Part shown: piece after piece, positions 1 to 64,000 of the stretch
Position numbering within the stretch: position 1 is the first letter of the stretch
How the letters are laid out: every line of letters starts with the position of its first letter
NCBI RefSeq assembly: GCF_044324785.1
Contig: NZ_CP172127.1
DNA length: 64,000 bases
Origin: Escherichia coli
GTDB taxonomy: Bacteria > Pseudomonadota > Gammaproteobacteria > Enterobacterales > Enterobacteriaceae
Reading direction: 5' to 3' (one strand)
The notes under the pieces: model-generated
What the model was told of the DNA's origin: nothing
What the model saw: the letters and a program-made list of their open reading frames with translations, nothing else
Databases searched by the model: none
Translations under genes and position numbers: made by a program

Positions 1-246
1 GATGTTCATGAGGGGATAAAATCATACCAAATAAATGAAAATACAACTATTAAGATTTAGGCCATTACGTGAAGATATAATTTACACTCCCCAAGTTAAT
101 ACATATAAGTAATTATATTAATAAATATTTATAAAAGGCATCTAAAGAATAGATGCTTAGAGCCACTTAAACTGCTGTATTGTCTAAATGTAAGAAATAA
201 CGAAATGGGTTTTTGGTGATTACTGTACTCAAAAGGAGTCAAGAAT

Positions 247-3200
247 ATGAAATCAATATTGTATTATTTAGAGCCACGTACAGAATTAAATGACAAATTA
301 TTTCGCTATGCAACACTACGCTCTTATCTACTACCTGAAATTGATGGCCTTAGGATAGCTGATAAGAGCCTCGATTTTAAAATGATCGTTTCTCGTACGA
401 TTTATAATAAAGCAAAACAAAATAATTTAAAAATGGAGGGTATCGATTTTATAATTATTGATGAAGATGTATTTGAAAAGAACTCATATCTGAAGAATAT
501 TAATGTTAGTAATGAATTATATCATGGGAATTTAAATATAAAGGCTAATGAAGAACTAAAATCAATCATATCTGCTTGCCTTCCTGTTGATTATAAACCA
601 GATATTATTATTTCATATGAAAGCCCAGCTCCATTTTTTAAAGAGATATTTCCATCATCTTTACTTTTAAACGCTATGTTTGGAATTTTTTCAAGGGCAC
701 CATTTCCTGCATATGGGTTATTAGACCCATGTGGTTTGTATGAATATTCATATCAATATAAATATGCTGATAAAATTCGTGCTGAGGAGATTTCAGAAGA
801 AGAAAAGGAAGTTATAAAATTACTCAGAAGACAAAGTTCAAGAGCACTTGCTGCTTATCATCCTCTCAAGAAATATATTTCATCATTATATGAAAAATAT
901 GATCGACTTGTTGTATTAGCATGTCAAGTGGATAACTATTTTTCTTATAATAGTTGTACCAATTATCCATCACAATATGCGATGGTGGAAGATGTTCTTT
1001 CTCAAGTTCCATCAAATATTGGTGTTATAGTTACAGAACATGGCTATAAAAGACAAATAAGTGACGAGCAAATTGAGTCTTTAAATGAAAAATACAGTAA
1101 TTTTATATATTTTTCTAAAAAAGATGTATTCACACCAAGTCAATTTATTCTTCCTTATGTAGATGGTGCTTTATCAGTCTCGTCATCGATTGGTTATCAG
1201 GCTGCTTTATGGCAGATTCCATATTTTGGTCTTGGAAAATCACAAGTCGATGTACTCTGTTCAAATACATCATTAATGAGCTTCGTTAATGATGTTGAAA
1301 AAGGCATAAAGATTGATCGTGATAATATTCTTTATGTTTTACTTTCAAAAGTTCACTTATCACATAAAAATGATTTGTTTAATGGAAAATCTTATCTAAA
1401 TAAGTTGAAGGATTTATTTAATAAGTTTACCTCTAATTGCGACGAATATGAGTATTTTAACACTAAAAAAAGTATTGATGAAGTTCGAAAAGATATCATC
1501 TGTGGCAACAGAGAATGGTTACTTAAAAAAAACTTTATTGACTCAAAATTAGTTCCTGAAGTAGACCATTTACGTGTTGCAATGTCGCATTCAAAAGCGA
1601 TCTCTTATGATCTTTTTGATACTCTTGTTGAACGTGATTTTGTTGAACCTCATGAATTATTTAATCTAATTGAATCCCGTGTACGTAATGAGTTAAACAA
1701 TAAAAACTTCCCTTTCTATTATGTAAGACGACAAGCCGAAATTGACTTGCGCAGAGAGACAAGAGGTGAGTTTGAAATTACTCTCGATGAAATTTACGAA
1801 AGATTTCCAAGATACTTTGATCTTACTTTAGAACAACTAGAGAAGATAAAAAATATAGAAATAGATGCTGAAGTCGAACTCGTTCATCCGAAAAAAGAAA
1901 TGGTTCGTGAATTTTATTTTTCTCAAATGATTTGTGAAAGTGTATCTATCATTACAGATATTTATCTTTCTCAGAATGTTATTGAGCGTATTTTACAAAA
2001 AGTAAAAATTAGTGGTTACAATAAATTATTGGTTTCAGCAGAAACTAAAACAAGAAAACATAACGGAACTATTTATCCTGAATATTTGAAATATATAAGA
2101 GATAATTTTGATATTAATGCAGGACAGGCTCTTCATGTCGGTGATAATAAACAAGCTGATGGTGATATGGCTAAAAAACATGGCATAAAAACATATGTAT
2201 TTCAAAAAGCGATTGATAATTACAAAAAATCTTTAATTGCTGATATTTTACGTTCCAGTATTAATCATCCAGGTATTTCGAGTTCTGTTATTAATGGTTT
2301 GTTTGCTAACAAATATCACGCAGGACACTGGTTTAAAATTAACAAGGAATCAATTTTTAATGCTGACGAATATAATTATGGCTATATGGCAATAGGGCCT
2401 CTTGTTGTTGGCTTTACTCAGTGGTTGTATCGGCGGGTTAATAAATTAGGTATCAAAAAATTATATTTCTTATCCCGCGATGGATGGATTCTTAAAAAAA
2501 CATTCGATTATTTTTATCCTGAATCATCATCTGGCATCAAGACCGAATACCTGTACAGCTCTCGTCGAACTGCAATGGTAGCATCGTTAAGAAATATTGA
2601 TGATATTATTGAAGTTGCCTCTCAAAACTTCAATGCTAGAAAGCTAAGTGACTTTTTATCTACTCGTTTTGGGCTGGATGTGGATACTGTTAAAAAATCT
2701 GTTCTTGAAAAATATAATTACAAGCATGACACTATTGTTTCTCCTTATTTTGAATTTGGAAAGCTGATTGGTTTTTTAAAAGATATTCATCATACAATAT
2801 TGTCTAATGCAAAAAATGAACGTGAAAGCTATATCGATTATTTACGAGAAACTGGATTTGAAAATGATTGCTTAAATGGCGGTGCTACTGTTGTTGATAT
2901 TGGTTACAGTGGTTCCATGCAATATTATTTAAAAAAAATACTGCAATGCCCTTGTGTGAACGGATTTTATTTTTTAACACATCACCATAGTCGTGATTAT
3001 TTTTCAAATGATCATTTTGAAGGTTTCTTGCAAAATCTTGATGATCATAAGATCGCTTATAGACATGGATTAAATGATCATGTGTTTATTTTTGAAGCAG
3101 CATTAAGTTCCCCTGAAGGAAGTCTGATTAAAATGGAAGGGAAAGGTCAAGAAAGAGAAATGATTTTTCTCGAGGCAGAAGAAGAGATTGTAAGAAAAAA

Positions 3201-3756
3201 TGCTCTATTAGGAACACATCGTGGCGTAATGGACTTTGTTCATGATATCAAAACTCGTTTTGGTTCTTACTTTAAATACATTGAATTTTCTCCTATTCTT
3301 TCTTCTCAACTTATTTTGAATTTTGCGAATAATCCCAACGGTATAGATGCAGGGATGTTTGCTTCTCATGAAGTCGAAAATGTTTTTGGTGGGGGGTCTG
3401 TATGCTTAATTTCGCCTTTACTAGATTGCTATAAGGACTCTAATGGCACCATTAACCCTAAAATTATCGATGAGTTATTAAAAGCATCTAAATGGAAGAG
3501 AGGTGCCAGTGCTTATTATAACTTAGTCAATGGAACTCAACCGCGAGTTAATCCTGCTAAAATGCCAGCGCCATCTGTTAACCCAGTTGTTGTGAAGCAA
3601 ACGCCACAAACTACTTATGCACATCCTTTAAAGACAACTACGCAGCGTAAACTTGCTAAGTTAAAAAAAGACCCATATTTATTCTTTAATGATTCCCAAA
3701 AACCTCTTTTAAAAAGTTTACGATTGTTCTTCAAAAATACATCAAAGCTTAATTAA
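247..3756 (+). CDS. capsule region 2 (serotype-specific) large multidomain protein; candidate capsule polymerase/transferase with internal HAD-like motif
   Basis: 1169-aa ORF, ATG preceded by AAAGGAG; very AT-rich compared with kps region 1; HAD motif-I-like DLFDTLVERDF in mid-protein; sits between kpsS and the off-window region 3. Confidence 0.6.
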   Translation: MKSILYYLEPRTELNDKLFRYATLRSYLLPEIDGLRIADKSLDFKMIVSRTIYNKAKQNNLKMEGIDFIIIDEDVFEKNSYLKNINVSNELYHGNLNIKANEELKSIISACLPVDYKPDIIISYESPAPFFKEIFPSSLLLNAMFGIFSRAPFPAYGLLDPCGLYEYSYQYKYADKIRAEEISEEEKEVIKLLRRQSSRALAAYHPLKKYISSLYEKYDRLVVLACQVDNYFSYNSCTNYPSQYAMVEDVLSQVPSNIGVIVTEHGYKRQISDEQIESLNEKYSNFIYFSKKDVFTPSQFILPYVDGALSVSSSIGYQAALWQIPYFGLGKSQVDVLCSNTSLMSFVNDVEKGIKIDRDNILYVLLSKVHLSHKNDLFNGKSYLNKLKDLFNKFTSNCDEYEYFNTKKSIDEVRKDIICGNREWLLKKNFIDSKLVPEVDHLRVAMSHSKAISYDLFDTLVERDFVEPHELFNLIESRVRNELNNKNFPFYYVRRQAEIDLRRETRGEFEITLDEIYERFPRYFDLTLEQLEKIKNIEIDAEVELVHPKKEMVREFYFSQMICESVSIITDIYLSQNVIERILQKVKISGYNKLLVSAETKTRKHNGTIYPEYLKYIRDNFDINAGQALHVGDNKQADGDMAKKHGIKTYVFQKAIDNYKKSLIADILRSSINHPGISSSVINGLFANKYHAGHWFKINKESIFNADEYNYGYMAIGPLVVGFTQWLYRRVNKLGIKKLYFLSRDGWILKKTFDYFYPESSSGIKTEYLYSSRRTAMVASLRNIDDIIEVASQNFNARKLSDFLSTRFGLDVDTVKKSVLEKYNYKHDTIVSPYFEFGKLIGFLKDIHHTILSNAKNERESYIDYLRETGFENDCLNGGATVVDIGYSGSMQYYLKKILQCPCVNGFYFLTHHHSRDYFSNDHFEGFLQNLDDHKIAYRHGLNDHVFIFEAALSSPEGSLIKMEGKGQEREMIFLEAEEEIVRKNALLGTHRGVMDFVHDIKTRFGSYFKYIEFSPILSSQLILNFANNPNGIDAGMFASHEVENVFGGGSVCLISPLLDCYKDSNGTINPKIIDELLKASKWKRGASAYYNLVNGTQPRVNPAKMPAPSVNPVVVKQTPQTTYAHPLKTTTQRKLAKLKKDPYLFFNDSQKPLLKSLRLFFKNTSKLN

Positions 3757-3764
3757 TATAATGT

Positions 3765-3792
3765 GAGTCGCACTATGGTGTGACTCTTTTTT
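3765..3792 (+). terminator. putative rho-independent terminator between the two region 2 genes
   Basis: GAGTCGCAC-TATG-GTGTGACTC stem-loop followed by TTTTTT. Confidence 0.35.
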
Positions 3793-3874
3793 ATATGTCA
3801 GTGATAGTTATTAATGAAATATTTAATGCGCGAAGGTGTACGATTTTTACAATATTTAGAGACTGGTGGGTCAA

Positions 3875-4885
3875 ATGAGTATTTCTTTGAAAAATATTGA
3901 TTTTGCTAAAGGTCCTGTTGATTCCCTCCATCATGATTATTACTTATGGCGAGGGAAGAACATTGAGGATAAAAGACTTTTTCTCGTTTTCTCATCTCGG
4001 GGAGCAGGTCCTGGAGAATTTAGTTTTTTCAAAACTTTTGATGCGCTTAATGTAAATGTTTTGCATGTTACACCCTCTGATTTTTCATGGTACCAAAAAG
4101 GGTTAGTCGGTTTAGGGAGTGATTTGCCTTCTGCATTTAAAGCCCTATCTGACCGAATAGATAATTTCTGTATTTATCATAAAATAAAACAAATTATCTG
4201 TGTAGGGGCTTCCATGGGAGGATATGGTGCTTTAATTTATGGGGCTTTATCTAGTAGAAAAATAAAAACAACACTTATTCTTTTTGGCACCGAAACAATA
4301 TTAAAACTTCCTTATTCTAAAAGTTCTGAGAGTGAATTTGATATTCTCAAAAAATTTAAAGATGTAAGGTTTCTAGATTATTCTGATCTTGATGTGAATA
4401 TGATATTTGGTGAGTTTGATATTGTAGATACTTATTGTGCTTTATCGATGCGACATGATCGAAATTTTTCATTTTTTTCATGCACTAGCGCCTCACATGT
4501 TGTTCCGGAATACTTAAATAGACAAATTGGAATTGTTAATTTTTTTACAGACTTCTTATCGGGTGGAAGATCTTTTATTGGAAGAGGCCACATTGCTTCT
4601 GAGCTTTATCCTGAGGATATTTCTCCTCTTCTGTTCTCGAAACAATTTACTGAGGAATACAATAATGCCCTCCTCTGTTGCTTGAAAAAATATCCTTCAT
4701 TTGGGTTTGCATGGAATAGATTAGGCGTATATTTACACAATATAGGAGATCTGGCTGGGTCTTTAGCAGCATTAAAAAGAGCATTTTTCATCAACCCTGA
4801 TTATCCAAATACAATTGAGCATCTTAACTCGGTAAGAAATAAACTAAAAACTTTTAGTTTTTATGTATACTTGTGTGAGGAATGA
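3875..4885 (+). CDS. capsule region 2 protein, alpha/beta-hydrolase-like (GxSxG)
   Basis: ORF 3866-4885 starts at GTG; in-frame ATG at 3875 after GGTGGG; GASMGG nucleophile-elbow-like motif; low GC. Confidence 0.5.
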   Translation: MSISLKNIDFAKGPVDSLHHDYYLWRGKNIEDKRLFLVFSSRGAGPGEFSFFKTFDALNVNVLHVTPSDFSWYQKGLVGLGSDLPSAFKALSDRIDNFCIYHKIKQIICVGASMGGYGALIYGALSSRKIKTTLILFGTETILKLPYSKSSESEFDILKKFKDVRFLDYSDLDVNMIFGEFDIVDTYCALSMRHDRNFSFFSCTSASHVVPEYLNRQIGIVNFFTDFLSGGRSFIGRGHIASELYPEDISPLLFSKQFTEEYNNALLCCLKKYPSFGFAWNRLGVYLHNIGDLAGSLAALKRAFFINPDYPNTIEHLNSVRNKLKTFSFYVYLCEE

Positions 4886-4934
4886 ATAGCAATATATCTC
4901 AATATCTAAGAGCTGGTTTTTATATCGTTCATAG

Positions 4935-6143
4935 TTATAATTTTTTTACTTTTATTTGTTTTCTTACTCTATCCCCATAATAAACCCCATTAACCTGCGT
5001 CTTCACCAATAAATACCCCCGAAACTTCTTAAACAGTTTCATATCCGGTTTAAAATCGGCCTGCCAGAACTGGTGCAAATGCCCTTGATACGTCAAGCCT
5101 TTGATGTCGTACAGGGCATTGCCCATCACTTTGAGTGGTTTGTTGTGAATCAGCGCAGATATCCCCGCCGTACTGTTAATTGTCACCACCGCTTTTGCGT
5201 GGCGTAACAATTCCGGCATCGGGAGATCGTGCACATAAATGACTCGTTCCCCTAAGCCATATTCCTTACTCAACCGCTTAATTAATGGTCGATAGAGTCT
5301 GTGACCACGATCCATTGGATGGTGCTTGATCACCAAATAACTTTCTTTCGGTGCTTTACGTGAAAATGAGTACATGACTTCATTAATATAGTCACGCACA
5401 TCGTTATAATTGCTGTGGTTACGAATCTGGCTATCGTTATACACCTGCAAAACGGCAAGATAATAACGCTGATCCAGCTCATTCATTAACCTCGGCAATA
5501 CCTTACGCTGTGTTACCTTGTAAAGTTGCTTGCGCCAGTATGCACGAACCCAGCAACGTGCTTCATACCAGGGGGAAAACGATTTATGGTGGCGGTAGCG
5601 AGGGAACTCATGGCGGTAATGCCAGCCCATCAGGTAATACCACATCGCATGACCTATACGTTTCATCGTTGAAGGTTTTAAGTTCTCAACGTGCGGCGCA
5701 GGCATATCTGGTAACTTACGATAAAAATCCGGATCGCGCGGTAGCGATGAATATGCGTTTACTCCGCCTTCTTCAACGGTTATAAATTGCGGGCGTAAAT
5801 ATCCTTCTTCAAATGCCAGAAAGCGGAGCCCTTTCGACTTTGCCCAGCGTTTTGCTTCTTTATGCAATGGGCGACAGTCACCAAAACAGAGGATGGTATC
5901 AAAGTCATATTGCCGGTGGAGATCCCGTAACCATCCGGGGAACTCTTTCGGCGTTTGGTAGTAGGCCAGGTATTGTCGATGGCGGCAGTAAAAACGATCC
6001 CCACCGTTGAATACAACATTCACAGCGTTACGTCCTAATGACTCTAACCATTCGGCGACGTCATTGAAAAAAGGTCCCATCGGCCCCTGCAATAGCAGAT
6101 ATTTTTTACCGGATAATAAAACGGTTAGTGCATTACCTTGCAT
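4935..6143 (-). CDS. kpsS: capsule export/poly-Kdo linker transferase KpsS
   Basis: 402-aa protein recognised as KpsS (MQGNALTVLLSGKKYLLLQGPMGPFF...); last gene of region 1 order F-E-D-U-C-S. Confidence 0.85.
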   Translation of the reverse strand: MQGNALTVLLSGKKYLLLQGPMGPFFNDVAEWLESLGRNAVNVVFNGGDRFYCRHRQYLAYYQTPKEFPGWLRDLHRQYDFDTILCFGDCRPLHKEAKRWAKSKGLRFLAFEEGYLRPQFITVEEGGVNAYSSLPRDPDFYRKLPDMPAPHVENLKPSTMKRIGHAMWYYLMGWHYRHEFPRYRHHKSFSPWYEARCWVRAYWRKQLYKVTQRKVLPRLMNELDQRYYLAVLQVYNDSQIRNHSNYNDVRDYINEVMYSFSRKAPKESYLVIKHHPMDRGHRLYRPLIKRLSKEYGLGERVIYVHDLPMPELLRHAKAVVTINSTAGISALIHNKPLKVMGNALYDIKGLTYQGHLHQFWQADFKPDMKLFKKFRGYLLVKTQVNGVYYGDRVRKQIKVKKL

Positions 6144-6177
6144 AAATAATTTGCGTAATAGTCAACTATGAAATTGT

Positions 6178-8205
6178 TTAGCCAAATCTGACCTTGCAGA
6201 ACATAATTAATTTGCGGTAATAGCGTATTACCCGTCCCGCTTTTTTTCGGGTAATAAACATCGGCTTACGCGGCGTCTGGATTAAATATTCCGCAGCTTC
6301 CTCAACCGTAATAGGCTGTAGCCGTGTTGGGTGAATATATGTTGGGTAAACAATCAACGCCTGATAGATCAAGTCTGCTATCGTTAATTTTTGCTCGCGG
6401 CGCGGGCAATGATGTTCATCAACGGTTAAACCCCAACCGGCATAGAAGGGCAGGCCGTAACAATGAACTTGCTTGCCATGTAATAACGCTTCAAACCCGG
6501 ACAATGATGTCATGGTGTGCACTTCATCTGCGCGCTGAATGCATTGAATAATATCGGCGCCCAGTGCCTGATAATCAGCGAGTTCAGCAGTCAGTTCTGC
6601 CGGAATATCGCCCTTGCGATTCCCCACCAGTACATCCGGGTGCGGTTTATAAACAATGTAGGCGTGCGGATTGCGCTCGCGTACTGTGCGTAATAACTCA
6701 AGGTTGCTCTTAATCGAGACAGTGCCTGTTTTAATGGAGGCATCGTCCTCTACCTGACCCGGCACCAGGATAACTTTTTTATCTTTGGCTTCGGCTGGTA
6801 GAGAGAAATCGGCTCCCAGGTTGTACTTACTCAGTTTGCTTTCAACCAGTCGCTGGCGTAATTTTTCAGCTCGCATCTTCTGCGCCAGCGTTAGCTGGCT
6901 ATGATTCAGCAGCACTTCCAGATCGCTGGGGCGTGTGGCGTCATAGTAAATACCGCGTTTATCCAGCACCAGCGATAGCGGCGGCAGCAGGTCAGAGCCA
7001 AGTCCGGATGAACGCAGAAAACCATCTTCCATTCGCCATAACGGCAGTGATTTTCGCTGCGCTTCGGCTCGCCATTGCTGTTCTCCCTTTACACCCCATA
7101 CCACGCAGGCGCTCGCCGCAGTACAGCGACGTGAAAAACTCAGCCGGTTTGTTGCCGTTTGCAAGAAAGGTTTCAGGATCGCTGACTTCCACAGCGTTAA
7201 GCCTGGCGCCCATAAATAACCATCACGCTGTTGCAGATGTCGACGTTGTAATTGCAGCCATTGCAGCACGGTAAATAGATCGCTTACTTCTCCCGTTTGC
7301 GGATCGATATAGCGACAGTAACGCAGGTATGCAGCGGCAAAAAGTTCCTCCAGCGTGGCAGAACCGCGTCGGGCAGATAACAAAGCGGACTGTGGATGAC
7401 GATCGTCGGTTAAACCCCAACCTGCATACCAAGGCTGGCCGAAACATGTTACTGGTTTTCCTGCCAGCAAGGCTTCAAAGCCGTACTGGGAGGTCACGAC
7501 GTAAACCTGGGAAACGTGTCGCAATAGCGACTGCGGGCTGACATTCTCGGCAATCAAACGTACTCGTTGCGTGGCACGCAGATCAGCGAAATAACCTGTT
7601 TTCTTTCCTTCCAGTACATCTGGGTGCACCTTCACCCAAATTTCGGCTTGAGGATTTTCCGCCATCGCGGCTTCCAGCATGGCAGCAAACTCATGCGGGC
7701 CAGCATTGCCATACGTCACTGACATATCATTAAATGTCTGATCGACAACCAGAACGATGTCTGCACGTTCTGACTCATCAGCCACAAACGCAGGTGCCAG
7801 GTTATATTTCGACAAATCTCCGGTCACGATGGTGTGCATCGCTTCTCTGGCCTGGCTTATCAGAGCTGTATTTCCGGCTTTATCCTGTACCAGTTTCTCC
7901 AGTGCTGAAGGCTTGCTGGCATCGTAGTAAATGCCACAATCATCCACCACCAGAGAAAGCGGCGGCTCGCCATTGACGCCAAGATCCAGCGAACGCACAA
8001 ATCCATCTTCCAGACGAATGACGGGTTTTCCCGCTGCTTTGGCGATGGCGACTGGTTTCGCCGCGCTGGGACGATGTCCCCACACGGCGATAGCATCAAC
8101 TTCTTGCGGAACAGGGCGCAGCAGAGAAAGTTTCTGGCACGGTTGCGCCAGAAATTTCTCCAGATGCGGAATACGCCAGATGCCAGGCGAGTAAATGCCA
8201 ATCAT
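6178..8205 (-). CDS. kpsC: capsule poly-Kdo linker transferase KpsC
   Basis: 675-aa protein with duplicated KpsC-type halves; 4-bp overlap with kpsU stop (translational coupling). Confidence 0.85.
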
Positions 8206-8942
8206 GCGTTTTCAGCCAGTTCCTGTGCCATCAGGGCGCGCACTTTTTCCAGGCATGCTGGGGTGTCGACGCCCGGACCGGTTGCGGCAACCTCAAATGT
8301 GCGGATGTTGATCCCTGCGCTCATCAACCGCAGCTGCTCCAGTGATTCTGCCTGCTCTGGCATGGACTCCGGTAACTGACTGTAGTTTTGCAGCACATCG
8401 CGACGATAAGCGTAAATACCAACGTGTTTCAGGTAGCGCGCTTTTTCAGCATTACGCGGATAGGGAATCGGCGAACGGCTGAAATAAAGCGCATCCTGGC
8501 GGGTATTTACCACCACTTTTACCGTGCTTGGCTCGGTCGCTTCTTCGGCAGAAATCGCGTGGCATAGCGTTGCCACTGGCAACGCGGGATCATCACGCAT
8601 TCCTTGTAACAGCGTTTCTACATCCCGCGGGCGAATCATTGGTTCATCGCCCTGCAGGTTAATGTAGATATCTGCCTCGACTTTATGCATCACCTCGACC
8701 AGCCGATCGGTGCCGGATTCATGATCGTTGCGCGTCATGATGGCTTTCCCGCCAAACGCCTGCACGGCCTTTTCAACACGCGGGTCGTCTGTTGCCACCC
8801 AAACTTCCGCAACGCCCGCCACCTGTAACGCACGCTCGTAAACATGCTGGATCATCGGTTTACCAACAATATCGAGCAGTGGCTTACCCGGCAGGCGCGA
8901 GGAGCCATAGCGAGCCGGAATGACAATAACTGCTTTGCTCAT
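8202..8942 (-). CDS. kpsU: CMP-Kdo synthetase KpsU (3-deoxy-manno-octulosonate cytidylyltransferase)
   Basis: 246 aa, N-terminal [16 protein letters not shown] cytidylyltransferase motif. Confidence 0.9.
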
Positions 8943-8951
8943 TTCAACTCC

Positions 8952-10631
8952 TTACAAAGACAGAATCACTTTTGCACCCACCGCCAACTGGTAAAGGATG
9001 GTGGAAATACCGCGAGTAACTTCAATGTTTTTCGATTCATATTTCGGCAGAACCATAATCTCATCGCCCGGTTTGAGTGAATCCACATCTTCTGCGTTGA
9101 CGGCTGCACCGTTCTGACGAATGACGATAATTCTGGCGTTACCCGATTTCTGCGTCAGGCCACCACATTTCTCGATGTAATCCTCGGTGGTCATACCCTT
9201 CTGCCAGCTCACCGCGTTCGGGAACAGCACTTCGCCATGAACCATAACCAGCGATGTTTTCTCCGGAATATTGATGACGTCGCCATCTTCAAGCAGAACA
9301 GAATCAATATTGGATTCGTTGAGGATCACTTCACCTTTCGGAACAACGGTGCGTGCTTTCGCCACAAAGCGGCTGATCAGTTGTGCTTCCTGCATTCGCA
9401 GGCTGGCTTCTTCTTTGGTGGATGACTGGGCAGAAAGTGATGCTTCCTCCAGCTTTTGCAGCGAGAGATTCAGCATCTCTTTCTGACGCTGAGCCACTGA
9501 TGGGCGATAAAGCTGAACTGCGTTCATCTGCGACATGCTGTTCGGGCGGACTTTTTCCAGAACCGCACGCATAGTGGAACCATAAGGCAGTACCATGGCA
9601 TGTTCACCGGAGTGTGCGCCTTCAACCCGCACCTGAATGGTGCCGGCATAGCGGTCAGTGCTCACGATTAAGGTATCGCCATTTTGCAACATACGGCCTG
9701 GCGCAGAACTGATCGGATAGTATTCGCTGCGTTTTTGCAGCCCCTGTTTACGCATAATCGTAATGTGAGTCGCGCCAGGCTTAGGGCGCGCCCAGCTCAA
9801 CGCTTCCGTTACGGGAATGCTGCTTTCGCGGAACTCAAAGTCGTAGCTGTTAAAGACATCGCCCTGAACGCTGAAAGTATGCTGACGCGGCCCGACGATG
9901 ATGGTGTCACCATCGGCGAACTGCGAAAGCCCCAGTTTGCCGTTCAGCAGGAAGTCGTACAGGTTGACGTTGGAGCGCACGCGGTTACCGCGCTTGACCA
10001 CAATATCAACGTAACTTCCGCGCTCTGGATCAACGCCGCCAGCCTTGATCAGATAATTGAGTAACGAATCAGACGTCACACCGCCATACAGACCAGGATT
10101 ACGCACAAATCCGGTCACGTACACTTTTACTGGCTGCGCCTGTAATAAGGAGGCGTAGACGTTGACGTTGGACTGGTATACTTCCTTCACTTTGGATGTG
10201 ACCAGGGCATTTAGCTGACTATTACTGACGCCAGCAACTTTCACCGGACCAACGTTCGGCAGGAAAATATTACCTTTGGGATCAACCTGTAACGCACCAT
10301 CAAAGGTGAACGCACCCCACAAGCGAACCTGAATGCTATCACCCGGATTCAGAATATAGTCAGGGTTGAATCCTACCGTCGCACCGCTATCTGCGCTGGT
10401 GCCGTTGAAAAGTTGAGCACCAAACATACGGCTCATTACCACCGGCGGTGCGGGCGGCGGGGTATTGTCGAAGCCGCTCATGTTTTGCGTATCCGACTGT
10501 TGCCCGTTCAGAATACCGGTAAGCGGCGCGGCTCCTGTAAGGTTTGGGTCGGCGTTAATATCAATGGCCGCGCTGGCCTGCGCCGCGTGACAGGCGGCAA
10601 TCAGTAAAATTGATTTAAATAATTTCATCAC
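8952..10631 (-). CDS. kpsD: capsule polysaccharide export protein KpsD
   Basis: 559 aa with N-terminal signal peptide (MMKLFKSILLIAACHAAQASA); conserved position in region 1. Confidence 0.85.
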   Translation of the reverse strand: MMKLFKSILLIAACHAAQASAAIDINADPNLTGAAPLTGILNGQQSDTQNMSGFDNTPPPAPPVVMSRMFGAQLFNGTSADSGATVGFNPDYILNPGDSIQVRLWGAFTFDGALQVDPKGNIFLPNVGPVKVAGVSNSQLNALVTSKVKEVYQSNVNVYASLLQAQPVKVYVTGFVRNPGLYGGVTSDSLLNYLIKAGGVDPERGSYVDIVVKRGNRVRSNVNLYDFLLNGKLGLSQFADGDTIIVGPRQHTFSVQGDVFNSYDFEFRESSIPVTEALSWARPKPGATHITIMRKQGLQKRSEYYPISSAPGRMLQNGDTLIVSTDRYAGTIQVRVEGAHSGEHAMVLPYGSTMRAVLEKVRPNSMSQMNAVQLYRPSVAQRQKEMLNLSLQKLEEASLSAQSSTKEEASLRMQEAQLISRFVAKARTVVPKGEVILNESNIDSVLLEDGDVINIPEKTSLVMVHGEVLFPNAVSWQKGMTTEDYIEKCGGLTQKSGNARIIVIRQNGAAVNAEDVDSLKPGDEIMVLPKYESKNIEVTRGISTILYQLAVGAKVILSL

Positions 10632-10651
10632 AAACTCATTCAGCGACAGCG

Positions 10652-11800
10652 TTAGTCTCGGTGATCTTCAATAACAGCCAGCAACAGTTTCAGGGTGCCG
10701 AATAGCAGGCAGCACACCAGTAACCAGCAGGCGATCAAATAAGGGATATTTGGAAAAGACGATTCCTGCGGCAACTGTGGCGAACTGATCACTGACAGCA
10801 CCTTGAGCTTACGAGCCGCTTCTACACGGGTCTTTTCAATGGAGGTCAGGGTCAGTTTGTACAGCTCGGTGTTGAACTCTACTTTTGATTTGATTTCTTC
10901 AAAATCCACCGCCATACGGTTTAGCTTGTCACCCTGCGGCGCTGTGATTTTGCTTTTTTCTTCGTCAATTTGTGCCTGCAATGACTGAATCGCATTACGC
11001 GCACTCACAACTTGCGGGGCGTCTTCACGCAGATACGTCAGCAAGTTCCGCAGGTCCGCTTCCATCTGGATCTTCTGGCCCATCAGCGTATTGACTAACG
11101 TGCTCGCCGCCTGTGCCTGTGCCTGTGGATCCAGAACGTTGTTGTTGTCCTGATAAGAGAGCAATTCCGCTTTGCTGGCGTCCAGACGCTGGCGTGCCTT
11201 TTCCATCTCCGTTTCTGCAAAGGCAAGCTGGTCACGCGCGATGCGATGTGACATCTCATTGATAAAGCGCTCTGACTCTTTCAGCACGGTCTGGTTAAAC
11301 TTAAGCGCAAACTCCGGGCTAAAGCCCTGCGTCTGAATATTCAGTAATCCGGTTTTATCGTCATACGAGACGTTGATACGGTCCTTGTAGTACTTCAGGA
11401 AGCCTTCTGCAGTTTCATCCTTGCTAAGATGATTAAGAAAATCGAGCCCGCTGTGGCTAAACGCTTCACGAAAATTTAGTTGCTTATCCAGTGCCGCCAG
11501 CATATCCGGCGAGTTGATGTACTCTTTCAGATACAACGCATCTTCTGCGGAACTGGGGTTAGAGGCACCCAGAAGCAGACCAAAATTCAGGCTGCCGCTG
11601 TTTAAATCATCCGAGCGTTTAATGGCGACTTTCGACTCGCTCATATAGCGAGGCTGGCTGAAGATAGCCAGATAGATCAGCAGCACCGCCATCGGTGCCA
11701 GAATGATGATTTTCGCCAGGTGTTTTTGGATATCTGCCAGTGAGATGGCAGACAGACGAGCACGCATCCAGGATACGGCAGACTTCACTTTTATCAACAT
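10652..11800 (-). CDS. kpsE: capsule export inner-membrane protein KpsE
   Basis: 382 aa, N-terminal TM segment, coiled-coil middle, C-terminal TM; position between kpsF and kpsD. Confidence 0.85.
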   Translation of the reverse strand: MLIKVKSAVSWMRARLSAISLADIQKHLAKIIILAPMAVLLIYLAIFSQPRYMSESKVAIKRSDDLNSGSLNFGLLLGASNPSSAEDALYLKEYINSPDMLAALDKQLNFREAFSHSGLDFLNHLSKDETAEGFLKYYKDRINVSYDDKTGLLNIQTQGFSPEFALKFNQTVLKESERFINEMSHRIARDQLAFAETEMEKARQRLDASKAELLSYQDNNNVLDPQAQAQAASTLVNTLMGQKIQMEADLRNLLTYLREDAPQVVSARNAIQSLQAQIDEEKSKITAPQGDKLNRMAVDFEEIKSKVEFNTELYKLTLTSIEKTRVEAARKLKVLSVISSPQLPQESSFPNIPYLIACWLLVCCLLFGTLKLLLAVIEDHRD

Positions 11801-11871
11801 GTAACGATTATCAAAGTTTCAGTGGGGCGCAAACTCAATGAGAGACTAACCTCTCGCACCCCGTTGCTTAA

Positions 11872-12855
11872 TTAGTCGAAAATGCGCACAAGGCCAGTGA
11901 CTTTATTTGCCTTGTTGGTCACCAATAACGTTGAGACGCGGTGCTTTTGCATTTTTTCTTCCGCTTCAATGATCATGGTGTCTTCCGGTAGCGTCAGCGG
12001 TTCACGTGTCATCATCTGCGCAGCCGTGGCGGATGTCAGAGAATCCTCTTTTTCCATAAAGCGACGCAGGTCACCGTCGGTGATAATGCCCGCTAGCCCA
12101 CCTTCTGCGTCTTCTACCATCACCATTCCCTGGCATCCGCTGGTGATACGTTGAATCACGGTTTTAAATGACGCATCCAGCTGTACCGCAGGAACATCAT
12201 GCTGCATGACATCAGCAACGCGGGTCAGCAGGCGACGACCTAATGAACCGCCCGGGTGATAGCGCGCAAAATCATTCGGCATAAATTTGCGTTGGTGGAT
12301 CATGGCAATCGCCAGCGCATCGCCGATCGCCATCGTCAGCGTGGTAGACGTTGTTGGTGCAAGATTATTCGGGCAGGTTTCATTCGCCATGTGGAGTTCC
12401 AGCACGGCATCAGCATTTTTCGCCAGCGTGGAATTTCCATTATTGGTAATGGCGATAATTCGGTTGCCGAAATTTTTCAGTGAAGGAACTAGCTTGAGGA
12501 TTTCATCCGTTTCACCGCTGGCAGAAATAAGGATCAGAAGATCGTAAGGCGTAATCATGCCCAGATCGCCATGGAAAGCTTCTGCAGGATGAATAAAGAA
12601 ACTAGGCGTACCCGTAGAGGCCAGCGTCGCTGACATTTTACGACCGACATGCCCTGATTTACCCATTCCCGAAAGAATAACGTGCCCTTTACAGTTCATT
12701 ATCAAATTAAGGACACGCTGGTACTGCCCGGAATCCAGTTGTTTAGACAAGTTTTGTAATGCTGCGCCTTGTTCTGCCAGAGTCTGGCGAACAGAGGTAA
12801 TTAGATATGGATCGATAGTACTGCTCTGGTCATCAGGTAAATGTCTTTCAGACAT
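11872..12855 (-). CDS. kpsF: arabinose-5-phosphate isomerase KpsF (SIS + CBS domains)
   Basis: ORF 11872-12891; start trimmed to MSERHL with AAAGGAG SD; SIS motif GMGKSGHVGRK. Confidence 0.9.
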   Translation of the reverse strand: MSERHLPDDQSSTIDPYLITSVRQTLAEQGAALQNLSKQLDSGQYQRVLNLIMNCKGHVILSGMGKSGHVGRKMSATLASTGTPSFFIHPAEAFHGDLGMITPYDLLILISASGETDEILKLVPSLKNFGNRIIAITNNGNSTLAKNADAVLELHMANETCPNNLAPTTSTTLTMAIGDALAIAMIHQRKFMPNDFARYHPGGSLGRRLLTRVADVMQHDVPAVQLDASFKTVIQRITSGCQGMVMVEDAEGGLAGIITDGDLRRFMEKEDSLTSATAAQMMTREPLTLPEDTMIIEAEEKMQKHRVSTLLVTNKANKVTGLVRIFD

Positions 12856-13990
12856 ATCAGCTCCTTTGCACGGAAATAATGCCACAGTCACAACAAACCC
12901 GAACCCACTATAATTTATTTATGCTAAATCAATGGGTTGTAACAAAATTTTTAATGAATATAAAACCATGGTCAGTCCATGCTTATATGCAGGACTTATC
13001 ACCTTCTTATTAAGTCGCAATGTCTCATGGAGGTGCGAAGATGCTGCAATATTACAGGCGAGAAGGGGAACCAAATTTTGCCCACCTATTTAACACACCC
13101 CTACATTATGAACAAGGAATTTAGGATTTTTATCATTTATTAAAATGTTTCCTACTTGACTATTAAACCAAAAAACAATTTATCAATTGATTATTTCCTT
13201 GTAAAAAAAGAACGTATGACCATGTTATTAATAAATAAAACACGTAAATAATGGTGATGTTGTTTTGTGATTAACTATTTAAGAGTGGCATAATAAACAA
13301 GTTGACAATTTCTATGTAAAGAAGAAGAAAATAATAAAATTTTAGCGGTGACTATTGAATGATATGATAGTTGTGGTGTTGATTATTTCTGGTAATGAAT
13401 GCGGAATTAAATCTGGCCGGATTGTATTTTTGCTATATCTATTTTTCAGGAGATTATTATTAAATATAAAAATAACAATGGTGATTATCTCCGGTTGACC
13501 TGGAGTCACGTATGCCAGCGAGTGCTTTCTTCCGGGCCTTCCTTCACTTCAGAGAAAAAGAGGCAATCATCAGGCTCTTTTTGAGTCATATGCGCCGATA
13601 ATCAACTGTCTTGAACGTAAAAATTATGGAGCAACATGATGCTACGATTCATTTCACTCTTCGTTCTTTCTGAGCATTGCGTTCAGGATGGTCAGCAATT
13701 TACGCATACTGTCAACCAGCGCCACTTTTTTGGTTTTTCCGGCTGCTGACAGATGCATGTAAAATGCCTTTATCACCGGATTAAACCAGGTTACCACAAG
13801 CGCTGCCATGTGCAGGGCTGCTCTTGCCTCCGTACGCGCACTGGCGTCGTTCGGCCAGCAGATATGTGTGGGATAACAGGGATGTTATGTGAACTGAACT
13901 GTGTTTTGTTAGCGGGGGGATGTTTATTGATGATTCGGGAGTGTTTAAGACCTGATGGCGTTATGCTCCCAAGTTTATTTTATATAAAGA
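12856..13990 (-). promoter_or_regulatory. kps region 1 promoter and long AT-rich upstream regulatory region
   Basis: 1.1-kb AT-rich non-coding stretch upstream of kpsF; region 1 is known to have a long regulated upstream region. Confidence 0.4.
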
Positions 13991-13992
13991 TC

Positions 13993-14023
13993 CAAAAGCA
14001 AAAACCCGCCTTGTGGGCGGGTT
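13993..14023 (-). terminator. rho-independent terminator-like hairpin
   Basis: AACCCGCC-loop-GGCGGGTT stem followed by T-run on the minus strand. Confidence 0.35.
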
Positions 14024-14034
14024 CTTTAGAATAG

Positions 14035-14056
14035 TGGTGCCGGAATCGGAATCGAA
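14035..14056. repeat. degenerate copy of tRNA-Phe 3' end (att scar, island boundary)
   Basis: TGGTGCCGGAATCGGAATCGAA matches the reverse complement of the tRNA-Phe 3' end with one gap and one or two mismatches. Confidence 0.45.
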
Positions 14057-14166
14057 AATTTCTTTTATCATATTGATATTAATATAATTTGTTTGGTTTG
14101 ATTAAAAATGTACCCTCAATTATACCCGCAGTCCCTTTTGATATCGAAAGGGAATCACACTCGGGA

Positions 14167-15009
14167 TCAGGCTGAGAGCACAGAAGGAAAGTACCTGGCT
14201 ATTATATCGTTAATTCTGTCAATCAGTTCCAGCCTTTTGAAAGTGATGTGTGCAGATCCCTTCTTAAAGTATTTAATGATGAACATCTCGTCTTCATAGC
14301 GCTCTTTACCCTGAACGGACTGGATGTGACCATCCAGACGAATAGTGATGTTTTCCCGGTTGTCGGGGATCGGTTTGCCGCTGAACAGATGTAGCATTCT
14401 TTCCAGGTCGACGAGTCGGTCAGTCTGTTGCCCGGTGATAAGATGAAACCCCCACCGGTCCCACCTCACCAGGTTGTTGACGATAATTTTACTGCCAAAT
14501 TTGCAGGGGCAATTGGTTTTGTAATTCCAGCTCAGTCCCCTGAAGACGTTGATCACCCCTCGCTCAAACACCTCATCCTTATTCTGGTGTAGTTGTTCAA
14601 ATGTGATCAGAATGTTCGCTTCACTGATTTCCGGAAAATTATCGTACTCCAGTGACCGGTACCATGTATCACGGGCCTGTGCATCCATTAAGGAAAGCAT
14701 CCCTGAACGTTGCATCAGGTCACGCCAGATTTCGCGATCGAGATTGCGTGTGATGGCTTTCATTGCGGTTTCCGGTTTCTCCATCAGCCAGCAGCCGCAG
14801 CGAAAATCCTGTTTCATGGCCCAGCCCGGGGCGGCTTTACCGCCAATACTTTCTGTCATTGCTGATATTTCAGCCAGTTGCCGGATAAGTGTGTCGATTT
14901 GCAGCAGTGTACTCTTTCGTACAGCCAGAATGTGGCGGATATTGGTTGAGCAGATAACGTCCGTATGCCCGGTGACCACTTCCGGACGGGAGATTGTGAT
15001 GTCTGACAT
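14167..15009 (-). CDS. conserved island hypothetical protein (paralog at 45253-46122)
   Basis: 280-aa ORF with a near-identical paralog; sits beyond the CbtA toxin gene. Confidence 0.6.
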   Translation of the reverse strand: MSDITISRPEVVTGHTDVICSTNIRHILAVRKSTLLQIDTLIRQLAEISAMTESIGGKAAPGWAMKQDFRCGCWLMEKPETAMKAITRNLDREIWRDLMQRSGMLSLMDAQARDTWYRSLEYDNFPEISEANILITFEQLHQNKDEVFERGVINVFRGLSWNYKTNCPCKFGSKIIVNNLVRWDRWGFHLITGQQTDRLVDLERMLHLFSGKPIPDNRENITIRLDGHIQSVQGKERYEDEMFIIKYFKKGSAHITFKRLELIDRINDIIARYFPSVLSA

Positions 15010-15093
15010 TATCGGTTTCCCTTTTGGTTTATAAACGAAAACGCCAGCCCTGTTCAGGCTGACGTCAGTGGAATGAAGTATGGTGAGTGATAT

Positions 15094-15516
15094 TTACCGG
15101 TTCTGGTGCAGAAGCTGCAGGTGACGAAGAGTACGGACATCCTCCCGGGCCTGTTCGATACAGGGCAACAGTGCTGCCGAATCCGTTTTATCCTCATCGT
15201 TGTCAAAGATAATTCCCGATTCGCAGTCGATATTGTCCTGCAGCCACGCAATGAGGATATCCAGCGCTGTTTCAGTGGTTAATGGCATCACGCTCTGTAT
15301 CACTGTATTGTCTTCCGGCAACTGATGAGGGCTGGCAGAAGTCGCCGGTGTTTCGGTAGCGTCACGTTTATCCACCACGCGGAGTGAATAACCGTTTTCA
15401 GCGACCTTGTTAATCAGTTCAATGAGATTAACACCATCGACGTCAACGACAATTCGCCCCATGTTCAGCGCCTGCACGTTAACGCTGTCGGCTTCCAGCG
15501 TCAGGGCCAGTTTCAT
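15094..15516 (-). CDS. hypothetical protein in yeeW-like position downstream of cbtA
   Basis: 140-aa ORF overlapping cbtA stop by 4 bp; N- and C-terminal parts conserved in copy 2 but the middle is replaced. Confidence 0.45.
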   Translation of the reverse strand: MKLALTLEADSVNVQALNMGRIVVDVDGVNLIELINKVAENGYSLRVVDKRDATETPATSASPHQLPEDNTVIQSVMPLTTETALDILIAWLQDNIDCESGIIFDNDEDKTDSAALLPCIEQAREDVRTLRHLQLLHQNR

Positions 15517-15890
15517 TGTTTCGCCTCCGGATGCTTACCCAGAGTAATGTTATTTACTGTTCGGTAATTGTCGCGGGTCATCAGGCCGGTCGCCCTGCGA
15601 GCCCGGAGGATATCGATGCTGTTTATTAACTGAGAGCGGGTACAGGCGCTGAATCCCGGCTGGTCGGTACGCACCAGCGCGTATTTTTCCACGAGAAAGT
15701 TCACCGCATCACACAGTGAAATGCCTGCCTCAATATGCTGCTCAATCACACGTTCATCAGCGAACGGTGTGTCATTCAGTGTGAGGCCGTAATGCTGGTC
15801 CAGCAGTCGGGTGAGCAGTGTATGCCAGATGGTGACGGGAGACGGGCAGCACGATGCCTCCCGTACGTGTGTGTCAGGTAATGTTTTCAT
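15513..15890 (-). CDS. cbtA: CbtA/YkfI/YpjF-family type IV toxin
   Basis: MKTLPDTHV...LTLNDTPFADERVIEQHIEAGISLCDAVNFLVEKYALVRTDQPGF recognised as CbtA family; track ORF trimmed to MKTLP. Confidence 0.8.
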   Translation of the reverse strand: MKTLPDTHVREASCCPSPVTIWHTLLTRLLDQHYGLTLNDTPFADERVIEQHIEAGISLCDAVNFLVEKYALVRTDQPGFSACTRSQLINSIDILRARRATGLMTRDNYRTVNNITLGKHPEAKQ

Positions 15891-15936
15891 CTTAAGTTCT
15901 CTGTAACTGGTAGTGCTAAAGGTGAGATATTCGGGG

Positions 15937-16311
15937 TTATGAGGTGGTTGCGGGTGCCAGTGTCGGATAAACAGCCATATAAACGTAACCACAGGAGCCG
16001 AGGGTGTCGGCTTCACAGGCCAGCCCCTTCGCATACAGTGTCACGGTATGCTGATGGCGGGGATTCAGTTCACCGCTGGTGAGCATGAGCTCCAGTTGTT
16101 TCATCAGCAGCGGAAAGGCCTGGTCCAGGTGGTACGCATCTGCATCGCTGAACAGGCCTCTGATACCGGCGCGGTCGGCAAGGTAATGCAACCGGTTACC
16201 CTCCTGCACCAGACGTGCCCCGAAACAGGGCGTCACGGTGCAGGGCAGCCCCCACCAGGGGCGGTCGTGATTGTCGTCGGGAAGTGTTGTCCCGGGGAGT
16301 GTGTCTGACAC
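15937..16311 (-). CDS. cbeA: CbeA/YafW/YfjZ-family antitoxin
   Basis: 124 aa MSDTLPGTTLPDDNHDRPWWGLPCTVTPCFGARLVQEGNRLHYLADRAGI...; immediately upstream of toxin. Confidence 0.8.
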   Translation of the reverse strand: MSDTLPGTTLPDDNHDRPWWGLPCTVTPCFGARLVQEGNRLHYLADRAGIRGLFSDADAYHLDQAFPLLMKQLELMLTSGELNPRHQHTVTLYAKGLACEADTLGSCGYVYMAVYPTLAPATTS

Positions 16312-16386
16312 GATAAAATCCTCACAGAAAATCGGTTAAGAATGGTCCGGTAGTGGCGATAATTCTGCTCATCAGAATGCCCTGAC

Positions 16387-16608
16387 TCAGTTCAGGGTGA
16401 CACTCATCAGGCGGACATACGGGCCAAAACTGTCCTTACGGCGTTCTGCAAATACAGCCAGCACACCGGGAATATCCTGCACTTCACGACCGGTATACGC
16501 CTCAGCACTGCCGTGCCAGCGGTATTTACCGGTACAGAACGGAAAAAGACGGGATGTCGGATGTTGTTGGTGAATACGCATGGCTTCACCACGGGTGATG
16601 ATTTTCAT
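16387..16608 (-). CDS. YeeT/YkfH/YpjJ-family small protein
   Basis: 73 aa; conserved position between radC-like and antitoxin genes. Confidence 0.65.
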   Translation of the reverse strand: MKIITRGEAMRIHQQHPTSRLFPFCTGKYRWHGSAEAYTGREVQDIPGVLAVFAERRKDSFGPYVRLMSVTLN

Positions 16609-16676
16609 GGTGTGATACCTCTGAAGACAGAAGATAAAAGTGAAAACAGGTGTGATGTGGTGGTGACGGTGACGGG

Positions 16677-17153
16677 TTAAAGCAGACCGTGTTCCGCAAA
16701 GGAGAAAACCTGGCTGCCACCGACTATCAGATGGTCCGGTACCCGGATATCCACCAGGCCCAGTGCCTGTACCAGACGTTCCGTGATAAGGCGGTCTGCC
16801 TTGCTGGGTGTGACTTCACCGGACGGGTGATTGTGTGCCAGCACCACGGCAGCGGCATTGTGGTACAGGGCGCGTTTAATCACTTCCCGGGGATGGACTT
16901 CCGTGCGGTTGATGGTGCCGGTGAAGAGGGTTTCACCGGCAATCAGCTGATTCTGGTTGTTCAGATACAGCACCCGGAATTCTTCACGCTCCAGTCCCGC
17001 CATGTTCAGAATCAGCCATTCCCGTGCCGCATGCGTGGAGGTGAAGGCCACGCCGGGTTCATGAAGATGGCGGTCCAGGGCTTTCAGGGCCCGCTGAATG
17101 AGGCTGCGCTCTCTGGTTGTCATTTCTCCGGGCAGAAAGGAAATCTGTTGCAT
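16677..17153 (-). CDS. RadC-like JAB-domain protein (YeeS/YkfG/YfjY family)
   Basis: 158 aa; JAMM-like HNHPSG motif (VLAHNHPSGEVTPSKAD). Confidence 0.8.
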   Translation of the reverse strand: MQQISFLPGEMTTRERSLIQRALKALDRHLHEPGVAFTSTHAAREWLILNMAGLEREEFRVLYLNNQNQLIAGETLFTGTINRTEVHPREVIKRALYHNAAAVVLAHNHPSGEVTPSKADRLITERLVQALGLVDIRVPDHLIVGGSQVFSFAEHGLL

Positions 17154-17168
17154 TGTTCCGGCCCCCTT

Positions 17169-17654
17169 TCAGTCAATGATGCGCATAATGGCGCTGCATT
17201 CCGGATGCTGCAGGGCGTAATCCCGCAGACGGTAATAATGAACCGTCATGGCATAACACTCCGTACGGCAGGCGTGATGACTGTACGTCATCAGACAGGC
17301 AGCAATGCCGGCGGCTTCCGGGCTCATTTCAGCGCGGTTACCGTTCATGGCATTGAACAGTACCCATGTTTCGTCATCATCATCATCCGGTTCGGGGGCC
17401 ATAAATGCCCCGCCGTTATTCAGTGTGTACAGATTCCAGATACCACCGCAGTAGTCTTCACACAGACGGTCCATCCAGCCGAAGACACGGGGCTCCAGGG
17501 TCACCCACTGTGGAATGAGGCCAAAGTGCTGTGGCCAGAAGCTGATGCACTGTTCATCAGGGACGGGAGTGGCAACCAGTTGAGACTGGTTATTCCCTGA
17601 TGCAGTAGTTACGGAAACAGAAGGTGTGGTGGAATTATGTGAAACGGTTGTCAT
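17169..17654 (-). CDS. antirestriction protein (KlcA/ArdB-like, YfjX/YafX family)
   Basis: Recognised family; start trimmed to MTTVSHN to match copy 2 length (161 aa). Confidence 0.7.
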   Translation of the reverse strand: MTTVSHNSTTPSVSVTTASGNNQSQLVATPVPDEQCISFWPQHFGLIPQWVTLEPRVFGWMDRLCEDYCGGIWNLYTLNNGGAFMAPEPDDDDDETWVLFNAMNGNRAEMSPEAAGIAACLMTYSHHACRTECYAMTVHYYRLRDYALQHPECSAIMRIID

Positions 17655-17744
17655 GATATTATTCCTTATAAAAAGCAAATGAATGAAGAAGGCTCGGGGG
17701 CAGGGACAGACGTGAGTCAGGACGGCGCTTTCAGGTAAACGGTA

Positions 17745-18563
17745 TCAGCGCATGTTCTCCAGCAGCGTTTCCGCCATCACCCATAATGCGCGATTGAGCT
17801 TAATATCGGTGTCGATGCTGTGAATGGCCCGGGTATGGATACGTTTTCCTCTGGCACTGCGGCCGGAAATTCCGCCTTTCAGCATATTCTCCTGGATGGT
17901 CTGATATGCGCTCCACAGGTCCTTACCGTAATCCTCCCTGCGTCGTGGCGTAAGAATGTCAGCGGTGGTGACGGGCTGATGTTCGTCACCATAACGGTAA
18001 GTCAGGGCCGCCTGTGCCAGCGCCTGGCGTGCCGGTGGCGGCAGGACCAGCGACTGCATGGCATCACGCTTCTCCTCTATCCGGTCAAACACGCCCACCA
18101 CCTCGTAAGCCCCTTCGATAACTTTCTCCACTACATTTCCCCGGTGTGGAACACGCACTTCCCCCAGAGACTGGCCACAGACGCACCCGTTCTGGCAGAC
18201 GAACCTGAAGTAACCCGGCAGCATCTGGTAGCTGGAGGTACCGTCATGAGAGTTGAGCAGAATAATTTCAGGGACATGTTCTCCGTTTATCTCTCCGGCC
18301 CGCCGCAGACGCAGCATGTGTTTGGTATACCCCCGGCGGCCCGGGTCACGTACGCGGGTCTGGCAGGCGAAGAACGGCTGAAAGCCTTCCCGCTGCAGAT
18401 TTTCCAGGACGGTAATGGTGGGAATGTACGCATACCGTTCACTGCGGGAGGTGTGCCGGTCTTCCCCAAAAATACTGGGTACATGGCGTATCAGTTCTTC
18501 ATGTGTCAGCGGACGGTCACGGCGTATCTGGTTTACATGACCAAAACGACTTGCTAATCGCAT
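17745..18563 (-). CDS. DUF932-like protein (YfjQ/YafZ family)
   Basis: 272 aa, MRLASRFGHVNQIRRDRPLT...; conserved CP4-type island gene. Confidence 0.65.
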   Translation of the reverse strand: MRLASRFGHVNQIRRDRPLTHEELIRHVPSIFGEDRHTSRSERYAYIPTITVLENLQREGFQPFFACQTRVRDPGRRGYTKHMLRLRRAGEINGEHVPEIILLNSHDGTSSYQMLPGYFRFVCQNGCVCGQSLGEVRVPHRGNVVEKVIEGAYEVVGVFDRIEEKRDAMQSLVLPPPARQALAQAALTYRYGDEHQPVTTADILTPRRREDYGKDLWSAYQTIQENMLKGGISGRSARGKRIHTRAIHSIDTDIKLNRALWVMAETLLENMR

Positions 18564-18653
18564 GATTTGCTCCTTATGAATGAGTTAGCGGTATAAATGA
18601 AAAAGCCGCGTCTTCTGGAGAAGACGCGGCCTGATGGATCAAGTGAATGACGT

Positions 18654-18887
18654 TTATTGCCTGAGAATTCCCTCACTGGCGAGATACGGATTTAGCTGTT
18701 TTCCGGCATCAGGTTCAAAATTCCAGCACCGCCAGCGTAGCTGCCCTTCAGCATTGCGAATAACCAACCGGGAATATGTTCCCTGGTCATCTTCAGTAAA
18801 CACATTGCGGTAAGCTGTTTTGACGGCAACAGCCTGTTCGCGTGAGAAAGGGCCTTCGGGCAATAAACGTGATGTACAACCCGGCAT
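18654..18887 (-). CDS. DUF905-like small protein (YkfF family)
   Basis: ORF trimmed to internal Met to match 77-aa paralog at 50098-50331. Confidence 0.55.
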
Positions 18888-18957
18888 ATCTGTTGCTCCC
18901 TGAAAGTAAAAAGCCCCGGTCATGATGACCGGGGCCTGAAGGAGAGTGACCTGATTA

Positions 18958-21804
18958 TCAGAAAGTCACATTCAGCGTGGCCTGACCGTTATAACCTTCA
19001 GCGCTGCTGCCGCTGACACTGTGGGCATAACCGGCCTGAACGCCCAGGGTGATATTTTCCCGGACACGGGCTTCCAGTCCGGCCTGCAGGTCCAGTGACG
19101 TGCCATTCCGGGACGGTGAGAACGTCATGTTACTGCCGGCGGCGGCTGTACCCATGCTCATGTCACCCCGGGAGCTGAAAGTGCGGATAACAGAAGGCTG
19201 TACCCACCAGTTCACCGGCAGTTCACTCACACGGTGTTTTGTACTGTCGCGCAGAGTGTCACGGGATGAGGTGCCTTCGCCAAAGGTCATATCGTTGTGG
19301 CTGCCCAGACGGAAGCCGGCACGCACATGTTGTGTACTGCCATGCCCGAACTTCACATAACCGGCGTTATCCTGGCCGTCATCCAGGGAGAGCCCCTGCC
19401 AGGTGTACTGCAGTTGTGGCTCCAGCATCAGGTTGTCAGTGATACTGAAGGGCAGACCGGTTTCCAGTGAGCCCAGCCAGCCCCAGCCCCGGGCGCGGAA
19501 GTCGTTATTGTCCGATGACGCTTTCATGCTGTGGCGGGTTCCCTGTGCCACAATGTCAGCCCACAGGCCGGAGGACGTGTGTGTCAGATTCAGGTATCCG
19601 CCCAGGCTGCCGGCATCATCCCGGACCGTGCCGGCGCGGGAACCGTCATCATCCTTAACATCAACGGAAGAATGGCCTGCAGCACCATATACCCCTGTCG
19701 TCAGAGACATACCGGCAACCTCTGTTCTGAGCAGGTCACCCTCCAGATGGACGAAGCCATAGCTGCCGCTGCTTTCCGGCGTGGCTCCACGGGCAATACC
19801 GCCGTTGTTATCGTGACCGAGATGACCGCCCTGAATGCTGAGACGGACGCTGTTATTTTCACCGCTTACACCGGTCTGATGGCTGCGGGAGCCTGCCAGA
19901 ATCCGGTCATAGTCCATTGCCTGTGTCAGCATGGAGGCATACAGGGGGACTTCAGCACGATAAGCATTTTCACTGCGCAGGTACCAGTCTTCATCGCTGT
20001 CACGGTTCAGGGTGTAGTTAAAGGCTCCGGCCTGAAGCGGGCGACTCAGGGCAAACGCACCTTCTTCTGTGGTGGCACCATTCTGTGCATCCACAACCCG
20101 GATACCCTGTCCGGAGGTTGCCACCCCGAGGTTACTGTTTCCGACATTTGTAAACGCAAGCCAGGTTTTGCCGGTTGCCTGACCACCATTAATCACCAGC
20201 TGGTCAGAGGTATTGCTGCCATCAAGGCGAACACGCATATTGATGGTGCCACCCTGACCGGTGAGGTTACTGGTTGTCAGTTTATGGAACGTTACCGGGG
20301 CGTTGCCTTTTGCAACAGCACGGCTCAGTACGGCATCCGGTGTTGTCTGATTGTCAAAGTAAATCTCCCCTGCGTTAACAATATCGCCGGTACTGACCAC
20401 ATCACCATTCAGTACCATGCTGGCGCCTTTACTGAGCTGTGTTCTGCCACTCAGACTTCCCCCGGCAGCCAGCATCAGTGTTCCACGATGTCCGACAGTG
20501 GTGTTGCTGGCCTGTCCCCCGGCATTAACCGTAAAGCTGCCGCCATTTTCCAGCAGCAGGTCGCTGGCCTGACCGGATATGCCATCAATACTGAACTTAC
20601 CGCTGGCATTGGTCCCCTCAACAGTGGCACCACTGTCTGCTATCAGGGCACCACCGGATGTCATGGTGACATCTGTTGCCTTACCACCGGCAGACACTGC
20701 CAGGGTACCGCCGTCATCCACCAGTGTTTTCTGCGCTGAATGGCCCTCCAGTACATCCAGGCGACCGCCGGACTCCAGAACAACGCCGTCAGCCTTACCG
20801 TTTTCCACTGTGAAATTGCCCAGACGGTTGCTGCCGGTGACGGTTGCCGCCGTACTGGTGACCAGTGCGCCGCCCTGCGTCAGGGTGACATTCGTGGCTG
20901 TACCACCGGCGTTCACCTGCAGTTTGCCTTTCTGGTTAACGGTGGTGAAATCCGCCAGACCACCTTCCTTGATAATCTGCCAGCCGTCACTGTTAACAAC
21001 AGTGCCAGACGCCGTACCGCCGTTGTGCACATACTGGTACCCCCCATTCAGCGTGGTATCCAGTGCGTGACCATGTACAGTCTGGTCGCCGCCGGCATAA
21101 ACCACAGTGGTATTTGCCGTTCCTTCAGCAGCCACAATCTGACGACCATTTTTATTGATGGTGGTGCGTACGGCATCTCCGTAGACGGTCTGCCCGGTAT
21201 CACCATTTTCCGCATCCGGTCCCCCTTCCGCGCCGGTATTCACAACCGTGTCGGTTGCCACTGCGCCGGATTTGACGGCCTGCCAGCCCTTCTCATTAAT
21301 GACGGTACCCGTTGCAATCCCGCCTTCATGTACCCACTGCTCACCGCCGTTCAGCGTGGTGTTCACTGCCTGCCCCTGAAGGCTCTGTCCGCCTCCGGCA
21401 CTGATAACCGTGTCTGAAACGCTTCCTCCGGCATTCACTCTCTGAAGACCACCACCGGTGACAGTAGTGTTGTTGGCGATACCGCCATTTTGTATCCATT
21501 GCCCGCCGGTATTGACCTCGTTATCCGGCCCATACTCCAGCCCGGTACTGATGGTCATTCCGTTGGTCGTACCGAAGACAATCTGGTTGTCATGATTTTC
21601 CAGTGCTCCGCCGCTCACGGTTTCTCCCGCCTGTACAACCGTGTCAGCAGCCAGTGCCGGGACTGATGTGACAGCAGCAAGAGACAGCGCAACCGCCACA
21701 CCGGCGCGTTTTCCCCGTGAGCGGGCCAGTTCGGAGGCCACCACCAGGGTGCCCGTAATGTGATTCCATACCAGCCTGTAGCTGGTGTTCAGATGTCGTT
21801 TCAT
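18958..21804 (-). CDS. flu: antigen 43 (Ag43) self-associating autotransporter adhesin
   Basis: [31 protein letters not shown] signal region, repetitive Gly/Thr/Asn-rich passenger, C-terminal beta-barrel ending ...TLNVTF; start trimmed to MKRHL (948 aa). Confidence 0.85.
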
Positions 21805-22017
21805 CAGCTTTTCCTTACAGAGGGTGAATAAAAAAGCCGGTACCCACAAATGTGGATACCGGCAGGTACAAAACAGCATGGTCAGATAAAGTGTTTTTTC
21901 CCGGACATAAATGCTTCCCCTCTCTCATCCGCCAGAGAAGTATCAGTCCGTTGTGTGCAATTCCGTTCTGCATGATGAAGAGATTCAGCTGCCTTTTCGC
22001 AGGCCATTAACCACTAT

Positions 22018-22060
22018 AAATGATCGATTGTGACGATCGATACCTGTTTTATCGATCGTT
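22018..22060 (-). promoter_or_regulatory. agn43 phase-variation switch: three GATC Dam sites (OxyR operator region)
   Basis: GATC at about 22022, 22035, 22054 in TGATCGATTGTGACGATCGATACCTGTTTTATCGATCG, about 220 bp upstream of the flu start. Confidence 0.6.
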
Positions 22061-22176
22061 TTATTCTATTAATAACAAGGCAGCCACGCAAGAGAAACAG
22101 GAGGAGTATGAGGGGTTTGTGTCATGTTTTCAGTTGGTTAACGCAATGTAATCAGGCATTTCCTCTGGCAGAGTGT

Positions 22177-23112
22177 TCAGAAGAAAATCCAGTTCCATAC
22201 CGCGCGGGCAACAGAGACCACGGTGTCACGGACGGCACGCAGAACCGTACGAGCCACAGAGGCAACACAGACGCTCTCCGCCGTGTCAAATATCCGGTCC
22301 ACCGCACCGGTAAACTGTTCACGGGCCTGCCCCCGGACAGATTCCGTGCACAGCTCGTCCTGCAGGCGGGTCATCAGGGGACTGGCGGCATGGTCGGGAA
22401 GTGCTGTCATGAGCGCACTGACCAGCGTATCCAGTTCCCAGCCGGTGCGGGCCGATACGGCCACAACCGGATGTACGGGCCGGAACAGCCGGAATACCGC
22501 ATCTGTTTTCTCACGAATGTTCTGTTCCTGTGCGGGAGAAGGCTGAATACCTGCCATATCCCATTCATGGCAGGGCTCCGTTTTGTCGGCCTGCGTCACC
22601 ACAAACAGCACCTGCTGATGTCCCCGGTGCAGGATGTGTCGCCAGAAATAGTCATCCACAGACAGGGCCCGGTCATCGGCTTTAATCAGCCACAGTACCA
22701 GGTCAAGTTCAGGCAGAATGTCACGGTACAGGGCTTCATACTCTGCATCCCTGTCCCGGCTCTCGCCCACCCCGGGCAGGTCAGTGATAACCATGCTGTG
22801 ACCATGGCCACTCAGACGGAAGCGCTGCACTTCCCGGGTGCCGGCGTGAACATCACTGACCGGGGTGACCTCCCCCTGAAACAGTGCATTACAGAGTGAG
22901 GATTTACCGGCCCCGCTTTTTCCCATAATGCCAATCACGGGTTCGTGGCTGGTGAGTTTGCGCAGATGTTCCAGGATGTGACGGGAAAGTGAGTAAGGCA
23001 GGGAGGAGAGCGGTTTTTCAATTGCCTCAATGGCATCAGACGGATTCATACATGTATTCCCGGTGAAAAAAGACAAAACCCCGCGCACCGGAAAGGTGGC
23101 GGGGGGATTCAC
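22177..23112 (-). CDS. YeeP/YfjP/YkfA-family GTPase
   Basis: P-loop GIMGKSGAGKSSL; true start may be the internal Met at about 23049. Confidence 0.75.
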   Translation of the reverse strand: MNPPATFPVRGVLSFFTGNTCMNPSDAIEAIEKPLSSLPYSLSRHILEHLRKLTSHEPVIGIMGKSGAGKSSLCNALFQGEVTPVSDVHAGTREVQRFRLSGHGHSMVITDLPGVGESRDRDAEYEALYRDILPELDLVLWLIKADDRALSVDDYFWRHILHRGHQQVLFVVTQADKTEPCHEWDMAGIQPSPAQEQNIREKTDAVFRLFRPVHPVVAVSARTGWELDTLVSALMTALPDHAASPLMTRLQDELCTESVRGQAREQFTGAVDRIFDTAESVCVASVARTVLRAVRDTVVSVARAVWNWIFF

Positions 23113-23278
23113 GGAGATAATATCTGCCTGAAATTATTTGGAATGCAGGTATATGTGGCTGATTTGTATCAGCTAATGAGTACAGGTCTGAATCTAATCT
23201 GACAGTCCGCTCTGTGCCAGGAGCGGACATTGTTTTCCAACTATTACCTAAGCCTGCGAACCATCTCATCTTCACCCC

Positions 23279-24166
23279 TTAAATTCTCAATGTATCGATA
23301 ACCGCTCGTAGGGCGGGTGACACATTGCGGTGCGGATAATAGATATATGAACCCTCCAGGCGTTGGCTGTAGCATTGCAAAACTCTGATTAGCGCCCCCT
23401 GTTCTATATCATCAGACACTAATTCCTCCGGAACATAAGCCAGCCCCAGACCTAGCCTTGCGGCTTTGGCTTCCATATAACTGTCAGCAAAGGCCCATTG
23501 TCCCTGAGGCTGATGGGTGATCTTTTTACCGTCCTGATTGAGTTCCCAGGCATACAGACTGCCGTCGCCGAACTGGTAAGCGATGCAGGGATGACCTACT
23601 AAATCGGTGGGGGTTTGTGGAAATCCGTAGCGCTGAAAGTGCCCGGGCGTGCCGACAACAGCCATCTCCATATCGGGCGAAATGCGCACCGCAACCATAC
23701 CGCTATCCACTTCCGAGCCCAGACGTATACCGGCATCGAAGCGCTCAGTAATAATATCGACAAACCGGCTTTCGCTGATGAGCTCCAGCCGAATATCCGG
23801 GTATCGTTGTTTAAACACCGCCAGCTTCGGCAGCAGCACTTTATCAATGGCGTGCTGGCTCGCATTAATTCGGACCGTACCCGATGGTGTATGGCGATAA
23901 TGGGCCAGCGTGGCAAGCCCCATATCTAAGGCGTCAAATCCAGATTCGACGTTTCGATAGAGTAACTCGCCGGCATGGGTGAGCGATAACTTGCGCGTGG
24001 TGCGTACCAGAAGCTGCACGCCCAGTCGCTCTTCCAGCTCGCGCACTGCACGGCTAATTCCTGACTGCGCCAGGCCAAGCCTCTGCGCGGCGGCGGTAAA
24101 ACTCCCTTCTCGCACGACCTGCATAAACAGATAGAGATCGTTATAGTTTTCCCGTTTCGCCATCAT
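23279..24166 (-). CDS. LysR-family transcriptional regulator
   Basis: N-terminal HTH FTAAAQRLGLAQSGISRAVRELEERLGVQLL and LysR substrate-binding region. Confidence 0.85.
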   Translation of the reverse strand: MMAKRENYNDLYLFMQVVREGSFTAAAQRLGLAQSGISRAVRELEERLGVQLLVRTTRKLSLTHAGELLYRNVESGFDALDMGLATLAHYRHTPSGTVRINASQHAIDKVLLPKLAVFKQRYPDIRLELISESRFVDIITERFDAGIRLGSEVDSGMVAVRISPDMEMAVVGTPGHFQRYGFPQTPTDLVGHPCIAYQFGDGSLYAWELNQDGKKITHQPQGQWAFADSYMEAKAARLGLGLAYVPEELVSDDIEQGALIRVLQCYSQRLEGSYIYYPHRNVSPALRAVIDTLRI

Positions 24167-24318
24167 CCTTCCCCTGCTGCATCACAATTCAGAACAATAT
24201 GTTATTAATCTTAGCATTTTTTACCCTCTAATTAGCACTATTAATGCTAACTATAATGTGCGCGTTGCAACAAAGCACAGCAGTGTTATCCGTATGAAAC
24301 CAGTATCTGGCACATTTT

Positions 24319-25470
24319 ATGAGGGGGATTTTGATGACTGCTTTCACCCAAAAATTGACAGCCGCGATATCCACCATGCTGTTATGCGTATCATTAAGTG
24401 GAGTCACAAATATGAGTTACGCTGATACAACCAATCCGAACGCGCCCGTTTCGCAGGTCGAGAAATGGGATAAAACTTTTGCTGAGAGCACGAAAGTTGA
24501 TCACCGTAAGGTGACCTTTCCGAACCGGTACGGGATCACCTTAGTCGGGGATCTCTATATACCGAAGGATCGTGGCGATCGCAAGATGGCAGCAATTGCT
24601 GTTAGTGGCCCCTTCGGGGCGGTGAAAGAGCAATCCAGTGGCCTGTATGCGCAGACGCTGGCTGAACGGGGGTTTGTCACTCTGGCTTTTGACCCTTCAT
24701 ACACGGGGGAAAGCGGCGGCTACCCGCGAAACGTCGCATCTCCGGATATCAACACCGAGGATTTCAGCGCGGCGGTTGATTTCTTAGGCCTGCAAAAAGA
24801 GGTGGATCGCAACCGTATCGGGTTGCTCGGCATCTGCGGATGGGGTGGCATGGCCTTAAACGACGCCGCGATGGACACACGTGTCAAGGCGGTGGCGAGC
24901 AGCGTGATGTATGACATGAGCCGTGCAATGGGGCATGGCGTGGGCGATGGCAAAGACCGCTATACCACTGCCGATCGTCGTGCCGTATTGCAGTATTTGA
25001 ACATGCAGCGCTGGAAGGATGCTGAAAATGGCGCTTTCGCGCCAGGCGGGCATGATATTTACGTTGATGAGAAGGGCAACGTCACCGCTTCCGATCGTAT
25101 TTTACCGGAAACTTTGCCAGCGAATTCTAATCCGGTATTGAAAGAGTTCTTTGATTATTACCGCATGCCGCGTGGTTTCCATGCGCGTTCGGTCAACTCA
25201 ACCAGTGCCTGGAATGCAACCATGCCGCTGTCATTTATGAATATGCCGCTGCTGAGTTACGCTAATGAAGTTACTATCCCTACACTCATCGTGACCGGTG
25301 AAAAAGCCCATTCACGCTATTTTGCTGAAGATGCCTTTAAGGCAATCGGCAGCAAAGAGAAAGAGTTAGTGATTGTCCCCGAGGCAAACCATGTTGATCT
25401 GTACGACAACGTTGCGGGTAAGATCCCATTTGCCAAATTTGAGCAATTTTTCAAGGCAAACTTAAGATAA
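24319..25470 (+). CDS. secreted alpha/beta-hydrolase fold protein
   Basis: Signal-peptide-like N-terminus; nucleophile elbow GICGWGG; likely start is the ATG at 24334 after GAGGGGG. Confidence 0.7.
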   Translation: MRGILMTAFTQKLTAAISTMLLCVSLSGVTNMSYADTTNPNAPVSQVEKWDKTFAESTKVDHRKVTFPNRYGITLVGDLYIPKDRGDRKMAAIAVSGPFGAVKEQSSGLYAQTLAERGFVTLAFDPSYTGESGGYPRNVASPDINTEDFSAAVDFLGLQKEVDRNRIGLLGICGWGGMALNDAAMDTRVKAVASSVMYDMSRAMGHGVGDGKDRYTTADRRAVLQYLNMQRWKDAENGAFAPGGHDIYVDEKGNVTASDRILPETLPANSNPVLKEFFDYYRMPRGFHARSVNSTSAWNATMPLSFMNMPLLSYANEVTIPTLIVTGEKAHSRYFAEDAFKAIGSKEKELVIVPEANHVDLYDNVAGKIPFAKFEQFFKANLR

Positions 25471-25646
25471 CCCGAAAGGTTTACCAGGCCACCTGTCGTA
25501 AACGGGTGGCTTTTAACTGCCTGGTGTGATGCAGAATATGCCGCATCTCCCTATATTCTCACCCAACTATTATGTCGTTATTCCCTGAATAACTTCTGAC
25601 CCGATTGCGCTTGAATCTGGCTGGTTCGATATTAAGGGGGCTAATA

Positions 25647-26840
25647 ATGTCCACTGTAAGTCTCAAACAATTATACGGAAAAACGCATGCATACTGGAGC
25701 GGCGTATTCGCCATGACGCTTTGCGTGTTTGTGCTGATCGCTTCTGAGTTTATGCCAGTCAGCCTGCTTACGCTCATTGCCCATGATTTGCACGTTACCG
25801 AAGGGCTGGCAGGGCAAGGAATTGCTGTCTCTGGTGCGCTGGCGGTGCTTACCAGTCTGACTATCTCCCGTATTACCGGAGACCTGAATCGAAAATATCT
25901 TCTGCTGGGGCTGACGGCCTTAATGGCCATATCGGGAATAGTTATCACCATAGCACCTGACTATCCGGTTTATATGCTGGGGAGGGCCCTGATTGGTATC
26001 GTCATTGGAGGGTTCTGGTCAATGTCGGCTGCAACCGCCATTCGGCTCGTGCCGAAGCAGCATGTCCCCCGCGCACTGGCAATTTTTAACGGCGGAAACG
26101 CACTGGCCACCGTTGTGGCAGCGCCACTTGGTAGCTATCTGGGGACAACCATCGGCTGGCGTGGGGCCTTTTTATGTCTGGTCCCCCTTGCGATAGCTGC
26201 GTTCATCTGGCAATGGGTCAGTCTGCCTCCGATGGAAAGTGATAAAACACAAAAGCTACAGAGATCTGTGCTTCGCCTGTTCAGCGTTGCCATCGTACCA
26301 ACGGGACTGCTGGCCTGCGGACTCTTCTTTATGGGACAGTTTGCTTTATTTACCTACGTGCGCCCCTTTCTGGAGAGCGTCACCAGAGTGGGACCTTCTG
26401 ATCTTTCTCTGATTTTGCTCGCAATAGGTGTAGCAGGTTTTGTCGGCACAATGATCGTCTCAACATTCCTGAACACCATATTTTATAAGACCTTAATAAT
26501 GATCCCGTTGCTTATGGCAGCGATTACCGGTGCGTTACTGCTGGTCGGACACCATATCTGGGCTGTTGCCGTTTTACTCAGCCTGTGGGGGCTACTTGCG
26601 ACAGCTGCGCCAACGGGGTGGTGGACATGGATAGCACGCGCGTTACCCGAAGATGCAGAGACGGGGGGAGGCCTCATGGTTGCAGTGATTCAGTTATCTA
26701 TTGCACTTGGTTCAACGGCTGGAGGTCTGGTATTCGACAGTCTGGGATGGAGAAGTGCTTTTGGTTTAAGTGGTTTGTTACTTCTGGGAGCGGTAGCGAT
26801 GACATGTGCCACATCCCGTCAAAACAGGAAGGCGCAGTAG
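25647..26840 (+). CDS. MFS transporter
   Basis: About 12 predicted TM segments; start trimmed to the ATG with AAGGGGG SD (track ORF begins 25605). Confidence 0.8.
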   Translation: MSTVSLKQLYGKTHAYWSGVFAMTLCVFVLIASEFMPVSLLTLIAHDLHVTEGLAGQGIAVSGALAVLTSLTISRITGDLNRKYLLLGLTALMAISGIVITIAPDYPVYMLGRALIGIVIGGFWSMSAATAIRLVPKQHVPRALAIFNGGNALATVVAAPLGSYLGTTIGWRGAFLCLVPLAIAAFIWQWVSLPPMESDKTQKLQRSVLRLFSVAIVPTGLLACGLFFMGQFALFTYVRPFLESVTRVGPSDLSLILLAIGVAGFVGTMIVSTFLNTIFYKTLIMIPLLMAAITGALLLVGHHIWAVAVLLSLWGLLATAAPTGWWTWIARALPEDAETGGGLMVAVIQLSIALGSTAGGLVFDSLGWRSAFGLSGLLLLGAVAMTCATSRQNRKAQ

Positions 26841-29302
26841 CGCAATCCTTTTATTTCTGGCGTACGCTCTTTAAGGCATCCGGCTGAGAGGCTAATGATC
26901 ACTCCTCGCTCACAACGGACCTTCAGCTCAGCCGCTCCGGCCGCTTCATGCCATGAATGTACGCAGCCAGTCAGAATATTAAGGTGCGGATTTCAGTTCA
27001 CTTGTCAGCCCAGTGATACAGGACAGTAATGACCAACAATTTGGTATTGATACAACAAGTTGCGGCCCCGGTTCGTGGGGGAGATGAAACGACGGTAGCT
27101 GAAGTTACTGAAATGAAGAATTCAGAGAGACTGAATGATATGCCTCACCTTTAGTGAATAGTGTAAAAACGGGAGACTCTCACCCGAGATTATCCACTCA
27201 TGCTCAATGTATAATTTTCGTGCCCCTCACAGGTAAGAGCCGGATGCATTCGTTGTGTACGTTGCAGAATTGGTAACCGGGGACCCTGCAGTCTTTAACT
27301 CCGAGTCTTGTGCTGCTCATTTGCCACAAAATCCTGGTACGCCAGCTCAATCATTTCATTCAACAGTTTTTTTGGGGGGCACCACGACTTCGGGCAATAC
27401 TTTCAGGCTGTTTGTGGATTTTTCCGGACAGTTTCAGCGGAACGGAACCATCAGCACGTTCATCACGCCTTTTTTGTTGCTCCCGGGCACTTTTCAGTTC
27501 ATCCACAATATAGCTGCTCTTCTCGCATTTTTGCCGATTTTAAAAATGCGAACAAAACATCCGTACATGATGTACAGATTAAACTGCCAGGGACTGGTGT
27601 CAGAAAGCCTCCGGTTAGCCTGCTCTTTCCGGAATGTGCCGGTTATGAAAAACCGGAAATTCAGTCTCTGTTGTAAGATGTACCCTCTGATACTACGTTT
27701 TCGTTTTCTCTGTGTATTTAACTCACTGTATTTATTGTCTTTTTAAGCCTGACTGATATTCTCCGGTCATAGTGTGCCGGATAGACATCCCGTAACCTTC
27801 TCATTTTTATATAAAAATACCTGCACTGTCTTCAGCGCATCTGTCTCCTTTAAGTAAAAAATGTTTTCACGTATTGCTGTAAATTCATTTTAAATCAGTA
27901 TGTTATCCTGATATTGCTGTCTCCTGGTTTGATGCGTAATCGTTCTGCCTTTCTGGATGATTCTGGTGCTTCCGGGTGCATTCTCCTCTGCACATGCAAC
28001 AGTTCGTCATCGCCACGTGCCCAAAAAGCATATAAAAACGAATCGAATCTGATCGTTTTTTCAATCGTTTTTCACAGGAATTTCGTAGGGTGTTCTCCGC
28101 TATAGCCTCCATATTTGCTGTCTTTTTCTTCATAAATCGTATGCAATATAACCAGTCTGTCAAGACATCTTCCCTGCTGTTGAGGTGACGATCTCATTTC
28201 TGGTCTTTTCCGGGAGAGAGACGGTCAGATGAGCGAGCCGGATTTACTGCCAGAGGTACTCCCCGCGGCAGAAAATAGTGCTCCTGTTTCCGCAATCCGG
28301 GATCGGCAACGTCCCATGGTTAATGCCACTTGCAGCGTCAGGCACTGCAGGTTTACGTCGTGATCTGATTTCTTCTGCACTTATCCCGATCACGGAAGTT
28401 CCCCCTGCGCAGACATCGGTTCCTGCCGACATCTCACAATACCGCCAGGCTGTCATGCAGTAACACCCGCAATGCGGTCTGCGGTTTTAAGCGCACTCTC
28501 CTGTTTTCAGTGCACCGATAAGCGTTATAGAAAGTCTGGGGTGAGTTACTGAATGTCTGTTAAGTGGTGCCGTGGGTGGAGACTGCTTACTTTTCCACAG
28601 CAACTGCAGTCATTCAGGATGCTCAGGAGAGAATATGTCAACGCCACGAGCCGGGCCATTTTCATGCCAGCCAGTATATTTTCTACACTGATGCAGTCTG
28701 ATTTTCACCATTCCATCCTCACTGATTGTCGTGTTGTTTTGGGTCATCACCACAGCTTTCCGTTTCTCTTTTAATCGGTAACGCTCTCCTTTGATATTCA
28801 GCGTGGTTGAGTGATGCAGCAGTCAATCCAGGAGCGCTGTTGTCCGGCAACCACCATATCAACTTCTTCCCGGCGTGCCGGCGCTGGTATCCAGGCCGGG
28901 TTTCGAAGCGAAGCGTTCCTGACGGACTCATTGACATCCGGGCCGGATGTAGTCATGCAGCATGGAACGTCCGCCCGTATACACTGACGGCGTCCGGCCG
29001 TGTACAGAGATCGGTAAAATTCGTTACTACAACTGTTCCTGAATATCTGACGAAGAAACATTCAGCAATAACATCCGGCCGTGTACATCTCTTTTGCGGT
29101 GCAGGGAGCACTGTCGCCATGTACTTATTGTCACCAGGGTGAGGCATGTACCGCAGCATGCCAGCTCAGCAATGACAGGATGCCCTTAAGACATCCGTCA
29201 TGGCTCAGTATGATGACGACGAACACGCTCTGCAGGTGAGCATGCAGGGCCGGGGGTATCATCATTTCCGTATTTTGCCGCACCTTCCGGAAACAACCGG
29301 CA

Positions 29303-29920
29303 TCAGTTACGGTTACCGTCAACCGTTGTGCGGTATGCCAGGAGCACGTACTGATCCATCAGATCCGTCAGTGCTGCGTTCTGCTTCTGACGGTCGATGA
29401 TCCATTCCCCCAGCTCTTTTTCTGATTTCCGTTTCAGGTTCTCCGTCCAGTCGTCAAGGCTGTTTCCGGTCATTAAATCAAGCCAGCAAAGCCAGACCAG
29501 TTTGAGGCGCAACTCCGTGCCACCAAACTGACGGAAGAGGCTGATCAGTTTATTTGCCAGAGAACGCTGCCTCAGACGTTCACATTCAGACAGCAGAATC
29601 CCTTCCAGCATCGGATGATGAACCAGCAGATGTTCGCTGGTGCATAAGTTCACCACCAGATCATCATCCAGGGGCGGCGTGGCCCGTTTGTCAGAGCCAT
29701 AAATCAGCCGGTGCAGACTCCGGGGTACGATGGCAATCTTCGGTTTTTCACCATTGAATGACACCCACCCGGGCGTCAGATTATGGAAGTAGTGGATATT
29801 CGGATGACACACGCCCCAGGATACGGCGTGCCGGGTGAAGCCGGTCAGCCATTTCTGGTAGCTTTCGTGGAGCAGCTCGTAACGGGTCTGATACTGTGGT
29901 TTCATTTTCATATTCCTCAC
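29303..29920 (-). CDS. hypothetical protein downstream of alpA
   Basis: 205-aa ORF on the same strand, 79 bp after alpA; no recognisable motif. Confidence 0.5.
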   Translation of the reverse strand: MRNMKMKPQYQTRYELLHESYQKWLTGFTRHAVSWGVCHPNIHYFHNLTPGWVSFNGEKPKIAIVPRSLHRLIYGSDKRATPPLDDDLVVNLCTSEHLLVHHPMLEGILLSECERLRQRSLANKLISLFRQFGGTELRLKLVWLCWLDLMTGNSLDDWTENLKRKSEKELGEWIIDRQKQNAALTDLMDQYVLLAYRTTVDGNRN

Positions 29921-29998
29921 GGGGGATAACAGGCAGCAGAGTGCCGCCGGCAGGCCGGAGATTGCGTCTGCTGTGGGCGAAGGGCCAGTGGTTAAAAA

Positions 29999-30205
29999 TT
30001 ACGGACGGGACTGTGCAATACGCGCCTGCAGCCAGGCTTCCACTTCACTTTTCAGCCAGCGGGAGCTGCGGCCGAGTTTGATGGGAGCCGGAAAGGCCCC
30101 ATCCTTGATGAGCTTGTAAAACCACTTATCGGTCAGGCCGGTCAGCTGAGTGATAAACGTCATATCGACCATCTGGTCATCCATCAGCGAAACTGGGGTG
30201 GTCAT
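29999..30205 (-). CDS. alpA: AlpA-family phage/island transcriptional regulator
   Basis: 68 aa; FITQLTGLTDKWFYKLIKDGAFPAPIKLGRSSRWLKSEVEAWL is the AlpA/MerR-like excisionase-type HTH. Confidence 0.8.
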   Translation of the reverse strand: MTTPVSLMDDQMVDMTFITQLTGLTDKWFYKLIKDGAFPAPIKLGRSSRWLKSEVEAWLQARIAQSRP

Positions 30206-30588
30206 AAAAATCTTCTCCGGATGTTGTTAATCTCAGCCGGCGTTGATGATGAAAACAACGCACCACCTTCACCGGCATAACAACCGGGGAGAAACGTAAA
30301 AAATCAGTAGGGGAATATTCCTGCCAGGAGAGAAACTGTTGTGTACAGGCAATACAGGTTGTCTGTTTTGTCAGTGAAGCCGGTATAAACGGAAGATGAT
30401 TTTGTGTTGCCGGAATATGGGATGGCGTTTTGCCGTGACAGGATCAGTATTTTCAGTGATGATTATTACTGTGCAGGGGAGTACCGGAGATAAACCACGC
30501 CCTGTACCTGCCAGAGCGGAGGTTTGTATTGACTGAACGGAAGATAAAGCGAGGTAAACACTGTTGCGGTGAGCGGAGAAGACTGAGA

Positions 30589-31380
30589 TTATTCTCTGTA
30601 ATTACAAACAACAGTGATCTGATCCGGTTTTTTTACCGTTACGGGTTTCCGGGGATCAATTTTATAGACCGGGGTAATGACCACGCCGGAATTTATGGAG
30701 AAAAGCGGGATCCAGCAATAAACGTCCGGATATTTCTGTGTCTCCGGAATACCTTTTGTGCCAGAGGCCATCAGATCTTTAACGCTCACGAAAAATGACT
30801 TCCGCAGATCAAAAAAGTACTCGTTATATATCACATCCTTTGCCAGCAGGATGACTGCATTACCAACAGCCGATTTTACAGGTGTTTCATCAGGTGGATT
30901 ATCGTGATTGTATATTGTTCTTTCTATATAAATAAAACAGGCATATTTCGTCTTCTCCCCGGATAGTTGCATCTGGTATTCGCAAATGTCTTTGATATAC
31001 CGACTTTCAACCCTTCCAATCATCTTATCCCGGCGATAGTGTCTTTTATGTTTCAGCGCGTACAGAACACCATTTGAACTGTCAAACTCCAGGACACTTC
31101 TGGTGAAAAGTTTGTTTTCCCAGATCTCCAGACAATACTTCTCTGCACTGACGACATTGCGTTTGTGGGGAAGATTCCGTTGATACACTCCATTTAATAA
31201 GCGTGACTGCAGTTCGCCTGCAAGTTGATAGTAACAGTTAATGTCATTAAGGACAGGTGCTGTGGCGTTGAGTAATGTGTTGATTACCTTAGAGCGCGAA
31301 AGTTTGTGGGTATGACAGTACTCATCCACAATTCGCAGTGTCTCATCACTGGTCATATTGAAAGTTATACGTGTTGTCAT
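30589..31380 (-). CDS. hypothetical protein: N-terminal ribbon-helix-helix-like domain fused to an unknown ~200-aa domain
   Basis: 263 aa, low GC; N-terminus ITFNMTSDETLRIVDEYCHTHKLSRSKVINTLL resembles a CopG/Arc RHH; remainder has no recognisable motif. Confidence 0.5.
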   Translation of the reverse strand: MTTRITFNMTSDETLRIVDEYCHTHKLSRSKVINTLLNATAPVLNDINCYYQLAGELQSRLLNGVYQRNLPHKRNVVSAEKYCLEIWENKLFTRSVLEFDSSNGVLYALKHKRHYRRDKMIGRVESRYIKDICEYQMQLSGEKTKYACFIYIERTIYNHDNPPDETPVKSAVGNAVILLAKDVIYNEYFFDLRKSFFVSVKDLMASGTKGIPETQKYPDVYCWIPLFSINSGVVITPVYKIDPRKPVTVKKPDQITVVCNYRE

Positions 31381-31719
31381 GATGAAGTTTTCTGTTAATC
31401 ATACTGGTTGATATGCATAACATTTCATAAAAAATACTGTTAATTCATATAATTGATTTTTTGACTGGTTTTATCCTCGTGTGGTGGAAAGCAGTATTAC
31501 TGCCACTGTAGTCAGCATAAATCTATCACACAGAACCACCGAAAATGAAGCATTGCTCAGGGGGAAGCTGCCACTCGTATGAGTTCTCTGAACCATGATA
31601 ACCAGTATTTTTCGTTTTGGGTGATTTGTTTATCGTTACAGCTACATACAGTTCATGTACCATTAAAAAATAATAAAGGTTAATTAGTATTATTTATAGA
31701 AGTATGTTTATGTAATTCT

Positions 31720-31765
31720 ACCGTGTAAATGAACCCTGTAATTCTACCTTGTAAATACACCTTGT
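31720..31765. repeat. tandem direct repeats TGTAATTCTACC(G/T)TGTAAAT in a 1.4-kb non-coding region
   Basis: Two adjacent copies plus multiple dispersed (C)TGTAA motifs between 31700 and 31930. Confidence 0.4.
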
Positions 31766-32797
31766 AACCAAGTCCTGTAGAAGTCTGTCTCATAGAAGTA
31801 TCTGTGCAGTGATATTCTCTGTAGTAGTACTTGTAACTCTGTTCTTAACTCTCTCTTCAGTAATGTAGTCCCGCAACACCTGAATATAAATCTGTAATGT
31901 TCACACACTGACTGTAACGTGCTTTGTTAAGTAATGTCTGCTATTTTTTTTTCTGTTATTTTTCCTGTTGTTTTCTGTATTTTGTTGTATGGTGTAATAA
32001 CTATTCTGAACCCGTCATCACCTTTATAGCTAAGAGTATGACTTCGCCAGTGTTGATACTGTGGATAACGGTGATTAAGGAATTACTGTTAATGATCTGT
32101 TCCTGCAGCTCACCTGATGAGTTTTGGTAGTAATACGTAAAAGAGTATGCCTCATGTCATTAAAAAGTCTTCCGGAGTGTTGTTTAACCCTGTACCTCTG
32201 TTACTCATGTAGTACGTTGCGGAAAGCTACGTTAATTGTAATATCTGGTTATGGCGTTATGCCTTCAGTATTAAAAACATCTTTTACCGGAGAAACTGGG
32301 AAGTGGAAAGGCTTTCGGGATAACGTCAGGCCATTATGACGATATTACGTTAATCACAGTACAAGATAACGAGAGGGTAATGGAATTTTAAACCAGAGTA
32401 GTTCCACTGTTGTTCACTGGAAAAAGTGATTTCCCACGCGCGTTATAAGCTTACTCCAGAGGAGATGGAAGCCTTCAACTCTGCGGTCGATCACCGGCTG
32501 GCAGAACTGACCATGAACAAACTTTACGATCGTGTTCCCGCTTCAGTCTGGAAATATGTTACCTGATAAATGTTTCTGATGAAGTACAGTCGTCACAATG
32601 ACATCACTTCAGATATTATCTGCGCTGTGATTGACTGTCACGTATGCCGTTCTCTGTATGGTTCTGATACCCGGGTGTGGTCCCACTTTCTCTGTGGCGC
32701 CCGGGGAGTTGTGAACCTGCACGTCTTCGTGTGATAACGTTTTCTTCAAAAATTACGCCAGCGCTTCTTCCTGTGTTACAGAACACGAGGAAGAAAC

Positions 32798-33397
32798 ATG
32801 AAGACTTACAACACCAATCCCGGTTACGAAATGGATCCCCAGCTCCTGACACACTTTAACCAGCATCTGGATTCATTATTCGGGGTATATTCGAAACTGT
32901 TACCGTTCAGAATGGATTTTGCTTACCGAAAAAACACCCTCAGCTACAGATGTGCCTGCAGGTACGCCATGTGCGCGGAGATACTGCGACTGATTAACGA
33001 AGTGGGAGAGAAACTGGTCGGGTATGCCTGGGTAATGGAATATACGGAACGTAAAGGGCTTCACATTCATTTTGTGGGCTATCTGAACGGTCAGAGCCAC
33101 AGGAGTTCGTATCTGGTATCCAGATTGATGGGAGATATCTGGAGGCGGGTTACCGGGGGGGATGGTTACTACCACTGGTGCCGGTTTAATAAAAATTATC
33201 CGGTAAACATTAACCACGTCATTCACTATTCAGATCACAAAGCGGTGAATGCCTTACGCTATGCCATCAGCTACCTGGCCAAACGAGAACAGAAAGAATG
33301 TGGCATCATCCTGAAATGCAGCGGGCTTCCTGAAAAAAGTAATCGGGGTCGACCGCGACTGGGCAGCCCCCTGCCGGAGACTTATTCTCTGGTGTAA
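32798..33397 (+). CDS. inovirus Gp2-type / YagK-YfjJ family protein (HUH replication-initiator-like)
   Basis: 199 aa; HUH-like LHIHFVGY motif; SD GAGGA. Confidence 0.65.
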   Translation: MKTYNTNPGYEMDPQLLTHFNQHLDSLFGVYSKLLPFRMDFAYRKNTLSYRCACRYAMCAEILRLINEVGEKLVGYAWVMEYTERKGLHIHFVGYLNGQSHRSSYLVSRLMGDIWRRVTGGDGYYHWCRFNKNYPVNINHVIHYSDHKAVNALRYAISYLAKREQKECGIILKCSGLPEKSNRGRPRLGSPLPETYSLV

Positions 33398-33762
33398 GAC
33401 CCTGAACGACAACTACGGGCTGGCGCTAATTGTTACAGTCGGTTCCGGAGGCCACTTCAGGGACTCTGCGCATTTTTTACGACATGGCTATTCCGTATGA
33501 ACCATACGGAGATTTAACCATGGCACATTCTTTACCATTCCTTCCGGCAACCGATACAGCACATCCTCCGATGTCCATCCCTGCCTGCTGACAGTTTTTT
33601 ACGCCGGAGGGCCATTGTGTGACAACCACAGTGCTGTAACAGCAACCAGCCTGCTTTACCCAAACTCCAGTCCAGATTTTAACTGAACCGCCATTCACAC
33701 CCTGACCACACTGCCCGTACCGGGACAGCTGTTGCCTGCGTGTCGTCTGGCTGCTGAGGAAT

Positions 33763-34152
33763 ATGACGATGTACGCAAAATCCTTTATTGCATTTGATGG
33801 CAACGGGCGTCTGACGGGTGCCCGTACCGCACAGACTGCACCTTACGATCGCTACACTTGCCACCTTTGCGGCAGTGCGCTCAGATACCACCCGCAATAC
33901 GACACTGAGCGTCCCTGGTTTGAACACACTGACGACGGGCTGACGGAGCACGGTCAGCAGTGCCCTTATGTCAGACCGGAACGCAGGGAGATACAACTGA
34001 TTAAGCGTCTGCAGCAATTCGTACCGGATGCCTTACCCGTGGTGCGTAAAGCCAGCCGGCACTGCAGACAATGTCATCACGATTATTATGGGGAGCGGTA
34101 CTGCACGCACAGCCATACCGGGCACTTCAGTGAGGAGGGGGTGGCAGAATGA
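33763..34152 (+). CDS. small zinc-ribbon protein (paralog 1 of a tandem pair)
   Basis: 129 aa; CHLCGSAL...WFEH followed by a C-terminal CxxC/His cluster; stop overlaps next start (ATGA). Confidence 0.5.
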   Translation: MTMYAKSFIAFDGNGRLTGARTAQTAPYDRYTCHLCGSALRYHPQYDTERPWFEHTDDGLTEHGQQCPYVRPERREIQLIKRLQQFVPDALPVVRKASRHCRQCHHDYYGERYCTHSHTGHFSEEGVAE

Positions 34153-34574
34153 ACGGTATAAAAACGGGGCTGGGGATCACGCCGGGTGAACACATTATCA
34201 GTGCTGATTCTGCGCTCAGCAGAAATATCCGGCAGTGTTTCTGCCTTTCCTGTCATGGCCGGTTGATTTTGCAGACAGATGCTCAGGGGGCGTGGTTTGA
34301 GCACGATTTACATGTCCTGAGCGAGCAACAGAAGGCAGCCTGCGTGGTGCTGAATCCGGAAAAGTCCCACCCTTACATTGAGGATATGGAGATGTTTTTA
34401 TCGCCATTACCGGTCGTGCTGGAGTGGCATTGTGTGATGTGTGAGCAGTTTTTTCATGGGAAGAAATTCTGTGAGGCCTGTGGTACGGGGATTTATTGCA
34501 GAGCGGTATGTACGAAGTCTGTTTACAGCTACCAGCCAGACTTGTTTCAGGACTGCGGAGGTGCGAGTACTTAA
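34149..34574 (+). CDS. small zinc-ribbon protein (paralog 2 of a tandem pair)
   Basis: 141 aa; CLSCHGRL...WFEH and CVMC...CEAC motifs parallel the upstream gene. Confidence 0.5.
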   Translation: MNGIKTGLGITPGEHIISADSALSRNIRQCFCLSCHGRLILQTDAQGAWFEHDLHVLSEQQKAACVVLNPEKSHPYIEDMEMFLSPLPVVLEWHCVMCEQFFHGKKFCEACGTGIYCRAVCTKSVYSYQPDLFQDCGGAST

Positions 34575-35045
34575 TCCGAAATGCCCGACCTGCTCAGGGC
34601 GTTCAGAAGTATCGGAACCTGCATTTTATCTGGTGTTTCGCACCCACCCCGTTCGTGACACAAAGGCGCGACACCGGATATCCGCAGTCCTGCTTACCTG
34701 AATAAAACCCGGGGTATTGATTGTGTACTGTGGTGCGAAATCGCACCGTGATCGCGGATTCGCCGAATCCGCACTGTGGTGTCAACCAACCATACGCGAG
34801 AGTCCTCTCCGTATTTATCAGTGCCTCAGGACGATTTCTGCATAGTTAATCCAGGGGGCTGCATTGTTTATTTCCCTGCTAATGGACGTGACATCCAGGA
34901 TATTCATGATCCTGATTTCCCTGAGCAGTATCAGCGCTTATTGGAGCGTCTGGATTATCAGACGATGCCCGGTACTAAAGCATCAGGCCAGCGTAACTCT
35001 GGCTACAGCGGTTTTTGACCTGTTGTAACTGTAAGGTGATTTATT

Positions 35046-35612
35046 ATGTATACAGAATCAAATGTTAAGCTTTCCTGTAACGCCCTCTGGCAAAAGTGTG
35101 TCCTTGCAACTCTGTATCGGGCTGCAGCCACACATCCTGAAATTAAATTATTACAATTTAAATTAATACCAGGGCAGGGTATTAATAAGGCCATTCCCTC
35201 TCTGATGGCTGATTTTACTGGTGAACTGCATAGACTCATTTCTGAATATTTGCAGTGTAAGCGACGTAAAGAGCAATCTGTTGAGCCCACCCCTTTATAT
35301 TATCTCTGGAGTAGGGAAGCTGTGGCTAACGATACCACTCCTTATCTTATGGTGCTGCTACTTAATAACGATGTCTGGTGTAAGAGTCGTGAGGTGGTGG
35401 TTCTCAGAAATCTGATTGAGCAGGCGTGGGGAAAAGTATTGGGTGAAGATAACTCCATTACACATCTGGTTGTGTATCCTGAAGTGCTGTCGTTGGTATT
35501 TGATGCAGCTAACACATACAACGCTGAGCCTGCTGTACTGGAACAGACGGCCCGGGCTTACATTGAATCACATGGTACCATTGAACGTCATCTTGGGTGT
35601 AGTGACTTTTAA
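35046..35612 (+). CDS. YagK-like (inovirus Gp2-type) protein with degenerate HUH motif
   Basis: 188 aa; YLWSRE...PYLMVLLLNNDVWC aligns with the HYHVILLLNKDTWC motif of the 57669 paralog but lacks both His. Confidence 0.6.
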   Translation: MYTESNVKLSCNALWQKCVLATLYRAAATHPEIKLLQFKLIPGQGINKAIPSLMADFTGELHRLISEYLQCKRRKEQSVEPTPLYYLWSREAVANDTTPYLMVLLLNNDVWCKSREVVVLRNLIEQAWGKVLGEDNSITHLVVYPEVLSLVFDAANTYNAEPAVLEQTARAYIESHGTIERHLGCSDF

Positions 35613-35957
35613 CGTCAGGTGATGCATAAGGGCCTTTCGCTGAGAGGCCCTGTTTACACAATTAAATAAATCGAGCCCGACCAACAATTTTGATGTTAAC
35701 AGCAGGATTATTGAGGGGCAATCAATGTGTTCTTCGGTAGCGATTACGGTAGTGAACGGACCTGCTGTCTGAATGGCATCGATCCGCAAGCGTATCGGCG
35801 CCATATTCTGAGCGTACTACTGAAATGGCTAATGGCAGTAAAGAGAGACTTTACGTATATTTGCATAAAGCAGGATTTTACGACTAGTCAACATTCTTTA
35901 TAATTCTTCAGGTTCAGAGTATCTGACATATAGGGTTATGTATTGGGGAGACATTTA

Positions 35958-36659
35958 ATGTTTGGCCATCTGTTACGATACTTTAGTTTCTGTAAAAAAG
36001 ATTTATTAGTATTTCATCCTGAATCTGATTACTCAGATAATTTACATAAAGCCTTCTCTTTTACAAAAAGGCTAGGATTTAATGAAGAATGGAATGGGGT
36101 CACAAAAAACAAAGAATATGATTATCAGGATGTATTCAGTCATGTCTGTCTGCAGTCTGGTGTGACAGACTTTTCCGCTTCAGCAGGACAATGCTTAAAG
36201 TGGAGTCATTATTTTCAGCCATATTTTGAGAATATCCTTGAATGTCGGGTATGGGTTACCGTTGGACAACTCTGGAAACAGGAACGATTTATTTACAATC
36301 CGTCAGTTGCGGATTTTCAGCGCTGGTCTGAAAAAGGGATTCAGCCTGAAGATTTTAGACATCACTCGGGGTTTAACTTTCATGCGTGGTTGACGACGGA
36401 AAATGGTGTGATTGTGGATGTTTCCTTTATGAGTACGTTATCGCGGCGATTACCTGAACACCTGAGTGAAGTCAGTGGAAGTGTGATTATTGGCACGCCA
36501 GAGACGGTTCTTCCTGAGTATAAATATGTTCCCATGATTGTCGGTCAGAGGATTGTTGAGAAAATAGAAAAACGCTCTTTCATTGGTTTTCTGGCGCACG
36601 ACGATATTGATTTATATACAGTACCTGCAATCTTGGTTCCGGTATGGAAAGAATGTTAA
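35958..36659 (+). CDS. hypothetical orphan cargo protein
   Basis: Track ORF starts at TTG 35943; ATG at 35958 preceded by GGGGAG; 233 aa; low GC; no recognisable motif. Confidence 0.5.
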   Translation: MFGHLLRYFSFCKKDLLVFHPESDYSDNLHKAFSFTKRLGFNEEWNGVTKNKEYDYQDVFSHVCLQSGVTDFSASAGQCLKWSHYFQPYFENILECRVWVTVGQLWKQERFIYNPSVADFQRWSEKGIQPEDFRHHSGFNFHAWLTTENGVIVDVSFMSTLSRRLPEHLSEVSGSVIIGTPETVLPEYKYVPMIVGQRIVEKIEKRSFIGFLAHDDIDLYTVPAILVPVWKEC

Positions 36660-36978
36660 AGCACGGAATAACACTATGCACTTACCGCTTTCCGGAACTC
36701 AGCTTGTTACCTGAGCGGTCAACAGAGCAGTCTTTCAGTGTCTGCACTTGGTTGCCACTAAACCGGAGTCATTTATCAGAAGTATATGTTCATGGAAGGA
36801 TATTGTCAGCGCCAGTGATATAAGACGGTAATGAGGATAGCCACCCCGCATGGGTTTCCTCAACACTGGTCACTGTGACAAGCGCACCATGATCGTCTTT
36901 GTATCGCTGATTGACTTTCGATAATAGAACATCTTCTGACATAAATTTTAGTACGGTAACAATTAACTAAATTTTCAT

Positions 36979-37245
36979 GTGGTAGCACTGAATCAGGAGA
37001 CTGCGTTTCCTGATGTGTGCTTCTGCAGCCGTTACCGGATACAGACTTCGATACCAGTTACTTCGACATCCGCCATGTGTCCTGGGACCCGCTATAACGA
37101 AGTTGGAGGTAATCAGTACAGCGTTCCCGAAATGCTGTGTGGTCAGCCAGTCTCGATACGAATATCGCTGAACGATGAGTTGCGGATCTACAGTAATGAG
37201 AAACTGGTGGCCTCACATCGCCTCTGCTCAGTGTCGTCTGGCTAG
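36979..37245 (+). pseudogene. IS21-family IstA C-terminal fragment (remnant)
   Basis: ...NQYSVPEMLCGQPVSIRISLNDELRIYSNEKLVASHRL resembles an IstA C-terminus; no N-terminal part. Confidence 0.35.
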
Positions 37246-37389
37246 CAGATAGTACCGGAACCTCACGCCCCGCTCTGGCAGCAGATCAGTCAGGTGGAAC
37301 ATCGACCACTGAGTGCCTATGAGGAGCTGTTGTGATGCATGTGTCAACGACGGATGAAAGTGGCTCTTCCGCAACCTGGGTGGAGATTT

Positions 37390-38816
37390 TCATGCCAGTG
37401 GACTCATTACCCTCTGCCTGAGTAGTTCAAATCCTGCTCGACCATACATCTGGCGTTTCAGCATCTTCAGGCGATTTACATGACCTTCGACAACACCATT
37501 ACTCCAGTGACTACTGATTGCCTCACATATAGCTGCAGCATCAGCTTCCATCCCCGCCGCCACGCGCCGAAATTCTGCTGAACCGCTTTCGTGGACTCGA
37601 GTGAACCAACTGCTTAGCTGTGATTTATTTTGGGTTTTCAGAATACGGTAGAACTCGAGTGCCAGTTGCTGCGCTATTTTCAGCTCAGGTTCTTTTTCAC
37701 ACATCAGACTAATAAATCGGGAAGCATAATTTTCTTCATCCCTGGTTATTCTCCAGGGCATCAACCAGCGGCTTACCCGGGACACTGAAGGAAGTCTGAC
37801 GGCAGTAGTAACCGGTGGGTTCCAGCCTTTACGCCATTTGGCAACCGCATCCCTGACGATGGTTTCACTGCCTGTAAATCCCCGGGCCACCATTTCCCGC
37901 CATATCCGGCTGGCGTTATAATTACCACTTTCTCGTTGCTCTTTTAACCACTCCCTCCATGGGTCCAGAAGCCCTCGCTTTGGCGGTCGGGTTGACATTT
38001 CAGGGAATGTTCCTGAACGCACCCAGCGACTGACTGTCACACGCGACAGGCCTGTAATACGGGATATTTCCCTGAAACTACATCCCTTGTTATGCAGGGC
38101 CATAACCTCTGTCCAACGCTGATGCCGTTTTTTGCGGGTTTGTTGTTTTAGGCGTTCCGGACGACGGAGCGATGCTGCAGGCACAGATGGTTCTGGATCA
38201 GGTGATTTCTTTGGTGACAACTCACTGGCAACAAGACGTATCAGAGGTATATGTCTATACATCATTCGTTCAGGCGCATCGCCAATATTTTTTAGCAGAT
38301 GCCATCGATCGGCCACCTGTCTGGCCTGAGGTGCACCTTCACGTGCTGCTGTCGCATAGACTCCACTGCGATCACGCGAGACAATCTGTATTTCCGGATA
38401 TTTTCTGAACCAGGTCGCCAGCGTACGCTGATCACGGCCGGGAAGCAGGACGAGGGGACGGTGAGTATCAAGATTGACGATTAACGTACCGTAACGGTGG
38501 CCCCGATGCCACGCCCACTCATCAATACCGACATGAGGCGAGCCTGACTGTTTCGTCTCCGGGGTATTGATAACCCTGCGAAGGAGAGTATCAGCACTGC
38601 AACGGAGACCCACTGCCGTTGCTGCCCGTTTCCCGGCCTCACCTCCGGCGATTAATCCCAGTTGACGTTGTAAATTTTGTAACGCCTGTGAAGACTGTTG
38701 GTGTGAACCGGCGAAGGGAGCAAGCGACTCGGCAAAAATTTTACGTGAACAAGCCGGGTTACGGCAGTACCAGTGGCGGACAGAAAATACAAGCCATAGC
38801 GTATGTCCTGAGCAGG
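37390..38816 (-). CDS. ISL3-family-like transposase, 5' end truncated by IS2
   Basis: GIDEWAWHRGHRYGTLIVNLD DDE-domain start and C-terminal SNGVVEGHVNRLKMLKRQMYG motif typical of ISL3; track ORF start lies inside the IS2 terminus. Confidence 0.5.
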
Positions 38817-38827
38817 TGGATTTGCCC

Positions 38828-39733
38828 CTATATTTCCAGACACCTGTTATCACTTAACCCATTACTGGCCTGCTGCCGCAGATATTCCCGTGGCGAGCGA
38901 TAACCCAGTGCACTATGCGGATGCCATTCGTTATAATGCTCGAACGCCTCTGCAAGGTTCTTTGCTGCCGTTAACCCGTCTGGTTTAGGCATGATACTGA
39001 TGTAGTCACGCTTTATCGTTTTCACGAAGCTCTCTGCTATGCCGTTACTCTCCGGACTCCGCACCGCCGTGTTCTTCGGTTCAAGCCCCAACATCCGGGC
39101 AAACTGCCGTGTTTCATTAGCCCGGTAGCATGAACCATTATCCGTCAGCCACTCTACTGGAGACGCCGGAAGCTCGTTGCCGAAGCGGCGTTCCACCGCT
39201 CCTGGCATGACGTCCTGTACTGTTTCACTGTCGAAGCCGCCCGTAGTGACTGCCCAGTGCAGTGCCTCACGGTCACAGCAGTCCAGCGCGAACGTGACTC
39301 GCAGTTTTTCTCCGTTATCACAGCGGAACTCGAACCCGTCAGAGCACCATCGTTGATTGCTTTCTTTCACGGCCACTTTGCCAGTATGTGCCCGTTTCGA
39401 TGGCGGTACAGCGGTTTTTCGCTCAAGCAACAGCGCATTCTGGCGCATGATCCGGTAAACACGTTTGGCATTGATCGCAGGCATACCATCAAGTTCGGCC
39501 TGTCTGCGAAGCAGCGCCCATACCCGACGATAACCATACGTGGGCAGCTCTCCGATAACATGGTGTATACGGAGAAGCACATCCGTATCATCTGAGTGAC
39601 GGCTGCGGCGACCATCTTTCCAGTCATCGGTTCGTCTGAGAATTACGTGCAACTGCGCACGCGACACCCGGAGACAACGGCTGACTAAGCTTACTCCCCA
39701 TCCCCGGGCAATAAGGGCGCGTGCGCTATCCAC
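38828..39733 (-). CDS. insD: IS2 transposase OrfB (InsD)
   Basis: 301 aa recognised as IS2 InsD (DDE integrase core). Confidence 0.9.
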
Positions 39734-40056
39734 TTTTTTGCACGCCCGTATTCAACGGCTTCTTTAAGGAGTTCATTTTCCATCGTTTTTTTGCCGAGCA
39801 GGCGCTGGAGTTCTTTAATCTGCTTCATGGCAGCAGCAAGTTCAGAGGCAGGAACGACCTGCTCTCCTGCGGCCACAGCAGTAAGACTTCCCTCCTGGTA
39901 TTGCTTGCGCCAGAGAAATAACTGGCTGGCTGCCACACCGTGTTGCCGGGCAACAAGGGAGACCGTCATTCCCGGTTCAAAACTCTGCTGAACAATAGCG
40001 ATCTTTTCCTGTGTAGTACGCCGTCTGCGTTTCTCCGGTCCTAAGACATCAATCAT
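39691..40056 (-). CDS. insC: IS2 OrfA (InsC)
   Basis: [56 protein letters not shown]; track ORF trimmed to MIDVLG. Confidence 0.9.
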
Positions 40057-40613
40057 CTGCTCTCCAATGACTAGTCTAAAAACTAGTATTAAGACTATCA
40101 CTTATTTAAGTGATATTGGTTGTCTGGAGATTCATGGGGCCAGTCTAATGTGTATCCGGGATGGATGTTTACCAGAACCTTCTCTGTTCCAGTGTGTGGA
40201 GTTTTACAGAAGAGGCGACTGTATGCAACTCTTGCCCCGTAACTGTCTTTATTCGTTTCTCCACACTCTCCGGACATTGTAAATTCCAGATGTGTGGCAG
40301 TGTGTTTTTCGTAAATCGTACACAATGCATTTTTACACGGAGTTCAGCCAGTCGTATCACTGAGAGTTTTTTTCTGATTTGTACCACTCATGCAGCAGTG
40401 ATAAGGAGATATTTTCTCTGTCGGGCCAGCAGGGGCGGTGCCACCTGTTTAGTTTTCTTATGTTTGGTAAAAGAGAGGCTAAAATATATACAACAGGCGT
40501 ATGTAATGATTCATATTGTTAATCATTAACCAGTAAGAATTAATGTAGTGGATCGGTAATTCAGGACACCTCGAAATCCTGTTAATGTTAAAACAGTGAA
40601 AATGGGGTGATGC

Positions 40614-40931
40614 ATGAGCAAAACTCGTCGGACTAAACGCACCTTTTCCCCGGAGTTCAGGCTCGAAGCTATCGAGCAAGTAGTTAAATACCAGCGCGAT
40701 GTCAGAGAAGTCGCGCTGGCACTTGAGCTCAATCCTGACCATTTGCGTAAATGGATACGGTTGTATAAGCTGGAACTTCAGGGTATTGAGCCCGCTGGTA
40801 ATGCCATACCCCTGAACAGCGAGAAATTCAGCAGCTTAAAAGCGCAGATAAAGCGCCTTGAGATGGAAAAAGAAATACTAAAGCAGGCTGCCGTGCTGAT
40901 GAGCGAAATCCCCGGCAAGCTGTCGCGCTAA
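40614..40931 (+). CDS. IS3-family transposase OrfA; downstream orfB truncated
   Basis: 105 aa with HTH and leucine-zipper-like C-terminus; orfB-like frame continues to about 41060 and is cut. Confidence 0.65.
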   Translation: MSKTRRTKRTFSPEFRLEAIEQVVKYQRDVREVALALELNPDHLRKWIRLYKLELQGIEPAGNAIPLNSEKFSSLKAQIKRLEMEKEILKQAAVLMSEIPGKLSR

Positions 40932-41099
40932 TCACACTGCTGAAAGCAAAGCGGCCAGTGCGGATTATTTGTCATTTATTCGGTGTTCACCGTAGCGTTT
41001 ATTACGCGCAGGTGAAGCGTCCTGTTAATGTATCAGCGCCAATGATATAAGACAGTAATTAGGATTCGGACGATTTCCTGGACTGCTTTATTATGCCAG

Positions 41100-42650
41100 C
41101 CCGCATTGTTGGCGGTACATTTCAGGGATGACTGCACCCAGCGAAAATTTTATACGCCGCTCGTTATACCATCTGATGTAAGCATCCACATGCCGCATGA
41201 ATTTTTCAGGCGTGATACCCAATCATTTACGCCCATAATATATTTCAGTTTTCAGTCTGCCGAAAAAGCCTTCGCATGCAGCATTATCAGGCGAGCATCC
41301 TTTACGGGACATTGAGCGAATAAGGCCTGCTGTATTCACTCTTTCCAGCCAGGCCAGCGATAATGCCCACCTCTGTCACTGTGTATCACCGGTCGTTCGC
41401 CAGCATTTAACGTTTCGACAGCGTTATCCAGCATAGTGTTGACCAGTTCAGCATCGGGGCGTGTACTGAGAGACCAGCTCACAACTTTTCTGTCGAAGCA
41501 GTCCACCACCGGTGATAGCCAGACTTTTCCTGCAGGAAGCTGGAACTCCGTGATATCTGTCAGCCATTTCTGATTAGGTTGCTCCGCCTTAAAATCTCTG
41601 GCGATAAGGTTATCCGGAGAAGGTCCGATTTCTCCGCAATATGAGCTGTAGCGGCGATGACGGTTACGGCTGACGACAAGCTGTTCCTCCACCATAAGTC
41701 TGCGTACAACCTTTTCTGATAGCCGATCCCCCTCATGCCTGAGCATCGCATGCAGGCGACGATAGCCATAACACTGGTAATTACTGTTAAATATATCTGT
41801 CAGCATCGTACGTATCGTGGCGTATTTATCACTGGCTTTCAGTGCAGCCCGGTGATAAAAATAACTGCTACGGGCAAGGCCCAGAACATGCAGTAATTCT
41901 GTCAGGGGATATGTTTATCTCAGGGCATCAGTAATCTTTGTTTTTTCTCTGTTGTTCAGGTGACTGATGCTGATGCCCGGGTCTTTTTTTATTATTTCCT
42001 CCGCTTTTTTCAGAATATCCAGTTCCATCTGCCGGCGGCGTATTTCCTGATTCAGTCGGGCGACTTCCTCCCGCAACGCATCGCGTTCTGCCTCCAGGGA
42101 AGGGGCGTTATGTTTACGCATAGTCTGGTAAGCACTGTTGCCGATAATTTCATCTTTCCATTTATACAATACCGCGCGACTGACACCAATACGCCTGGCG
42201 ATTTCACTGGCTGATCCTTGTCGTGTACAGAGTACCATGACAGCCTGACGTTTGACTTCTGGTTCAAAGGACGCAACCGGATTGGTCTTACTGGTAAATA
42301 CACGTCGTCTGTCGGGGGAACGTTCATTAACCCAGCGAGCGAGCATATCGGTACAGGGATAACCCAGAGTCCTGCTGGTAAACGCCAGGCAGCAGCCGTG
42401 GTTAAGATAATGTTCAACGGCAACCTGTTTTTGCTCATCGGAGTAACGGTGCTTATGACGAATGGATTCTTTTGATCCGCCACCTGCTTCCCATGAACGG
42501 ATCCAACGCCGCAGATTTCTTTTCGAAGGGTAGCCCAGTTCGCGTACGACGGGGCCAGCTTCTTACCATATTTGAAATAAAGCTCAATGGTGCGAATTTT
42601 TTGTTCTTCAGTAAACATGTTTCATCTCCTGAGAGTCCAGGAAATCGTCC
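41100..42650 (-). mobile_element. degraded IS3-family insertion sequence (orfA and orfB frameshifted)
   Basis: ORFs 42052-42618, 41915-42346 and 41336-41806 encode pieces of IS3-type OrfA (HTH) and OrfB (DDE core) in different frames. Confidence 0.6.
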
Positions 42651-42868
42651 GCATCCCCTAACGGTCAAAAATCGTGGCGTTGATACAGGGGAAATCCGTA
42701 GTTTTTGATGCCAGCCATAACGTGTTTGACTATAAAGTATTACGAAAGGACTTTAATGAGCCCCTGGAATAATTCATTAAAGTAATTTACTTCGCTATCC
42801 TTTTCCCAGTTACTCACAAAGAAAAATATTCATAAAATAATTCCCGGGCTGGCAGCCCGGGATGATTA

Positions 42869-44131
42869 CTATTTTAATGGATTGTTAATCTTTGCATATT
42901 CAAACGGGCTGATACATTGTTCTCTGTTCGCACCCAGAAAATCTGCCCACCACTGTAGCATCAGTCGACGTTCTTCCAGATGTTCTGCTTTATGGATATA
43001 TGCAGCACGTACACCATTACGCTCCTGATGGCTCATCTGACGTTCCACAGCATCGCGGGACCACAAACCTGATTCAATCAATGCACTGCACGCCATCGCC
43101 CGGAATCCATGACCACAGACTTCCTGGGTTGTGTCATATCCCATCACCCTCAGGGCTTTATTTACAGTATTTTCACTGATCGGTTTACGCGGGTCATGTG
43201 CTCCCGTAAAGATCAGACCATTTTCACCAGCCCATGTCTGTAGTTCTGTCAGTATGGCTACAGCCTGTTTGCTGAGTGGCACAAGATGTGGTGTTCGCAT
43301 CTTGGAGCCCCGGTGTGAGTATTTTACGCCTGGCAGAGGTTCGCGTTCGGCTGGAATAGTCCACATGGCATTGTCAATATCAATTTCAGACCAGCGGGAA
43401 TATCTGAGTTCACTGGAACGAATAAAAACCAGTAAATTCAGCATAACTGCCAGTCGGGTGACAGGCTGACCTTTATAACCGTCAATACGCGACAGAAGTT
43501 CAGGCAGGCGTGAAAGATCCAGAGCAGGGCGATGCTGGCGTTTTACCGTGGTCAATGCACCAGCCATATCCAGAGCCGGGTTATATCTGATGATGCCAGA
43601 CTGTACGGCATAACGCATTACAGCAGATATTCTTTGCTGCAGACGACTGGCGATTTCATAAATTTGTTTTGCTTCTGCAGCACGAACAGGGATAAGCAGG
43701 TCCGGGGTATTGAGTGTTGTGATATCCCGGTTGCCGATAAAGGGGAAAACGTGTGTCTCGAGGCTTTTGATTACTTTATCGCTGTGTGATTGTGCCCATT
43801 GTTTATTACTGGCATGCCAGCGTCGTGCAATATGTTCAAAAGAGAGTTGTAAATCAGGGACTACTTTTTTAGCTCTTTTTTGTTCGCAAGGGTCAATCCC
43901 CTCTGAAATCAGTTTTCGGGCCTCATCCCGTTTTGTACGAGCTTCGGAGAGAGAAACTTCTGGATATACACCAAGTGCCAGAGTCTTCTCCTTACCCAGA
44001 ATACGATAACGGAGACGCCAGTAACGGGAACCATTAGGATGAACCAGCAGGAACATGCCAGCCCCGTCAGTGAGTTTATAAGCCTTGTCAGTGTGCTTTG
44101 CAGCCCGGATTTTTGCGTCAGTCAGTGCCAT
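42869..44131 (-). CDS. P4-type (IntA-like) tyrosine integrase
   Basis: 420 aa; MALTDAKIRAAKHTDKAYKLTDGAGMFLLVHPNGSRYWRLRYR N-terminus typical of P4-family integrases; next to tRNA-Phe 3'-end repeat. Confidence 0.85.
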   Translation of the reverse strand: MALTDAKIRAAKHTDKAYKLTDGAGMFLLVHPNGSRYWRLRYRILGKEKTLALGVYPEVSLSEARTKRDEARKLISEGIDPCEQKRAKKVVPDLQLSFEHIARRWHASNKQWAQSHSDKVIKSLETHVFPFIGNRDITTLNTPDLLIPVRAAEAKQIYEIASRLQQRISAVMRYAVQSGIIRYNPALDMAGALTTVKRQHRPALDLSRLPELLSRIDGYKGQPVTRLAVMLNLLVFIRSSELRYSRWSEIDIDNAMWTIPAEREPLPGVKYSHRGSKMRTPHLVPLSKQAVAILTELQTWAGENGLIFTGAHDPRKPISENTVNKALRVMGYDTTQEVCGHGFRAMACSALIESGLWSRDAVERQMSHQERNGVRAAYIHKAEHLEERRLMLQWWADFLGANREQCISPFEYAKINNPLK

Positions 44132-44287
44132 AGTTCAGCCTTCTGAATGCGTTAAAGAGGGTACAAATTCTGTCGAACTGGGGTATACCCGCAATTATAC
44201 CCACACAATGGGGTTGATGTGGGGGGAATCTGGTTGAGTTCGGTAGAATTGATTTGGAGGCAGAACGCTTAAATTGTGGCGTTCTGA

Positions 44288-44317
44288 AACGAAAAACGGA
44301 CCTCCGTGGAGGTCCGT
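44288..44317 (-). terminator. rho-independent terminator-like hairpin
   Basis: ACGGACCTCC-GT-GGAGGTCCGT perfect inverted repeat followed by T-run on the minus strand. Confidence 0.4.
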
Positions 44318-44328
44318 TGATATGAATT

Positions 44329-44347
44329 TGGTGCCCGGACTCGGAAT
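44329..44347. repeat. 19-bp direct repeat of tRNA-Phe 3' end (att site)
   Basis: TGGTGCCCGGACTCGGAAT is the reverse complement of the tRNA-Phe 3' terminus; sequence diverges from the tRNA beyond 19 nt. Confidence 0.6.
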
Positions 44348-44594
44348 GAAACTGGTTGTATAACAAGTTGTTTTATATTGATTGTTTTGTGTTTGTTATT
44401 TTTGAGGCCACCAATGAGGCCCCCATGTGCAATTCGAATTCTTTTGACGCTATAATCCCTCTTTCTTGTGGTTTGTTGTAATCATTTTGTCTGGTTCGAT
44501 ATGCTGAATCGCGGAATCGAAGTGACAACAAAATACAGAGATTTATAAAATACCTGGCTACCTGTGTTAGGGAGCGTTAACGCACAGATTTTGT

Positions 44595-44921
44595 TTATGG
44601 CTGCCAGAAATGATCTGATGGTTTGTCGTCTGGCTCTGCAAGTACCCTGTTGATATCCCGGGAACCATGAACGATACGTTCGATACGAACTTCAGTATCC
44701 AGTACCCTGAACAGCAGAAGGTAACGACCATACGAACAACCTCTGATCCCAGCCCCTAACTCGGGTCTTTCTCTGTAGAGTACTGGCGATTCGGCTATCA
44801 ACAGACATTGTTGGTAAAGCTCTTCGGTAAAACTGATTGCACGGACAGGATTATCCTGAGCGATCCAGTCACCTATAGCTTCAAGATCGTGTTCTGCTAA
44901 TGGTGAAACAGTCAGTTTCAT
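44595..44921 (-). CDS. parE: ParE/RelE-family type II toxin
   Basis: 108 aa; overlaps upstream antitoxin gene by 4 bp. Confidence 0.7.
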   Translation of the reverse strand: MKLTVSPLAEHDLEAIGDWIAQDNPVRAISFTEELYQQCLLIAESPVLYRERPELGAGIRGCSYGRYLLLFRVLDTEVRIERIVHGSRDINRVLAEPDDKPSDHFWQP

Positions 44922-45181
44922 ATTGGCTGTTCACCTTCTGCCATCTTTTTGTATTTGTGCGTCAGTCGCCCGAATACCTCTTCAGCACTTTTACTTTCAC
45001 CGCTGTTGATGCCTGCGGTCACGGCGCTCTGGAGTGATTCAAGCTTTATCTGCTGTTCCCGTTCTTCCAGAGCACGAAGTCCGGCACGAATGACTTCACT
45101 TGTATTGTTGTACCGACCACTTTCTATTTGTTCGCGGATAAACGTTTCAAAGTAAGGACTGAGGGATACACTGGTAGGCAT
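44918..45181 (-). CDS. parD: ParD-family (RHH) type II antitoxin
   Basis: 87 aa; ...FIREQIESGRYNNTSEVIRAGLRALEEREQQ ParD-like signature. Confidence 0.7.
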   Translation of the reverse strand: MPTSVSLSPYFETFIREQIESGRYNNTSEVIRAGLRALEEREQQIKLESLQSAVTAGINSGESKSAEEVFGRLTHKYKKMAEGEQPI

Positions 45182-45252
45182 GGTTATTTTCTCGCCGATT
45201 GATCACTATCAATTAATAATAGTTAATATTCGTGAATTGTAAAATACCTCTT

Positions 45253-46122
45253 TTATGCCTTGCTGCTTTTGTTCACTGTGCTTGCCAGGGCTTCCGGGTA
45301 GTGTCTGGCAATAATATCATTAAGCCTGTCAACCAGCTCTGGTTTCCTGAACGTGATGTGCGCGGAGCCCTTCTTAAAGTATCTGATGCTGAACATCTCA
45401 TCTTCATAGTCCTCTTTACCCTGAACAGACTGGATGTGATCATCCAGATGAATGGTGATGTTTTCCCGGTTGTCGGGGATCGGTTTGCCGCTGAACAGGT
45501 GTAGCATTCTTTCCAGATCGGCAAGTCGATCTGCCTGTGGGCCGTTGTTCAGATGAAACCCCCACCGGTCCCACCTCACCAGGTTGTTGACGATAATTTT
45601 ACTGCCAAATTTGCAGGGGCAATTGGTTTTGTAATTCCAGCTCAGTCCCCTGAAGACGTTGATCACCCCTCGCTCAAACACCTCATCCTTATTCTGGTGC
45701 AGTTGTTCAAATGTGCTCAGAATGTTCGCTTCGCAGATTTCCGGAAAATTATCGTACTCCAGTGACCGGTACCATGTATCACGGGCTTGTGCATCCATTA
45801 ATGACAGCATCCCTGAACGTTGCATCAGGTCACGCCAGAGTTCGCGATCGAGATTCCGGGTGATGGCTTTCATTGCGGTTTCCGGTTTCTCCATCAGCCA
45901 GCAACCGCAGCGAAAATCCTGTTTCATGGCCCAGTCCCGGGCGGTTTTACCTCCAATACTTTCTGTCATTGCTGATATTTCAGCCAGTTGCCGGATAAGT
46001 GTGTCGATTTGCAGCAGTGTACTCTTTCGTACAGCCAGAATGTGGCGGATACTGGTTGAGCAAATAACGTCCGTATGCCCGGTGACCACTTCCGGACGGG
46101 AGGCTGTGATATCTGACATCAT
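45253..46122 (-). CDS. conserved island hypothetical protein (paralog of 14167-15009)
   Basis: 289 aa, near-identical to copy 1 over most of its length. Confidence 0.6.
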   Translation of the reverse strand: MMSDITASRPEVVTGHTDVICSTSIRHILAVRKSTLLQIDTLIRQLAEISAMTESIGGKTARDWAMKQDFRCGCWLMEKPETAMKAITRNLDRELWRDLMQRSGMLSLMDAQARDTWYRSLEYDNFPEICEANILSTFEQLHQNKDEVFERGVINVFRGLSWNYKTNCPCKFGSKIIVNNLVRWDRWGFHLNNGPQADRLADLERMLHLFSGKPIPDNRENITIHLDDHIQSVQGKEDYEDEMFSIRYFKKGSAHITFRKPELVDRLNDIIARHYPEALASTVNKSSKA

Positions 46123-46412
46123 CGTTTTTCCTTTTGGTTTATAAACGAAAACGCCAGCTGTATTCAGGCTGGCGTCAGGGGAATGAAGTATGGTGAGTGA
46201 TATTCACCGGTTCTGGTGCAGAAGCTGCAGTTGGCGCAGGGTACGGATATCTTCCCTGGCCTGTTCAATGCAGGGCAGCAGTGCTGTCGAATCCGTTTTA
46301 TCCTCATCGTTGTCAAAGATAATTTCCGATTCGCAGTCAATATTGTCCTGCAGCCACGCAATCAGAATATCCAGCGCTGTTTCCGTGGTTAATGATTTCA
46401 TGTTGTTCCAGG

Positions 46413-46901
46413 TTACCAGTTGAAAGTGGGTAAACCCGGCAGGCATTCAGCGCTGGCATCCAGATGAATGAGACTGACGCCATAACGTCGGGTAAGTGTG
46501 ACAACCAGACGGCGGAACGTTTTTGACAGGCCCAGGCGCTTAAGCCGCAAAACCGGGTATGACCACGCATCGGTACGTAACAGATATCCGCTACCTGTGA
46601 AATGAATCCATTCTGATTCGCCGGTGTCATTCGTCTGATGTGACAGCGAGTACAACCAGGCATTGTCCGTTTCCGTGATATGTGCGGTACTGCAGCGTAT
46701 GCCGGTAAGGGCCGCAGATGGTGGCGTGCGCTCTGCTGATGCCCGGTCAGATTCATCAACAACACGAAGGGAGTAACCGTTATCGCAGACCACGTTAATC
46801 AGTTCAGCGAGAGTAACACCATCGACGTCAACGACAATGCGCCCCATGTTCAGTGCCTGCACGTTAATGCTGTCGGCTTCCAGCGTCAGGGCCAGTTTCA
46901 T
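46413..46901 (-). CDS. hypothetical protein in yeeW-like position (variant of 15094-15516)
   Basis: 162 aa; N-terminal 50 aa match copy 1, then a divergent inserted segment; copy-1 C-terminus appears in a separate frame (46204-46446). Confidence 0.4.
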   Translation of the reverse strand: MKLALTLEADSINVQALNMGRIVVDVDGVTLAELINVVCDNGYSLRVVDESDRASAERTPPSAALTGIRCSTAHITETDNAWLYSLSHQTNDTGESEWIHFTGSGYLLRTDAWSYPVLRLKRLGLSKTFRRLVVTLTRRYGVSLIHLDASAECLPGLPTFNW

Positions 46902-47275
46902 TGTTTCGCCCCCGGATGTTTACCCAGGGTAATGTTATTTACCGTTCTGTAATTTTCGCGGGCCATCAGGCCGGTTGCCCGGCGTGCCCGGAGGATATCA
47001 ATACTGTTTATTAACTGAGAACGGGTACAGGCGCTGAATCCCGGCTGGTCGGTACGTACCAGCGCGTATTTTTCAACGAGAAAGTTCACCGCATCACACA
47101 GTGAAATGCCCGCTTCAATATGCTGCTCAATCACACGTTCATCAGCGAACGGTGTGTCATTCAGCGCGAGGCCGTAGTGCTGGTCCAGTAACCGGGTGAG
47201 CAGTGTCTGCCAGATGGTGACGGGAGACGGGCAGCACGATGCCTCCCGTACATGCGTGTCGGGTAATGTTTTCAT
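46898..47275 (-). CDS. cbtA: CbtA-family toxin, copy 2
   Basis: MKTLPDTHVREASCCPSPVTIWQTLL...; track ORF trimmed. Confidence 0.8.
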   Translation of the reverse strand: MKTLPDTHVREASCCPSPVTIWQTLLTRLLDQHYGLALNDTPFADERVIEQHIEAGISLCDAVNFLVEKYALVRTDQPGFSACTRSQLINSIDILRARRATGLMARENYRTVNNITLGKHPGAKQ

Positions 47276-47364
47276 AATGAAGATTTTCCTGATATGCAGA
47301 GATAAAAAATGGGACAGTGGCGTGGTGAAAGCACCAGGCCGGAGCAGAAGGTTATTCTGGAGAG

Positions 47365-47733
47365 TTACTTTTTCGTTTCGGGCGTCGGATAAACAGCCAT
47401 ATAAACGTAGCCACAACTGCCGAGGGTGTCGGCTTCGCAGGTCAGCCCTTTTGCATACAGTGTCACGGTATGCTGATGGCGGGGATTCAGTTCACCGCTG
47501 GTGAGCATGAGTTCCAGTTGTTTCATCAGCAGCGGAAAGGCCTGGTCCAGGTGGTACGAATCCGCGTCGCTGAACCGCCCTCTAATACAGGCGCGGTCGG
47601 CAAGGTAATGCAACCGGTTGCCTTCCTGTACCAGACGGGCACCAAAACAGGGCGTCACGGTGCAGGGCAGTCCCCACCAGGTGCGGTCGTTATTGTCGTC
47701 GGGAAGCGTTGTCCCGGGGAGTGTGTCTGACAC
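47365..47733 (-). CDS. cbeA: CbeA-family antitoxin, copy 2
   Basis: 122 aa paralog of 15937-16311. Confidence 0.8.
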   Translation of the reverse strand: MSDTLPGTTLPDDNNDRTWWGLPCTVTPCFGARLVQEGNRLHYLADRACIRGRFSDADSYHLDQAFPLLMKQLELMLTSGELNPRHQHTVTLYAKGLTCEADTLGSCGYVYMAVYPTPETKK

Positions 47734-47817
47734 GATAAAATCCTCACAGAAAATTGGTTAAGAATGGTCCGGTGGTGGCGATAATTCTGCTCTTCTGAAT
47801 GCCCTTCCAGACTCAGT

Positions 47818-48034
47818 TCAGGGTGACGCTCATCAGCCGGACATACGGACCAAAACTGTCCTTCCGGCGTTCTGCAAACACAGCCAGCACACCGGGAATA
47901 TCCTGTACTTCACGGCCGGTATATGTATCCGTGCTACCGTGTCAGCGGTATTTACCGGTACAGAACGGAAAAAGACGGGATGCAGGATGCTGACGGTGAA
48001 TACGCATGGCTTCACCACGGGTGATGATTTTCAT
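47818..48034 (-). pseudogene. YeeT-family gene, copy 2, with premature stop
   Basis: Collinear with 16387-16608, but the Trp codon in GKYRWHG reads as TGA in this copy. Confidence 0.45.
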
Positions 48035-48120
48035 GAGAATAGTCCTCCTGAATGTGAAAGTAAGAAACAGCTGAGAAAGAGAAACTGAAGTGATATGAAG
48101 GTGATTGTGACGGTGACGGG

Positions 48121-48597
48121 TTAAAGCAGACCGTGTTCCGCAAAGGAGAAAACCTGGCTGCCACCGATTATCAGATGGTCCGGTACCCGGATATCCACCA
48201 GGGCCAGTGCCTGTACCAGACGCTCGGTGATAAGGCGGTCTGCCTTGCTGGGGATGACTTCACCGGACGGGTGATTGTGCGCCAGCACCACGGCAGCGGC
48301 ATTGTGGTACAGGGCGCGTTTAATCACCTCCCGGGGATGGACTTCTGTGCGGTTGATGGTGCCAGTGAAGAGGGTTTCACCGGTAATCAGCTGATTCTGG
48401 TTATTCAGATACAGCACCCGGAATTCTTCACGCTCCAGTCCCGCCATGTTCAGAATCAGCCATTCCCGTGCCGCATGCGTGGAGGTGAAGGCCACGCCGG
48501 GTTCATGAAGATGGCGGTCCAGGGCTTTCAGGGCCCGCTGAATGAGGCTGCGCTCGCCGGGTGTCATCTCTCCGGGCAGAAAGGAAAGCTGCTGCAT
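48121..48597 (-). CDS. RadC-like JAB-domain protein, copy 2
   Basis: Paralog of 16677-17153; start trimmed to MQQLSF. Confidence 0.8.
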   Translation of the reverse strand: MQQLSFLPGEMTPGERSLIQRALKALDRHLHEPGVAFTSTHAAREWLILNMAGLEREEFRVLYLNNQNQLITGETLFTGTINRTEVHPREVIKRALYHNAAAVVLAHNHPSGEVIPSKADRLITERLVQALALVDIRVPDHLIIGGSQVFSFAEHGLL

Positions 48598-48612
48598 TGT
48601 CCCTGCCTCCAT

Positions 48613-49098
48613 TCAGTCGATGATGCGCATAATGGCGCTGCATTCCGGATGCTGCAGGGCATAATCCCGCAGCCGGTAATAATGAACCGTCATGGCATAA
48701 TTCTCTGTACGACAGGCGTGATGGCTGTACGCCATCAGACAGGCGGCAATGCCGGCGGCTTCCGGGCTCATTTCAGCGCGGTTACCGTTCATGACGTTAA
48801 ACAGCACCCATGTTTCGTCATCATCGTCATCCGGTTCAGGTGCCATAAATGCGCCACCGTTGTTCAGGGTGTACAGATTCCAGATGCCCCCGCAGTAGTC
48901 TTCGCACAGACGGTCCATCCAGCCGAAGACACGGGGCTCCAGGGTCACCCACTGTGGAATGAGGCCAAAATGCTGCGGCCAGAAGCTGATGCGCTGTTCA
49001 TCAGGGACGGGAGTGGCAACCAGTTGAGACTGGTTATTCCCTGATGCAGTAGTTACGGAAACAGAAGGTGTGGTGGAGCTATGCGAAAAGGTTGTCAT
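48613..49098 (-). CDS. antirestriction protein (KlcA/ArdB-like), copy 2
   Basis: 161 aa paralog. Confidence 0.7.
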   Translation of the reverse strand: MTTFSHSSTTPSVSVTTASGNNQSQLVATPVPDEQRISFWPQHFGLIPQWVTLEPRVFGWMDRLCEDYCGGIWNLYTLNNGGAFMAPEPDDDDDETWVLFNVMNGNRAEMSPEAAGIAACLMAYSHHACRTENYAMTVHYYRLRDYALQHPECSAIMRIID

Positions 49099-49189
49099 GA
49101 GATGATTCCTTATAAAAAGTAAATGAATGGAAGAATGCCTGGGGACTGGTACAGACGTGAGTCAGGGCTGCACTTTCAGGGAAACAGCA

Positions 49190-50008
49190 TCAGCGCATGC
49201 TCTCCAGCAGCGTTTCTGCCATCACCCACAACGCCCGGTTGAGCTTAATGTCGGTATCGATGCTGTGAATGGCCCGGGTATGGATACGTTTTCCTCTGGC
49301 ACTGCGACCGGAAATCCCGCCTTTCAGCATATTTTCCTGGATGGTCTGATAAGCACTCCACAGGTCCTTACCGTAATCCTCCCGGCGTCGTGGCGTCAGA
49401 ATGTCGGTAGTGGTGACGGGCTGATGTTCATCACCATAACGGTAAGTCAGCGCCGCCTGTGCCAGCGCCTGGCGTGCCGGTGGCGGCAGGACCAGCGACT
49501 GCATGGCATCACGCTTTTCCTCAATCCGGTCAAACACGCCCACCACTTCGTAAGCACCTTCAATCACCCTGTCCACCACGTTTCCCCGGTGGGGCACCCG
49601 GACTTCTCCCAGCGACTGACCGCAGACCAAGCCATTGGTGCAGATGGCACGAAAATATCCGGGTAACATCTGATAGCTGGATGAACCGTCATGGGAGTTG
49701 AGCAGAATAATTTCAGGCACATGCTGACCGGTTATCTGTCCGGCCCGCCGCAGACGCAGCATATGTTTGGTATATTCCCGGCGGCTCTGGTCGCGCACAC
49801 GGGTCTGGCAGGCGAAGAACGGCTGAAAGCCTTCCCGCTGCAGATTTTCCAGGACGGTGATGGTGGGAATGTACGCATACCGTTCACTGCGGGAGGTGTG
49901 CCGGTCTTCTCCAAAAATACTCGGGACGTGGTACATCAGTTCTTCGCGTGTCAGTGGGCGCTCCCGACGGATCTGATTTACATGACCAAAACGACTGGCT
50001 AATTGCAT
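49190..50008 (-). CDS. DUF932-like protein (YfjQ/YafZ family), copy 2
   Basis: 272 aa paralog. Confidence 0.65.
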   Translation of the reverse strand: MQLASRFGHVNQIRRERPLTREELMYHVPSIFGEDRHTSRSERYAYIPTITVLENLQREGFQPFFACQTRVRDQSRREYTKHMLRLRRAGQITGQHVPEIILLNSHDGSSSYQMLPGYFRAICTNGLVCGQSLGEVRVPHRGNVVDRVIEGAYEVVGVFDRIEEKRDAMQSLVLPPPARQALAQAALTYRYGDEHQPVTTTDILTPRRREDYGKDLWSAYQTIQENMLKGGISGRSARGKRIHTRAIHSIDTDIKLNRALWVMAETLLESMR

Positions 50009-50097
50009 ACTTTGCTCCTTATGAATGAATTAGCGGTATAAACGAAAAGGCCGCGTCTCCCGGAGAAGACGCGGCCTGATGGATGAAATGAAGACGT

Positions 50098-50331
50098 TTA
50101 TTGCCTGAGAATTCCCTCACTGGCGAGATACGAATTTAGCTGTTTTCCGGCATCAGGTTCAAAATTCCAGCACCGCCAGCGTAGCTGCCCTTCGGCATTG
50201 CGGATAACCAGCCGGAAATGCGTTCCCTGGTCATCTTCAATAAGCACATTGCGGTAAGCTGTTGTGACGGCAACCGCCTGTTCGCGTGAGAAAGGGCCTT
50301 CGGGCAATAAAACAGGGTGGCAGTCCGACAT
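50098..50331 (-). CDS. DUF905-like small protein, copy 2
   Basis: 77 aa paralog. Confidence 0.55.
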
Positions 50332-50336
50332 ACCGG

Positions 50337-51014
50337 CTATTTTCCGATAAATTCAACGCTGGCGCCGGTGGCATTACCGTCAGCACCAACCGTGACGGTC
50401 ACTTTGTCGTACGCACGGTCTTCAGGATTGAATACTTCAAACTCAACCTTATTGCCTTTTACTTCGTAAGAGCCAAAATCAGCGGTTTCTGTTGTTTCCT
50501 CGTCATATTCCCGGGCGTATGCCTGCCGGGCAGCCTGCAGGACGGAATCTTTATTAATAGTGGTCGTCTGTTTCGGGGAAAAACCGGCAAGTGATGTGAC
50601 AAATTTCGGACAGACCTTCAGCATATCACCGCGGGTGAATTCCATTCGTACACCAAATGCCTGTAAAACGGACACATCACGCTCTGCTATGGAGTGAACG
50701 GCTTTTTTGACCATTTCCGGCGCCTGTCCGATTTCCACCTCAACAGCCCTGAATCCCGTCTGCTGATTACACATTTGTGATGTGGGGATCAGGTTACCGT
50801 TAATACTGATACGGCTGCCCAGGAGCGTCTGTACGCCATTCGGGCATCCCTGCATCAGGCCGGTAATACCAATCGTGCCATTTTTCAGCATTACCAGCGC
50901 CTGACCATCTTCCGTCATGGTCTGACACCAGCCGTTTTTGACAGCCCAGTTGCCGGCGGAGGCGGAGAATGATGCCACAGTGAACAGCAGGGGAAAAAGA
51001 GCTCTGGTATTCAT
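50337..51014 (-). CDS. secreted hypothetical protein (signal peptide)
   Basis: Track ORF trimmed to [20 protein letters not shown] signal peptide. Confidence 0.5.
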
Positions 51015-51161
51015 GACTGACCTCTGAAATGAACGTACGGTGTTATTGATAATGATGGAAGGTATGCAGTGACTGTTCAGGGAATGACGTAGCCGTATAT
51101 TTAGTTTTCTGTTCAACATATTGTCTCCATACCTGTCGGGACGGCTTTGGCAGGCCGGCGA

Positions 51162-51842
51162 TCACAGGTTAAAGGTGTTGATAAGTTTATGGATGAAAGA
51201 GAAATGTGGCAGGGCGGAGATAAAACGCTCTTCAGCGACCAGACTGTGGATGTGGCCTCTCCGTTCAAACCGTTCTGATGTCAGGCTGACTGATTTGATA
51301 TCTGCCAGAGGAAAGACCTGCAGTTTTCCCTTCTGTAACGCGATCAGATACCAGCTACCGCTGTAATAAATGAGCCGGCAGGGCTCCAGTGACGGATACC
51401 ATCGCTCAGTCATCAGAGAGATGTGGATACACTGTCTTATTGCCAGGATGAGTTGCGAGAAACACTCGGGGAACGTTGCAGTGATATCCGGCGCCGGTAG
51501 CCAGATAAGGCAGGGAGAGGGCTCCTGGTTGTCGGTAAGACAGGTTATCAGTCGTCCGTTCCGGAGCGGAAGTATCCGTGCGATCCCGGTATTCTGTATA
51601 AAAGAAAGCATTTCAGGGATCGCACCCGGGCTGCTCTGTCGTCTGAGGCTGTACCTGCCATTTCTGTACTCTAAATCCAGGTGAACCAGACGCTGATGAA
51701 AATCGCGCTGTAAAGTACGTTCTGTAACGCCAAATTCATCTGACAGTGTTTTTAGTGACAGAGATTCTCCGGCCATCAGTCGGCTGATAATGAGTGATAA
51801 GCGAACCGCCAGGCGATCATGCCGGGAACGATTATCAGACAT
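51162..51842 (-). CDS. YfjR-like transcriptional regulator (HTH plus WYL-like domain)
   Basis: N-terminal HTH SLKTLSDEFGVTERTLQRDF; conserved position next to the GTPase. Confidence 0.6.
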   Translation of the reverse strand: MSDNRSRHDRLAVRLSLIISRLMAGESLSLKTLSDEFGVTERTLQRDFHQRLVHLDLEYRNGRYSLRRQSSPGAIPEMLSFIQNTGIARILPLRNGRLITCLTDNQEPSPCLIWLPAPDITATFPECFSQLILAIRQCIHISLMTERWYPSLEPCRLIYYSGSWYLIALQKGKLQVFPLADIKSVSLTSERFERRGHIHSLVAEERFISALPHFSFIHKLINTFNL

Positions 51843-52044
51843 AGATGTGCACTCCGTAAGAAAACATCTTTTATTTCATGATGTTATTATGCATCATGAT
51901 GTTGAAAGGATGTGTCGCATCCGGATAATCAGGAATAAAATGCAGCAGAAAAAATATTCTTTTAATTATCTGATTTTTAAGCATGATTTCATAAAAAGAA
52001 GAATGCTCGTTAATGCAGCGACACATCCTGTCGGCGTGAGTGTG

Positions 52045-52929
52045 TCAGAACAGACGCTCCCACAGTGTGATCAGCAGGTGGATAATGCGGTCCCGGGCTT
52101 TACGCAGAAGCTGTAACATCCAGGCCGGAAAACTGAAACGGGCAACGGCGACGTCAAAACTTTTCCCGATGGTTTCACCAAAAGTCTGTTGTGCGTGTTT
52201 CTGGGCCTGTTCAGAGCGGTTTTCTCCCCGGATATGTGAATACACCGCGCTGGTTGCCTGTGGTGGCAGTGCGTGGATCATCAGCGACACAAACGCCGGA
52301 AGGTTCCAGCCGACAGGTGCAGCAACGGAGAGTACCGGAAATGATGAAGGGAACAGGGTTGCCACCCGGGCTGTCACCGTCGCCAGTGAGAGCGACTGCT
52401 GACGGGACGGGCATTTTTCTGTGGCATTCCATTCTTCAGCAGGAAACACGCGATCGGCATGGCTGAGAACAAACAGAAAACGCGAGGGATCTGCGCCTTC
52501 ATTCAGTAAAAACTGATGCATGGCAATATCAGCAGCATACGCACGTTCATCAGCCCGCAGGATCCAGATAATCAGATCCAGTTCCGGTAGCAGCTGACGA
52601 TAAAGTGTCCGGTATTCCTGATCATGCTGCGGTGTTTCACCAATGCCGGGCAGATCGACCAGCGTCATTCTGCGTTCACCGAACTGCAGGGTAAGACGAT
52701 GAGCCTGGCGGGTGCAGCCGTTCAGAGGATGTGTGGCGCAGATACGGGACTGAAAAATGGCATTACACAGACTGCTTTTGCCTGTTCCGGATTTACCCAT
52801 AATGCCAATCACGGGCTCGTAATGAATAACACTGTGGAGATGTTCAAGGATTTTCTGGCGAATTTCTTCAGGAAGAAACGTCAGATGTGATTTCACTTGT
52901 GCGGAGAGGGAAGAATGGCTGAATGACAT
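52045..52929 (-). CDS. YeeP/YfjP-family GTPase, second copy
   Basis: P-loop GIMGKSGTGKSSL; 294 aa. Confidence 0.75.
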   Translation of the reverse strand: MSFSHSSLSAQVKSHLTFLPEEIRQKILEHLHSVIHYEPVIGIMGKSGTGKSSLCNAIFQSRICATHPLNGCTRQAHRLTLQFGERRMTLVDLPGIGETPQHDQEYRTLYRQLLPELDLIIWILRADERAYAADIAMHQFLLNEGADPSRFLFVLSHADRVFPAEEWNATEKCPSRQQSLSLATVTARVATLFPSSFPVLSVAAPVGWNLPAFVSLMIHALPPQATSAVYSHIRGENRSEQAQKHAQQTFGETIGKSFDVAVARFSFPAWMLQLLRKARDRIIHLLITLWERLF

Positions 52930-53034
52930 ACCGTTATCCTGTTGATTTCGCTGAACCGGATCACACTAATCCGGCTTATCATTCAGGTAATATGGACGTG
53001 AAAAAATCTGGAGTGACAGAGTGCGGGAGGTGAG

Positions 53035-53997
53035 ATGACGGCACAACAAAGTGATGCGCTGCGTGAGATTGCTAATAAGGCCAGAGTTACCACCATTCTT
53101 CAGTGTAAGGCCTGGAAAGATACCCAGCGAATACTGAAGCGCAGCGGACTCGTGTGCAGAGAACGGTCAGAGCCGTTTGATCCGGAGAAACATTTTGACT
53201 GTTATACGGTGCGTTATCTGTACCTGCTTAACATAATGGCACTTGAGCTAAAGTCAGATACACGGATTAAGGTTGAGGTGGGGCAATGGTATCGCATGAC
53301 GGGTAAACGTTTATCACTTAATGTCCCGCCTTTTATGCTGATCCCGCGTAATATCCGGAGAAAAGTGGACGGATTCAGACAATCCAGACAATCAGAAGAT
53401 GAAGCAACCAAAAATCCGCCTCAACCGTTCACGGGCAGTTTGTATAAGGTTTTGAGCAGGGACAGCGATTCGGCTGAGCTGGACGCCTGGTTTGCTGAAC
53501 CGCCGCTGACACGGCAGGAAGTGTGGGAGGGGAGGCGTGTTACAGATTTTGATCCATGGGCGCTGTCTTCGTTTATTTGCCGTTCAGAATCCCCGACGTT
53601 TGAACTTTTTTACCAGGAATATAAGCGACTGGGATTAAAATCTCTTTTTGTATCAGGGGTAATGTTTGAACAGTTTTTAACAGGGCTAAGTTTCAGAAAA
53701 TATGGGGACTGGGTTGAATCTCAGTTACTGGAATCACTGGGAAATGTGATGTTTTTCATGCTGCTTTATGACATGGAAAATCTGGATAAGTTTATAAAAG
53801 AACTGATGGACATTAATGTTCAAAGTGAAGATTCGAAGGAAAAAGGGAAATCACGAAAAGAGAGAATGCTGGAGTATATCAACTCATATATCCGCAATGT
53901 TTATGGAAGATTCCTTTGTACGTCAAAAGAAAGGTACGAACAGCATAAACGCAAAAACAGCAGCAAAAAGAAAAACGGTTCTGGTGGAACTCATTAA
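53035..53997 (+). CDS. hypothetical protein (orphan)
   Basis: 320 aa, ATG with GGGAGG SD; Lys-rich C-terminus; no recognisable motif. Confidence 0.5.
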   Translation: MTAQQSDALREIANKARVTTILQCKAWKDTQRILKRSGLVCRERSEPFDPEKHFDCYTVRYLYLLNIMALELKSDTRIKVEVGQWYRMTGKRLSLNVPPFMLIPRNIRRKVDGFRQSRQSEDEATKNPPQPFTGSLYKVLSRDSDSAELDAWFAEPPLTRQEVWEGRRVTDFDPWALSSFICRSESPTFELFYQEYKRLGLKSLFVSGVMFEQFLTGLSFRKYGDWVESQLLESLGNVMFFMLLYDMENLDKFIKELMDINVQSEDSKEKGKSRKERMLEYINSYIRNVYGRFLCTSKERYEQHKRKNSSKKKNGSGGTH

Positions 53998-54848
53998 CGG
54001 GAATAATCCCCTGCTGTTTTCTGCATAAACAGACGATCAGCTGATAAGATGAGTTTATCCAGCATTTCAGCCTGCGTCAGATTATTCTTTTTTGCCATTT
54101 TCCGGAGTGCATTCCTGGCTTCCGGAGAAATCAGGGCACTTATCTGTACCCGGGAATCGGTTTTCTCATACCGGAACATTTTCTGGTATGAGCACTTCAT
54201 GCGCCTGAGAAAATCATTCTGCTGATAAACTAATTCTTTTAACTTTTGAGGTTCAGTACCGACAGAATAGATTTTCATGAAGACACGGCGCACATAAGCT
54301 ATTATGAACAGACGTGACTCCCCTGAAGCTTTAAATTCTGAAATATCAGGACAGTGACGTTCTTCGTCAGTGCAATGTTTTTGCAGATACGCCCATGCCC
54401 ATTTGATATGTATCCGCCGGGAACCAAGCCATGTCATGGGGTTCACTTTTTCAGCATATGACCATAAAAAATGAACGACATACAAGAAGTCAGATACATT
54501 TTCTGTCCCGGTTAGCCTTATAAGCTCCTGTAGCCATTTTCTCGTCACACGAATCCTTGCCTGATGATTAGCTGGAGCTGCTTCTGTGGCAAACAGTCTG
54601 GCATACAGACAGGAAGTTCCGTAATCTGCATATTGCTCACCTGAGAGTCGGACAATACTGTCAGGAACATGATATATAAACATCCATACCCAGAATGCGG
54701 CTACAGGGTCTTTTTGCACCCACTCCGGAACAACGTCTCTGCCTGCATTATCAGCATTAACAGAAGGTGATTTATCGTTATGTCGGTAATATTCATATTC
54801 CATCCGACTAAAAACATGATCAGATTCATCTGGTGAATGCACAGACAT
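53994..54848 (-). CDS. hypothetical protein with C-terminal RHH-like segment
   Basis: Track ORF 53994-54863; preferred start MSVHSPD preceded by AGGGAG; 3' end overlaps the convergent gene by 4 bp. Confidence 0.5.
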   Translation of the reverse strand: MSVHSPDESDHVFSRMEYEYYRHNDKSPSVNADNAGRDVVPEWVQKDPVAAFWVWMFIYHVPDSIVRLSGEQYADYGTSCLYARLFATEAAPANHQARIRVTRKWLQELIRLTGTENVSDFLYVVHFLWSYAEKVNPMTWLGSRRIHIKWAWAYLQKHCTDEERHCPDISEFKASGESRLFIIAYVRRVFMKIYSVGTEPQKLKELVYQQNDFLRRMKCSYQKMFRYEKTDSRVQISALISPEARNALRKMAKKNNLTQAEMLDKLILSADRLFMQKTAGDYSR

Positions 54849-55810
54849 GAACTCCCTGGGCATAAATGCACAACCAACTCTATAGAACTCTTTACCCCCC
54901 CTCTTATCACCTCTGTCAGTAAATTTCGCCTGAATCCCCTTTTATCCATACATCAGAAAAAATGCAATAACGTTCATGGACTCTTTTCTCTGATTTACAT
55001 AAAAACACAGAAAATTACAATGTGATTAATATCGCGTTTTTTTAAAAAATTATATTGACATCATGTTATTTCCTGTAGTTTGCAATAAAAAATTTTCTTA
55101 AAATATTTATATGAATATTTTTGATGCCTCAACATGCTGTCGTTATATAGAGTGTCTTCTCATCATTTATGGTTATTTCTCTCAATGCGCATACGCTCTG
55201 TCAGGGCATGTCTGTAGCTGCCATGATGGGGAATGAGAACTCAGCAAAAGGATTTTGGATGCAGTGAAGTTCTCCCGGAGACGGTTCTTCTGAGGTGGGG
55301 GTGGCATCATATCCTCTTACATAAGATGATGGCGTGCGCGGGAAAGCTTTCTTCTGTACTCAGGTTGTTGTTGGTTATCCCCGGTCGTCATTGTTTTCCT
55401 GACATTAAGATCCTGATTCCAGGATCTATAGCACAGTCGTTTCCTTGTGTGCTGTTATGCTTCTGCTCAGTTCAGAACAATTGCTTCATCCGGCATGGAG
55501 AATTCCGGTGAGTGAGGCAGTAAGAAATGACTGACATGAATGTTATATGTGAAGGGGCCGGAGAGACGTCATAATCAGTATGGCTGTCATTCTGGCTGGA
55601 AAATGCGATCACTTTCCGGGGTAAAAGACAACATGGAAGCTGACGAACGGGATGCTCCGGATGGTCTTTTCAGGGAGGCCTGGGTAAATAATTTCAGAGT
55701 AAATCTGTATGTTTTTTAAACAGTAAAGATCCATGCTGGCCGTGAAAAACTGAAATCAACACTCAGTCTGCATGGATGTCTGAAGATGTTGAGAATGTCG
55801 GGAATGGTAC

Positions 55811-55906
55811 TATACACGTATTTTACTAAGTATTTTTACTAAGCATTTCAGTAAGTGTTATACACGTATTTTCTACTAAGTGTTTTACCAGACATACACG
55901 TATTTT
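55811..55906. repeat. iteron-like direct repeats (T)ATACACGTATTTT x3 with associated ACTAAGT motifs
   Basis: Three copies spaced about 35-48 bp apart inside a 1.6-kb non-coding region. Confidence 0.45.
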
Positions 55907-56468
55907 CATAAACACTTCTACAAGTGTTTTCGTTAAGCATTGCTATACACATCCAGTTTAGTAAATCTTTACGTTAACTAAATCAGTTTAATGCTGCTGT
56001 AAAACCTTTCTGTTTAAGCAATCAATCTGCTATTCGATTTTACTGATGTTACGTTTAACCTTTCCTTAGATTTCGAGTTTCGACGTTAGCTTGAGAAAAG
56101 TATCTTTACGTAAAGCCCAGTGAATTAACTCAAATCCGATTGAGGTAACCTGATGCGATTTACTGTGAGTTTGCGATAACACTGTTAAATGGCTTATGGA
56201 TGATTTTGTAACGGCGAGATTGATAAGGTGATTAACTGGCCCTGGTGTTTTTTCTCAGCGTAAGGTGATTATCTTCATCATAAGGCTCTTTTCAGAAAAA
56301 GTGTGATGATTGGTTGTGGTGTTTTGATTCAGATGAGGATCTGCCAATGATTATGATGTATTGTAAGAAATAACGCCTTCAGAATGTTGGAGCATGCACT
56401 TACACAAACTGTTTTTCTAAAATTAAGGGAACAGTTTAAAGAGTATAAACTGTTCATCTTCTTCAGGA

Positions 56469-56999
56469 TTAAGCTACATTGTTGTTATGACTGACAGGAT
56501 TGTTTTCTTCCCCTGACTCTGGGCTTAACAGTCCCTGGCGTTGTAGATATTCACTGACTGACATTCCAGAACTACGGATCCTGTCAGAGATTTTACGAAA
56601 TTGATCCTTCCATTCTGCAGGTAATTTCTTAATTTGTCTGACTTTACAGGCTACACTGTACGGGGTTCGCCCTAGTTTCTCTGCCAGCCAGAAAAGGTGT
56701 TTACCAATTTCATCGTCCGGTACATCCTCCAGAACATCTCGCAATAAACTCTCGTCTGCCTCATTCCATGCCACACCAGCATTTGGGAAACGAGGATCGA
56801 TCTCTCTTTCCTTCTTCTCCTTCTTACTTTGCTCTTTTCGGGATGATACAGATACGACAGAACGTTCTTTTACCGCTGTAATTGCCATAACTGCATTGAG
56901 CAGAGATCTGCGCTCCACATCGTTCAGCATTTTTCCTTCACAGATCAAATCATTCAGGATGTCAATGACTAGATTCAGACTTTCTTCTGTTAGCTTCAT
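56469..56999 (-). CDS. hypothetical protein (orphan)
   Basis: 176 aa; charged central linker; no recognisable motif. Confidence 0.5.
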   Translation of the reverse strand: MKLTEESLNLVIDILNDLICEGKMLNDVERRSLLNAVMAITAVKERSVVSVSSRKEQSKKEKKEREIDPRFPNAGVAWNEADESLLRDVLEDVPDDEIGKHLFWLAEKLGRTPYSVACKVRQIKKLPAEWKDQFRKISDRIRSSGMSVSEYLQRQGLLSPESGEENNPVSHNNNVA

Positions 57000-57668
57000 A
57001 TTTCAGACCTTGAAGTATGTAGATAATCAGCACAATTACTAATGTGATAAATATCAGAAGATAATTTACAGGTAAACCGGAAAATACATCTGAAGAATAA
57101 AGGCCTCAGCTTAACGTTTCAGCCAGTTTGTGAGCTGATTGAGGTACGGCGATGACATTAACGGGAATTACTCCCCTATAGCTCTGAGCTTATTTTTCAC
57201 CCTGGCAACATATGGTGGCTACTGCGCATGGTTTTGGAGTAGATATCTTACTACTCGTAGAATTGTGCTTACTGGTCAGGCCAGCGCACAGGCATTCCGT
57301 GCAATCAATAGAACACTGGTTTTTTAGTCTTCCGTTACCCATCAGGATGTTAGTGCAGATTCCGGTGTATTCGATCAGTTGTTCGGCGAATCAGCGATCG
57401 ATCACGATGCGATTTCGTATGTTAGGGATGCTGGTATGATTACTCGCTGAAAAATAATGTGAAAAGGCAGTTTTTCTTTAGACATTTAGCTCATTCATGC
57501 TGTTGTTTTACGTTTTGCTGTCGTGTGCAGGATTATCTTTTCGTTACGGGACGATTCATTCCGTTTTAATCAGGAGCTATTGGCGTTGCTCATTGGTGGG
57601 ATGCCGTAAAGTTTTACCGCGGCGATTAATGATGTGAAGTCAATCCAAATCAACGGAGATCTCTCATC

Positions 57669-58400
57669 ATGAATCAACCAATACACAATGATTACTGGTT
57701 ATCCCGTTTTGAAAGTATTCTCAACAGTGCCCTGGTGCAACACCGTGCCGTCTCGTTAATCCGGGTGGATTTACGTTTCCCTGAGCATATGCCTGTCACC
57801 ATCATGGATCCCGATCCGGATTCAGCGGTGATTTCTCGTTTTTTCGAATCCCTGAAAGCCAAAATTCAGGCTTACCAGCGGAAAAAACGACGTACCAACA
57901 AGCGTGTGCGTGCAACCACCCTGCATTATTTCTGGTGTCGGGAGTTTGGCAAGGAAAAAGGCAGGAAACATTATCACGTGATATTACTGCTCAACAAAGA
58001 TACCTGGTGCTCGCCAGGGGATTTCACCGTTCCTTCTTCGCTGGCGACGCTGATCCAACTGGCATGGTGTAGCGCTCTGCATCTTGAGCCCTGGCAGGGT
58101 AATGGACTGGTTCATTTTTCCAGGCGGACGCCTTTCCGTAAACCGGCATCATCTGATGCTCGCCCTTCTTCCGATGATACGCCTTTGTCGGGTGGATGTT
58201 CTGAAACCAGGAAGGCTTCAGACAAAAAGCCGGGTGAAGCCGCTGTTCTCTGGATCAAGCGTGGTGATGTGGAAGCGATGCAGAAAGCCATGGAGAGAGC
58301 CCGTTATCTCGTGAAGTATGAGACGAAGCAGCATGACGGTTCTGGTCAACGTAATTATGGTTGCAGCCGTGGAGCGGGGCGTCTACTGGATGGCAGGTGA
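57669..58400 (+). CDS. YagK-like inovirus Gp2-type protein (HUH replication-initiator-like)
   Basis: 243 aa; HUH motif HYHVILLL; SD GGAGA. Confidence 0.65.
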   Translation: MNQPIHNDYWLSRFESILNSALVQHRAVSLIRVDLRFPEHMPVTIMDPDPDSAVISRFFESLKAKIQAYQRKKRRTNKRVRATTLHYFWCREFGKEKGRKHYHVILLLNKDTWCSPGDFTVPSSLATLIQLAWCSALHLEPWQGNGLVHFSRRTPFRKPASSDARPSSDDTPLSGGCSETRKASDKKPGEAAVLWIKRGDVEAMQKAMERARYLVKYETKQHDGSGQRNYGCSRGAGRLLDGR

Positions 58401-58726
58401 ACCCTGTAAAAAGGCATCCGGTGCCAGAGTATATGTCACAGTAAGGGCGTGGTTGACGCCCTTAGCTCGTTTTCTGAAAAAGTCGTCCTGAAGTCATGCA
58501 ATGTTTCCTGGTTTTCATGCATCCATCATTTGTCGCTGCGATGCCAGACTTCTGGATGCACACATGTTGTTTTACTTTTGTCAGCATCATAAATGCGCCG
58601 GGACTGGTGAATGGAGATAAGCCATTTTATTATCGACGTCAGCGAACATACTCACCATGCCGGTATGTTCCTGAACTGAACAATAAGTTTTGCGCTGATT
58701 ACAGTATGTGAAGGAGGTCCGTTACA

Positions 58727-60331
58727 ATGAATTCCGCTTATATGCAATCCTTGCAGACATCCCACCACTTCCCAGCTGATTTAACCTACAGATTATTTCC
58801 TAGTGAGCTTGCATATCTCATTGACGACTTATATGAAAGTACCCAACTTCCGCTGGAGCTCATTTTTAATACTGTACTGGCAACGCTCTCACTCTCCTGT
58901 CAGTCACTGGTTGACGTTGTTCATCCTCACACCAACATGCCGGAACCCTGCTCACTTTATCTGTTGGCAATCGCAGAGCCAGGCGCGGGAAAAACAACGA
59001 TAAACAGACTGGTGATGAACCCCTGTTACGAATTTGCCGATCGACTCATTCAACAATACGAAGAGAGAAACAAAGATTATAAGACTGAACTACAGATCTG
59101 GAATACCCGGCAGAAAGCGCTTGCTGCCAATTTAAGAAAGGCTGTTAACCGGGGGTATCCGGGGGAACAGGAAGAAGAGGCGCTGCGTAATCACGAAAGA
59201 AATAAACCGACACGTCCGGTTCGACCGAATTTTATCTATGAAGATGTTTCGCTTAAAGCGCTTGTGGAAGGGCTCAATGAACATCCTGAGGCAGGGGTTA
59301 TTTCTGACGAGGCGGTCACTTTTTTCAGAAGCTATCTGAAAAATTATCCGGGCCTGTTGAATAAAGCATGGAGTGGACAACCGTTTGATTTTGGACGGGC
59401 TGACGAGAAATACCATATCACGCCACGTCTGACATTTTCGTTAATGTCCCAGCCGGATGTCTTTACGAATTATATAAATAAAAATGACGTACTGGCGTGG
59501 GGAAGCGGATTTCTTTCCCGGTTTCTGTTCAGTCAGACCGGAAGTCCTTCCCGGGTACGGGATTATACGAGAGGCGAGTTCAGAACAAAACCAACCCTGG
59601 AGAAGTTTCATAAAAAGATTAACGGATTTCTGTTAAGCCATAACATTAATTCCCCCGGTATGAGCACCGAAAGGAAAACATTAAAACTTGCAAAGAAAGC
59701 GTTGGGGGAGTGGCAGGAAAACCAGATTAAGATTGAAAGAAAAGCGCTTGCAGGAGGGGAGTGGGAACACATCAGAGATATTGTTCTGAAAGCAGGTTCT
59801 AATATACTGAGGATAGCTGGAATATTCACCTGCTATTGCTATAAAGATGCTGAGGAAATTGAATCAATTGCGCTTTTTAAAGCTATGCATCTCATGGACT
59901 GGTATCTGGAGGAGGCGAGCACAATATTTTATCCCATGTCTGCACGATGCCAGTTTGAACAGGATGCCTGTGAACTGTATGCATGGATTATGACCCGAAT
60001 AAGGCAGAATAATTGGCGTGCTATCAGGAAAACAGACATTGAAAGATATGGTCCCAATCGTCTGAGAAGAGCAGAAAAACTTACACCTGTACTCAATCAG
60101 TTAATCGCTCAAAATTATTTCCGTATCATCAAGATGCGATCGCATCAGGCACTTTATGTTTCTGCTCTTGATAATAATGGTTACATCCTTCCTTTCGGCG
60201 CAATGTCTTACGAACCGTTTGATATTGTTCCACCCCAGTATAACCATAATGCGAAAACATATTCCGTTGTTATTCCACCGGCATTAATTCAGTCATTTAC
60301 ACCTGATTCCTCAGCTTACACCTTATTTTAA
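58727..60331 (+). CDS. YfjI-like island protein with Walker A-like P-loop
   Basis: 534 aa; AEPGAGKTT motif; strong SD GAAGGAGG. Confidence 0.6.
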   Translation: MNSAYMQSLQTSHHFPADLTYRLFPSELAYLIDDLYESTQLPLELIFNTVLATLSLSCQSLVDVVHPHTNMPEPCSLYLLAIAEPGAGKTTINRLVMNPCYEFADRLIQQYEERNKDYKTELQIWNTRQKALAANLRKAVNRGYPGEQEEEALRNHERNKPTRPVRPNFIYEDVSLKALVEGLNEHPEAGVISDEAVTFFRSYLKNYPGLLNKAWSGQPFDFGRADEKYHITPRLTFSLMSQPDVFTNYINKNDVLAWGSGFLSRFLFSQTGSPSRVRDYTRGEFRTKPTLEKFHKKINGFLLSHNINSPGMSTERKTLKLAKKALGEWQENQIKIERKALAGGEWEHIRDIVLKAGSNILRIAGIFTCYCYKDAEEIESIALFKAMHLMDWYLEEASTIFYPMSARCQFEQDACELYAWIMTRIRQNNWRAIRKTDIERYGPNRLRRAEKLTPVLNQLIAQNYFRIIKMRSHQALYVSALDNNGYILPFGAMSYEPFDIVPPQYNHNAKTYSVVIPPALIQSFTPDSSAYTLF

Positions 60332-60930
60332 AACAATTTTGTGAGTAGAAAACGAAAATCATAATCCTTCGAATGAAGGTTGATGATAAGGTGTGTTGCA
60401 TATCCTGCACCTGTGCAAATATTCACCAATTATTGGGTGTGAATGAAAATTTCTCTGAAAAAATCGCTATGGTAGCAACAGTAGCAGCACATACACTACA
60501 TCTGTGATTTGGTTTTGTTTTCATAATGACCTGCTGTCAGAGCTGATTGAATGCTGGGATGTGCGCACTGGTGGAAGAGTGGTTTTCGTTTCAGATATAA
60601 CGAAAGGCAATCGAAAGATTGTTTTAAACATGGATTAAAGCTAATCATTAACCATATTGTGTGAGTTTTTATATATAAGTTTGTTTGATTCTTGCCGTGA
60701 TGAGTGCTGGGGTATATGACGATGTCGCTCTCTTTCTGAATAACAAATTATTATTCGTCTGTTACTGATAAGGGATGCGATTCATGTTTTAATAGATGGT
60801 TGAAGAAAATTAATTTGATATTTTTTTTGTAAGGGAATGGAACTGTCCGGAATATGTTCAGAACGGCGGATTTCTCATTTCCATTCATTAAACATGGATA
60901 ATTTTAATTTAGGTTTATTACTATTATTAT

Positions 60931-61045
60931 ACTCACTCCCTTTTTGATATAATCTCTATTGTTATTTACTTCCTGTCTTTACTCACTCCCTTTTTCATAC
61001 AATCTCTATTGTTATTTACTTCCTGTCTTTACTCACTCTCTATCT
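60931..61045. repeat. 50-bp tandem direct repeat (about 2.3 units)
   Basis: ACTCACTCCCTTTTTGATATAATCTCTATTGTTATTTACTTCCTGTCTTT repeated immediately with two mismatches, then a partial third unit. Confidence 0.6.
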
Positions 61046-61920
61046 TTACGATTATATTCACTCTATCGTTACACATTCCATTAGTATTACTCTTGTTATC
61101 GTATTCATTCCATCCCTCAATCATATTTACTGTAACTCATATGATGTTCAGGTAAGTTATTCTCTACCATTCTACTGATGATATTCATCTGTTCTCATTT
61201 TCACTGAAACAGCAATTAATTTTAATCTTATCCATCATGAGCTGTATTTTCTTAACAATGGTTGTTTATCTGAAGTGTTTTAACTATTCTGATGAACATC
61301 AATTCTTTTGTCATTACTGATTAACCGAATGTTTACTTTTTGATAAGGTATCCATGATTCTGTAACGATTAACAGAGCTGGATAAACAATGGAATTGACA
61401 GGAGAGATTCCTGATTATGTTTGTTCTGGGTTGTATTATCTAAGATGCAGGATGAAAATCATGTCAGTGGTATTTTTTATTCTGCTATCGTGAGCCGTGA
61501 ATGTTCATGTCCTTAAGAACAGATTGAATGAGCGCATATAAGTTTATTGCATTGGCCTTGTACACAGTTTTTACAACCACTGAGAGCAAGTTTGTAGTTT
61601 ATGATGTGATTGGTCGCAATATGTTTCTTAACCTTCTGGACGTGGTGTTTTATCGCGTATTTACAGTATTTCGTGATGTTTTATTGAGTCTGTATTTTCT
61701 TTACTCCTCGTTTATCTCATCTCTTTAGCTAATACCATCAGATAATCCATTTCTTTCTGCATAATGCTGCGTATCGTTAATAACCCGTCGTATCCATTCT
61801 GCTACAGCATGCCTGATAAATACCATCTGTAAGTTATTACCGTTTTAGATCTGATTATGAGCGAAAGCATTAATTCGTTCACAGAGCTTAAAACATCATT
61901 AACTTTCAGGAGTCATCAAC

Positions 61921-62487
61921 ATGCCTAAATCTTACACACCAAACTGGTTTTTTACCGCTTTACTTGACAATCACATCAATCAAATGATGGCACGCTATTC
62001 CTGCCTGCGGGCCTTACGGATGGATTTCTTCTACAGGAAAGATACGCCTGATTTCTTACAACCTGATCATCGCTGGCTTGAATTGCAGTTGCGTATGCTG
62101 CTGGAGCAGGTGGAACAATTTGAAAATATCGTTGGTTTCTTCTGGGTGATTGAATGGACGGCTGATCATGGTTTTCATGCGCATGTGGTTTTCTGGATCG
62201 ATCGTCAGAGGGTTAAAAAAATATATCCCTTTGCGGAGCGGATAGCGGAATGCTGGCGGTCTATTACGCATAACAGCGGTTCGGCACACCGCTGTACATA
62301 TCAGCCGCATTATACATACAACATCAACATTCCTGTGCGCCACAACGATCCTGAAAGCATCGATAATATTCGCGGTGCCCTGCATTATCTGGCAAAAGAA
62401 GAGCAAAAAGACGGGCTGTGTGCCTACGGCTGCAATGAAGTTCCTGAACGTCCTGCTGCAGGGCGTCCTCGTAAGCCTCACTTCTGA
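61921..62487 (+). CDS. YfjJ-like inovirus Gp2-type protein (HUH replication-initiator-like)
   Basis: 188 aa; HUH motif FHAHVVFWI; SD AGGAG. Confidence 0.7.
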   Translation: MPKSYTPNWFFTALLDNHINQMMARYSCLRALRMDFFYRKDTPDFLQPDHRWLELQLRMLLEQVEQFENIVGFFWVIEWTADHGFHAHVVFWIDRQRVKKIYPFAERIAECWRSITHNSGSAHRCTYQPHYTYNINIPVRHNDPESIDNIRGALHYLAKEEQKDGLCAYGCNEVPERPAAGRPRKPHF

Positions 62488-62744
62488 AGCTTAAATCCTG
62501 AGCTTCCTGTCCTGGAAACACTCCGTCGGTAAAAACTTACCGCCTTGCTTAATGATGTGAACTGAAGTCAACGGAGATCATTCACTCTGAACCACATCCG
62601 GTGTTCTGTCCCTTGTCGGTGACCTGATCTTCCCGTTCTGCCCCGGTTCTTCACTTATTCCATCAACCCCATCCGCAAACCATAACACGTCAGCTTATTC
62701 ACGGGCAGGACGCATTGTGGGCTGCGCATAACGGAGCATATCTT

Positions 62745-63305
62745 ATGAATGCTATCCCTTATTTCGACTATAGCCTGGCCCCCTTCTGGCCATCTTATCA
62801 GAACAAAGTCATCGGCGTCCTTGAGCGTGCGCTGCGTGAGCAGTCCGGCTCACGGATACGGCGGATCCTGCTTCGTCTGCCGTGTGAATATGACAATACC
62901 TTCAACAGCAGAACGACCTGGTTTGGTATGGATTTTATCGAAACCGTCAGTGCGCTGATGAATGCAACACCCGGACGTGACCTTTGCTGGCTCCTGACCC
63001 GTCATCCTGAAAAACCGGAATACCATGTGGTGCTGTGCGTCAGACAGGAGTATTTCGACGGCCCCGAACTGGATCGGTTGATTCTGGATGCCTGGAGTAA
63101 CGTGCTGGGTTTCGCGTCACCAGGTGAAGCAAAGCCGTACCAGAAGCAGATCACCCGGGATGTGGTACTGGATCGCCGGTCACCGGACTGCGAAGCCCTG
63201 TTTAAGGACCTTATCTGGGCGTTCAGTGATTTCGCCCGCGATCGCCGTGGAGTGCGCGATCCGGAAGCCCGTTGCCTCGCCGGTAATCCCGGTTGGCAGT
63301 GCTGA
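62745..63305 (+). CDS. YagK/YfjJ-related protein with partial HUH motif
   Basis: Track ORF starts at TTG 62715; ATG at 62745 after ACGGAG; motif PEYHVVLCV has one His only. Confidence 0.5.
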   Translation: MNAIPYFDYSLAPFWPSYQNKVIGVLERALREQSGSRIRRILLRLPCEYDNTFNSRTTWFGMDFIETVSALMNATPGRDLCWLLTRHPEKPEYHVVLCVRQEYFDGPELDRLILDAWSNVLGFASPGEAKPYQKQITRDVVLDRRSPDCEALFKDLIWAFSDFARDRRGVRDPEARCLAGNPGWQC

Positions 63306-63373
63306 AAGCAGCATTCCATCCCATACCTCGTATTACCCCATTCTTCATCAATCTCACAGAGGATATTCTGACC

Positions 63374-63607
63374 ATGTTGACCACAATAAGCCACGACAGC
63401 GTGTTGCTGCGTGCCGACGATCCCCTGATCGACATGAACTACATCACCAGTTTCACCGGCATGACCGATAAATGGTTTTACAGGCTGATCAGTGAAGGTC
63501 ATTTCCCTAAACCCATCAAACTGGGGCGCAGCAGCCGCTGGTACAAAAGTGAAGTGGAGCAGTGGATGCAGCAGCGAATTGAGGAATCACGAGGAGCAGC
63601 AGCATGA
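63374..63607 (+). CDS. alpA: AlpA-family transcriptional regulator, second copy
   Basis: ITSFTGMTDKWFYRLISEGHFPKPIKLGRSSRWYKSEVEQW; track ORF trimmed to MLTTISH after GAGGA. Confidence 0.8.
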   Translation: MLTTISHDSVLLRADDPLIDMNYITSFTGMTDKWFYRLISEGHFPKPIKLGRSSRWYKSEVEQWMQQRIEESRGAAA

Positions 63608-63696
63608 AACGTGTTGTAATGCCAGTACGCTGGCAATGTGCGAAATGCCGGCGCTGGTATTGTGGAAATCAGCCCTGTCCCTGGTGCTGGCGCTGA
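63604..63696 (+). CDS. candidate 30-aa Cys-rich small ORF translationally coupled to alpA
   Basis: ATGA overlap with alpA stop; MKRVVMPVRWQCAKCRRWYCGNQPCPWCWR has two CxxC pairs. Confidence 0.3.
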   Translation: MKRVVMPVRWQCAKCRRWYCGNQPCPWCWR

Positions 63697-64000
63697 CAAC
63701 TCCCGCTCATCTTTCTGCTGGCACCCTCTGGCCAGCCAACTGTTTGTCATCATTTCCTGACTGATTCGTCATTCCCTTCGTCCCGCCAGTCACTGGTGTT
63801 TGTATCGTACCGTGCCGGTGTCGATGTGCGCTTTCCGTGTGTCTGGTCTGCACCGGCTTAACAAAATTCAACGGGGATAAAATAGTGCAAATAACCGAAG
63901 CCTTACTTTCAGCGCCGGGGGAAATCCGGCGTTTTGTTCAGCAGGCGGTGGACCACTGGCCAAATCTGTTGGCATTTCACTTCACGCTCCATTCGGCAGA

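Follow-up and report, generated by a model that had tools for sequence, protein, structure and literature searches.

An Uncatalogued Family of Predicted Papain/Transglutaminase-Fold Proteins Carried as Cargo of Escherichia coli Genomic Islands and Other Mobile Elements

Introduction

Thioester acyl-enzymes are resolved by water in SseI, PMT, protein-glutaminase, NTAQ1, LapG, and PeiW, and by an amine in the transglutaminases. SseI is a type III secretion system effector with an N-terminal translocation domain and acts on the eukaryotic G-alpha-i; protein-glutaminase, a secreted enzyme, carries a pro-peptide, and NTAQ1 is an N-degron enzyme of eukaryotes. To our knowledge, deamidation, cleavage, or cross-linking by a transglutaminase fold is used by no catalogued stand-alone bacterial defence system. 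The papain-like core is described as a Cys at the N-terminus of the core helix, a His on β2, and a polar residue (Asp/Asn) on β3 (PMC10318531). The same survey lists DUF2026 (PF09641), an uncharacterised cluster-III papain-like family adjoining restriction-endonuclease and PIWI-like genes, which hints at a conflict role (PMC10318531).

The gene analysed here lies in a 64,000-nt stretch of Escherichia coli contig NZ_CP172127.1 (hereafter, the window) and encodes a protein of 233 aa. In possible purpose, the nearest analogue of its family is DUF2026. The protein shows no sequence or profile similarity to the SseI/PMT-C3 glutamine deamidases (Tox-PLDMTX, PF15645; PDB 4g29, 2ebf) and no sequence relationship to the protein-glutaminase and NTAQ1 (C8orf32) amidohydrolases. 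A relationship to SseI was tried with the sequence from Gifsy-2 and rejected: the hhalign probability was 0.4%, and none of 136 family members matched PF15645. Residues 1–187 of SseI match SifA, whereas the 233-aa protein has neither such a match nor an N-terminal domain of the translocation type, and, unlike SseI, its family occurs on islands of many non-pathogens. The protein and its relatives also fail the Pfam model of Transglut_core (PF01841; TG2/TG3/FXIII, TglA 9crn, TgpA, LapG, and 3isr). Compared with the transglutaminase-like superfamily, the N-terminal helical domain is different and flanking beta-sandwich or barrel domains are absent; the putative catalytic His and Asp are 12 residues apart, against 23 in TG2; and the signal peptide present in LapG and TgpA is lacking.

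Results

Gene Features and Surroundings in the Window

The reading frame is intact, PGAP assigns the identical start, and the product is labelled "hypothetical protein" (WP_000466879.1) in identical E. coli chromosomes. As first described, the gene is of low G+C content (39.5%, GC3 35%, against 47.4% for the window) and has a strong Shine-Dalgarno sequence of its own. The candidate promoter (Table 1) is not significant alone; seven promoter-like sites were found near the gene compared with 5.2 ± 2.2 in shuffled sequences, i.e., without excess, and a promoter of its own would be a weak idea. The dN/dS values obtained against four enterobacterial sequences (the Kluyvera, Klebsiella aerogenes, and Providencia orthologs and a second E. 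coli allele), all intact, ranged from 0.08 to 0.19. Hence, this is not a chance ORF but a real gene under purifying selection.

Table 1. Positions of the gene, its start signals, the codons of the putative catalytic residues, and the adjoining features in the window.
Feature	Position	Strand	Evidence or remarks
YagK/YfjJ_C-domain gene, last gene of the conserved island core	35046..35612	+	PF11726, E = 8e-10
Weak IS66-type transposase C-terminal remnant	35727..35903	+	PF13817, E = 8e-4, under the curated cut-off
Sigma-70-like site TTTACG-16-TATAAT	35877..35904	+	10/12 matches; candidate own promoter
Shine-Dalgarno sequence GGGGAG	35945..35950	+	7-nt spacer to ATG; direct sequence reading
CDS, 233 aa (WP_000466879.1), ATG to stop	35958..36659	+	ORF list, PGAP annotation, dN/dS, family alignment, model
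Codon TGC, Cys79, putative catalytic nucleophile	36192..36194	+	C in 132/136; N-terminus of helix 79–94
Codon CAT, His142, putative general base	36381..36383	+	136/136; first residue of strand 142–147
Codon GAT, Asp154, putative third triad residue	36417..36419	+	D in 123/136, E in 13/136; last residue of strand 152–154
Frameshifted DUF4222 remnant, convergent with the 233-aa gene	36738..36942	-	Intact in other E. coli islands
Mu-transposase C-terminal remnant, opening the IS-rich stretch	36979..37245	+	PF22483, E = 4e-11
ISL3-family (ISEc38-like) transposase	37390..38853	-	PGAP annotation, domain search
IS3-family orfA/orfB after the ISL3 element	38828–40101		PGAP annotation, domain search

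The original prediction placed the gene directly downstream of the YagK/YfjJ_C-domain gene starting at 35046. This needs correction: a 345-bp spacer intervenes and contains the weak IS66-type remnant, named "transposase domain-containing protein, incomplete" by PGAP. Lying between the core and the 233-aa gene, this remnant was co-inherited with the latter in all E. coli islands examined. On the 3′ side, the wording "IS graveyard" is accurate, since the DUF4222 and Mu-transposase remnants and then the ISL3 and IS3-family elements lie downstream.

The 35046 gene had also been considered a paralog with a degenerate HUH motif. The product of 32798–33397 (+) shows an H-I-H (HUH-like) motif and a sub-threshold REP_ORF2-G2P match (24.7 bits at a cut-off of 27.8), and by inspection the equivalent place in the 35046 product is apparently L-M-V. 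The term paralog is loose for this Gp2/YagK-type pair, as their BLASTP similarity is not significant (E = 0.48).

Other features of the window were recorded as well. Two tandem paralogs at 33763–34152 and 34149–34574 (+), overlapping by 4 nt and conserved in this island type, encode uncharacterised products with a DUF7828 domain (PF25165, E = 3e-31 and 4e-22) and a C-terminal zinc ribbon (PF11682), both named "putative zinc ribbon protein" by PGAP. A direct repeat of about 4.7 kb with about 91% identity in three collinear blocks (14195–18867 and 45305–50311) suggests that the window may hold two copies of one island module. The conserved hypothetical gene at 30589–31380 (-) adjoins an AlpA-like gene (29999–30205), and its 263-aa product has no Pfam, PADLOC, or PHROG match; in a comparable position, K. 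aerogenes L007 carries a 270-aa gene (10861–11673) with weak PADLOC PDC-S31 matches.

Distribution and Island Architecture in E. coli

The gene was found in 66 of 5426 complete E. coli genomes (1.2%), always on the chromosome and as two alleles (at least 99% and about 97.7%). The islands occupy three chromosomal sites and share the order integrase, two hypotheticals, HTH, hypothetical, PRTase-like, Gp2, YagK, transposase remnant, 233-aa gene, and convergent DUF4222, so that the gene under study is the first one after the conserved block. The cargo beyond it varies from a type I restriction-modification (R-M) system in an ST131 strain and a two-partner-secretion haemagglutinin in an O22:H8 strain to the IS debris of the window. 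Islands with the same core lacking the gene continue with IS26-fosA3, sugar-catabolism genes, or IS5 followed by the chromosomal pga genes. A YagK-containing query matched 1445 genomes, 237 of them at a coverage of at least 80%. Both the same-core islands devoid of the gene and the far wider occurrence of the YagK query support the proposed reading of an island payload; the gene is cargo that integrase-bearing islands may or may not carry in their first variable slot. DUF4222 was considered as a family-wide partner and rejected, being found only in the E. coli loci.

Searches with tblastn against the PLSDB plasmids and the GenBank phages gave no match. The only match in a viral collection was a 52-kb IMG/VR entry (IMGVR_UViG_2724679140_000011), 98% identical and with an intact DUF4222 neighbour, which is probably an E. 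coli island called as a provirus and not a true phage. In strain 3908 (NZ_CM128561.1, 1722001–1723479), an IS1A transposase separates the match into two parts, an apparent IS1 disruption.

The rarity of the gene, the transposase and DUF4222 remnants flanking it, the apparent IS1 interruption in strain 3908, and a frameshift in the Erwinia psidii ortholog would fit a decaying passenger, i.e., a gene that no longer functions in this E. coli island and survives silently amid IS debris. Against this, 65 of the 66 genomes have an intact ORF, the 15 nucleotide differences between the two alleles change only 4 amino acids (dN/dS 0.09), the catalytic residues are conserved, and the Shine-Dalgarno sequence and its spacing are preserved, which makes decay a highly improbable explanation.

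Family Size and Catalogue Searches

The gene had been called an orphan without a recognisable motif. A word-indexed search with the 233-aa protein retrieved only 11 clusters, none of them named, while an HMM run exhaustively against 1.84 billion representatives yielded 387 clusters (50% identity) at E ≤ 1e-3, 114 of them at E ≤ 1e-10; the orphan label is thus not retained. Many members are of about 185 aa and come from metagenomes, and every named one is a "hypothetical protein". A second word-indexed search for annotated or fused distant relatives, in which the deep alignment served as the query, yielded 17 proteins, all devoid of Pfam domains. A species-level genome scan revealed only eight loci, all in Proteobacteria, a number limited by the search pattern used. 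With respect to catalogued HMMs, the absence of a motif holds; it does not hold for the family, which has a conserved Cys-His-Asp signature.

The 233-aa protein had no match in Pfam at E ≤ 1 and none in NCBIfam. Neither it nor the K. aerogenes ortholog matched a PADLOC-DB v2 family at E ≤ 1, and its sole match in PHROGs was non-significant (E = 0.15). Comparison with PDB sequences gave no significant match, and a profile search likewise gave only noise. When 136 diverse members were compared with Pfam, there was no match to a family of the papain-like clan at E ≤ 0.1, only scattered single-member noise, and the extensions of the longer members P0113, P0150, P0145, P0014, and P0011 had no Pfam-recognisable domain. 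Homology to a housekeeping or phage structural protein, which would have spoken against a cargo gene, was found in none of the sequence, profile, and structure searches. In the literature, no paper mentioning WP_000466879 or WP_000466881 was found, nor anything connecting transglutaminase-like proteins with defence islands. The family size in the HMM search and the absence of catalogue matches therefore indicate that the family is real, sizeable, and uncatalogued.

Conserved Residues and Predicted Fold

Conservation was counted in an alignment of 136 sequences with a mean column identity of 16%. G103, H142, and W144 are invariant, the last forming an H-x-W motif with His142, and T101, T146, P192, G196, and Y25 are nearly invariant. 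The AlphaFold2 model built from these sequences has a pLDDT of 93.8 and a pTM of 0.89, with all five models at 93 or higher; it supersedes an earlier, mediocre model from nine sequences (pLDDT 71). Its elements follow in the order helix 79–94, strand 98–107, strand 142–147, and strand 152–154.

In the papain-like/transglutaminase-like fold (SCOP d.3, Pfam clan CL0125), the Cys stands at a helix N-terminus, and in the model Cys79 starts helix 79–94. After this helix and β1, the His is placed on β2 and the polar residue on β3, as expected for the fold. The near-universally conserved Cys79, His142, and Asp/Glu154 are thus predicted by the confident model to occupy canonical fold positions. The solved structures resembling the model are mostly Cys-His-Asp enzymes, which was counted as structural similarity to the fold; a Foldseek search of the model against the PDB and BFVD gave nothing significant, and no profile match to a catalogued CL0125 family was obtained. 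The family motifs G-Q-C-L/W, N-F/L-H-A/C-W-L/I/V, and I/L-D-P/V-T/S resemble, by eye, the transglutaminase active-site motifs G-x-C, H-x-W, and D-P-T. Alignment of the family profile with TG2 residues 275–404 (a segment checked against the PDB) by hhalign gave one local match, SGFNFHAWL to MIWNFHCWV, which pairs His142 with the catalytic His335 of TG2. Because it covers only nine columns at a non-significant probability of 2.7%, this match is supportive and not proof.

From the model and the conservation pattern, the protein very probably has a papain/transglutaminase fold, and it is probably an active thiol enzyme. It represents a new unnamed family inside a known fold class and belongs to no catalogued family.

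Genomic Contexts outside E. coli

About 16 independent loci were examined. All are located in accessory regions of mobile elements, and in most of them, by raw tally, defence or conflict genes lie no more than a few kb away. An all-against-all BLAST of the neighbours from the 16 loci revealed no partner gene conserved beyond closely related elements. Since there is no constant partner and the mobile contexts vary, the gene resembles an accessory unit that is self-contained, moves horizontally, and lands in conflict hotspots.

A co-directional gene for a 568-aa OLD-family nuclease (PADLOC "Old", E = 1e-77) precedes the family gene by about 150 bp in Kluyvera, K. aerogenes, and Erwinia psidii, with PD-Lambda-1 nearby and an Arm-DNA-bind_3 tyrosine integrase with AlpA within 0.2–3 kb. 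This arrangement downstream of an OLD ATPase-TOPRIM gene on the same strand, seen in the three Enterobacterales loci, is reminiscent of the OLD-family partners in Gabija (GajB) and PARIS (AriB). Unlike in those systems, the neighbouring OLD protein fits the stand-alone "Old" model best, and the 233-aa protein is neither a UvrD helicase nor a DUF4435/TOPRIM protein and matches no GajB or AriB model. An obligate partnership with OLD was rejected, as the adjacency is confined to these three loci and is absent from the E. coli, Providencia, Pseudomonas, and metagenome loci. In K. aerogenes L007 (LVUB01000095.1), PD-Lambda-1 (E = 3e-86) and the Old-type nuclease (E = 1e-77), at 4654–5898 and 8136–9842, are interleaved with type VI secretion system (T6SS) genes (TssE, TssA/VasL) just inside an integrase-bounded island and form a defence mini-island within or beside the T6SS cluster. 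The Erwinia psidii ortholog (NZ_RHHM01000025.1, 7995–8688), about 69% identical, is split into two overlapping ORFs by an apparent frameshift; the OLD gene upstream of it is intact.

The Providencia gene is situated 445 bp 3′ of a gene for a 3840-aa CdiA with a PT-VENN domain, and ArdA and an integrase come next. Together with the T6SS genes flanking the Kluyvera, Klebsiella, and Erwinia loci, a TPS haemagglutinin locus downstream in E. coli RM10809-3, and the frequency of papain-fold amidases and deamidases among effector domains (PMC10318531), this would suit an interbacterial toxin or immunity protein of contact-dependent inhibition (CDI) or T6SS loci. Such a module is judged very improbable: the protein lacks a delivery domain as well as any PAAR, VENN, MIX, or signal-peptide feature; secretion systems are missing from most loci; the CdiI position in Providencia, after the CdiA C-terminus, is taken by a separate 76-aa ORF (a putative immunity gene), with the family gene starting 219 bp further downstream; and no small immunity-like ORF is conserved next to the gene.

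Elsewhere, the neighbours were SIR2_2, NERD, CHAT, and TraG in Pseudomonas loci; an SMODS-like nucleotidyltransferase, an AAA protein, DUF6602, and MobI in two other Pseudomonas strains; nSTAND3, DUF4062-TPR, and SLATT in Paraburkholderia; and DUF4238 in Duganella. The Saezia gene is in an integrative and conjugative element (ICE) segment with DUF3275, DUF3577, and a DUF6094/Eco57I-like orphan methyltransferase. Metagenome contigs showed Fic/VbhA pairs with PhdYeFM in one context and YaaC with BubE in another; integrases, an N6_N4 methyltransferase, and DUF2958 in locus L030; and CBASS, Zeta, and Fic in locus L034. In locus L033 (SRR31070085_4860, 8001–9053), a 350-aa member, extended at its N-terminus by about 160 aa without a Pfam match, is encoded directly 3′ of an ICE integrase, beside a ThiF/Multi_ubiq/Peptidase_M78 cluster. 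In two further metagenome loci (SRR35521924_1921 and SRR25303806_175; 4925–8564), a family member of 187 aa is encoded in a compact cluster with an EcoRII-C endonuclease, a Dcm-type methylase, and Vsr, with a HEF_HK/Response_reg_2 pair upstream. The cluster lies where a Mu-like prophage tail module ends, and the family gene starts 2 nt after the Vsr stop codon; no other context suggests an operon shared with a known system.

Several of these contexts bear on counter-defence, in which the enzyme would cleave or deamidate a host defence protein (e.g., a restriction enzyme or OLD-type nuclease) and so shield an incoming island, ICE, or prophage in an ArdA-like manner. Mobile elements carry the gene in every case, usually near the integrase end. 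ArdA and an integrase adjoin it in Providencia, and MobI in locus L020; it shares the Saezia ICE region with the orphan methyltransferase and locus L030 with the methyltransferase, DUF2958, and integrases; in L033 it directly follows the ICE integrase near SSB. However, neighbouring defence genes outnumber known anti-defence ones, and the tight packing behind EcoRII-Dcm-Vsr suggests co-operation with the restriction module and not opposition to it. Anti-defence genes are usually abundant on plasmids and phages, and by tblastn the gene is absent from both PLSDB and the GenBank phages. Counter-defence, the foremost of the alternatives, is accordingly regarded as unlikely.

A protease maintaining or regulating the element, which would process a repressor or another island protein and control excision or induction, could explain the position immediately after the conserved core in E. 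coli, the placement 3′ of the integrase near HTH_3 regulators and Peptidase_M78 in L033, and the AraC-type HTH ORF overlapping the gene start by 4 nt in L034. A core life-cycle function is expected to co-vary with the core, whereas the gene is optional (66 genomes against at least 237 with the core gene at 80% coverage or more) and missing from islands with an identical core; in addition, the adjoining regulators differ in every lineage. We consider this explanation quite improbable.

Discussion

The preferred reading is that of a soluble stand-alone papain/transglutaminase-fold thiol enzyme, carried as cargo of mobile islands and acting alone in conflict, with defence favoured; for this combination as a whole, the arguments appear evenly balanced. 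In the proposed mechanism, His142, oriented by Asp154, would activate the thiol of Cys79, and the resulting thiolate would attack the amide carbonyl of a protein or peptide substrate to give a thioester acyl-enzyme. Its resolution by water would lead to peptide-bond cleavage or glutamine deamidation, and its resolution by an amine to transamidation. The helical N-terminal part of about 75 residues, with the conserved Y25, F29, and A32, may serve in substrate recognition or gating. Upon infection, the enzyme would act as a single-gene player in phage/mobile-element conflict by modifying a phage or host target.

A role in phage/mobile-element conflict is rather likely. Its defensive direction is proposed tentatively and is favoured over counter-defence because the commonest neighbours are defence genes and because, in one context, the gene closely follows an R-M module. 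More specifically, the gene might constitute a single-gene immune or counter-immune module which, upon entry of a phage or foreign DNA, deamidates, cleaves, or cross-links a specific protein of the phage or the host and thereby decides the outcome of infection, although we hold this version to be somewhat doubtful.

The protein is best described as belonging to a new family of a well-known enzyme fold, with a conflict role that is plausible but unproven, and is not categorically new. An anonymous "hypothetical protein" becomes a testable predicted enzyme with three named putative catalytic residues. With at least 387 clusters, the family, as yet unnamed, would deserve its own entry in Pfam/InterPro under the papain-like clan. 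As it is consistently found near defence and counter-defence genes on islands, on ICEs, and at prophage ends, screens for phage resistance or anti-restriction activity could reasonably include it. If there is no conflict role, it would be an ordinary accessory enzyme; if the proposal is true, deamidation, proteolysis, or cross-linking by a transglutaminase fold would join the chemistry of bacterial conflict systems.

Follow-up and report, generated by a model that had tools for sequence, protein, structure and literature searches.

The elements IS4321 and IS5075 (IS110 family, IS1111 group) have as their target the 38-bp terminal repeats found in transposons of the Tn21 family, and two members of the IS3 family, IS1397 and ISKpn1, target the palindromic units of BIMEs. 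IS1353, an IS150-group element, lies inside the IS21-family element IS1326; to our knowledge, this nesting has been treated as a one-off structural feature and not as evidence of targeting. In IS21, the outermost ~29 nt of the left terminal repeat are the first IstA-binding module. Adjacent deletions are known classically from IS1 and have also been reported for IS2 and other IS3-family elements. In this work we have investigated a stretch of 64,000 nucleotides from Escherichia coli (contig NZ_CP172127.1; hereafter the window), in which these themes meet at the integrase end of a genomic island. The gene of the island's tyrosine-type integrase (42869–44131, minus strand, 420 aa) was identified from the list of open reading frames and the annotation. 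Between it and the pile of insertion sequences lies a fragment of a phosphoethanolamine-transferase gene (42684–42773, plus strand), annotated by PGAP and identical in sequence in TUM9803 and ST3.

A repeat derived from IS21 ends

A first-pass annotation of the window had drawn attention to a sequence repeated at about 36805 and 41032 in the same orientation. Both sites were recovered by a pattern search of the window, which gave two plus-strand matches only: 36805–36838 without a mismatch and 41032–41065 with one, an A for G at the first base, outside the degenerate positions allowed in that annotation. These copies, 1 and 2, are identical at 31 of 34 positions and lie 4,227 bp apart in the same orientation. 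An independent repeat search returned the same pair (33 nt, 91% identity), and the number of matches in 100 dinucleotide-preserving shuffles was 0.00, so the repeat is non-random. It had been suggested that the repeat might be the terminus of an IS21-family element, and this proved correct: 36804–36832 agrees at 29 of 29 positions with the left terminal repeat (IRL) of a complete IS21 on plasmid pMTY13770_IncF, an element of 2,131 bp whose istA and istB are intact and which has a 4-bp duplication, CTAT. Judged by this alignment, only the first 29 of the 34 repeat bases are IS21 left terminal repeat. The last 5–6 shared bases are not from IS21; they are the tip of an inserted element in copy 2 and read as DUF4222 sequence in copy 1. 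The IS21-derived portion with its terminal TGT occupies 36804–36832 (29 nt) in copy 1 and begins at 41029 in copy 2, whose tip has a 2-nt insertion (TGTATCAG as against TGTCAG) and which differs from the IS21 IRL by two substitutions besides. Neither copy retains an istA or istB of its own. An inverted partner end is present for copy 2, the right terminal repeat (IRR) tip at 42659–42687, and is absent for copy 1, which is a solo tip.

All the elements that had been listed between the copies, an istA fragment, an ISL3-like transposase, an intact IS2 and a truncated IS3-family orfAB, are indeed there. The istA 3' fragment (37022–37341, plus strand) extends up to the istA/istB overlap and is 91.9% identical over 320 nt to IS21 (the equivalent of 4965–5283 in our reference locus L005); in the annotation it is a 'Mu transposase domain' pseudogene with a frameshift and an N-terminal truncation. 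At 92% identity to IS21, it probably comes from another element than copies 1 and 2. The IS3-family element A (40543–41031, plus strand, tip TGTAGTGGATCGG) is cut right after orfA (40614–40931), with an N-terminal match to the NCBIfam IS3 model. A more complete copy in E. coli CE10, an annotated pseudogene with an internal stop, matches it at 93.6% identity over its first 486 bp and then runs on ...CCTGTTAATGTGCAAAG at the point where the window changes to the IS21 tip.

Could the two copies be the boundaries of one unit, either direct repeats made by a single event or the ends of a 4.2-kb composite segment? Their shared orientation, their spacing of 4,227 bp and the position of each at a junction of unrelated sequences would fit this. 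However, both are left IS21 ends, and the ends of a transposable unit must be inverted. Copy 2 has its true partner on the right, at 42659–42687, and no transposase makes 34-bp duplications. The copies also differ at 3 of 34 positions and by the 2-nt tip indel despite 99.9% conservation of the region between strains, and therefore do not stem from a recent duplication. Lastly, Br_167, a 92%-identical relative, has the copy 1 junction without the istA, ISEc38 or IS2 material. We consider a single unit exceedingly improbable. A composite transposon or duplicated unit bounded by the repeats was rejected as a candidate on two grounds, the direct orientation of the left tips and the presence of copy 1 without the rest in Br_167. 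The earlier description of the repeats as bracketing these elements is thus right about the content between the copies, but the copies themselves are two left ends of different lineages in direct orientation. In all likelihood two separate events, one at each place, left the repeat within ordinary nested IS wreckage.

A miniature IS21 split by an IS3-family element

Copy 2 (41029–41058, plus strand, variant tip TGTATCAGCGCCAATGATATAAGACAGTAA) is the left half of a 52-bp miniature IS21, a gene-less element composed of an IRL tip and an IRR tip, as comparison with the empty element demonstrates; with its insertion it spans 41029–42687. The right half (42659–42687, plus strand, TAACGGTCAAAAATCGTGGCGTTGATACA) has the sequence of the IS21 IRR, is oriented outward and lies beyond the interval covered by the first-pass annotation. 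Between the halves is a 1,600-bp IS3-family (IS150-group) pseudo-element, C (41059–42658, minus strand), with the inverted repeats TTAGGATTCGGACGATTTCCTGGACT and a sequence like TGGGGATGCGGACGATTTCCTGGACT (repeat pair 96%). C split the miniature IS21 at its centre, duplicating the 3-bp TAA now found at 41056–41058 and 42659–42661, and has decayed since. The composite in the window has odd TGTATCA tips at both ends and no outer duplication; instead of the 4-bp (occasionally 5-bp) target duplication, the flanks of copy 2 are TTAA/GGGG (or ATGT/GGGG).

In the window C is degenerate, with frameshifts and a stop, and is annotated as a pseudogene, but relatives at 93–95% identity occur in 1,577 genomes. 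An intact C transposase of 510 aa in pB7A_99 matches the NCBIfam IS3 model (E=8e-128) and contains the Pfam domains HTH_28, HTH_Tnp_1, HTH_21, rve and rve_2; its amino acid identity is 43% to IS150, 61% to ISKpn38 and 52% to IS1353. The DDE (rve) transposase, the N-terminal HTH domains and the terminal repeats TGGGGATGCGGACGATTTCCTGGACT, starting with TG, are those of the IS150 group of the IS3 family, as are the target duplications of 3–4 bp, which read TAA in the window, GTA in locus L007 and AAA in the Mangrovibacter copy Y and are blurred in L006 and L009.

The empty element was predicted from the split copies as TGTCAGCGCCAGTGATATAAGACGGTAACGGTCAAACATCGTGGCGTTGACA and then found intact, at 100% identity, in E. 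coli. It joins nt 1–28 of the IRL to nt 24–1 of the IRR. When a genome or plasmid was counted if it had a place covering at least 80% of the 52-mer, matches of at least 80% were obtained in 1,053 of 5,426 E. coli genomes (about a fifth) and in 289 plasmids. A 4-bp duplication, CAAA, borders the copy most often seen in chromosomes; the copies that we examined are 100% identical, and the sample included four or more different flanking contexts. Because only one of four contexts has a clean duplication and most of the ~1,050 genomes may share one locus, recent mobility of the miniature element is faintly indicated. As in a MITE, the element has the terminal repeats of its parent only, is non-coding and occurs in multiple contexts. 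IS21 proteins may mobilise it in trans, to which 4-bp duplications at one empty and two C-filled copies point indirectly. Perhaps the 52-bp element is not the product of a simple deletion and is itself a by-product of C, formed through two insertions, recombination and then excision.

The settings in which C is found with IS21 tips are many and independent. Within umuC of pB7A_99, and likewise at L007, L009 and L004, it lies between IRL and IRR tips or beside a single visible tip, in both orientations and with junctions shifted by 1–2 nt, and C-type elements lie between their own diverged tips in E. albertii, Kosakonia, Klebsiella indica, Dickeya and Mangrovibacter. The GTA/GTA duplication in locus L007 must stem from insertion into a pre-formed 52-bp element, since the native IS21 IRR reads ATAACGG. 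Outside the tips there are 4-bp duplications in two cases, AAGG in umuC of pB7A_99 and ACCT in Mangrovibacter, and because of these an 'IS21-capped' C apparently could also be moved by the IS21 transposition proteins. IS1353 is positioned exactly 28 nt from the IRL tip of IS1326 in an In2-type integron. Of 118 unique metagenomic flanks of the clade, 20 have a TGT whose start lies 34 nt upstream of the repeat core and 9 have one at 33 nt, where the background is 1.8 per offset (Poisson P about 9e-15). Such metagenomic tips adjoin istB or istA in L107 and L179, and in L081, L091, L095 and L122 they have inverted partner tips beyond the other end of the element. About 72% of the clade ends in metagenomes are not beside a TGT tip and C is also found by itself, as in the sat island L008, which argues for a preference and not for strict site-specificity. 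C and its relatives (IS1353, ISKpn38-like elements) thus prefer sites ~28 nt into the ends of IS21-family elements, immediately inward of the terminal repeat module. This preference is our explanation for the presence of the junction at two places; the pattern is directly visible in these flanks, and its mechanism we infer.

Is it possible that the tips are simply the true outer ends of one long-ended IS3-family element, with no nesting at all? In different genera C and the tips have stayed together and diverged together, and 4-bp duplications flank the outer tips in two cases. Yet IS21, an element with its own istAB, has an IRL and an IRR identical to the tips, and the 52-bp tip pair exists empty at 100% identity, just as C exists without tips in L008. 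Furthermore, the orientation of C relative to IRL and IRR goes both ways, the inner ends are flanked by 3-bp duplications and IS1353 lies within a complete IS1326. A long-ended element is hardly credible in the light of these observations, and we retain the nesting of C in IS21 ends. We give even chances to a broader reading. In it, a widespread IS150-group clade (C, IS1353, ISKpn38-like elements and many metagenomic relatives) would home to a fixed position ~28 nt inside IS21-family ends, the two-tip product would be a 1.66-kb element with its own transposase that is also mobile in trans through IstA/IstB, and the 52-bp element would be its target and possibly its by-product. In the searchable literature we came across no account of such homing of C-type elements to IS21-family ends, of which the curators of ISfinder and TnCentral may know.

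The solo tip and the IS2-linked deletion

Copy 1 (36804–36832, plus strand, TGTCAGCGCCAGTGATATAAGACGGTAAT) is an IS21 left tip joined to the inside of a DUF4222 gene, with no IS21 sequence past nt 27–29; the same junction in Br_167 has already been mentioned. The 3'-truncated DUF4222 gene and its upstream region (36833–37021, minus strand) were delimited by aligning the window to Br_167 and to WP9-S17-ESBL-11, in which the gene is intact, and the gene of the window is a PGAP pseudogene in TUM9803. In the alignment the bases following the tip (GAGGATAGCC...) are DUF4222 sequence with an 11-bp deletion relative to intact copies. How was this junction formed? Most likely, the tip of a former C (TGGGGAT) would have recombined with the similar DUF4222 sequence (TGCGGAT) to give a deletion; an undeleted ancestor, with the left flank (36700–36803) continuing into the miniature IS21 and its C, was not present among 5,426 genomes. 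A plain IS21 or a plain miniature truncated at nt 27–29 gives the same copy 1 sequence, with a shorter microhomology.

It may be that copy 1 never held C, that a full IS21 or a plain 52-bp element was truncated at nt 27–29 and that the AGGAT shared with copy 2 is coincidental. No C-derived base is needed, since the bases after the tip align to intact DUF4222 genes (ATGCGGATAGCC), and the AT common to the IS21 ...GGTAAT and DUF4222 would suffice for illegitimate joining. There is also an IS21-like fragment of istA, 190 bp away in the same orientation, but its identity to IS21 is just 92% as against 100% for the tip. The break, moreover, falls within 1–2 nt of the position at which C inserts, which for a random break in a 2,131-bp IS21 has a chance of ~3 in 2,131, and the DUF4222 join matches the C tip at 6 of 7 positions (TGCGGAT and TGGGGAT; chance ~0.0013). 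With C as the partner the microhomology is 8 nt, and 1–2 nt otherwise. A copy 1 that never held C is a reasonable alternative to which we give somewhat less than even weight, and we favour the route through a former C.

The region between the copies was also remodelled in connection with IS2. The IS2 in the window (38817–40147, minus strand) is complete, exactly 1,331 bp long, with the characteristic IRR TGGATTTGCCCC at 38817 and IRL TAGACTGGCCCC read from 40147 and with orfA and orfB open; an identical copy in TUM9803 is annotated by PGAP as an intact programmed-frameshift transposase. Next to it is ISEc38 of the ISL3 family (37362–38816, minus strand; NCBIfam ISL3 E=2e-111), which has 1,455 of 1,722 bp and lacks the left repeat and the first 64 transposase codons, so that the right repeat alone survives (from 37362). 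The full 1,722-bp copy in ST3 has its terminal repeats at 4963–4985 and 6662–6684 of locus L002, and even this copy lacks the 8-bp duplication, its flanks being ATGAAAGT and TGATTTCA.

The first-pass annotation had noted that IS2 has no 5-bp duplication, and its flanks are in fact GCAGG on the left and ATGTG on the right. It had further proposed an IS2-mediated adjacent deletion that took the 5' end of the ISL3-like gene, to be checked by aligning the IS2 flanks with an uninterrupted ISL3 copy. This accords with our comparison: strains without IS2 retain that 5' end of ISEc38, and in the ST3 alignment 1,159 bp are replaced by IS2. In ST3 and six or more further genomes both sides match at 99.9% identity, and the place of IS2 is taken by these 1,159 bp, which comprise the last 267 bp of ISEc38 (64 transposase codons included) and 892 bp carrying a gene for a MarR-family (PapX-like) regulator. 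IS2 sits where otherwise identical strains have this sequence, hence IS2 arrived and adjacent DNA was lost, and the flanks do not match because of this loss.

Two routes to the deletion are compatible with the sequence, intramolecular transposition of IS2 and recombination of one IS2 copy with another. In the latter case, homologous recombination between two direct IS2 copies 1.16 kb apart, without an IS2-catalysed adjacent deletion, would yield the same product, one IS2 whose left flank stems from the first insertion and whose right flank stems from the second; IS2 copies are numerous in these genomes and, in other strains, frequently close to ISEc38. For this route, however, IS2 must have inserted twice independently, in the same orientation and no more than 1.2 kb apart, and in the genome collection we found neither a strain with one of the insertions nor a strain with both, nor any other intermediate. 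We think recombination of two copies possible but slightly the less probable course.

Comparison with known systems

With IS21 itself the agreement is direct, as the first 29 nt of copy 1 equal its IRL and 42659–42687 matches its IRR, and the outer 4-bp duplications agree with those of the IS21 copy in umuC. The copies in the window differ from it in having no istA or istB and, for copy 2, in the variant TGTATCA tips. Compared with MITEs, the 52-bp element likewise consists of just the terminal repeats of a known IS, is non-coding, is found in several contexts and once shows the 4-bp duplication of its parent, but its length is unusually small, each end has a single binding module, and few of its insertions are demonstrably independent. 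The IS2 in the window resembles the known cases of IS adjacent deletion in being complete, in having unmatched flanks and in replacing DNA that is kept in sister strains.

The closest parallel to C is IS1353 in IS1326, an IS150-group element with the same domain order at the same relative position in an IS21-family end. Its host is a full-length IS1326 with intact istAB, whereas the host of C is a miniature. IS4321 and IS5075 are also insertion sequences that home to a fixed position in the terminal repeat of another mobile element, but they have a DEDD transposase and are orientation-specific and strictly site-specific, whereas C has a DDE transposase, inserts in both orientations with a scatter of 1–2 nt and is preferential only. 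Like C, IS1397 and ISKpn1 are IS3-family elements that insert into the centre of a short imperfect palindrome, and the 52-bp miniature IS21 is such a palindrome. Their target is the REP/PU repeat of the host, whereas that of C is the ends of another IS, and unlike them C also uses single, non-palindromic IS21-family ends, as in IS1326, L107 and L179.

The repeat and the left end of IS21

The degenerate pattern which the first-pass annotation had presented as a repeat has just two matches in the 64-kb window, both on the plus strand, and none in shuffled sequence, and the same pair was recovered by an independent repeat search. The two 34-bp occurrences, copy 1 (36805-36838) and copy 2 (41032-41065), are identical at 31 of 34 bases. 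Everything that had been listed between them is present: an istA 3' fragment (37022-37341), a 5'-truncated ISEc38 of the ISL3 family (37362-38816), a complete IS2 (38817-40147) and a truncated IS3-family element, here called element A (40543-41031). The suggestion that the repeat could be the terminus of an IS21-family element was also borne out. The 29-nt core of the repeat is carried by 2,538 E. coli genomes, at nearly 4,000 places in all and for the most part on plasmids. In pMTY13770_IncF it forms the left terminus of an element of 2,131 bp whose istA and istB are both intact; PGAP names this element IS21, and it is inserted in umuC with a CTAT duplication. Copy 1 (36804-36832) agrees with the left repeat of complete IS21 at 29 of 29 positions. 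In both window copies the IS21 sequence ends after base 29; descent from IS21 is limited to the first 29 bases of the repeat, and the last five may be due to ancestry shared with the tip of a second element, C (41059-42658), or to coincidence.

What did not hold is the view of the two copies as brackets of one unit. Both are IS21 left ends in direct orientation, and the partner of copy 2 lies to its right. The copies differ at three positions and by an indel at the tip, against 99.9% conservation of the rest of the region between strains, and in strain Br_167 the copy 1 junction is present without the intervening elements.

Loss of DNA beside IS2 and the island setting

The IS2 between the copies is exactly 1,331 bp long, with characteristic ends and open reading frames, and it indeed has no matching 5-bp duplication, its flanks being GCAGG and ATGTG. 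Strain ST3 and at least six other genomes lack IS2 and match the window on both sides: window 32400-38816 corresponds to 1-6417 of the ST3 locus (L002) and window 40148-44350 to 7577-11780. At the position of IS2 these strains have 1,159 bp, made up of the final 267 bp of ISEc38, with its left repeat and the opening 64 codons of the transposase gene among them, and of 892 bp more, in which a 166-aa MarR-family gene lies (L002 6743-7243). The proposed IS2-associated deletion of the 5' end of the ISL3-like gene is thus confirmed by the IS2-free strains, which keep both the ISEc38 segment and the MarR-family gene. Could the intermediate still be found? A synthetic junction query, built to detect IS2 at one or the other junction with its 5-bp duplication while the 1,159 bp were still in place, gave no contiguous match. 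From the sequence, intramolecular transposition and recombination between two IS2 copies appear equally possible as routes. The lost MarR-family protein is 73% identical to the MarR-type regulator adjoining the pap operon of CE10, and we therefore regard its gene as PapX-like. It was lost with the IS2-associated deletion and kept in sister strains, so that strains of this island type differ in a candidate fimbria or motility regulator.

The full 539-aa ISEc38 transposase is encoded at L002 4991-6610 and the truncated copy at window 37390-38816. Within the full protein, residues 303-398 are matched by the N-terminal portion of NF033546, the model for IS21-family transposases (E=1.6e-16), which points to an HTH module either inserted or shared. 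In many unrelated E. coli genomes IS2 and ISEc38 are no more than about 1-2.5 kb apart, with gamma-glutamyltransferase and phosphotriesterase-related genes or IS66 beside IS2, and this pattern points to a repeated association or a preference for the region.

Over 32400-44350 the window and the chromosomes of two E. coli strains, TUM9803 and ST3, agree at 99.9% identity; this stretch is the integrase-proximal end of a genomic island. The nearly identical IS-laden end has tRNA-Ser as its site in TUM9803 and tRNA-Phe in ST3, and ARAGORN found no tRNA gene anywhere in the 64-kb window. Past the integrase gene, within 42869-47900, we observed the distal end of another island, with RelE/ParD, DUF4942, CbtA/YeeU and antirestriction genes. 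This order of genes, together with the lack of a tRNA gene, therefore indicates two islands in tandem.

A miniature IS21 and its occupant, element C

Directly to the right of copy 2 begins element C, a 1,600-bp pseudo-element of the IS3 family (IS150 group) with 23-26-bp inverted repeats and a broken transposase gene. It is followed at once by TAACGGTCAAAAATCGTGGCGTTGATACA (42659-42687), the IS21 right terminal repeat, whose tip faces outward. As judged from these junctions, C lies inside a gene-less pair of IS21 tips, because a left and a right tip adjoin it and TAA stands on each side. The interval marked in the first-pass annotation stops midway through this structure. The outer tips of the window composite (41029-41035 and 42681-42687) read TGTATCA against the canonical TGTCA, a symmetrical 2-nt difference, and the sister composite of plasmid pB7A_99 has normal tips. 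The left TGT overlaps native element A sequence (…GTTAATGTG…), and a metagenomic copy of the window tip lineage (L087) starts at TCAGCGCC, with TG absent. An Rfam scan of 35500-45000 gave no RNA family.

When C and one copy of its 3-bp duplication are removed from the composite, the predicted empty site is a 52-bp sequence, TGTCAGCGCCAGTGATATAAGACGGTAACGGTCAAACATCGTGGCGTTGACA, in which nt 1-28 of the IS21 left repeat are joined to nt 24-1 of the right repeat. This predicted sequence was then found as a single piece with 100% identity. It is covered to at least 80% at some place in 1,053 of the 5,426 complete E. coli genomes and in 289 plasmids; all of the 40 top-ranked records are 100% identical to it, in most cases over one unbroken 52-bp stretch. 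Absent intact from the window, it is intact for instance in E. coli NCTC86 (L054 2501-2552) and at three other loci (L056, L057 and L185). The copies examined do not differ from one another (100% identity); the element carries no annotation, and one copy lies under a 'transposase' CDS. The commonest chromosomal copy has a 4-bp CAAA duplication and an IS481-family element beside it, and none of the three other sampled contexts has a duplication. In another composite (L007), GTA stands on each side of C and the native IS21 sequence there is ATAACGG; this composite therefore arose by insertion into the 52-bp element. How the miniature itself originated may be explained in two ways, by a TAA-microhomology deletion of IS21 or by two insertions of C followed by recombination and excision. 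The outer 4-bp duplications of C-filled copies (AAGG in pB7A_99, ACCT in Mangrovibacter) suggest movement by IS21-type transposition, and copies of C capped by tips would be mobilised by IstA/IstB in trans. In umuC of IncF-type plasmids, full IS21 (pMTY13770_IncF, L005 ~4004) and a tip-capped C (pB7A_99, L006 ~3018) are inserted 10 bp apart, and an IS21 tip is found at the umuC break in many other plasmids; umuC may be a hot spot for IS21-type insertion.

Relatives of C at 93-95% identity are present in 1,577 of 5,426 E. coli genomes. C stands between IS21 left and right tips in independent contexts, namely umuC of pB7A_99 and two other chromosomal or plasmid loci, and one of its ends lies beside an IS21 tip in an EIEC pINV plasmid. 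A query made of the tip and the C-repeat junction was covered to at least 80% in 1,142 genomes, some of these being low-identity cross-matches. Among IS21 tips, C occurs in both orientations with junctions shifted by 1-2 nt, and tipless copies also exist, for example beside sat (L008). In species-representative genomes, diverged relatives of C with correspondingly diverged tips occur in Escherichia albertii, Kosakonia, Klebsiella indica, Dickeya and Mangrovibacter. We considered whether tips and C make up one long-ended IS3 element; the empty 52-bp sites, the C-only copies and the two orientations rule this out. The intact transposase in pB7A_99 has 510 aa, is of the IS3 family with an extra N-terminal HTH, and is 61% identical to that of ISKpn38, 52% to IS1353 and 43% to IS150; for a specific name, NCBIfam, PGAP annotations and cluster names yielded only 'IS3 family transposase'.

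Was C ever present at copy 1 as well? Here the IS21 tip is joined to a 3'-truncated DUF4222 gene at IS21 nt 27-29, with a 2-nt ambiguity, which is the insertion point of C. Alignment with WP9-S17-ESBL-11 and Br_167, the latter a 92%-identical relative with the same junction, showed that the bases after the tip are DUF4222 sequence, natively ATGCGGATAGCCGTCCCGCAT, followed by an 11-bp deletion in the window. Our reading of TGAGGAT after copy 1 as a 7-nt stump of C was dropped after alignment with intact DUF4222 genes, and these bases now serve as an argument for microhomology: the DUF4222 sequence at the join shares six of its seven bases with the C tip (chance about 0.0013). A microhomology deletion would have taken out a resident C plus whatever lay beyond, and we favour it because the join falls at the C insertion point and because of this match. 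It is quite conceivable, if somewhat less probable, that copy 1 is simply a truncated IS21 or a miniature element in which C was never involved. Among the 5,426 E. coli genomes, no relative was found in which a complete miniature IS21, or C, follows the left flank of copy 1. The truncated DUF4222 gene (36790-36942, minus strand) retains a 50-aa ORF still open through the IS21 tip, and the annotated 72-aa DUF4222 protein of Br_167 also runs across the tip sequence; the annotated proteins at these two sites are therefore in part translated transposon end.

Insertion of the C clade near IS21-family tips

A metagenome scan with the repeat core of the C clade yielded 118 unique flanks. Counted upstream from the core, a TGT begins at 34 nt in 20 flanks and at 33 nt in nine, compared with 1.8 per offset elsewhere (P about 9e-15). 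The consensus of the 33 metagenomic tips, TGT.aacGcC, resembles IS21-family ends, and tips stand beside istB or istA at two loci (L107 and L179). By tblastn, istA or istB was found near tips at only 3-4 loci, the contigs being mostly too short or with miniature hosts. At four loci (L081, L091, L095 and L122) an inverted partner tip lies about 28 nt past the other element end, and these therefore represent miniature hosts of four different lineages. About 72% of the metagenomic clade ends are not at TGT tips, so we speak of a preference and not of strict specificity. The insertion position is fixed at 28 nt in several IS21-family hosts. We propose that C-clade transposases would choose the inner edge of the terminal IstA-binding module, perhaps via the extra N-terminal HTH or DNA distortion. 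A likeness of the C repeat to IS21 nt 39-56, centred on GTCCGC and seen by eye, was rejected, its geometry being wrong for repeat-targeted insertion at nt 28.

Two further sites may be added. In K. pneumoniae pPM48_140 (L058 2440-2500 and 4050-4090), a ~20-nt motif (GACGGACATCTYAAYTTAGC) stands in direct orientation on both sides of ISKpn38, and its outer copy is 10 nt away from a TGTTG tip; ISKpn38 seems here to have entered an IS21-family end between its first and second repeat modules. At the metagenomic locus L107 (1129-2233), a 1.07-kb internally deleted C relative has an IS21-like right tip on one side and, on the other, the final codons of istB, whose product shares 85% aa identity with IS21 IstB; about 60 bp of the IS21-like end were lost there at a GCGGA microhomology.

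Taken by itself, the window is ordinary: here it holds decayed mobile DNA from the margin of a genomic island, and for the window alone the consequence is very small. IS remnants, IS2-linked deletions, MITEs and insertion sequences which target the repeats of other elements are all of known kinds. In the searchable literature, ISfinder lying outside it, we found no account of IS21-family ends as targets of the IS150 group or of a 52-bp derivative of IS21, and nothing relevant on the tip sequence, the C repeat, IS1353/IS1326 targeting, ISKpn38 or IS21 MITEs. The pattern, of moderate interest to specialists in mobile DNA, accounts for a 29-52-bp sequence that recurs across thousands of chromosomes and virulence or resistance plasmids of E. 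coli and that annotation pipelines now leave blank or read through. It also offers a tractable system for asking how a DDE transposase selects a target set by the end of another transposon, and whether one IS borrows the transposition machinery of another via acquired tips. It has long been known that IS1353 is nested in IS1326, an IS21-family element, in In2-type integrons, and this nesting in the integrons of Tn21 turns from a curiosity into one instance of a targeting rule. In pEC009.1, the distance between IS1353 and the IS1326 left-repeat tip is exactly 28 nt. The nesting of IS1353 in IS1326 is in this respect like that of C in IS21, with insertion about 28 nt inside an IS21-family tip.

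Follow-up and report, generated by a model that had tools for sequence, protein, structure and literature searches.

A ParDE toxin-antitoxin pair at the attR end of a CP4-like pheV island of Escherichia coli and its candidate role in island retention

A parD-parE gene pair at 44595-45181 of the analyzed stretch of Escherichia coli DNA (64,000 nucleotides in length, hereafter the window) is very probably a genuine ParDE toxin-antitoxin module. The pair lies between the attR repeat and the backbone of one of two tandem islands (island B), inside the integrative element. We interpret it, with somewhat better than even confidence, as an intact and autoregulated type II cassette that fills the cargo slot at the end of a CP4-like pheV island, where addiction to the cassette would favor retention of the island.

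The occurrence of parDE at this island end is already known, as the genes are routinely annotated and their position between tRNA-Phe islands has been published; in ST38 genomes, a parDE module was described as separating two genomic islands next to tRNA-Phe (2025 paper, PMC12632120). No experimental study of this very pair came up in our literature search. Modules of this kind are common, the pair has been annotated automatically in hundreds of genomes, and it matters little alone. Nevertheless, it is useful as a boundary marker of island B, and it is a candidate reason for the retention of large pheV/pheU pathogenicity islands; in the window, these are neighbors of the kps capsule locus.

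Identification of the parD-parE gene pair

Exactly two open reading frames (ORFs), both on the minus strand, were identified at 44595-45181. A preliminary description of this DNA had proposed a parD-parE pair at the same coordinates, and the proposal was confirmed by the exact ORF boundaries and by the agreement of Pfam, NCBIfam, PDB, and an AlphaFold2 (AF2) model. The parD gene (44918-45181, minus strand) encodes an antitoxin of 87 aa with an N-terminal ribbon-helix-helix domain, and the protein matched PF03693 in Pfam (E = 3.9e-17, 62.9 bits) and the 'ParD family antitoxin' TIGR02606 in NCBIfam (96.9 bits vs. a cutoff of 46.2). The parE gene (44595-44921, minus strand) encodes a toxin of 108 aa, which matched PF05016 (ParE_toxin) in Pfam (E = 7.9e-18, 65 bits, cutoff 23). 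The gene order is parD-parE on one strand, the stop codon of parD and the start codon of parE sharing 4 bp (ATGA), and in the alignment the parD start codon lines up with the starts of the homologues from Salmonella and Pantoea. In the PDB, residues 3-65 of ParD matched Vibrio cholerae ParD2 (7b22, 5e-11), Caulobacter ParD1 (3kxe, 1e-10), and Mycobacterium tuberculosis ParD1 (8c24, 2e-9).

The family PF05016 mixes RNases, including E. coli RelE, with gyrase inhibitors (PMC11980606). Because this profile does not separate the RelE RNases from the ParE gyrase inhibitors, additional comparisons of sequence, structure, and residues were performed. The shared family and a weak match to RelE_StbE (TIGR02385; 24.3 bits, under the cutoff of 27.9) would be consistent with a RelE-like, ribosome-dependent mRNA endonuclease in place of a gyrase poison. 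However, all eight matches of ParE at E <= 1 in the PDB sequence search were ParE toxins, with RelE absent among them, and the best of these was the Mesorhizobium ParE 6X0A (E = 2.8e-13). The AF2 model of ParE, for which 40 homologues were used as input, had a mean pLDDT of 85 with disorder in the 13 C-terminal residues (96-108). A Foldseek search of the PDB with this model returned ParE-type toxins, from ParD-ParE and related complexes, as the top 22 neighbors, many of them with a probability of 1.00; the set included 6X0A, 5CEG, PrpT 7YCS, 8C24, 3KXE, 7R5A, 5CW7, 6XRW, and PfiT 9W3A. The target-normalized TM-scores were 0.72-0.90 for the ParE-type structures and lower, about 0.5-0.7, for RelE, YoeB, and YafQ.

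A residue comparison was made with hhalign after the E. coli RelE reference sequence had been checked against PDB 4V7K and aligned to the family profile. Four of the five RelE catalytic residues were missing from ParE (K52, K54, R61, and Y87 corresponded to G56, G58, L68, and L94), and only R81 was kept, as R88; the low probability of this alignment (16%) makes the comparison supporting evidence only. Taken with the ParD-type partner antitoxin, the sequence matches and the predicted fold place the toxin in the ParE gyrase-poison branch and not in the RelE RNase branch, and we consider a RelE-like activity very improbable. By analogy with its family, DNA gyrase is the most likely target of ParE.

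Distribution and conservation of parDE

The parDE genes were found in 472 of 5,426 complete E. coli genomes, always on the chromosome and never on a plasmid, with at least 99% identity in 469 of them. In every locus inspected, they formed the last module at the end of a pheV or pheU island, downstream of and adjoining a DUF4942 gene. The proteins (accessions WP_000779483.1 and WP_001143297.1), annotated as a RelE/ParE toxin and a ParD antitoxin, were each found in identical form on at least 1,000 contigs and are the commonest alleles in E. coli. Homologues at 60-85% protein identity occurred throughout the Enterobacterales, including Pantoea megaplasmids and a Salmonella IncF plasmid, in unrelated contexts. 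Only one homologue, from a Ralstonia phage, was found in the phage collection, and parDE is therefore not a typical phage gene.

When ParE and ParD were compared with the Salmonella and Pantoea homologues, pN was 0.09-0.19 and pS was 0.60-0.83, the latter being saturated; pN/pS is given because saturation of the synonymous sites left dS not estimable for most pairs. These values point to purifying selection on both genes, and both ORFs are of full length and correspond to the commonest alleles, all of which argues against a decayed and non-toxic remnant that is passively kept. Such decay does occur elsewhere, as orphan or mutated parE copies have been reported in some ST131 genomes (PMC12632120) and E. 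coli STE15 has parD without parE, although numerous frameshifts are annotated in this part of the STE15 assembly. For the pair in the window, we regard decay as the least probable of the explanations weighed here.

In STE15 (locus L005, 5029-5292), parD was kept and parE was lost, and a truncated cbtA was joined directly downstream. This arrangement is an antitoxin orphaned when two islands recombined, although, given the frameshift annotations, it may partly be an artefact.

Candidate promoter and operator of parDE

A sigma-70-like promoter candidate was located at 45216-45243 on the minus strand (TTTACA, 16-nt spacer, TATTAT), with 10 of 12 matches to the consensus. The promoter scan alone was at the level of chance, with two sites found against 2.6 expected. 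Its location, 35 nt ahead of the ATG of parD, supports this candidate, as does the conservation of its -10 region in the homologues.

The upstream regions of four loci (the E. coli locus, the Salmonella IncF plasmid homologue, and the two Pantoea megaplasmid homologues) were aligned. The block ATAyTAACnnTTAnTAAyTGATAGT was kept upstream of parD while its surroundings diverged, and it corresponds to a 23-bp imperfect palindrome, ATTAACTATTA-T-TAATTGATAGT, at 45205-45227, which overlaps the -10 hexamer. As judged by eye, the two arms of the palindrome agree with each other at 10 of their 11 positions in the homologues from Salmonella and Pantoea. A palindrome over the -10 region is the arrangement expected for autorepression by a ribbon-helix-helix antitoxin, and we propose it as the candidate ParD operator.

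Another inverted repeat, ATTGAT-N4-ATCAAT (45198-45213), was also considered as an operator and was found in E. coli only. A deletion has removed its second arm from the homologous loci of Salmonella and Pantoea, and for this reason the conserved 23-bp palindrome was preferred. A scan of 43900-45500 against Rfam, evaluated by E-value, gave no match.

Island end and layout of the window

The 19-bp direct repeat TGGTGCCCGGACTCGGAAT at 44329-44347, which we take to be the tRNA-Phe 3' end in reverse complement, forms the attR of island B and the attL core of the adjacent island A. The window contains a single exact copy, and chance alone would be expected to give none. The stop codon of parE is 248 bp from this repeat, which agrees with the distance of about 250 bp given in the preliminary description. 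Its assignment of the pair to the edge of island B was likewise upheld, since parDE lies inside the boundary and the same repeat borders core genes in genomes with a single island. The parDE-bearing island end borders yghD at pheV in EC0885, and at pheU in APEC17 it borders a remnant integrase followed by cadC. Because the same end is found next to core genes in these genomes, the repeat at 44329-44347 is the true distal (attR) end of island B. In PK8566 and GPEC1446, the parDE island end adjoins another integrase in tandem, as in the window.

From the repeat to the end of the window, island B consists of a terminal tail, parE, parD, and genes for DUF4942, DUF957, DUF5983, cbtA, and cbeA, and continues onward. 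The tail is a conserved segment of 172 bp (44348-44519) that was found beside parDE or abiE in 1,136 of 5,426 genomes; it probably represents the attR arm, with a putative role in recombination. The DUF4942 gene (45253-46122, minus strand; PF13708, E = 1e-67) is the last backbone gene of the island and the upstream neighbor of parD.

On the other side of the repeat, a terminator-like hairpin (44295-44318, minus strand) with a 10-bp stem including six GC pairs is followed by a T run. It follows the repeat directly, has the same strand as parDE and the tRNA, and probably serves as a replacement tRNA terminator supplied by island A; going downstream from parE, no other terminator-like site is met before it. 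The P4-type tyrosine integrase gene of island A (42869-44131, minus strand) encodes Arm-DNA-bind_3, Phage_int_M, and Phage_integrase domains, and its counterpart in TUM9803 lies beside a tRNA annotation. That annotation is a 78-nt 'tRNA-Ser' assigned by PGAP (locus L006, 33244-33321) where a tRNA-Phe is expected, and ARAGORN detected no tRNA at the site. An integrative conjugative element of the SPI-7 type comes next in TUM9803, and the annotated gene may represent a tandem junction at which the tRNA is hybrid or damaged.

The window is the pheV region of E. coli, with genes for a group 2 capsule (kps) at 1-13 kb and the DUF4942 gene of island A at 14167-15009. A degenerate tRNA-Phe repeat, TGGTGCCGGAATCGGAATCGAA, was observed at 14035-14056, just to the right of the terminator-like AAAAACCCGCCTTGTGGGCGGGTT, which looks like the native pheV terminator. 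This repeat marks the distal end of island A; it carries one deletion and one substitution and was missed by a search allowing two mismatches because of the indel. ARAGORN found no tRNA in the 64,000-nt window, and the integrase of island B and its tRNA-Phe must therefore be located past position 64000. Another carrier of parDE, EC0885, was followed inward from its parDE end for 49 kb, a stretch in which the only annotated recombinase sequence is a tyrosine-recombinase fragment and which stops short of the tRNA end. In 23CRST013, the related island showed only a remnant integrase. For the region 40000-64000, the best matches among complete genomes covered at most 80%.

Alternative cassettes in the terminal slot

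Comparison with related islands indicated that parDE belongs to a cassette of ~776 bp (44520-45295) that is swapped with other content. Homology to abiE-bearing islands breaks off sharply after 44519 (...GGAATCG) and is regained, again sharply, at ~45296, within the final ~14 codons of the DUF4942 gene. In the four inspected genomes with the tail and without parDE (ATCC 25922, ZH193, an O111:H8 strain, and 23CRST013), genes for AbiEi (DUF6088) and AbiEii were found between the tail and the DUF4942 gene; the slots used for this comparison are at 4173-5600 in L007, 3673-5091 in L008, and 4087-5422 in L011. The abiE cassette was present in 667 genomes, which together with the 472 carrying parDE gives 1,139, close to the number with the tail; the agreement is approximate, as it compares totals and as the tail match in 23 genomes was at only 60-80% identity. 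At all 40 sampled places with a tail of the 90-100% type, one of the two cassettes was present. Empty slots were found in a more distant relative (L010, at ynjB), in which the tail is 73% identical, and in island A of the window, in which about 110 bp between the DUF4942 gene and the repeat contain no toxin-antitoxin cassette.

In ATCC 25922 and ZH193 (L007, 4188-5122; L009, 3688-4621), the AbiEii toxin gene was annotated as frameshifted with the antitoxin gene intact. This may reflect decay of the toxin in some lineages.

The parDE cassette was 98.8-99.7% identical over four loci, in two of which the tail was 92.4% and the DUF4942 gene 94% identical, and across genomes the 172-bp tail was mostly 90-95% identical. 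Since the identity of the cassette exceeds that of its flanks, the cassette moved between diverged islands after the islands had diverged. Such movement is also what would be expected of a selfish hitch-hiker that maintains itself by its own addiction and spreads by homologous recombination in conserved flanks, with no net benefit to island or host. In support of this explanation, the cassette was 98.8-100% identical against 92-94% for the flanks, the near-identity of parDE in 469 of the 472 carriers coexists with the more variable tail, related islands have empty slots, and homologues occur on the Salmonella IncF plasmid and Pantoea megaplasmids. Its mechanism, however, overlaps with that of island retention, because addiction to the cassette would also penalize loss of the island end, and the occupancy of 40 of 40 sampled slots suggests selection for a cassette at this place. 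We consider a purely selfish cassette unlikely.

The same observations raise the possibility, which we put forward tentatively and as the less probable side of the question, that the last ~0.8-1.4 kb before the attR of CP4-like tRNA-Phe islands is a dedicated and near-always occupied slot for toxin modules. Here, parDE and abiEi-abiEii would be mutually exclusive alleles beside the shared 172-bp tail, exchanged between diverged islands through recombination in the flanks. If true, this would imply selection for a poison module at the attR edge itself, which would either protect the end from being deleted or excised or make it a hotspot for defence. An alternation of parDE and abiE at one defined slot was not seen described in the literature searched; we regard it as a modest lead and not as a discovery. 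It nevertheless provides a straightforward natural experiment for asking whether island-end toxin modules act in maintenance or in defence against phages.

Proposed function in island retention

Stabilization of the island is the most economical reading of parDE, and a plausible one by analogy, because the module is inside the island, looks functional, and has precedents in the modules of CP4So and SXT. According to the proposed mechanism, parD and then parE would be transcribed from the promoter candidate about 35 nt upstream of parD, with translation of the two genes probably coupled by the ATGA overlap. The ribbon-helix-helix domain of ParD probably binds the 23-bp palindrome over the -10 region, which would repress the operon, and the C-terminal half of ParD probably neutralizes ParE; free ParE would most likely poison DNA gyrase. 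Upon loss of the island end by excision or deletion, the presumably labile ParD would no longer be made and leftover ParE would inhibit the cell. This inhibition of cells without the island end would bias the population toward those that keep the island.

We give about even odds to retention of the island end as the main consequence of parDE. Several points stand against it. The integrase and tRNA of island B are located outside the window, and in EC0885 only the recombinase fragment was annotated within 49 kb of the parDE end, so that protection against excision may be irrelevant in some hosts. Island A persists in the same window without a cassette at its end, and the slot is filled in other strains by AbiE, which acts in abortive infection. 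The cassette could equally serve in defence or be purely selfish.

If the cassette served mainly against phages, ParD would run low or ParE would be released on infection, and the host would stop growing before the phage cycle was complete, with the island end acting as a slot for defence cargo. In 667 genomes the slot is taken by AbiEi/AbiEii, a cassette with an effect on phage susceptibility in CFT073 (PMC12488582), and related islands carry other defence cargo, e.g., Dnd/Dpt and a TIR-domain protein. Nevertheless, no PADLOC model was matched by ParE, ParD, or the DUF4942 protein, the literature search returned no report of phage defence by a canonical ParDE, and sharing a slot with AbiE is guilt by association only. 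We consider defence as the main role unlikely, albeit slightly likelier than a purely selfish cassette.

Comparison with known systems

The pair resembles the solved chromosomal ParDE systems of Mesorhizobium opportunistum (ParDE3; 5CEG, 6X0A), Caulobacter crescentus (ParDE1; 3KXE), V. cholerae (ParDE2; 7R5A, 7B22), and M. tuberculosis (ParDE1; 8C24) in having the antitoxin gene first, a ribbon-helix-helix ParD, and the same ParE fold; the ParE model and chain A of 6X0A shared 39% identity with a TM-score of 0.88. In contrast to these systems, to which identity is only 20-40% and the C-terminal toxin-binding part of ParD was unaligned, the pair described here has a 13-residue disordered tail in ParE and is located where a tRNA-Phe island of E. 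coli ends.

Toxin-antitoxin modules promote the maintenance of several integrative elements, one of which is SGI1 with its SgiAT module; SgiAT belongs to another toxin-antitoxin family than parDE, and excision of SGI1 has been demonstrated. MosAT likewise lies inside an integrative element, SXT, and promotes its maintenance (PMC8978831); it also differs from parDE in toxin-antitoxin family and in the demonstrated excision of its element. The closest functional precedent for island retention by parDE is ParESO/CopASO (2018, cited in PMC8978831), which has a ParE-family toxin on an integrative element of the P4/CP4 type and has been shown by experiment to stabilize the element after excision. 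The maintenance of the P4-like prophage CP4So by ParESO/CopASO and of SXT by MosAT are both experimental precedents (cited in PMC8978831). Unlike in parDE, the ParESO antitoxin is named CopA, and its host and element are different; the two systems are compared here by description.

The founder of the family is ParDE of RK2/RP4 (Jiang et al. 2002, cited in PMC11205521 and PMC11980606), in which ParE inhibits the gyrase of E. coli, ParD autoregulates, and the plasmid is stabilized by post-segregational killing. That system is plasmid-borne, whereas the copy described here was chromosomal in all 472 E. coli carriers. AbiEi/AbiEii (c3681-c3682) in PAI-pheV of CFT073 is a two-gene toxin-antitoxin module, as is parDE, and the abiE cassette of the slot would be the equivalent of c3681-c3682 according to the description in PMC12488582. 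The two modules are unrelated in family, AbiE consisting of a type IV nucleotidyltransferase toxin and a DUF6088/AbiEi antitoxin, and AbiE of CFT073, unlike parDE, has an experimental effect on phage susceptibility (PMC12488582).

Other toxin-antitoxin modules and cargo in the window

The two CbtA/CbeA copies mentioned in the preliminary description were both found, one in each island and all on the minus strand. In island B (about 46898-47733), cbtA is located at about 46898-47275 (PF06755, 3e-62) and cbeA at 47365-47733 (PF06154, 1.8e-54); in island A (about 15513-16311), the corresponding genes are at about 15513-15890 (PF06755, 1.3e-62) and 15937-16311 (PF06154, 5.9e-54). With parDE, the window holds at least three toxin-antitoxin modules, as had been stated.

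The cargo of island B also includes two convergent ORFs, at 53035-53997 on the plus strand (320 aa) and at 53994-54863 on the minus strand (289 aa), for which Pfam and PADLOC gave no match. Similar 'hypothetical proteins' were found at the equivalent place in PK8566 (L001, 28823-30642). In island A, two adjacent paralogous ORFs of 129 and 141 aa (33763-34574, plus strand) each encode a DUF7828 domain and a zinc-ribbon domain, and their RefSeq label is only 'putative zinc ribbon protein'.

Follow-up and report, generated by a model that had tools for sequence, protein, structure and literature searches.

Two genes annotated as hypothetical proteins converge on interlocked stop codons in the 64,000-nucleotide stretch of Escherichia coli DNA analysed here (the window), which is 100% identical to E. 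coli strain 55989, and the locus raises the question of whether the two form a functional unit and what that unit might do for the island carrying it. Gene A (53035..53997, plus strand; WP_000126799.1) encodes 320 amino acids and gene B (53994..54848, minus strand; WP_000110727.1) encodes 284 amino acids, each being both an open reading frame and a RefSeq CDS; translation of B may alternatively start at a GTG at 54842 or an ATG at 54863. The palindromic tetranucleotide TTAA (53994..53997) contains the stop codons of both genes, confirming the convergence and the 4 bp in common that the initial annotation had described.

Comparison of related loci places A and B in the conserved backbone of the CP4-57-type integrative islands found in Enterobacterales. 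On one side these islands carry a P4-type integrase/AlpA/YfjI/YfjJ (Gp2-like) module and on the other a GTPase, a WYL regulator, DUF905, DUF932, antirestriction, RadC, DUF987 and CbeA/CbtA. B lies at the junction of these two modules and is transcribed away from the AlpA/YfjJ side; all lineages show it in divergent orientation to AlpA or YfjJ. The A/B pair is adjoined by a YfjP/YeeP-type GTPase gene (MMR_HSR1; 52045..52929, minus strand), and in islands lacking A the GTPase gene follows B directly on the same strand. Gene A was always found with a convergent B partner, in 17 loci representing 12 distinct allele types and drawn from E. coli, an Enterobacteriaceae MAG, Serratia, Salmonella, plasmids and metagenomes. 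This convergent adjacency extends across genera down to ~25-30% protein identity, and the distant partners are true homologues by hhalign (98.7-99.6% for A and 99.9-100% for B). A scan of species-representative genomes with A peptides gave one locus outside E. coli; this pattern-based search was probably too stringent for its result to be taken as a census.

The description of both genes as orphans and as cargo of an "island B" is therefore not borne out, since they belong to families and hold a conserved position in the backbone. The idea that two unrelated cargo genes simply abut agrees with the lack of any sequence relationship between A and B (hhalign 0.2%, which also rules them out as paralogues) but is contradicted by their synteny in the 17 loci, across genera, and chance abutment is extremely unlikely. 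The co-occurrence suggested as a check holds for A, which never lacks B, but not for B, which occurs without A in five island types, the dependence being one-sided. Neither of the two findings named beforehand as speaking against a pair, an absence of co-occurrence and membership in unrelated known families, was obtained. K-12 YfjH, the product of a ~318-aa gene divergent from alpA, was considered as a relative of B or A and ruled out (hhalign 0.4% and 0.2%).

The overlap itself was kept, together with the pair, in all eight intact variants of the E. coli clade (the window, L002-L006, L019 and L020), which span very diverged alleles. Distant pairs from Serratia, Salmonella and metagenomes are likewise convergent and are separated by gaps of 22-179 bp, so the overlap is not essential to the function of the pair; among the loci compared it is specific to the E. 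coli clade, and most likely arose in this clade when an older convergent arrangement was compacted. A 4-bp gene overlap alone is uncommon but understood. In a crude consensus search no terminator-like hairpin was detected at the junction, the nearest being located 160 nt into B on the plus strand and 570 nt into A on the minus strand, and none was present in the gaps of two of the three distant pairs looked at. As the TTAA overlap leaves no room for a terminator, each transcript would have to read into the opposite gene, and an antisense overlap of the transcripts follows from the geometry provided that A and B are expressed in the same cell. Such read-through may add reciprocal interference, and the pair can exist without it. 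The 3' overlap could in principle be a functional feature in its own right, with convergent transcription making A and B mutually exclusive as a bistable switch, either by transcriptional interference or by RNase III cleavage of the RNA duplex. The conservation of the geometry despite very diverged alleles and the paucity of terminator-like hairpins are consistent with this, but the coding overlap is dispensable in the distant pairs. Moreover, conservation of TTAA need not mean regulation because the arrangement is self-stabilising, a mutation in either of its two central bases affecting both stop codons. We consider a regulatory switch of this kind unlikely.

The product of B gives the clearest indication of function. 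It comprises an N-terminal domain without a known fold, a helical bundle (54174..54407, minus strand; residues ~148-225) that opens with a W-A-W-x-Y-L helix, and a predicted C-terminal ribbon-helix-helix (RHH) DNA-binding segment (54024..54161, minus strand; residues ~230-275). The suggestion that the minus-strand protein ends in an RHH was borne out by family profiles, in which a ~45-residue β-strand/helix/helix motif matches the clan Met_repress (PF10723 RepB-RCR_reg, PF01402 RHH_1). The β-strand reads RVQISALIS in the window (type 1) and RVQINVKIS in a second type (type 2). RHH proteins form dimers, in which the two strands pair into an antiparallel sheet that contacts the major groove and reads it sequence-specifically. 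The last ~45 residues of B match the strand-helix-helix pattern of the CopG/Arc/MetJ regulators and of IncFII CopB/RepA2 (PF10723), whereas B as a whole is 5-6 times larger and carries its RHH at the C-terminus, after ~230 residues of unassigned or MatP-like helical domains. The AF2 model, of the monomer only, is all-helical and of moderate quality (pLDDT 67), and the RHH strand is drawn in it as helix/coil. The B family contains 197 representatives at E<=1e-3. In some genomes B is annotated as a "replication regulatory RepB family protein", a name that on our comparisons derives solely from the generic RHH match. Neither A nor B matched a known family over its full length, and B gave no match to a defence system in PADLOC or to a phage family. 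A weak match to WH_III-A (5e-5) was seen in PADLOC for P0091, a B-family member from an island without A.

Residues 148-272 of B are collinear with residues 12-129 of MatP (PDB 3vea, 4d8j, 7nyw) through the first helix of the four-helix bundle (W-x-W-x-Y-L), a long helix and the RHH, with a profile match of E 2.1e-4 and an hhalign value of 91.8%. Without the RHH, the bundle retained 28% (26 columns), and the RHH by itself gave 47%, compared with 0-1.5% for negative controls, so that the similarity is remote and must be regarded as marginal. Window B as a single sequence gave no match to MatP, and the best member of the family, P0096, scored 13.9 bits against the NCBIfam MatP equivalog NF003471, whose cut-off is 165. 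Both proteins are confined to Enterobacterales and close relatives. However, B carries an extra N-terminal domain of ~145 aa and lacks the C-terminal coiled coil by which MatP tetramerises and binds ZapB, ending 9-20 residues past RHH helix 2 (~5 in type 2); furthermore, MatP is encoded by a conserved single-copy chromosomal gene while B is island-borne and hypervariable. The MatP site matS (GTGACRNYGTCAC) is not enriched in the window, with 7 occurrences at <=2 mismatches against 7.6 expected and none near A/B. A literature search on MatP-like island proteins and the CP4-57 backbone returned nothing relevant.

The hypervariability of B is concentrated in one block (54220..54700, minus strand; residues ~50-210), where nucleotide identity to L005 falls to 48-65% between flanks that are 90-100% identical. 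Eight islands carry six alleles of this block, with pairwise amino acid identities of 17-100% (median 37%). High divergence comes with high pS, which points to old imported alleles, and gene-wide positive selection on B was not found (dN/dS <1), the values of 0.2-0.55 indicating purifying selection. The allele comparisons thus identify residues ~50-210 as a hotspot of old allelic diversity. At the level of the RHH types the variable unit is larger: blastn breakpoints against L002, L003, L004 and L006 delimit a cassette (53810..55487) made up of the tail of A, the whole of B and ~620 bp upstream of B. This upstream region is 94% identical within type 1 and unalignable between types.

Within the cassette, short phased repeats lie in front of B. 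The candidate type-1 operator (54991..55020, minus strand) consists of three units with a 10-bp phase (tGTAATTTTC / tGTGTTTTTA / tGTAAATCAG); L005 contains a clean run of three copies, while the copy in the window is AT-rich, weak and has one extra mismatch. The type-2 counterpart is GAATAGWT, repeated two to four times with an exact period of 11 bp, and its arrays were found only upstream of type-2 B (four copies in L003, from strain MRY15-117, where they span 7891-7931, and in L028, three in L020 and two in L004) and not upstream of type-1 B. Arrays of both types overlap divergent promoter-like sites, that of the window being TTTACA-16-TACAAT (54994-55021, plus strand), which overlaps the candidate type-1 operator and is directed away from B. 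Since these repeats change together with the RHH strand type, they look like operators, and they resemble in their short, phased direct-repeat organisation the tandem operators used by MetJ, omega and ParG. That RHH type, upstream DNA and A tail vary together can also be explained by physical linkage in a single recombination cassette. Phased repeats were detected in 5 of ~12 independent B lineages, the remaining 7 showing no phased run by the criterion used, and the arrays of L011 and L026 are T-rich and could be mere phased A-tracts. By comparison, runs appeared in 6/318 background windows overall and in 4/53 of those that are AT-rich, and in up to 7/200 shuffles, with <=3/200 in the regions showing a run.

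Other non-coding elements near the pair were considered as targets of B. The divergent intergenic region between the GTPase gene and A (52930..53034) contains nested inverted repeats (CTGAATGACATACCG...CGGCTTATCATTCAG; CCGGAT-N7-ATCCGG) and shows almost no variation among the islands. The iteron, in a block at 55811-55950 of the window, is likewise shared by islands of the two RHH types. Being invariant across B types, the palindromes and the iterons are unlikely to be type-specific targets and were ruled out as such operators. The predicted RNA fold of the intergenic region is unremarkable (z-scores 0.3 and -0.8), and an Rfam scan of 48-60 kb gave nothing near the gathering threshold. In many lineages B adjoins a gene-free stretch of 1.6-2.1 kb, with iterons in the E. 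coli clade. A small divergent ORF opposite B (55540-55719), considered as a Cro-like partner conserved in the E. coli clade, was rejected as it is frameshifted in L003, L005 and L020.

The product of A is all-helical in a poor AF2 model (pLDDT 48), and no match was obtained in Pfam, PDB sequences, NCBIfam, PHROGs or PADLOC, profile searches included; neither did single-sequence and profile searches reveal a toxin fold or a catalytic family. Members of the A family were found in E. coli, Serratia, Salmonella and Hafnia. Conservation extends over residues 1-250, the tail formed by the last ~65-70 aa falls into the variable cassette, and dN/dS values of 0.3-0.6 indicate purifying selection. Co-evolution of this tail with B was rejected as evidence of an interaction: the type-1 tail stays ~96% identical while residues 50-210 of B diverge, so the tail follows the adjacent DNA by linkage and not the hypervariable domain. 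The fact that A is never found without B argues that it acts with or through B, and A is most likely an accessory partner of B that evolved within the island context.

Taking these data together, we propose, at about even confidence, that B is an allele-specific regulator of the island that binds the phased upstream repeats and that A is an accessory partner acting with or through it. B would be a sequence-specific DNA-binding protein, either a repressor or an architectural protein, and might bind cooperatively to direct repeats phased by 10-11 bp and located ~130-190 bp upstream of its own start. The candidate repeats overlap a promoter-like element that would fire towards the non-coding region and the YfjJ/AlpA side, and by occupying them B would determine how the junction is set, in a manner akin to a phage or ICE immunity repressor. 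In this mechanism the strand differences between the types (S/L versus N/K at the DNA-facing positions 237 and 239) would confer different operator specificities and so keep co-resident islands from cross-talk, while in the hypervariable domain each allele would possess an interaction surface of its own for self-association, a ligand or a partner. The arrangement shares several features with lambda CI-Cro, SaPI Stl-Str and ICEBs1 ImmR-ImmA. As in those systems, the repressor-like gene B is divergent from the excision and replication side (AlpA, YfjJ), has intergenic repeats (the candidate operators) overlapping a divergent promoter-like site, and exists as many alleles with co-varying upstream DNA in an otherwise conserved element. 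The systems differ in that B has an RHH in place of an HTH as its DNA-binding domain and a partner gene that is convergent and not divergent, and in that no protein could be recognised as a cognate anti-repressor or protease.

A more specific version of this proposal, which we hold to be a long shot, treats B as a Stl-like sensor-repressor. Its RHH would hold the island silent, its hypervariable domain would be the receptor for an inducing protein from a particular phage, plasmid or competing island, giving each allele its own trigger, and A would be a matched helper, either an anti-repressor or an effector released on induction. Two alternatives depart further from a regulator. The assays suggested in the initial annotation implied a defence or toxin role, with A as the toxin of a toxin-antitoxin-like or abortive-infection pair and B as its RHH neutraliser, sensor and autoregulator; phages or other mobile elements might then drive an arms race that shapes the hypervariable block. 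This is quite unlikely and found no direct support, given that PADLOC-DB v2.0.0 contains no match for A, B or their distant relatives and that profiles identify no toxin fold or catalytic family in A. Type II systems with RHH antitoxins (ParDE, CcdAB, RelBE, FitAB, TacAT) are two small co-transcribed genes, whereas A and B are convergent in 17/17 loci with separate promoters and no bicistronic operon, both proteins are large, the RHH of B is C-terminal and no toxin-family match was found. Furthermore, the pair holds a fixed backbone position unlike swappable cargo, A is under ordinary purifying selection, and the retention of B at this position in the five A-less island types indicates that its main role is independent of A.

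A module for segregation, replication control or DNA organisation is improbable to a similar degree. B would here be a MatP/ParG-like protein that binds a centromere or bridges DNA in the neighbouring iteron-containing non-coding region, and A an adaptor. While the island passes through an episomal phase, B would cooperate with the neighbouring GTPase, the Gp2/YfjJ-like initiator or both. Centromere or iteron binding is well established for RHH proteins such as ParG and omega, and the remote MatP similarity, the gene-free stretch beside B, the position of the GTPase gene directly after B where A is absent, the resemblance of YfjJ/Gp2 to replication initiators and the RepB annotation all agree with such a role. 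Nevertheless, the iterons do not differ between islands with different B reading strands and are thus not matched to the alleles, distant loci show no sequence conservation of the gene-free stretch, the GTPase is MMR_HSR1/dynamin-like and not ParA- or tubulin-like, B lacks a coiled coil that could bridge DNA as in MatP, and the RepB name reflects only the generic RHH match.

A large proportion of E. coli strains and of other Enterobacterales carries islands of the CP4-57/CP4-6/CP4-44 type. These bear antirestriction, RadC and CbtA/CbeA genes, often with virulence or defence cargo, and to our knowledge little is understood of their regulation beyond AlpA and the integrase. Two hypothetical proteins can now be described as a defined module that comprises a hypervariable and possibly MatP-related RHH protein at the junction of the two gene blocks of the island, candidate allele-specific operators and, in A, an obligately associated partner. 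Should B be a master regulator, it would open a way to study how these islands are excised and silenced and how co-resident ones cross-talk, and would provide a natural set of orthogonal DNA-binding specificities; should the pair instead serve in defence or addiction, it would represent a new module of that kind. If the Stl-like reading were true, the common CP4-57-type "cryptic prophages" of E. coli would be inducible hitch-hiking elements, and B would represent a class of master regulator that is derived from MatP and has so far gone unrecognised. DNA of the A family is detectable in 741/5426 complete E. coli genomes, and the B allele of the window is present in 195 complete E. coli genomes.

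Gene A (53035-53997, plus strand; a 320-aa ORF, RefSeq WP_000126799.1, 'hypothetical protein') and gene B (53994-54848, minus strand; 284 aa, WP_000110727.1, 'hypothetical protein') share the bases TTAA at 53994-53997, which supply a TAA stop on each strand with a one-base offset. The convergence with a 4-bp stop overlap described in the initial annotation is confirmed by the ORF list, the sequence and RefSeq. The start of B is slightly uncertain, the candidates being ATG at 54863 (mechanical ORF), ATG at 54848 (RefSeq) and GTG at 54842; an AGGGAG Shine-Dalgarno stands 9 nt before the GTG, the best spacing among the starts, and the GTG is the sole start in the closest diverged allele (locus L005), where both ATGs are mutated. 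The window is Escherichia coli DNA, and the 2.1 kb around the pair occur with 100% identity in strain 55989 and in some 184 further complete genomes. Comparison of six diverged alleles gave dN/dS values of 0.3-0.6 (A) and 0.2-0.55 (B), remaining below 1 where synonymous sites are near saturation, and thus both are constrained coding genes; the adjoining GTPase gene gives 0.13-0.27. Nor are they the orphans they had been taken for. Blastn detects A-family DNA in 741 of the 5426 complete E. coli genomes, with relatives in Serratia, Salmonella and Hafnia, and an exhaustive profile search for B yielded, at E<=1e-3, 197 cluster representatives, for the most part proteins of 260-370 aa matched over their full length. 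The window's B allele occurs in 195 of the same 5426 genomes, and the AFDB structural neighbours of B are uncharacterised proteins of Citrobacter, Hafnia, Salmonella, Serratia, Klebsiella, Limnobaculum and Aeromonas. Neither family was found in the phage collection searched, and plasmid copies represent the same island inserted into plasmids.

The order GTPase (minus), A (plus), B (minus) and the 4-bp overlap are kept in every intact E. coli-clade variant opened, namely CFT073 (L002), MRY15-117 (L003), MS 85-1 (L004), FDAARGOS_1262 (L005), an Enterobacteriaceae MAG (L006), CUPS04 (L019), ESBL 15 (L020) and plasmid pNDM5_LS003 (L028). At sequence level the TTAA junction was present in 8/8 cases (the window, L002-L006, L019 and L020), with flanking codons that are wholly different between the two main allele types. 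Distant B relatives occupy the same position, and three of them have a convergent partner of ~300 aa, at 179 (L007), 122 (L011) and 71 bp (L012); the first two partners are A homologues (hhalign 99.6% and 98.7%, ~30% identity) and the third aligns with the A family over its full length at 29% identity. Conversely, every distant A homologue, in Salmonella as in metagenomes, faces a B-family gene that converges on it across a gap of 22-112 bp (hhalign 99.9%). The co-occurrence check proposed initially therefore shows, in the loci examined, A always with a B partner, and B without A in five island types, in two of which the GTPase gene directly follows B on the same strand. From this survey we conclude that the pair is ancient, that A needs B and not the reverse, and that the coding overlap is a compaction particular to the E. 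coli clade. The alternative of two unrelated genes that abut is rejected by the conservation of the pair from the E. coli clade to the distant loci, and coincidental neighbourhood is extremely improbable.

Some copies are damaged. In two Salmonella enterica contigs (L022, 2116-3083; L023, 1242-2209) the B-family gene beside an intact A is split in two ORFs, of 188+164 aa in one and 144+164 aa in the other; the split reflects a pseudogene or else a sequencing frameshift and, if real, gives the nearest case to A without a functional B. In a remnant from 22AR0750 (L021, 3452-4412) the first 84 codons of A are left, B and the non-coding region having been deleted between two IS1 copies, and IS2 is inserted inside the 52900-55000 stretch in five genomes. 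Such events point to a module that is still decaying in some strains.

B is predicted with high confidence to be a ribbon-helix-helix (RHH) DNA-binding protein, in which a helical bundle precedes the C-terminal RHH. The RHH alone gave 47% against MatP, the macrodomain Ter protein (negative controls 0-1.5%). The bundle alone, with the RHH removed, gave 28% over 26 columns, the C-terminal coiled coil of MatP is absent from B, and matS-like sites are not enriched near the pair; B is therefore placed outside the MatP family, being MatP-like in architecture and probably a remote relative. For its first ~145 residues no relatives outside the family were detectable. A and B are unrelated to each other. 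A had no significant match in Pfam, NCBIfam, PHROGs, PADLOC or PDB sequences, as a single sequence or as a profile (17 sequences, including members at 28-33% identity), and its AlphaFold model is all-helical and unreliable (pLDDT 48). Since it has invariant polar residues (for example R60, Y63, E81, R108-R109-K110, Y137, D150, E162 and E195), A may have an enzymatic role. In some A alleles a tandem five-residue unit, RPDTR/PDTRP, is expanded near residue 75, with three copies in L006 (3940-4923), two in protein P0025 and one in the window. Family models cover neither protein beyond generic RHH, and a literature search found no description of the two families or of MatP-like island proteins. 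DNA binding by RHH follows a known principle; the novelty lies in how the domains are combined, in the hypervariability, in having an obligate partner and in the position within the backbone of a very common type of island.

Against other islands the window's DNA is ~90% identical from the left backbone up to 53772-53810, near A codon 250, identity being lost beyond this point and recovered at 55487-55564 in the non-coding region. These breakpoints delimit a type-level variable cassette consisting of the A tail, the whole of B and ~620 bp upstream of B. Between the window and L005, which are of the same type, identity is 94% for the B-upstream DNA and ~95% for the RHH and the A tail, and nucleotide identity falls to 48-65% within 54220-54700 (B residues ~50-210). 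Over eight islands, pairwise protein identity runs from 91 to 100% in the GTPase and from 64 to 100% in residues 1-250 of A; in B it spans 17-100% (median 37%) over residues 50-210 and 30-100% at the C-terminus, and the islands carry six B alleles. Because synonymous divergence is also high, we regard these variants as old alleles spread by recombination and not as the product of fast in-place evolution. The A tail tracks the adjacent DNA and not the hypervariable domain of B, which indicates linkage rather than demonstrated co-evolution.

The RHH beta-strand reads RVQISALIS in type 1, to which the window belongs, and RVQINVKIS in type 2, the differences falling at alternating positions; in RHH proteins such as Arc, MetJ and CopG such positions face DNA. 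Upstream of type-2 B genes the octamer GAATAGWT is present in 2-4 copies on B's strand, exactly one every 11 bp, at 130-190 bp ahead of the start codon (L003 and L028 have four copies, L020 has three and L004 has two; in L002 the spacing is looser). It is confined to that array within the L003, L004, L020 and L028 loci and was not found upstream of type-1 B genes. At the equivalent place type 1 has three 10-bp-phased GTAWWTT units, clean in L005 and with an extra mismatch in one unit of the window (54991-55020). In a Klebsiella plasmid copy the repeat is AAACCWKG, present three times with an 11-bp period, and two other lineages have T-rich 11-bp arrays, which may be merely phased A-tracts. A single fixed criterion detects phased runs in 5 of the ~12 independent B lineages, against 6/318 windows of the 64-kb sequence and 4/53 AT-rich windows; shuffles gave at most 7/200, and <=3/200 for regions with an actual run. 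The array overlaps, in type 1 as in type 2, a sigma-70-like site directed away from B (window 54994-55021, plus strand, 10/12 matches; L003 7907-7936, 9/12 matches). The circumstantial but coherent reading of these sequence patterns is that B may bind phased repeats in its own upstream DNA and control a divergent promoter.

We propose that B would be the allele-specific DNA-binding regulator of the island, acting at the junction of the AlpA/YfjJ block and the GTPase-to-CbtA block in a logic comparable to that of an immunity repressor, and that A would be an accessory partner working with or through B. Chances are about even that B regulates the island as described, and functional coupling of A and B is somewhat the more probable of the two claims. 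A segregation or replication-control role of MatP/ParG type, which we consider unlikely, would place the action on the adjacent non-coding region. In that region an iteron block (55811-55950) lies inside a conserved stretch (55487-56337), with ATACACGTATTTT three times (55812, 55860 and 55894) interleaved with ACTAAG-type repeats. This block adjoins a Gp2/YfjJ gene resembling replication initiators (PHROG 3584/713) and is a candidate for an origin or oriT. Copies of this iteron are also present in islands with other B types (three copies in L002, two in L006, one each in L003 and L005), which makes it a backbone feature. The iterons (55812-55906) and the GTPase-A intergenic region do not differ between islands of the two RHH types, and therefore neither is likely to be an allele-specific target of B.

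A toxin-antitoxin- or defence-like pair is, in our estimation, as unlikely as the segregation or replication-control role. In K-12 CP4-57 (L018, 7852-13856) the slot from yfjJ to the GTPase gene yfjP holds abpAB (anti-phage), yfjM and the RnlAB toxin-antitoxin in place of A/B, and therefore the junction can host defence cargo too. The A/B pair itself is backbone of CP4-57-type integrative islands. To its left, on the minus strand, are a YfjP/YeeP-type GTPase, a WYL/HTH regulator, a hypothetical protein, DUF905, DUF932 and antirestriction genes, followed by RadC, DUF987, CbeA/CbtA, DUF5983 and DUF957; to its right are 1.6 kb without genes, a 176-aa ORF and the Gp2/YfjJ-family gene.

As for the overlap, the 4 bp leave no space for a terminator, none is predicted near the junction, and the nearest terminator-like hairpins lie 160 nt past the A stop (inside B) and 570 nt past the B stop (inside A), so that the two mRNAs must overlap if both are expressed. 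Such hairpins are missing from 2/3 gaps of distant pairs examined. The gaps of 22-179 bp in distant pairs indicate that the coding overlap is dispensable, and the TTAA interlock is self-stabilising because a change at either central base destroys both stops. A regulatory role for the convergent overlap appears doubtful.

The divergent GTPase-A intergenic region (52930-53034) is almost invariant, differing at about 1 position in 100 nt between islands that diverge by ~7% in the flanking genes. It carries nested inverted repeats, with 15-nt arms at 52919-52933 and 52972-52986 and CCGGAT-N7-ATCCGG at 52956-52974, and the outer stem of the 52919-52986 repeat would cover the GTPase start codon in the mRNA; the RNA folding energies of the region are not unusual (z 0.3 and -0.8). 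On the other side, B-family genes of distant island lineages also have 1.6-2.1 kb of gene-free DNA upstream (L013/L014 2802-4500, L026 6576-8654, L027 5068-6742; window 54864-56468), with no detectable sequence similarity among the stretches of distant lineages. An ORF at 55540-55719 was rejected as a gene, being frameshifted in L003, L005 and L020. The segment 56338-57491, with the 176-aa hypothetical gene (56469-56999, minus strand; no match in PADLOC or PHROG), is missing in 5/5 compared variant islands and represents an insertion peculiar to the island type of the window. Further defence and mobility modules of the same composite island, annotated by RefSeq in the identical 55989 sequence, are a SLATT-domain gene and then a SMODS nucleotidyltransferase gene ~7 kb to the right of the pair (61555-62837) and, to the left (40184-45553), a phosphorothioated-DNA-binding restriction endonuclease, an ArdC pseudogene, a MobH relaxase and a tyrosine recombinase.

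Follow-up and report, generated by a model that had tools for sequence, protein, structure and literature searches.

The window, a 64,000-nucleotide stretch of Escherichia coli DNA, carries in its right-hand part (53035–64000) two genes predicted to encode Rep-class HUH endonucleases. Gene D (57669–58400, plus strand) belongs to the YagK/YfjJ family (Pfam YagK_YfjJ_C, 5.9e-36; REP_ORF2-G2P, 1e-7) and is about 30% identical to K-12 YfjJ. In the family alignment, its motifs are RVDLRF (motif I), HYH at residues 101–103 (H101/H103), and Y213-x-x-K216. Gene F (61921–62487, plus strand), matched in Pfam by REP_ORF2-G2P (4.5e-5) and YagK_YfjJ_C (1.7e-4), has RMDFFY as motif I, HAH at residues 86–88 (H86/H88), and Y156-x-x-K159, and some of its homologues carry the name "rolling circle replication-associated protein". 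The families of D and F align with each other (94.6% hhalign probability), and both keep the HUH histidines and the Tyr-x-x-Lys motif almost unchanged across E. coli, Providencia, Brenneria, Klebsiella, and Xenorhabdus.

The initial annotation counted three HUH initiator-like genes at this locus. This holds for D and F, which both have HUH motifs and the catalytic tyrosine, but the third, gene G (62745–63305, plus strand, directly upstream of alpA), is divergent: the first HUH histidine and the tyrosine are both missing. A Pfam search gave no match for G, and its match to K-12 YfjJ is weak. Profile comparison placed it in the family (97.7%), and a 35%-identical relative of G matches PF11726 at 1.7e-10. 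Since the G family has E/C/F-Y-H and SD[FM]ARDR in place of the H-U-H and Y-L-x-K of D and F, G is without the catalytic residues and is probably a non-catalytic DNA-binding protein. A fourth YagK/YfjJ-like gene starts at 63886 (plus strand) and runs off the end of the window at 64000; its counterparts in relatives are named UCP030791 or "inovirus Gp2 family" in RefSeq, and it probably also lacks catalytic residues. Literature searches naming the YagK/YfjJ family returned no experiment on any such protein.

Gene E (58727–60331, plus strand) encodes a YfjI-family DUF3987 P-loop protein (DUF3987, 2e-74) with canonical Walker A (AEPGAGKT, residues 83–90) and Walker B (VISDE, 191–195) motifs. It is 31% identical to K-12 YfjI and matches phrog_2373, "DNA helicase", at 5.6e-43. 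We regard it as a putative 5'–3' helicase by analogy with the DUF3987 protein of a tRNA-integrated element, for which Walker A/B-dependent 5'–3' helicase activity has been shown (PMC11724360); the DUF3987 "primase" of PICMI satellites is required for their replication (PMC10803314). The AlpA-family excisionase or transcriptional activator (63374–63607, plus strand) matches PHROG excisionase and regulator families at 7e-10, and its counterpart in a close relative is named an AlpA-family regulator. Gene B (53994–54863, minus strand, 289 aa) is likely a DNA-binding regulator, judging from a C-terminal ribbon-helix-helix like those of RepA2/CopB and Arc; its match to NCBIfam PRK13702 (7.5e-5) is under that model's cut-off, its PHROG Arc-like match is at 0.006, and its counterpart at the related locus L002 is named "replication regulatory RepB family protein" in RefSeq. 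Gene A (53035–53997, plus strand, 320 aa) shows an excess of non-synonymous change relative to its L002 counterpart, and gene C (56469–56999, minus strand, 176 aa) had no significant family match in profile searches.

Two gene-free spacers of 1.6 kb lie among these genes, at 54864–56468 (36%–39% GC over most of its length) and 60332–61920 (32%–38% GC). Neither contains an ORF longer than 92 aa, and the counterpart stretches in four relatives have no annotated CDS, except for an IS3 in the first stretch of the relative ET358. An Rfam search of the spacers gave no match. The first spacer holds a repeat array (55811–55940, plus strand) of 13/14-mer units, with three copies and a partial fourth of TATACACGTATTTT interleaved with about five of TTTTACTAAGYAT; ATACACGTATTTT occurs three times in 55812–55906, compared with 0.11 expected in the whole window. 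The initial annotation, most of whose observations were correct, had read the YfjI and AlpA genes, the direct repeats at 55811–55906, and both long non-coding stretches accurately. The array is a candidate protein-binding site, either origin or operator. It is common to the related loci L001, L002, L004, and L005, where it has diverged about as far as synonymous sites in the adjacent genes and is no better conserved than such sites. Its single clean hairpin (55910–55929) is not conserved, and the nearest HUH gene is 1.7 kb away. Our analysis found neither a nick site nor an origin, which counts, as do the array's conservation and position, against the replication reading proposed below.

The second spacer contains the 50-bp tandem repeat that had been proposed as part of a replication architecture. 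The repeat is present (60930–61038, plus strand, 2.2 copies in a repeat search; two full copies at 60930–61029, plus 9 nt), but the 50-bp unit is single-copy in L001, L004, and the eight best genome matches, and the tandem sits in a pyrimidine-rich hypervariable tract that is the most divergent part of the spacer. It is a private duplication of this window, not an origin feature. Overall, this spacer diverges at or above the synonymous rate, and good conservation is confined to the ~150 nt immediately before F. A leader element upstream of D (57606–57676, plus strand) is shared with 62529–62594, and both have the exact core TTACCGC-N5-TTAATGATGTGAA.

All ORFs are intact, with no stops, and dN/dS values were 0.26–0.52 for D, 0.28–0.34 for E, 0.15–0.19 for F, 0.13–0.29 for G, and 0.03–0.16 for AlpA. 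With intact ORFs, two HUH genes that retain their catalytic motifs, and dN/dS of 0.03–0.52, the module is not decaying and its genes are under purifying selection, in agreement with the earlier view that this is not an inert remnant.

To the left lies the minus-strand island core (44595–52929), assigned from ORFs, RefSeq names in relatives, and PHROG matches. It encodes a ParE/ParD-like toxin–antitoxin (TA) pair, DUF4942, DUF957, DUF5983, a CbtA/YeeU TA pair, DUF987, RadC/JAB, KlcA-type antirestriction, DUF932 (YfjQ-like), DUF905, a hypothetical gene, an HTH regulator (YfjR-like), and a YfjP-type GTPase. Identity to K-12 YfjP, YfjR, and YfjQ is 36%–74%, and the island matches CP4-57 gene for gene at 21%–74% identity; it shares a family with CP4-57 and CP4-6, which are known as "cryptic prophages" of K-12. 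Its left end is marked by 18 nt of a tRNA-Phe 3' end (TTCCGAGTCCGGGCACCA; 44329–44346, minus strand; a 23-mer match with two mismatches, 0 expected), which is the distal direct repeat, an att remnant. Adjoining this fragment is the integrase (42869–44131, minus strand) of a second island, in tandem beside the first. At least 19.7 kb of the island is inside the window, and a tRNA search of the window found no intact tRNA.

The whole island can be followed in ET358, a relative with 97% identity over window positions 60300–64000, where it spans 36.6 kb. Its order is pheV, integrase, defence cargo, the AlpA/HUH/YfjI module, a second module running from YfjP through antirestriction, RadC, and CbtA to DUF4942, and the 18-nt tRNA-Phe repeat, which matches at 17 of 18 positions and has the same placement as in the window. 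The integrase and intact tRNA-Phe that the initial annotation expected to the right are found in ET358 about 16 kb past AlpA, and this fits the 18-nt fragment at the opposite end of our island. The variable cargo of relatives consists of anti-phage systems. DNA related to the region was present in 2999 of 5426 complete E. coli genomes (~55%), and the right-hand 3.7 kb (60300–64000) was covered by at least 80% in 806 genomes. The gene combination is not special to this window but is a standard CP4-57-type backbone that is already annotated in RefSeq.

In all four relatives examined from other genera, alpA has an HUH gene no more than ~1.4 kb away, at the border of the cargo. In Morganellaceae and Brenneria the two genes are neighbours, with the YfjP/DUF932/antirestriction core on one side and the variable defence cargo on the other, and in Klebsiella they are ~1.4 kb apart with two small genes between them. 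YfjI is missing from these variants, so the HUH–helicase pairing is not obligatory. A Gp2-like gene likewise adjoins AlpA in published Pseudomonas islands. We interpret window 53035–64000 as the conserved backbone of a genomic island at tRNA-Phe (pheV type), with a P4-type integrase, that may replicate as a rolling circle after excision, and we give this reading as a whole a probability of roughly 50%.

A less likely but credible explanation is that the module serves neither replication nor transfer. Its HUH-fold proteins would then be domesticated DNA-binding regulators or decaying passengers, the AT-rich spacers H-NS-silenced filler or decayed genes, and rare movement would depend on integrase excision with generalized transduction or recombination. 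G, and probably the fourth paralogue, have lost the catalytic residues but are still under purifying selection, which points to non-catalytic roles in this family, and the spacers are nearly neutral at 32%–39% GC. Published descriptions also give YagK/YfjJ-type island genes as of unknown function. In K-12, CP4-57 excises in fewer than 1e-5 of cells and is lost afterwards, being cured by alpA overexpression (PMC3105296); this K-12 relative is thus not kept as a plasmid, which argues against stable plasmid-like maintenance. However, DNA binding alone would not need the nearly invariant histidines and Tyr-x-x-Lys of the D and F families, and dN/dS below 0.5 also counts against this explanation.

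A reading of the island as an integrative mobilizable element is improbable. Here the HUH proteins would be relaxases acting on a non-coding oriT, and a co-resident conjugative plasmid or ICE would transfer the island in single-stranded form. Rep-like HUH relaxases are known from mobilizable elements, and the core genes (KlcA-type antirestriction, DUF932, RadC, TA) resemble a plasmid or ICE leading region, in one orientation beside the HUH genes. RHH proteins like B are frequent relaxase accessory factors, and a ProQ/FinO gene is next in line in relatives. However, classical relaxases have the tyrosine first, and the order in D and F, HUH and then tyrosine, is that of the Rep class. No MOB, coupling-protein, or T4SS genes were found in the island, including in the annotation of relatives, the NikA-like match of gene C was not significant (0.025), and no strongly folded hairpin resembling a single-strand promoter was found in the spacers (best z of −2.6, 60 windows).

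We consider it very unlikely that the HUH and DUF3987 genes form an anti-phage defence system outside the island's life cycle. Nuclease and helicase pairs are frequent in defence, the flanking cargo of relatives includes Zorya II, Dnd/Dpt, Qat, and an OLD-family nuclease gene followed by a weakly UvrD-like gene, and CP4-57 carries AbpAB and RnlAB. However, PADLOC gave no match for D, E, F, or G, which belong to the conserved backbone and not to the variable cargo slot.

The least probable reading, and one we reject on architecture, is the initial proposal of a PICI- or P4-like satellite that is helper-induced, has an iteron origin, and is packaged in helper capsids. AlpA, DUF3987, and the relative's integrase are three markers that SatelliteFinder would score as "Type C PICI", PICMI satellites have int, alpA, and DUF3987 as their own set, a precedent for this content (PMC10803314), and structural and lysis genes are absent; the lack of capsid and packaging genes noted at first was confirmed by a PHROG scan in which none of 18 island proteins matched structural, packaging, or lysis families. 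Against this, the island is too large (the relative's copy reaches 36.6 kb and the window alone holds 19.7 kb or more, whereas PICI, P4, and PICMI measure ~6–18 kb), alpA is ~16 kb from int in ET358 rather than adjacent, and we found no primase, terS, ppi/rppA, rpp, capsid-morphogenesis, psu/delta/sid, or epsilon genes. Type C hits were put aside as unreliable by SatelliteFinder's authors, YfjI is only 22%–25% identical to relatives in phage records, D had one match among 50,697 such records, and the repeat at 60930 that was taken for part of an origin is duplicated in this window only.

We return to the island reading and favour a mechanism in which AlpA would trigger excision and a Rep protein would then start rolling-circle copying. 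A precedent is ICEBs1, which after excision replicates as a rolling circle with its HUH relaxase and a helicase. In the proposed cycle, AlpA would turn on the distant integrase and the island would leave as a circle. An active HUH protein (D and/or F) would then nick a cognate site in non-coding island DNA; candidate sites are the 55811–55940 array and the conserved leader sequences in front of D, F, and G. The resulting 3'-OH would prime rolling-circle copying by the host polymerase, with unwinding by YfjI where present and by a host helicase in variants without it, while G, as a non-catalytic paralogue, and B, with its RHH domain, would serve as site-binding regulators.

The island may live as a helper-phage satellite, like the published Pseudomonas island I55, and there is a precedent in large islands that carry RadC, AlpA, and a Gp2-like gene and are transduced by a jumbo phage (PMC12595487). 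From their gene content, the intact HUH, helicase, and excision-control genes could copy the island after excision, so that it is amplified transiently. If this is correct, amplification would reduce island loss and give a helper, whether phage or conjugative element, a substrate to transfer.

The flagged region (53035-64000) most probably belongs to a CP4-57-type island backbone at a tRNA-Phe gene, a reading to which we give a probability of about 0.95. The island combines an AlpA, YfjI (DUF3987) and YfjJ/YagK module with a YfjP GTPase, DUF932, antirestriction, RadC-like and CbtA/YeeU-type TA module. A far-boundary repeat is present in the window, and the integrase, pheV and the repeat are all found in ET358, an E. 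coli relative that is 97% identical over window positions 60300-64000 and shows the whole island. The repeat is an 18-nt copy of the tRNA-Phe 3' end on the minus strand (44329-44346), directly upstream of a P4-type integrase gene (42869-44131, minus strand). This integrase is 35% identical to IntA and is part of a second, left-hand island. Since it sits directly beside the tRNA-Phe 3' fragment (42869-44351), we infer that two islands are stacked in tandem at pheV. The left island contains IS elements, and kps capsule and Ag43 genes lie further left.

No tRNA gene was found in the window, and the right-hand island runs from 44347 to beyond 64000 (more than 19.7 kb) without reaching its own integrase. 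Gene order in ET358 runs from the pheV tRNA-Phe gene through an integrase, approximately 16 kb of cargo (type II Zorya and IS elements), AlpA, G, F, YfjI and D (the HUH-type and helicase-like genes described below), followed by the block from YfjP to DUF4942 and by ParDE. Beyond ParDE come a copy of the 18-mer matching at 17/18 positions, a truncated integrase gene and then core genes, and the island measures 36.6 kb. At the cargo position, other relatives have Dnd/Dpt or fragments of T6SS and haemagglutinin genes. Given the ET358 layout and the 18-nt repeat in the window, the integrase and intact tRNA-Phe gene that the initial annotation expected to the right are very probably there. Another E. 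coli genome, TUM9803, matches window positions 1-24000 at 99.8% and then diverges into an ICE. An annotated tRNA-Ser in TUM9803 (5784-7321), between an integrase and a PFGI-1/SPI-7-type ICE, ends in the same 18-nt tRNA-Phe 3' sequence, and ARAGORN calls no tRNA there.

Genes were mapped from the ORF list for 50000-64000 together with the RefSeq annotation of close relatives. A core block on the minus strand (44595-52929) contains ParDE-like TA, DUF4942, DUF957, DUF5983, CbtA/YeeU, DUF987, RadC/JAB, antirestriction, DUF932 and DUF905 genes, one hypothetical gene, and the genes for an HTH regulator and a GTPase of the YfjP type. To the right, the flagged region begins with gene A (53035-53997, plus strand) and gene B (53994-54863, minus strand), which encodes a protein with a C-terminal ribbon-helix-helix (RHH). 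A gene-free spacer of 1.6 kb separates B from gene C (56469-56999, minus strand), an ORF for which Pfam gave no significant match. The remaining genes are on the plus strand: D (57669-58400), encoding a YagK/YfjJ-type HUH protein; E (58727-60331), encoding the DUF3987 protein YfjI; a second gene-free 1.6-kb spacer (60332-61920); F (61921-62487), encoding another HUH protein; G (62745-63305), encoding a divergent HUH relative; alpA (63374-63607); and, from 63886, the first 115 nt of a fourth YagK/YfjJ-like gene that has a GTG start and runs past the window end. GC content in the spacers falls to 32-39%. An NCBIfam scan returned no match above the cut-off, and D, E, F and G match no defence system in PADLOC.

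Long non-coding stretches, a YfjI-like protein with a Walker A motif and an AlpA gene had all been proposed in the initial annotation, and each is borne out by this map. The ORF list contains the two 1.6-kb spacers, E matches DUF3987 at 2e-74 with canonical Walker A (AEPGAGKT) and Walker B (VISDE) motifs, and AlpA matches PHROG excisionase/regulator families and has a RefSeq counterpart named 'AlpA family transcriptional regulator'. At the Walker A position, K-12 YfjI has GERKS where E has GAGKT, while Walker B (SDEA) is common to both.

The flagged-region module is not decaying. All eight of its genes are uninterrupted, and dN/dS relative to three relatives was 0.26-0.52 for D, 0.28-0.34 for E, 0.15-0.19 for F, 0.13-0.29 for G and 0.03-0.16 for AlpA. 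Gene A, next to the YfjP GTPase, showed another pattern: compared with its counterpart in the relative L002 (8001-8963), it has 22 scattered amino-acid differences and almost no synonymous change (dN 0.030, dS 0.005, ratio approximately 6; p ~0.015 by a rough binomial estimate). This excess of non-synonymous change could reflect diversifying selection, or chance.

DNA related to the island is widespread: of 5426 complete E. coli genomes, 2999 contain some, the median positive genome has it at two places, and 806 genomes cover at least 80% of 60300-64000. RefSeq also uses the names 'inovirus Gp2 family protein' and 'YfjI family protein' in relatives, and in a published survey of pheU, pheV and selC islands, Gp2-family proteins and YfjI already figure among the backbone genes without an assigned function (PMC6174562). 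The window adds an ordinary example of an island backbone that is already known, annotated and very common.

The K-12 cryptic prophages CP4-57 (intA-yfjH-alpA-yfjI-yfjJ at the ssrA end) and CP4-6 (yagK) carry the same gene families in two modules as the window. CP4-57 contains intA, yfjH, alpA, yfjI, yfjJ, AbpAB and RnlAB defence genes, yfjP, yfjQ, yfjR, antirestriction, RadC-like and yfjZ/ypjF genes, and shares with the window island a P4-type integrase at a tRNA/tmRNA gene and defence cargo between the modules. However, its proteins are 21-74% identical to those of the window, and the AlpA, YfjI and YfjJ counterparts only 21-35%. The AlpA/HUH/YfjI module in the window is inverted and abuts the YfjP module, with the cargo, as seen in a relative, between the AlpA/HUH/YfjI module and the integrase. 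CP4-57 also has one HUH gene, compared with four HUH paralogues in the window island, and is inserted at ssrA rather than pheV.

Part of this arrangement recurs in other genera. In Morganellaceae, Brenneria and Klebsiella, a GTPase/DUF932/antirestriction strand faces a strand with an HUH gene and alpA, followed by defence cargo; these variants have a single HUH gene and lack the DUF3987 gene. Because the junction recurs without DUF3987, we consider HUH plus AlpA at the cargo boundary to be the unit conserved across genera, and YfjI and the extra paralogues to be additions. The slot directly after HUH/AlpA holds different anti-phage cargo in each of these genomes, including a 2146-aa NACHT/AAA protein, a KAP NTPase with QatB and TatD, a WYL protein, and a type I R-M system together with an OLD-family AAA/TOPRIM gene and, next after it, a weakly UvrD-like gene. 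The junction acts as a hotspot for defence genes.

The initial annotation described three HUH initiator-like genes, and two of these, D and F, have intact motifs. D matches Pfam YagK_YfjJ_C (formerly 'Inovirus_Gp2') at 5.9e-36 and REP_ORF2-G2P at 1e-7, and F matches the same families at 1.7e-4 and 4.5e-5, respectively. In family alignments that reach 36-39% identity and include Providencia, Morganellaceae, Brenneria, Klebsiella, Citrobacter, Serratia and Xenorhabdus, three Rep-class HUH signatures are almost invariant for both proteins: motif I (RVDLRF in D, RxDLFY in F), HUH (H101-Y-H103 in D, H86-A-H88 in F) and, C-terminal to HUH as in Rep order, Tyr-x-x-Lys (Y213 and K216 in D, Y156 and K159 in F). 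Pairwise BLASTP found no link among D, F and G, and only profile comparison connects the three; the D and F families align over their full length with an hhalign probability of 94.6%. Rolling-circle initiators of filamentous phages and small replicons share this Rep-type order of motif I, HUH and one Tyr-x-x-Lys. They differ from the proteins here, which are short and single-domain (188-243 aa) and are encoded in a large integrated island as several paralogues, some of them catalytically dead.

The third gene of that set, G, is degenerate, and a fourth paralogue at the window end is probably so too. G gave no Pfam match and only a weak match to K-12 YfjJ. A word-indexed search found relatives of G in E. 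coli only, and an exhaustive search found two proteins that are 33-35% identical. A G profile including these two matches the D family at 97.7%, and one of the two matches PF11726 at 1.7e-10. The G family has E/C/F-Y-H at the HUH position (E-Y-H in G itself, C/F-Y-H in the relatives) and SD[FM]ARDR, with no catalytic Tyr, in place of the Tyr motif, so G is not able to be a nickase. RefSeq counterparts of the fourth gene are named 'UCP030791 family' or 'inovirus Gp2 family', and the one in the relative L001 (17150-17698) has IRCLLLL at the would-be HUH position, which suggests that this paralogue is probably non-catalytic as well.

Predicted structures are consistent with a Rep-type nuclease fold for D and F, and we base the case mainly on sequence motifs. 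The F model (pLDDT 87) has 24 neighbours at E<=1e-3 among predicted viral structures (BFVD), approximately half of them unnamed; those with names are 'Inovirus Gp2' (best TM 0.72), ORF2/G2P-domain proteins, parvovirus NS1 nickases and one uncharacterized adenovirus protein. For the D model (pLDDT 77), the best Foldseek E value was not below 0.02, and an AEP primase-polymerase tops a list that includes the AAV Rep and NS1 nuclease domains. Against PDB structures, matches of F and D to NS1, AAV Rep and SIRV ORF119 were weak and appeared among hits to generic ferredoxin-like and AEP folds, and at the sequence level D, E and the F-family profile matched nothing in the PDB.

YfjI has a characterized parallel in AgaPH, a protein of a tRNA-integrated element that has been described as a Walker-dependent 5'-3' helicase (PMC11724360). 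Like E, AgaPH is a DUF3987 protein with Walker A and B motifs on an integrase-bearing element with defence cargo. Unlike E, it has an N-terminal PriCT domain and an AEP primase-polymerase partner, whereas the neighbours of E are HUH proteins; we found no primase domain beside E or the HUH genes in Pfam or PHROG.

Non-coding DNA in the region contains both of the repeats noted in the initial annotation, although the second loses its proposed role as an origin feature. The direct repeats at 55811-55906 are real: the 13-mer ATACACGTATTTT occurs in three copies within 95 bp, compared with 0.11 expected in the whole window, interleaved with approximately five TTTTACTAAGYAT units. The AT-rich array (55811-55940) consists of 13/14-mers at spacings of 13, 34 and 48 bp and lies 1.7 kb from the nearest HUH gene. 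An iteron origin is defined by at least three direct repeats of 17-22 bp in helical phase that lie next to an AT-rich unwinding element and the cognate initiator gene. The array is present in all four relatives carrying that spacer. Its divergence from the relative L005 (approximately 7%) equals local synonymous divergence, and it is near-identical to L002, which may reflect a recombination mosaic. Because of these two patterns, conservation of the array alone is no proof of function, and we dropped it as such. The array's one clean hairpin (55910-55929) was considered as a nick-site candidate and rejected, as it is broken in L002 and L005.

The second spacer (60332-61920) is poorly conserved. 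It diverges from its L002 counterpart by JC 0.22, at least as much as synonymous sites do in the genes on either side (0.12-0.18), and the well-kept part is limited to the last ~150 nt before F (3 mismatches per 100). The 50-bp tandem repeat (60930) is real and lies within a pyrimidine-rich tract where divergence is highest and indels are frequent. Two relatives (L001 and L004) have the 50-bp unit only once, and in the eight best genome hits a 90-nt query across the tandem junction aligned as two pieces on one 59-nt stretch. The duplication is private to this window and is not an origin feature. The tract itself (60930-61150), in which relatives differ most from one another and indels are commonest within the spacer, is made up of loosely repeated, pyrimidine-rich ACTCACTC, ATTCACTC and ATTCATTCC units.

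Searches for functional elements in these stretches returned little. Single-stranded DNA folding of both strands of all four spacers, aimed at leading-region-type single-strand promoters or Rep hairpins, gave a best z of -2.6 over 60 windows, which is nothing exceptional. Rfam at a permissive threshold over 42000-64000 gave just two sub-threshold chance hits, and promoter-like sites were rarer than in shuffles, hence the promoter/terminator scan was uninformative. No replication origin was found in the island. The D leader (57606-57676) and the F-G intergenic region (62529-62594) have in common an element of ~70 nt at 71-74% identity, with the exact core TTACCGC-N5-TTAATGATGTGAA at both sites and none expected by chance. 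It could be a regulatory or recognition site that the two loci share, or a remnant of the duplication that produced G.

If the island works in a satellite-like way, its nearest functional precedent would be I55 of Pseudomonas rather than a PICI. The tmRNA-linked islands I23, I44 and I55 (Zhao et al. 2025, PMC12595487) have, like this island, an integrase at the tRNA-like end, variable defence cargo and, towards the far end, a conserved region that encodes RadC, an HTH protein, an inovirus Gp2-like protein and AlpA; they span tens of kb and carry no transfer or packaging genes. The likeness is one of architecture and gene families, and I55 differs in having YqaJ and in having no DUF3987 or YfjP/CbtA set reported. 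For I55, excision and circular or concatemeric forms have been shown, with packaging by the jumbo phage JPTI55 enriched 1000-fold relative to the chromosome (PMC12595487). Similar behaviour is hypothetical for the E. coli island.

PICMI satellites of Vibrionaceae (PMC10803314) share a core of int, alpA and a DUF3987-domain replication protein, and their DUF3987 gene is required for post-excision amplification (PMC10803314). However, PICMIs measure only about 6 kb, insert beside fis and lack an HUH gene, and their DUF3987 protein is called a primase (with DUF5906); the island here has alpA and DUF3987, but its site is tRNA-Phe and its size far above ~6 kb.

The label 'PICI-like' in the initial annotation is wrong. 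Gram-negative PICIs and P4-like satellites (PMC10085698) do have an integrase, an AlpA-type regulator and a replication-type protein, and lack tail and lysis genes, as here. PICIs are about 7-18 kb with alpA beside int, whereas in ET358 the island is 36.6 kb and alpA lies ~16 kb from int; it is 2-4 times larger than these satellites and lacks packaging-redirection, capsid-size and primase genes. Among 18 island proteins compared with PHROG, none fell in a structural or packaging category, as the initial annotation had observed for the window, and no packaging-redirection or capsid-size genes (terS, ppi/rppA, capsid morphogenesis) were found there or annotated in relatives. The island scores at best as a 'Type C PICI' (int, AlpA and replicase), a class that the SatelliteFinder authors set aside as unreliable (PMC10085698). 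Sequenced phages nearly lack the flagged genes: D had one match among 50,697 phage records, YfjI, which has no primase part, had only helicase relatives of 22-25% identity, and the D family occurred at 6 loci among 2.9 million IMG/VR viral contigs, all on UViG contigs of 43-80 kb. Of the genes of a P4-like satellite, the island has an alpA-type gene only, and no psu, delta, sid, epsilon (ash) or alpha primase-helicase was found.

It is plausible that the module is active. AlpA drives excision of CP4-57 (PMC3105296), and AlpA would trigger excision of this island; D and/or F would then nick a site in the excised island, the nick would start rolling-circle copying aided by YfjI or a host helicase, and G and the RHH protein B would act as binding regulators. 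We hold this combination of AlpA excision and HUH-initiated rolling-circle amplification only tentatively, at somewhat less than even odds. Against amplification, no origin was found in the island, YfjI is dispensable in other genera, and CP4-57 excises at less than 1e-5 per cell and is simply lost on alpA overexpression (PMC3105296). The point worth following is the conserved linkage of alpA to a Rep-class HUH gene with intact catalytic motifs across Enterobacterales.

A broader version of this idea is that AlpA and a Rep-class HUH protein, with the DUF3987 helicase optional, would form the core of a dedicated excision-and-amplification module; the commonest tRNA-linked islands of E. coli and Enterobacterales would then be helper-dependent replicative satellites, a non-PICI counterpart of I55, with dead paralogues serving as origin-binding regulators. 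We regard this as unlikely. The tRNA-linked islands concerned carry virulence and anti-phage cargo, and the route by which pathogenicity and defence islands lacking transfer genes spread among strains is a long-standing question. As over half of all complete E. coli genomes carry the backbone and K-12 has homologues (alpA-yfjI-yfjJ and yagK), the narrower hypothesis that an AlpA-linked HUH nickase amplifies the excised island is directly testable in standard strains. If that is false, the widespread HUH-fold genes need a different role; if it is true, it would account for the replication step that has been lacking for islands of a very large class, and would indicate their helpers.
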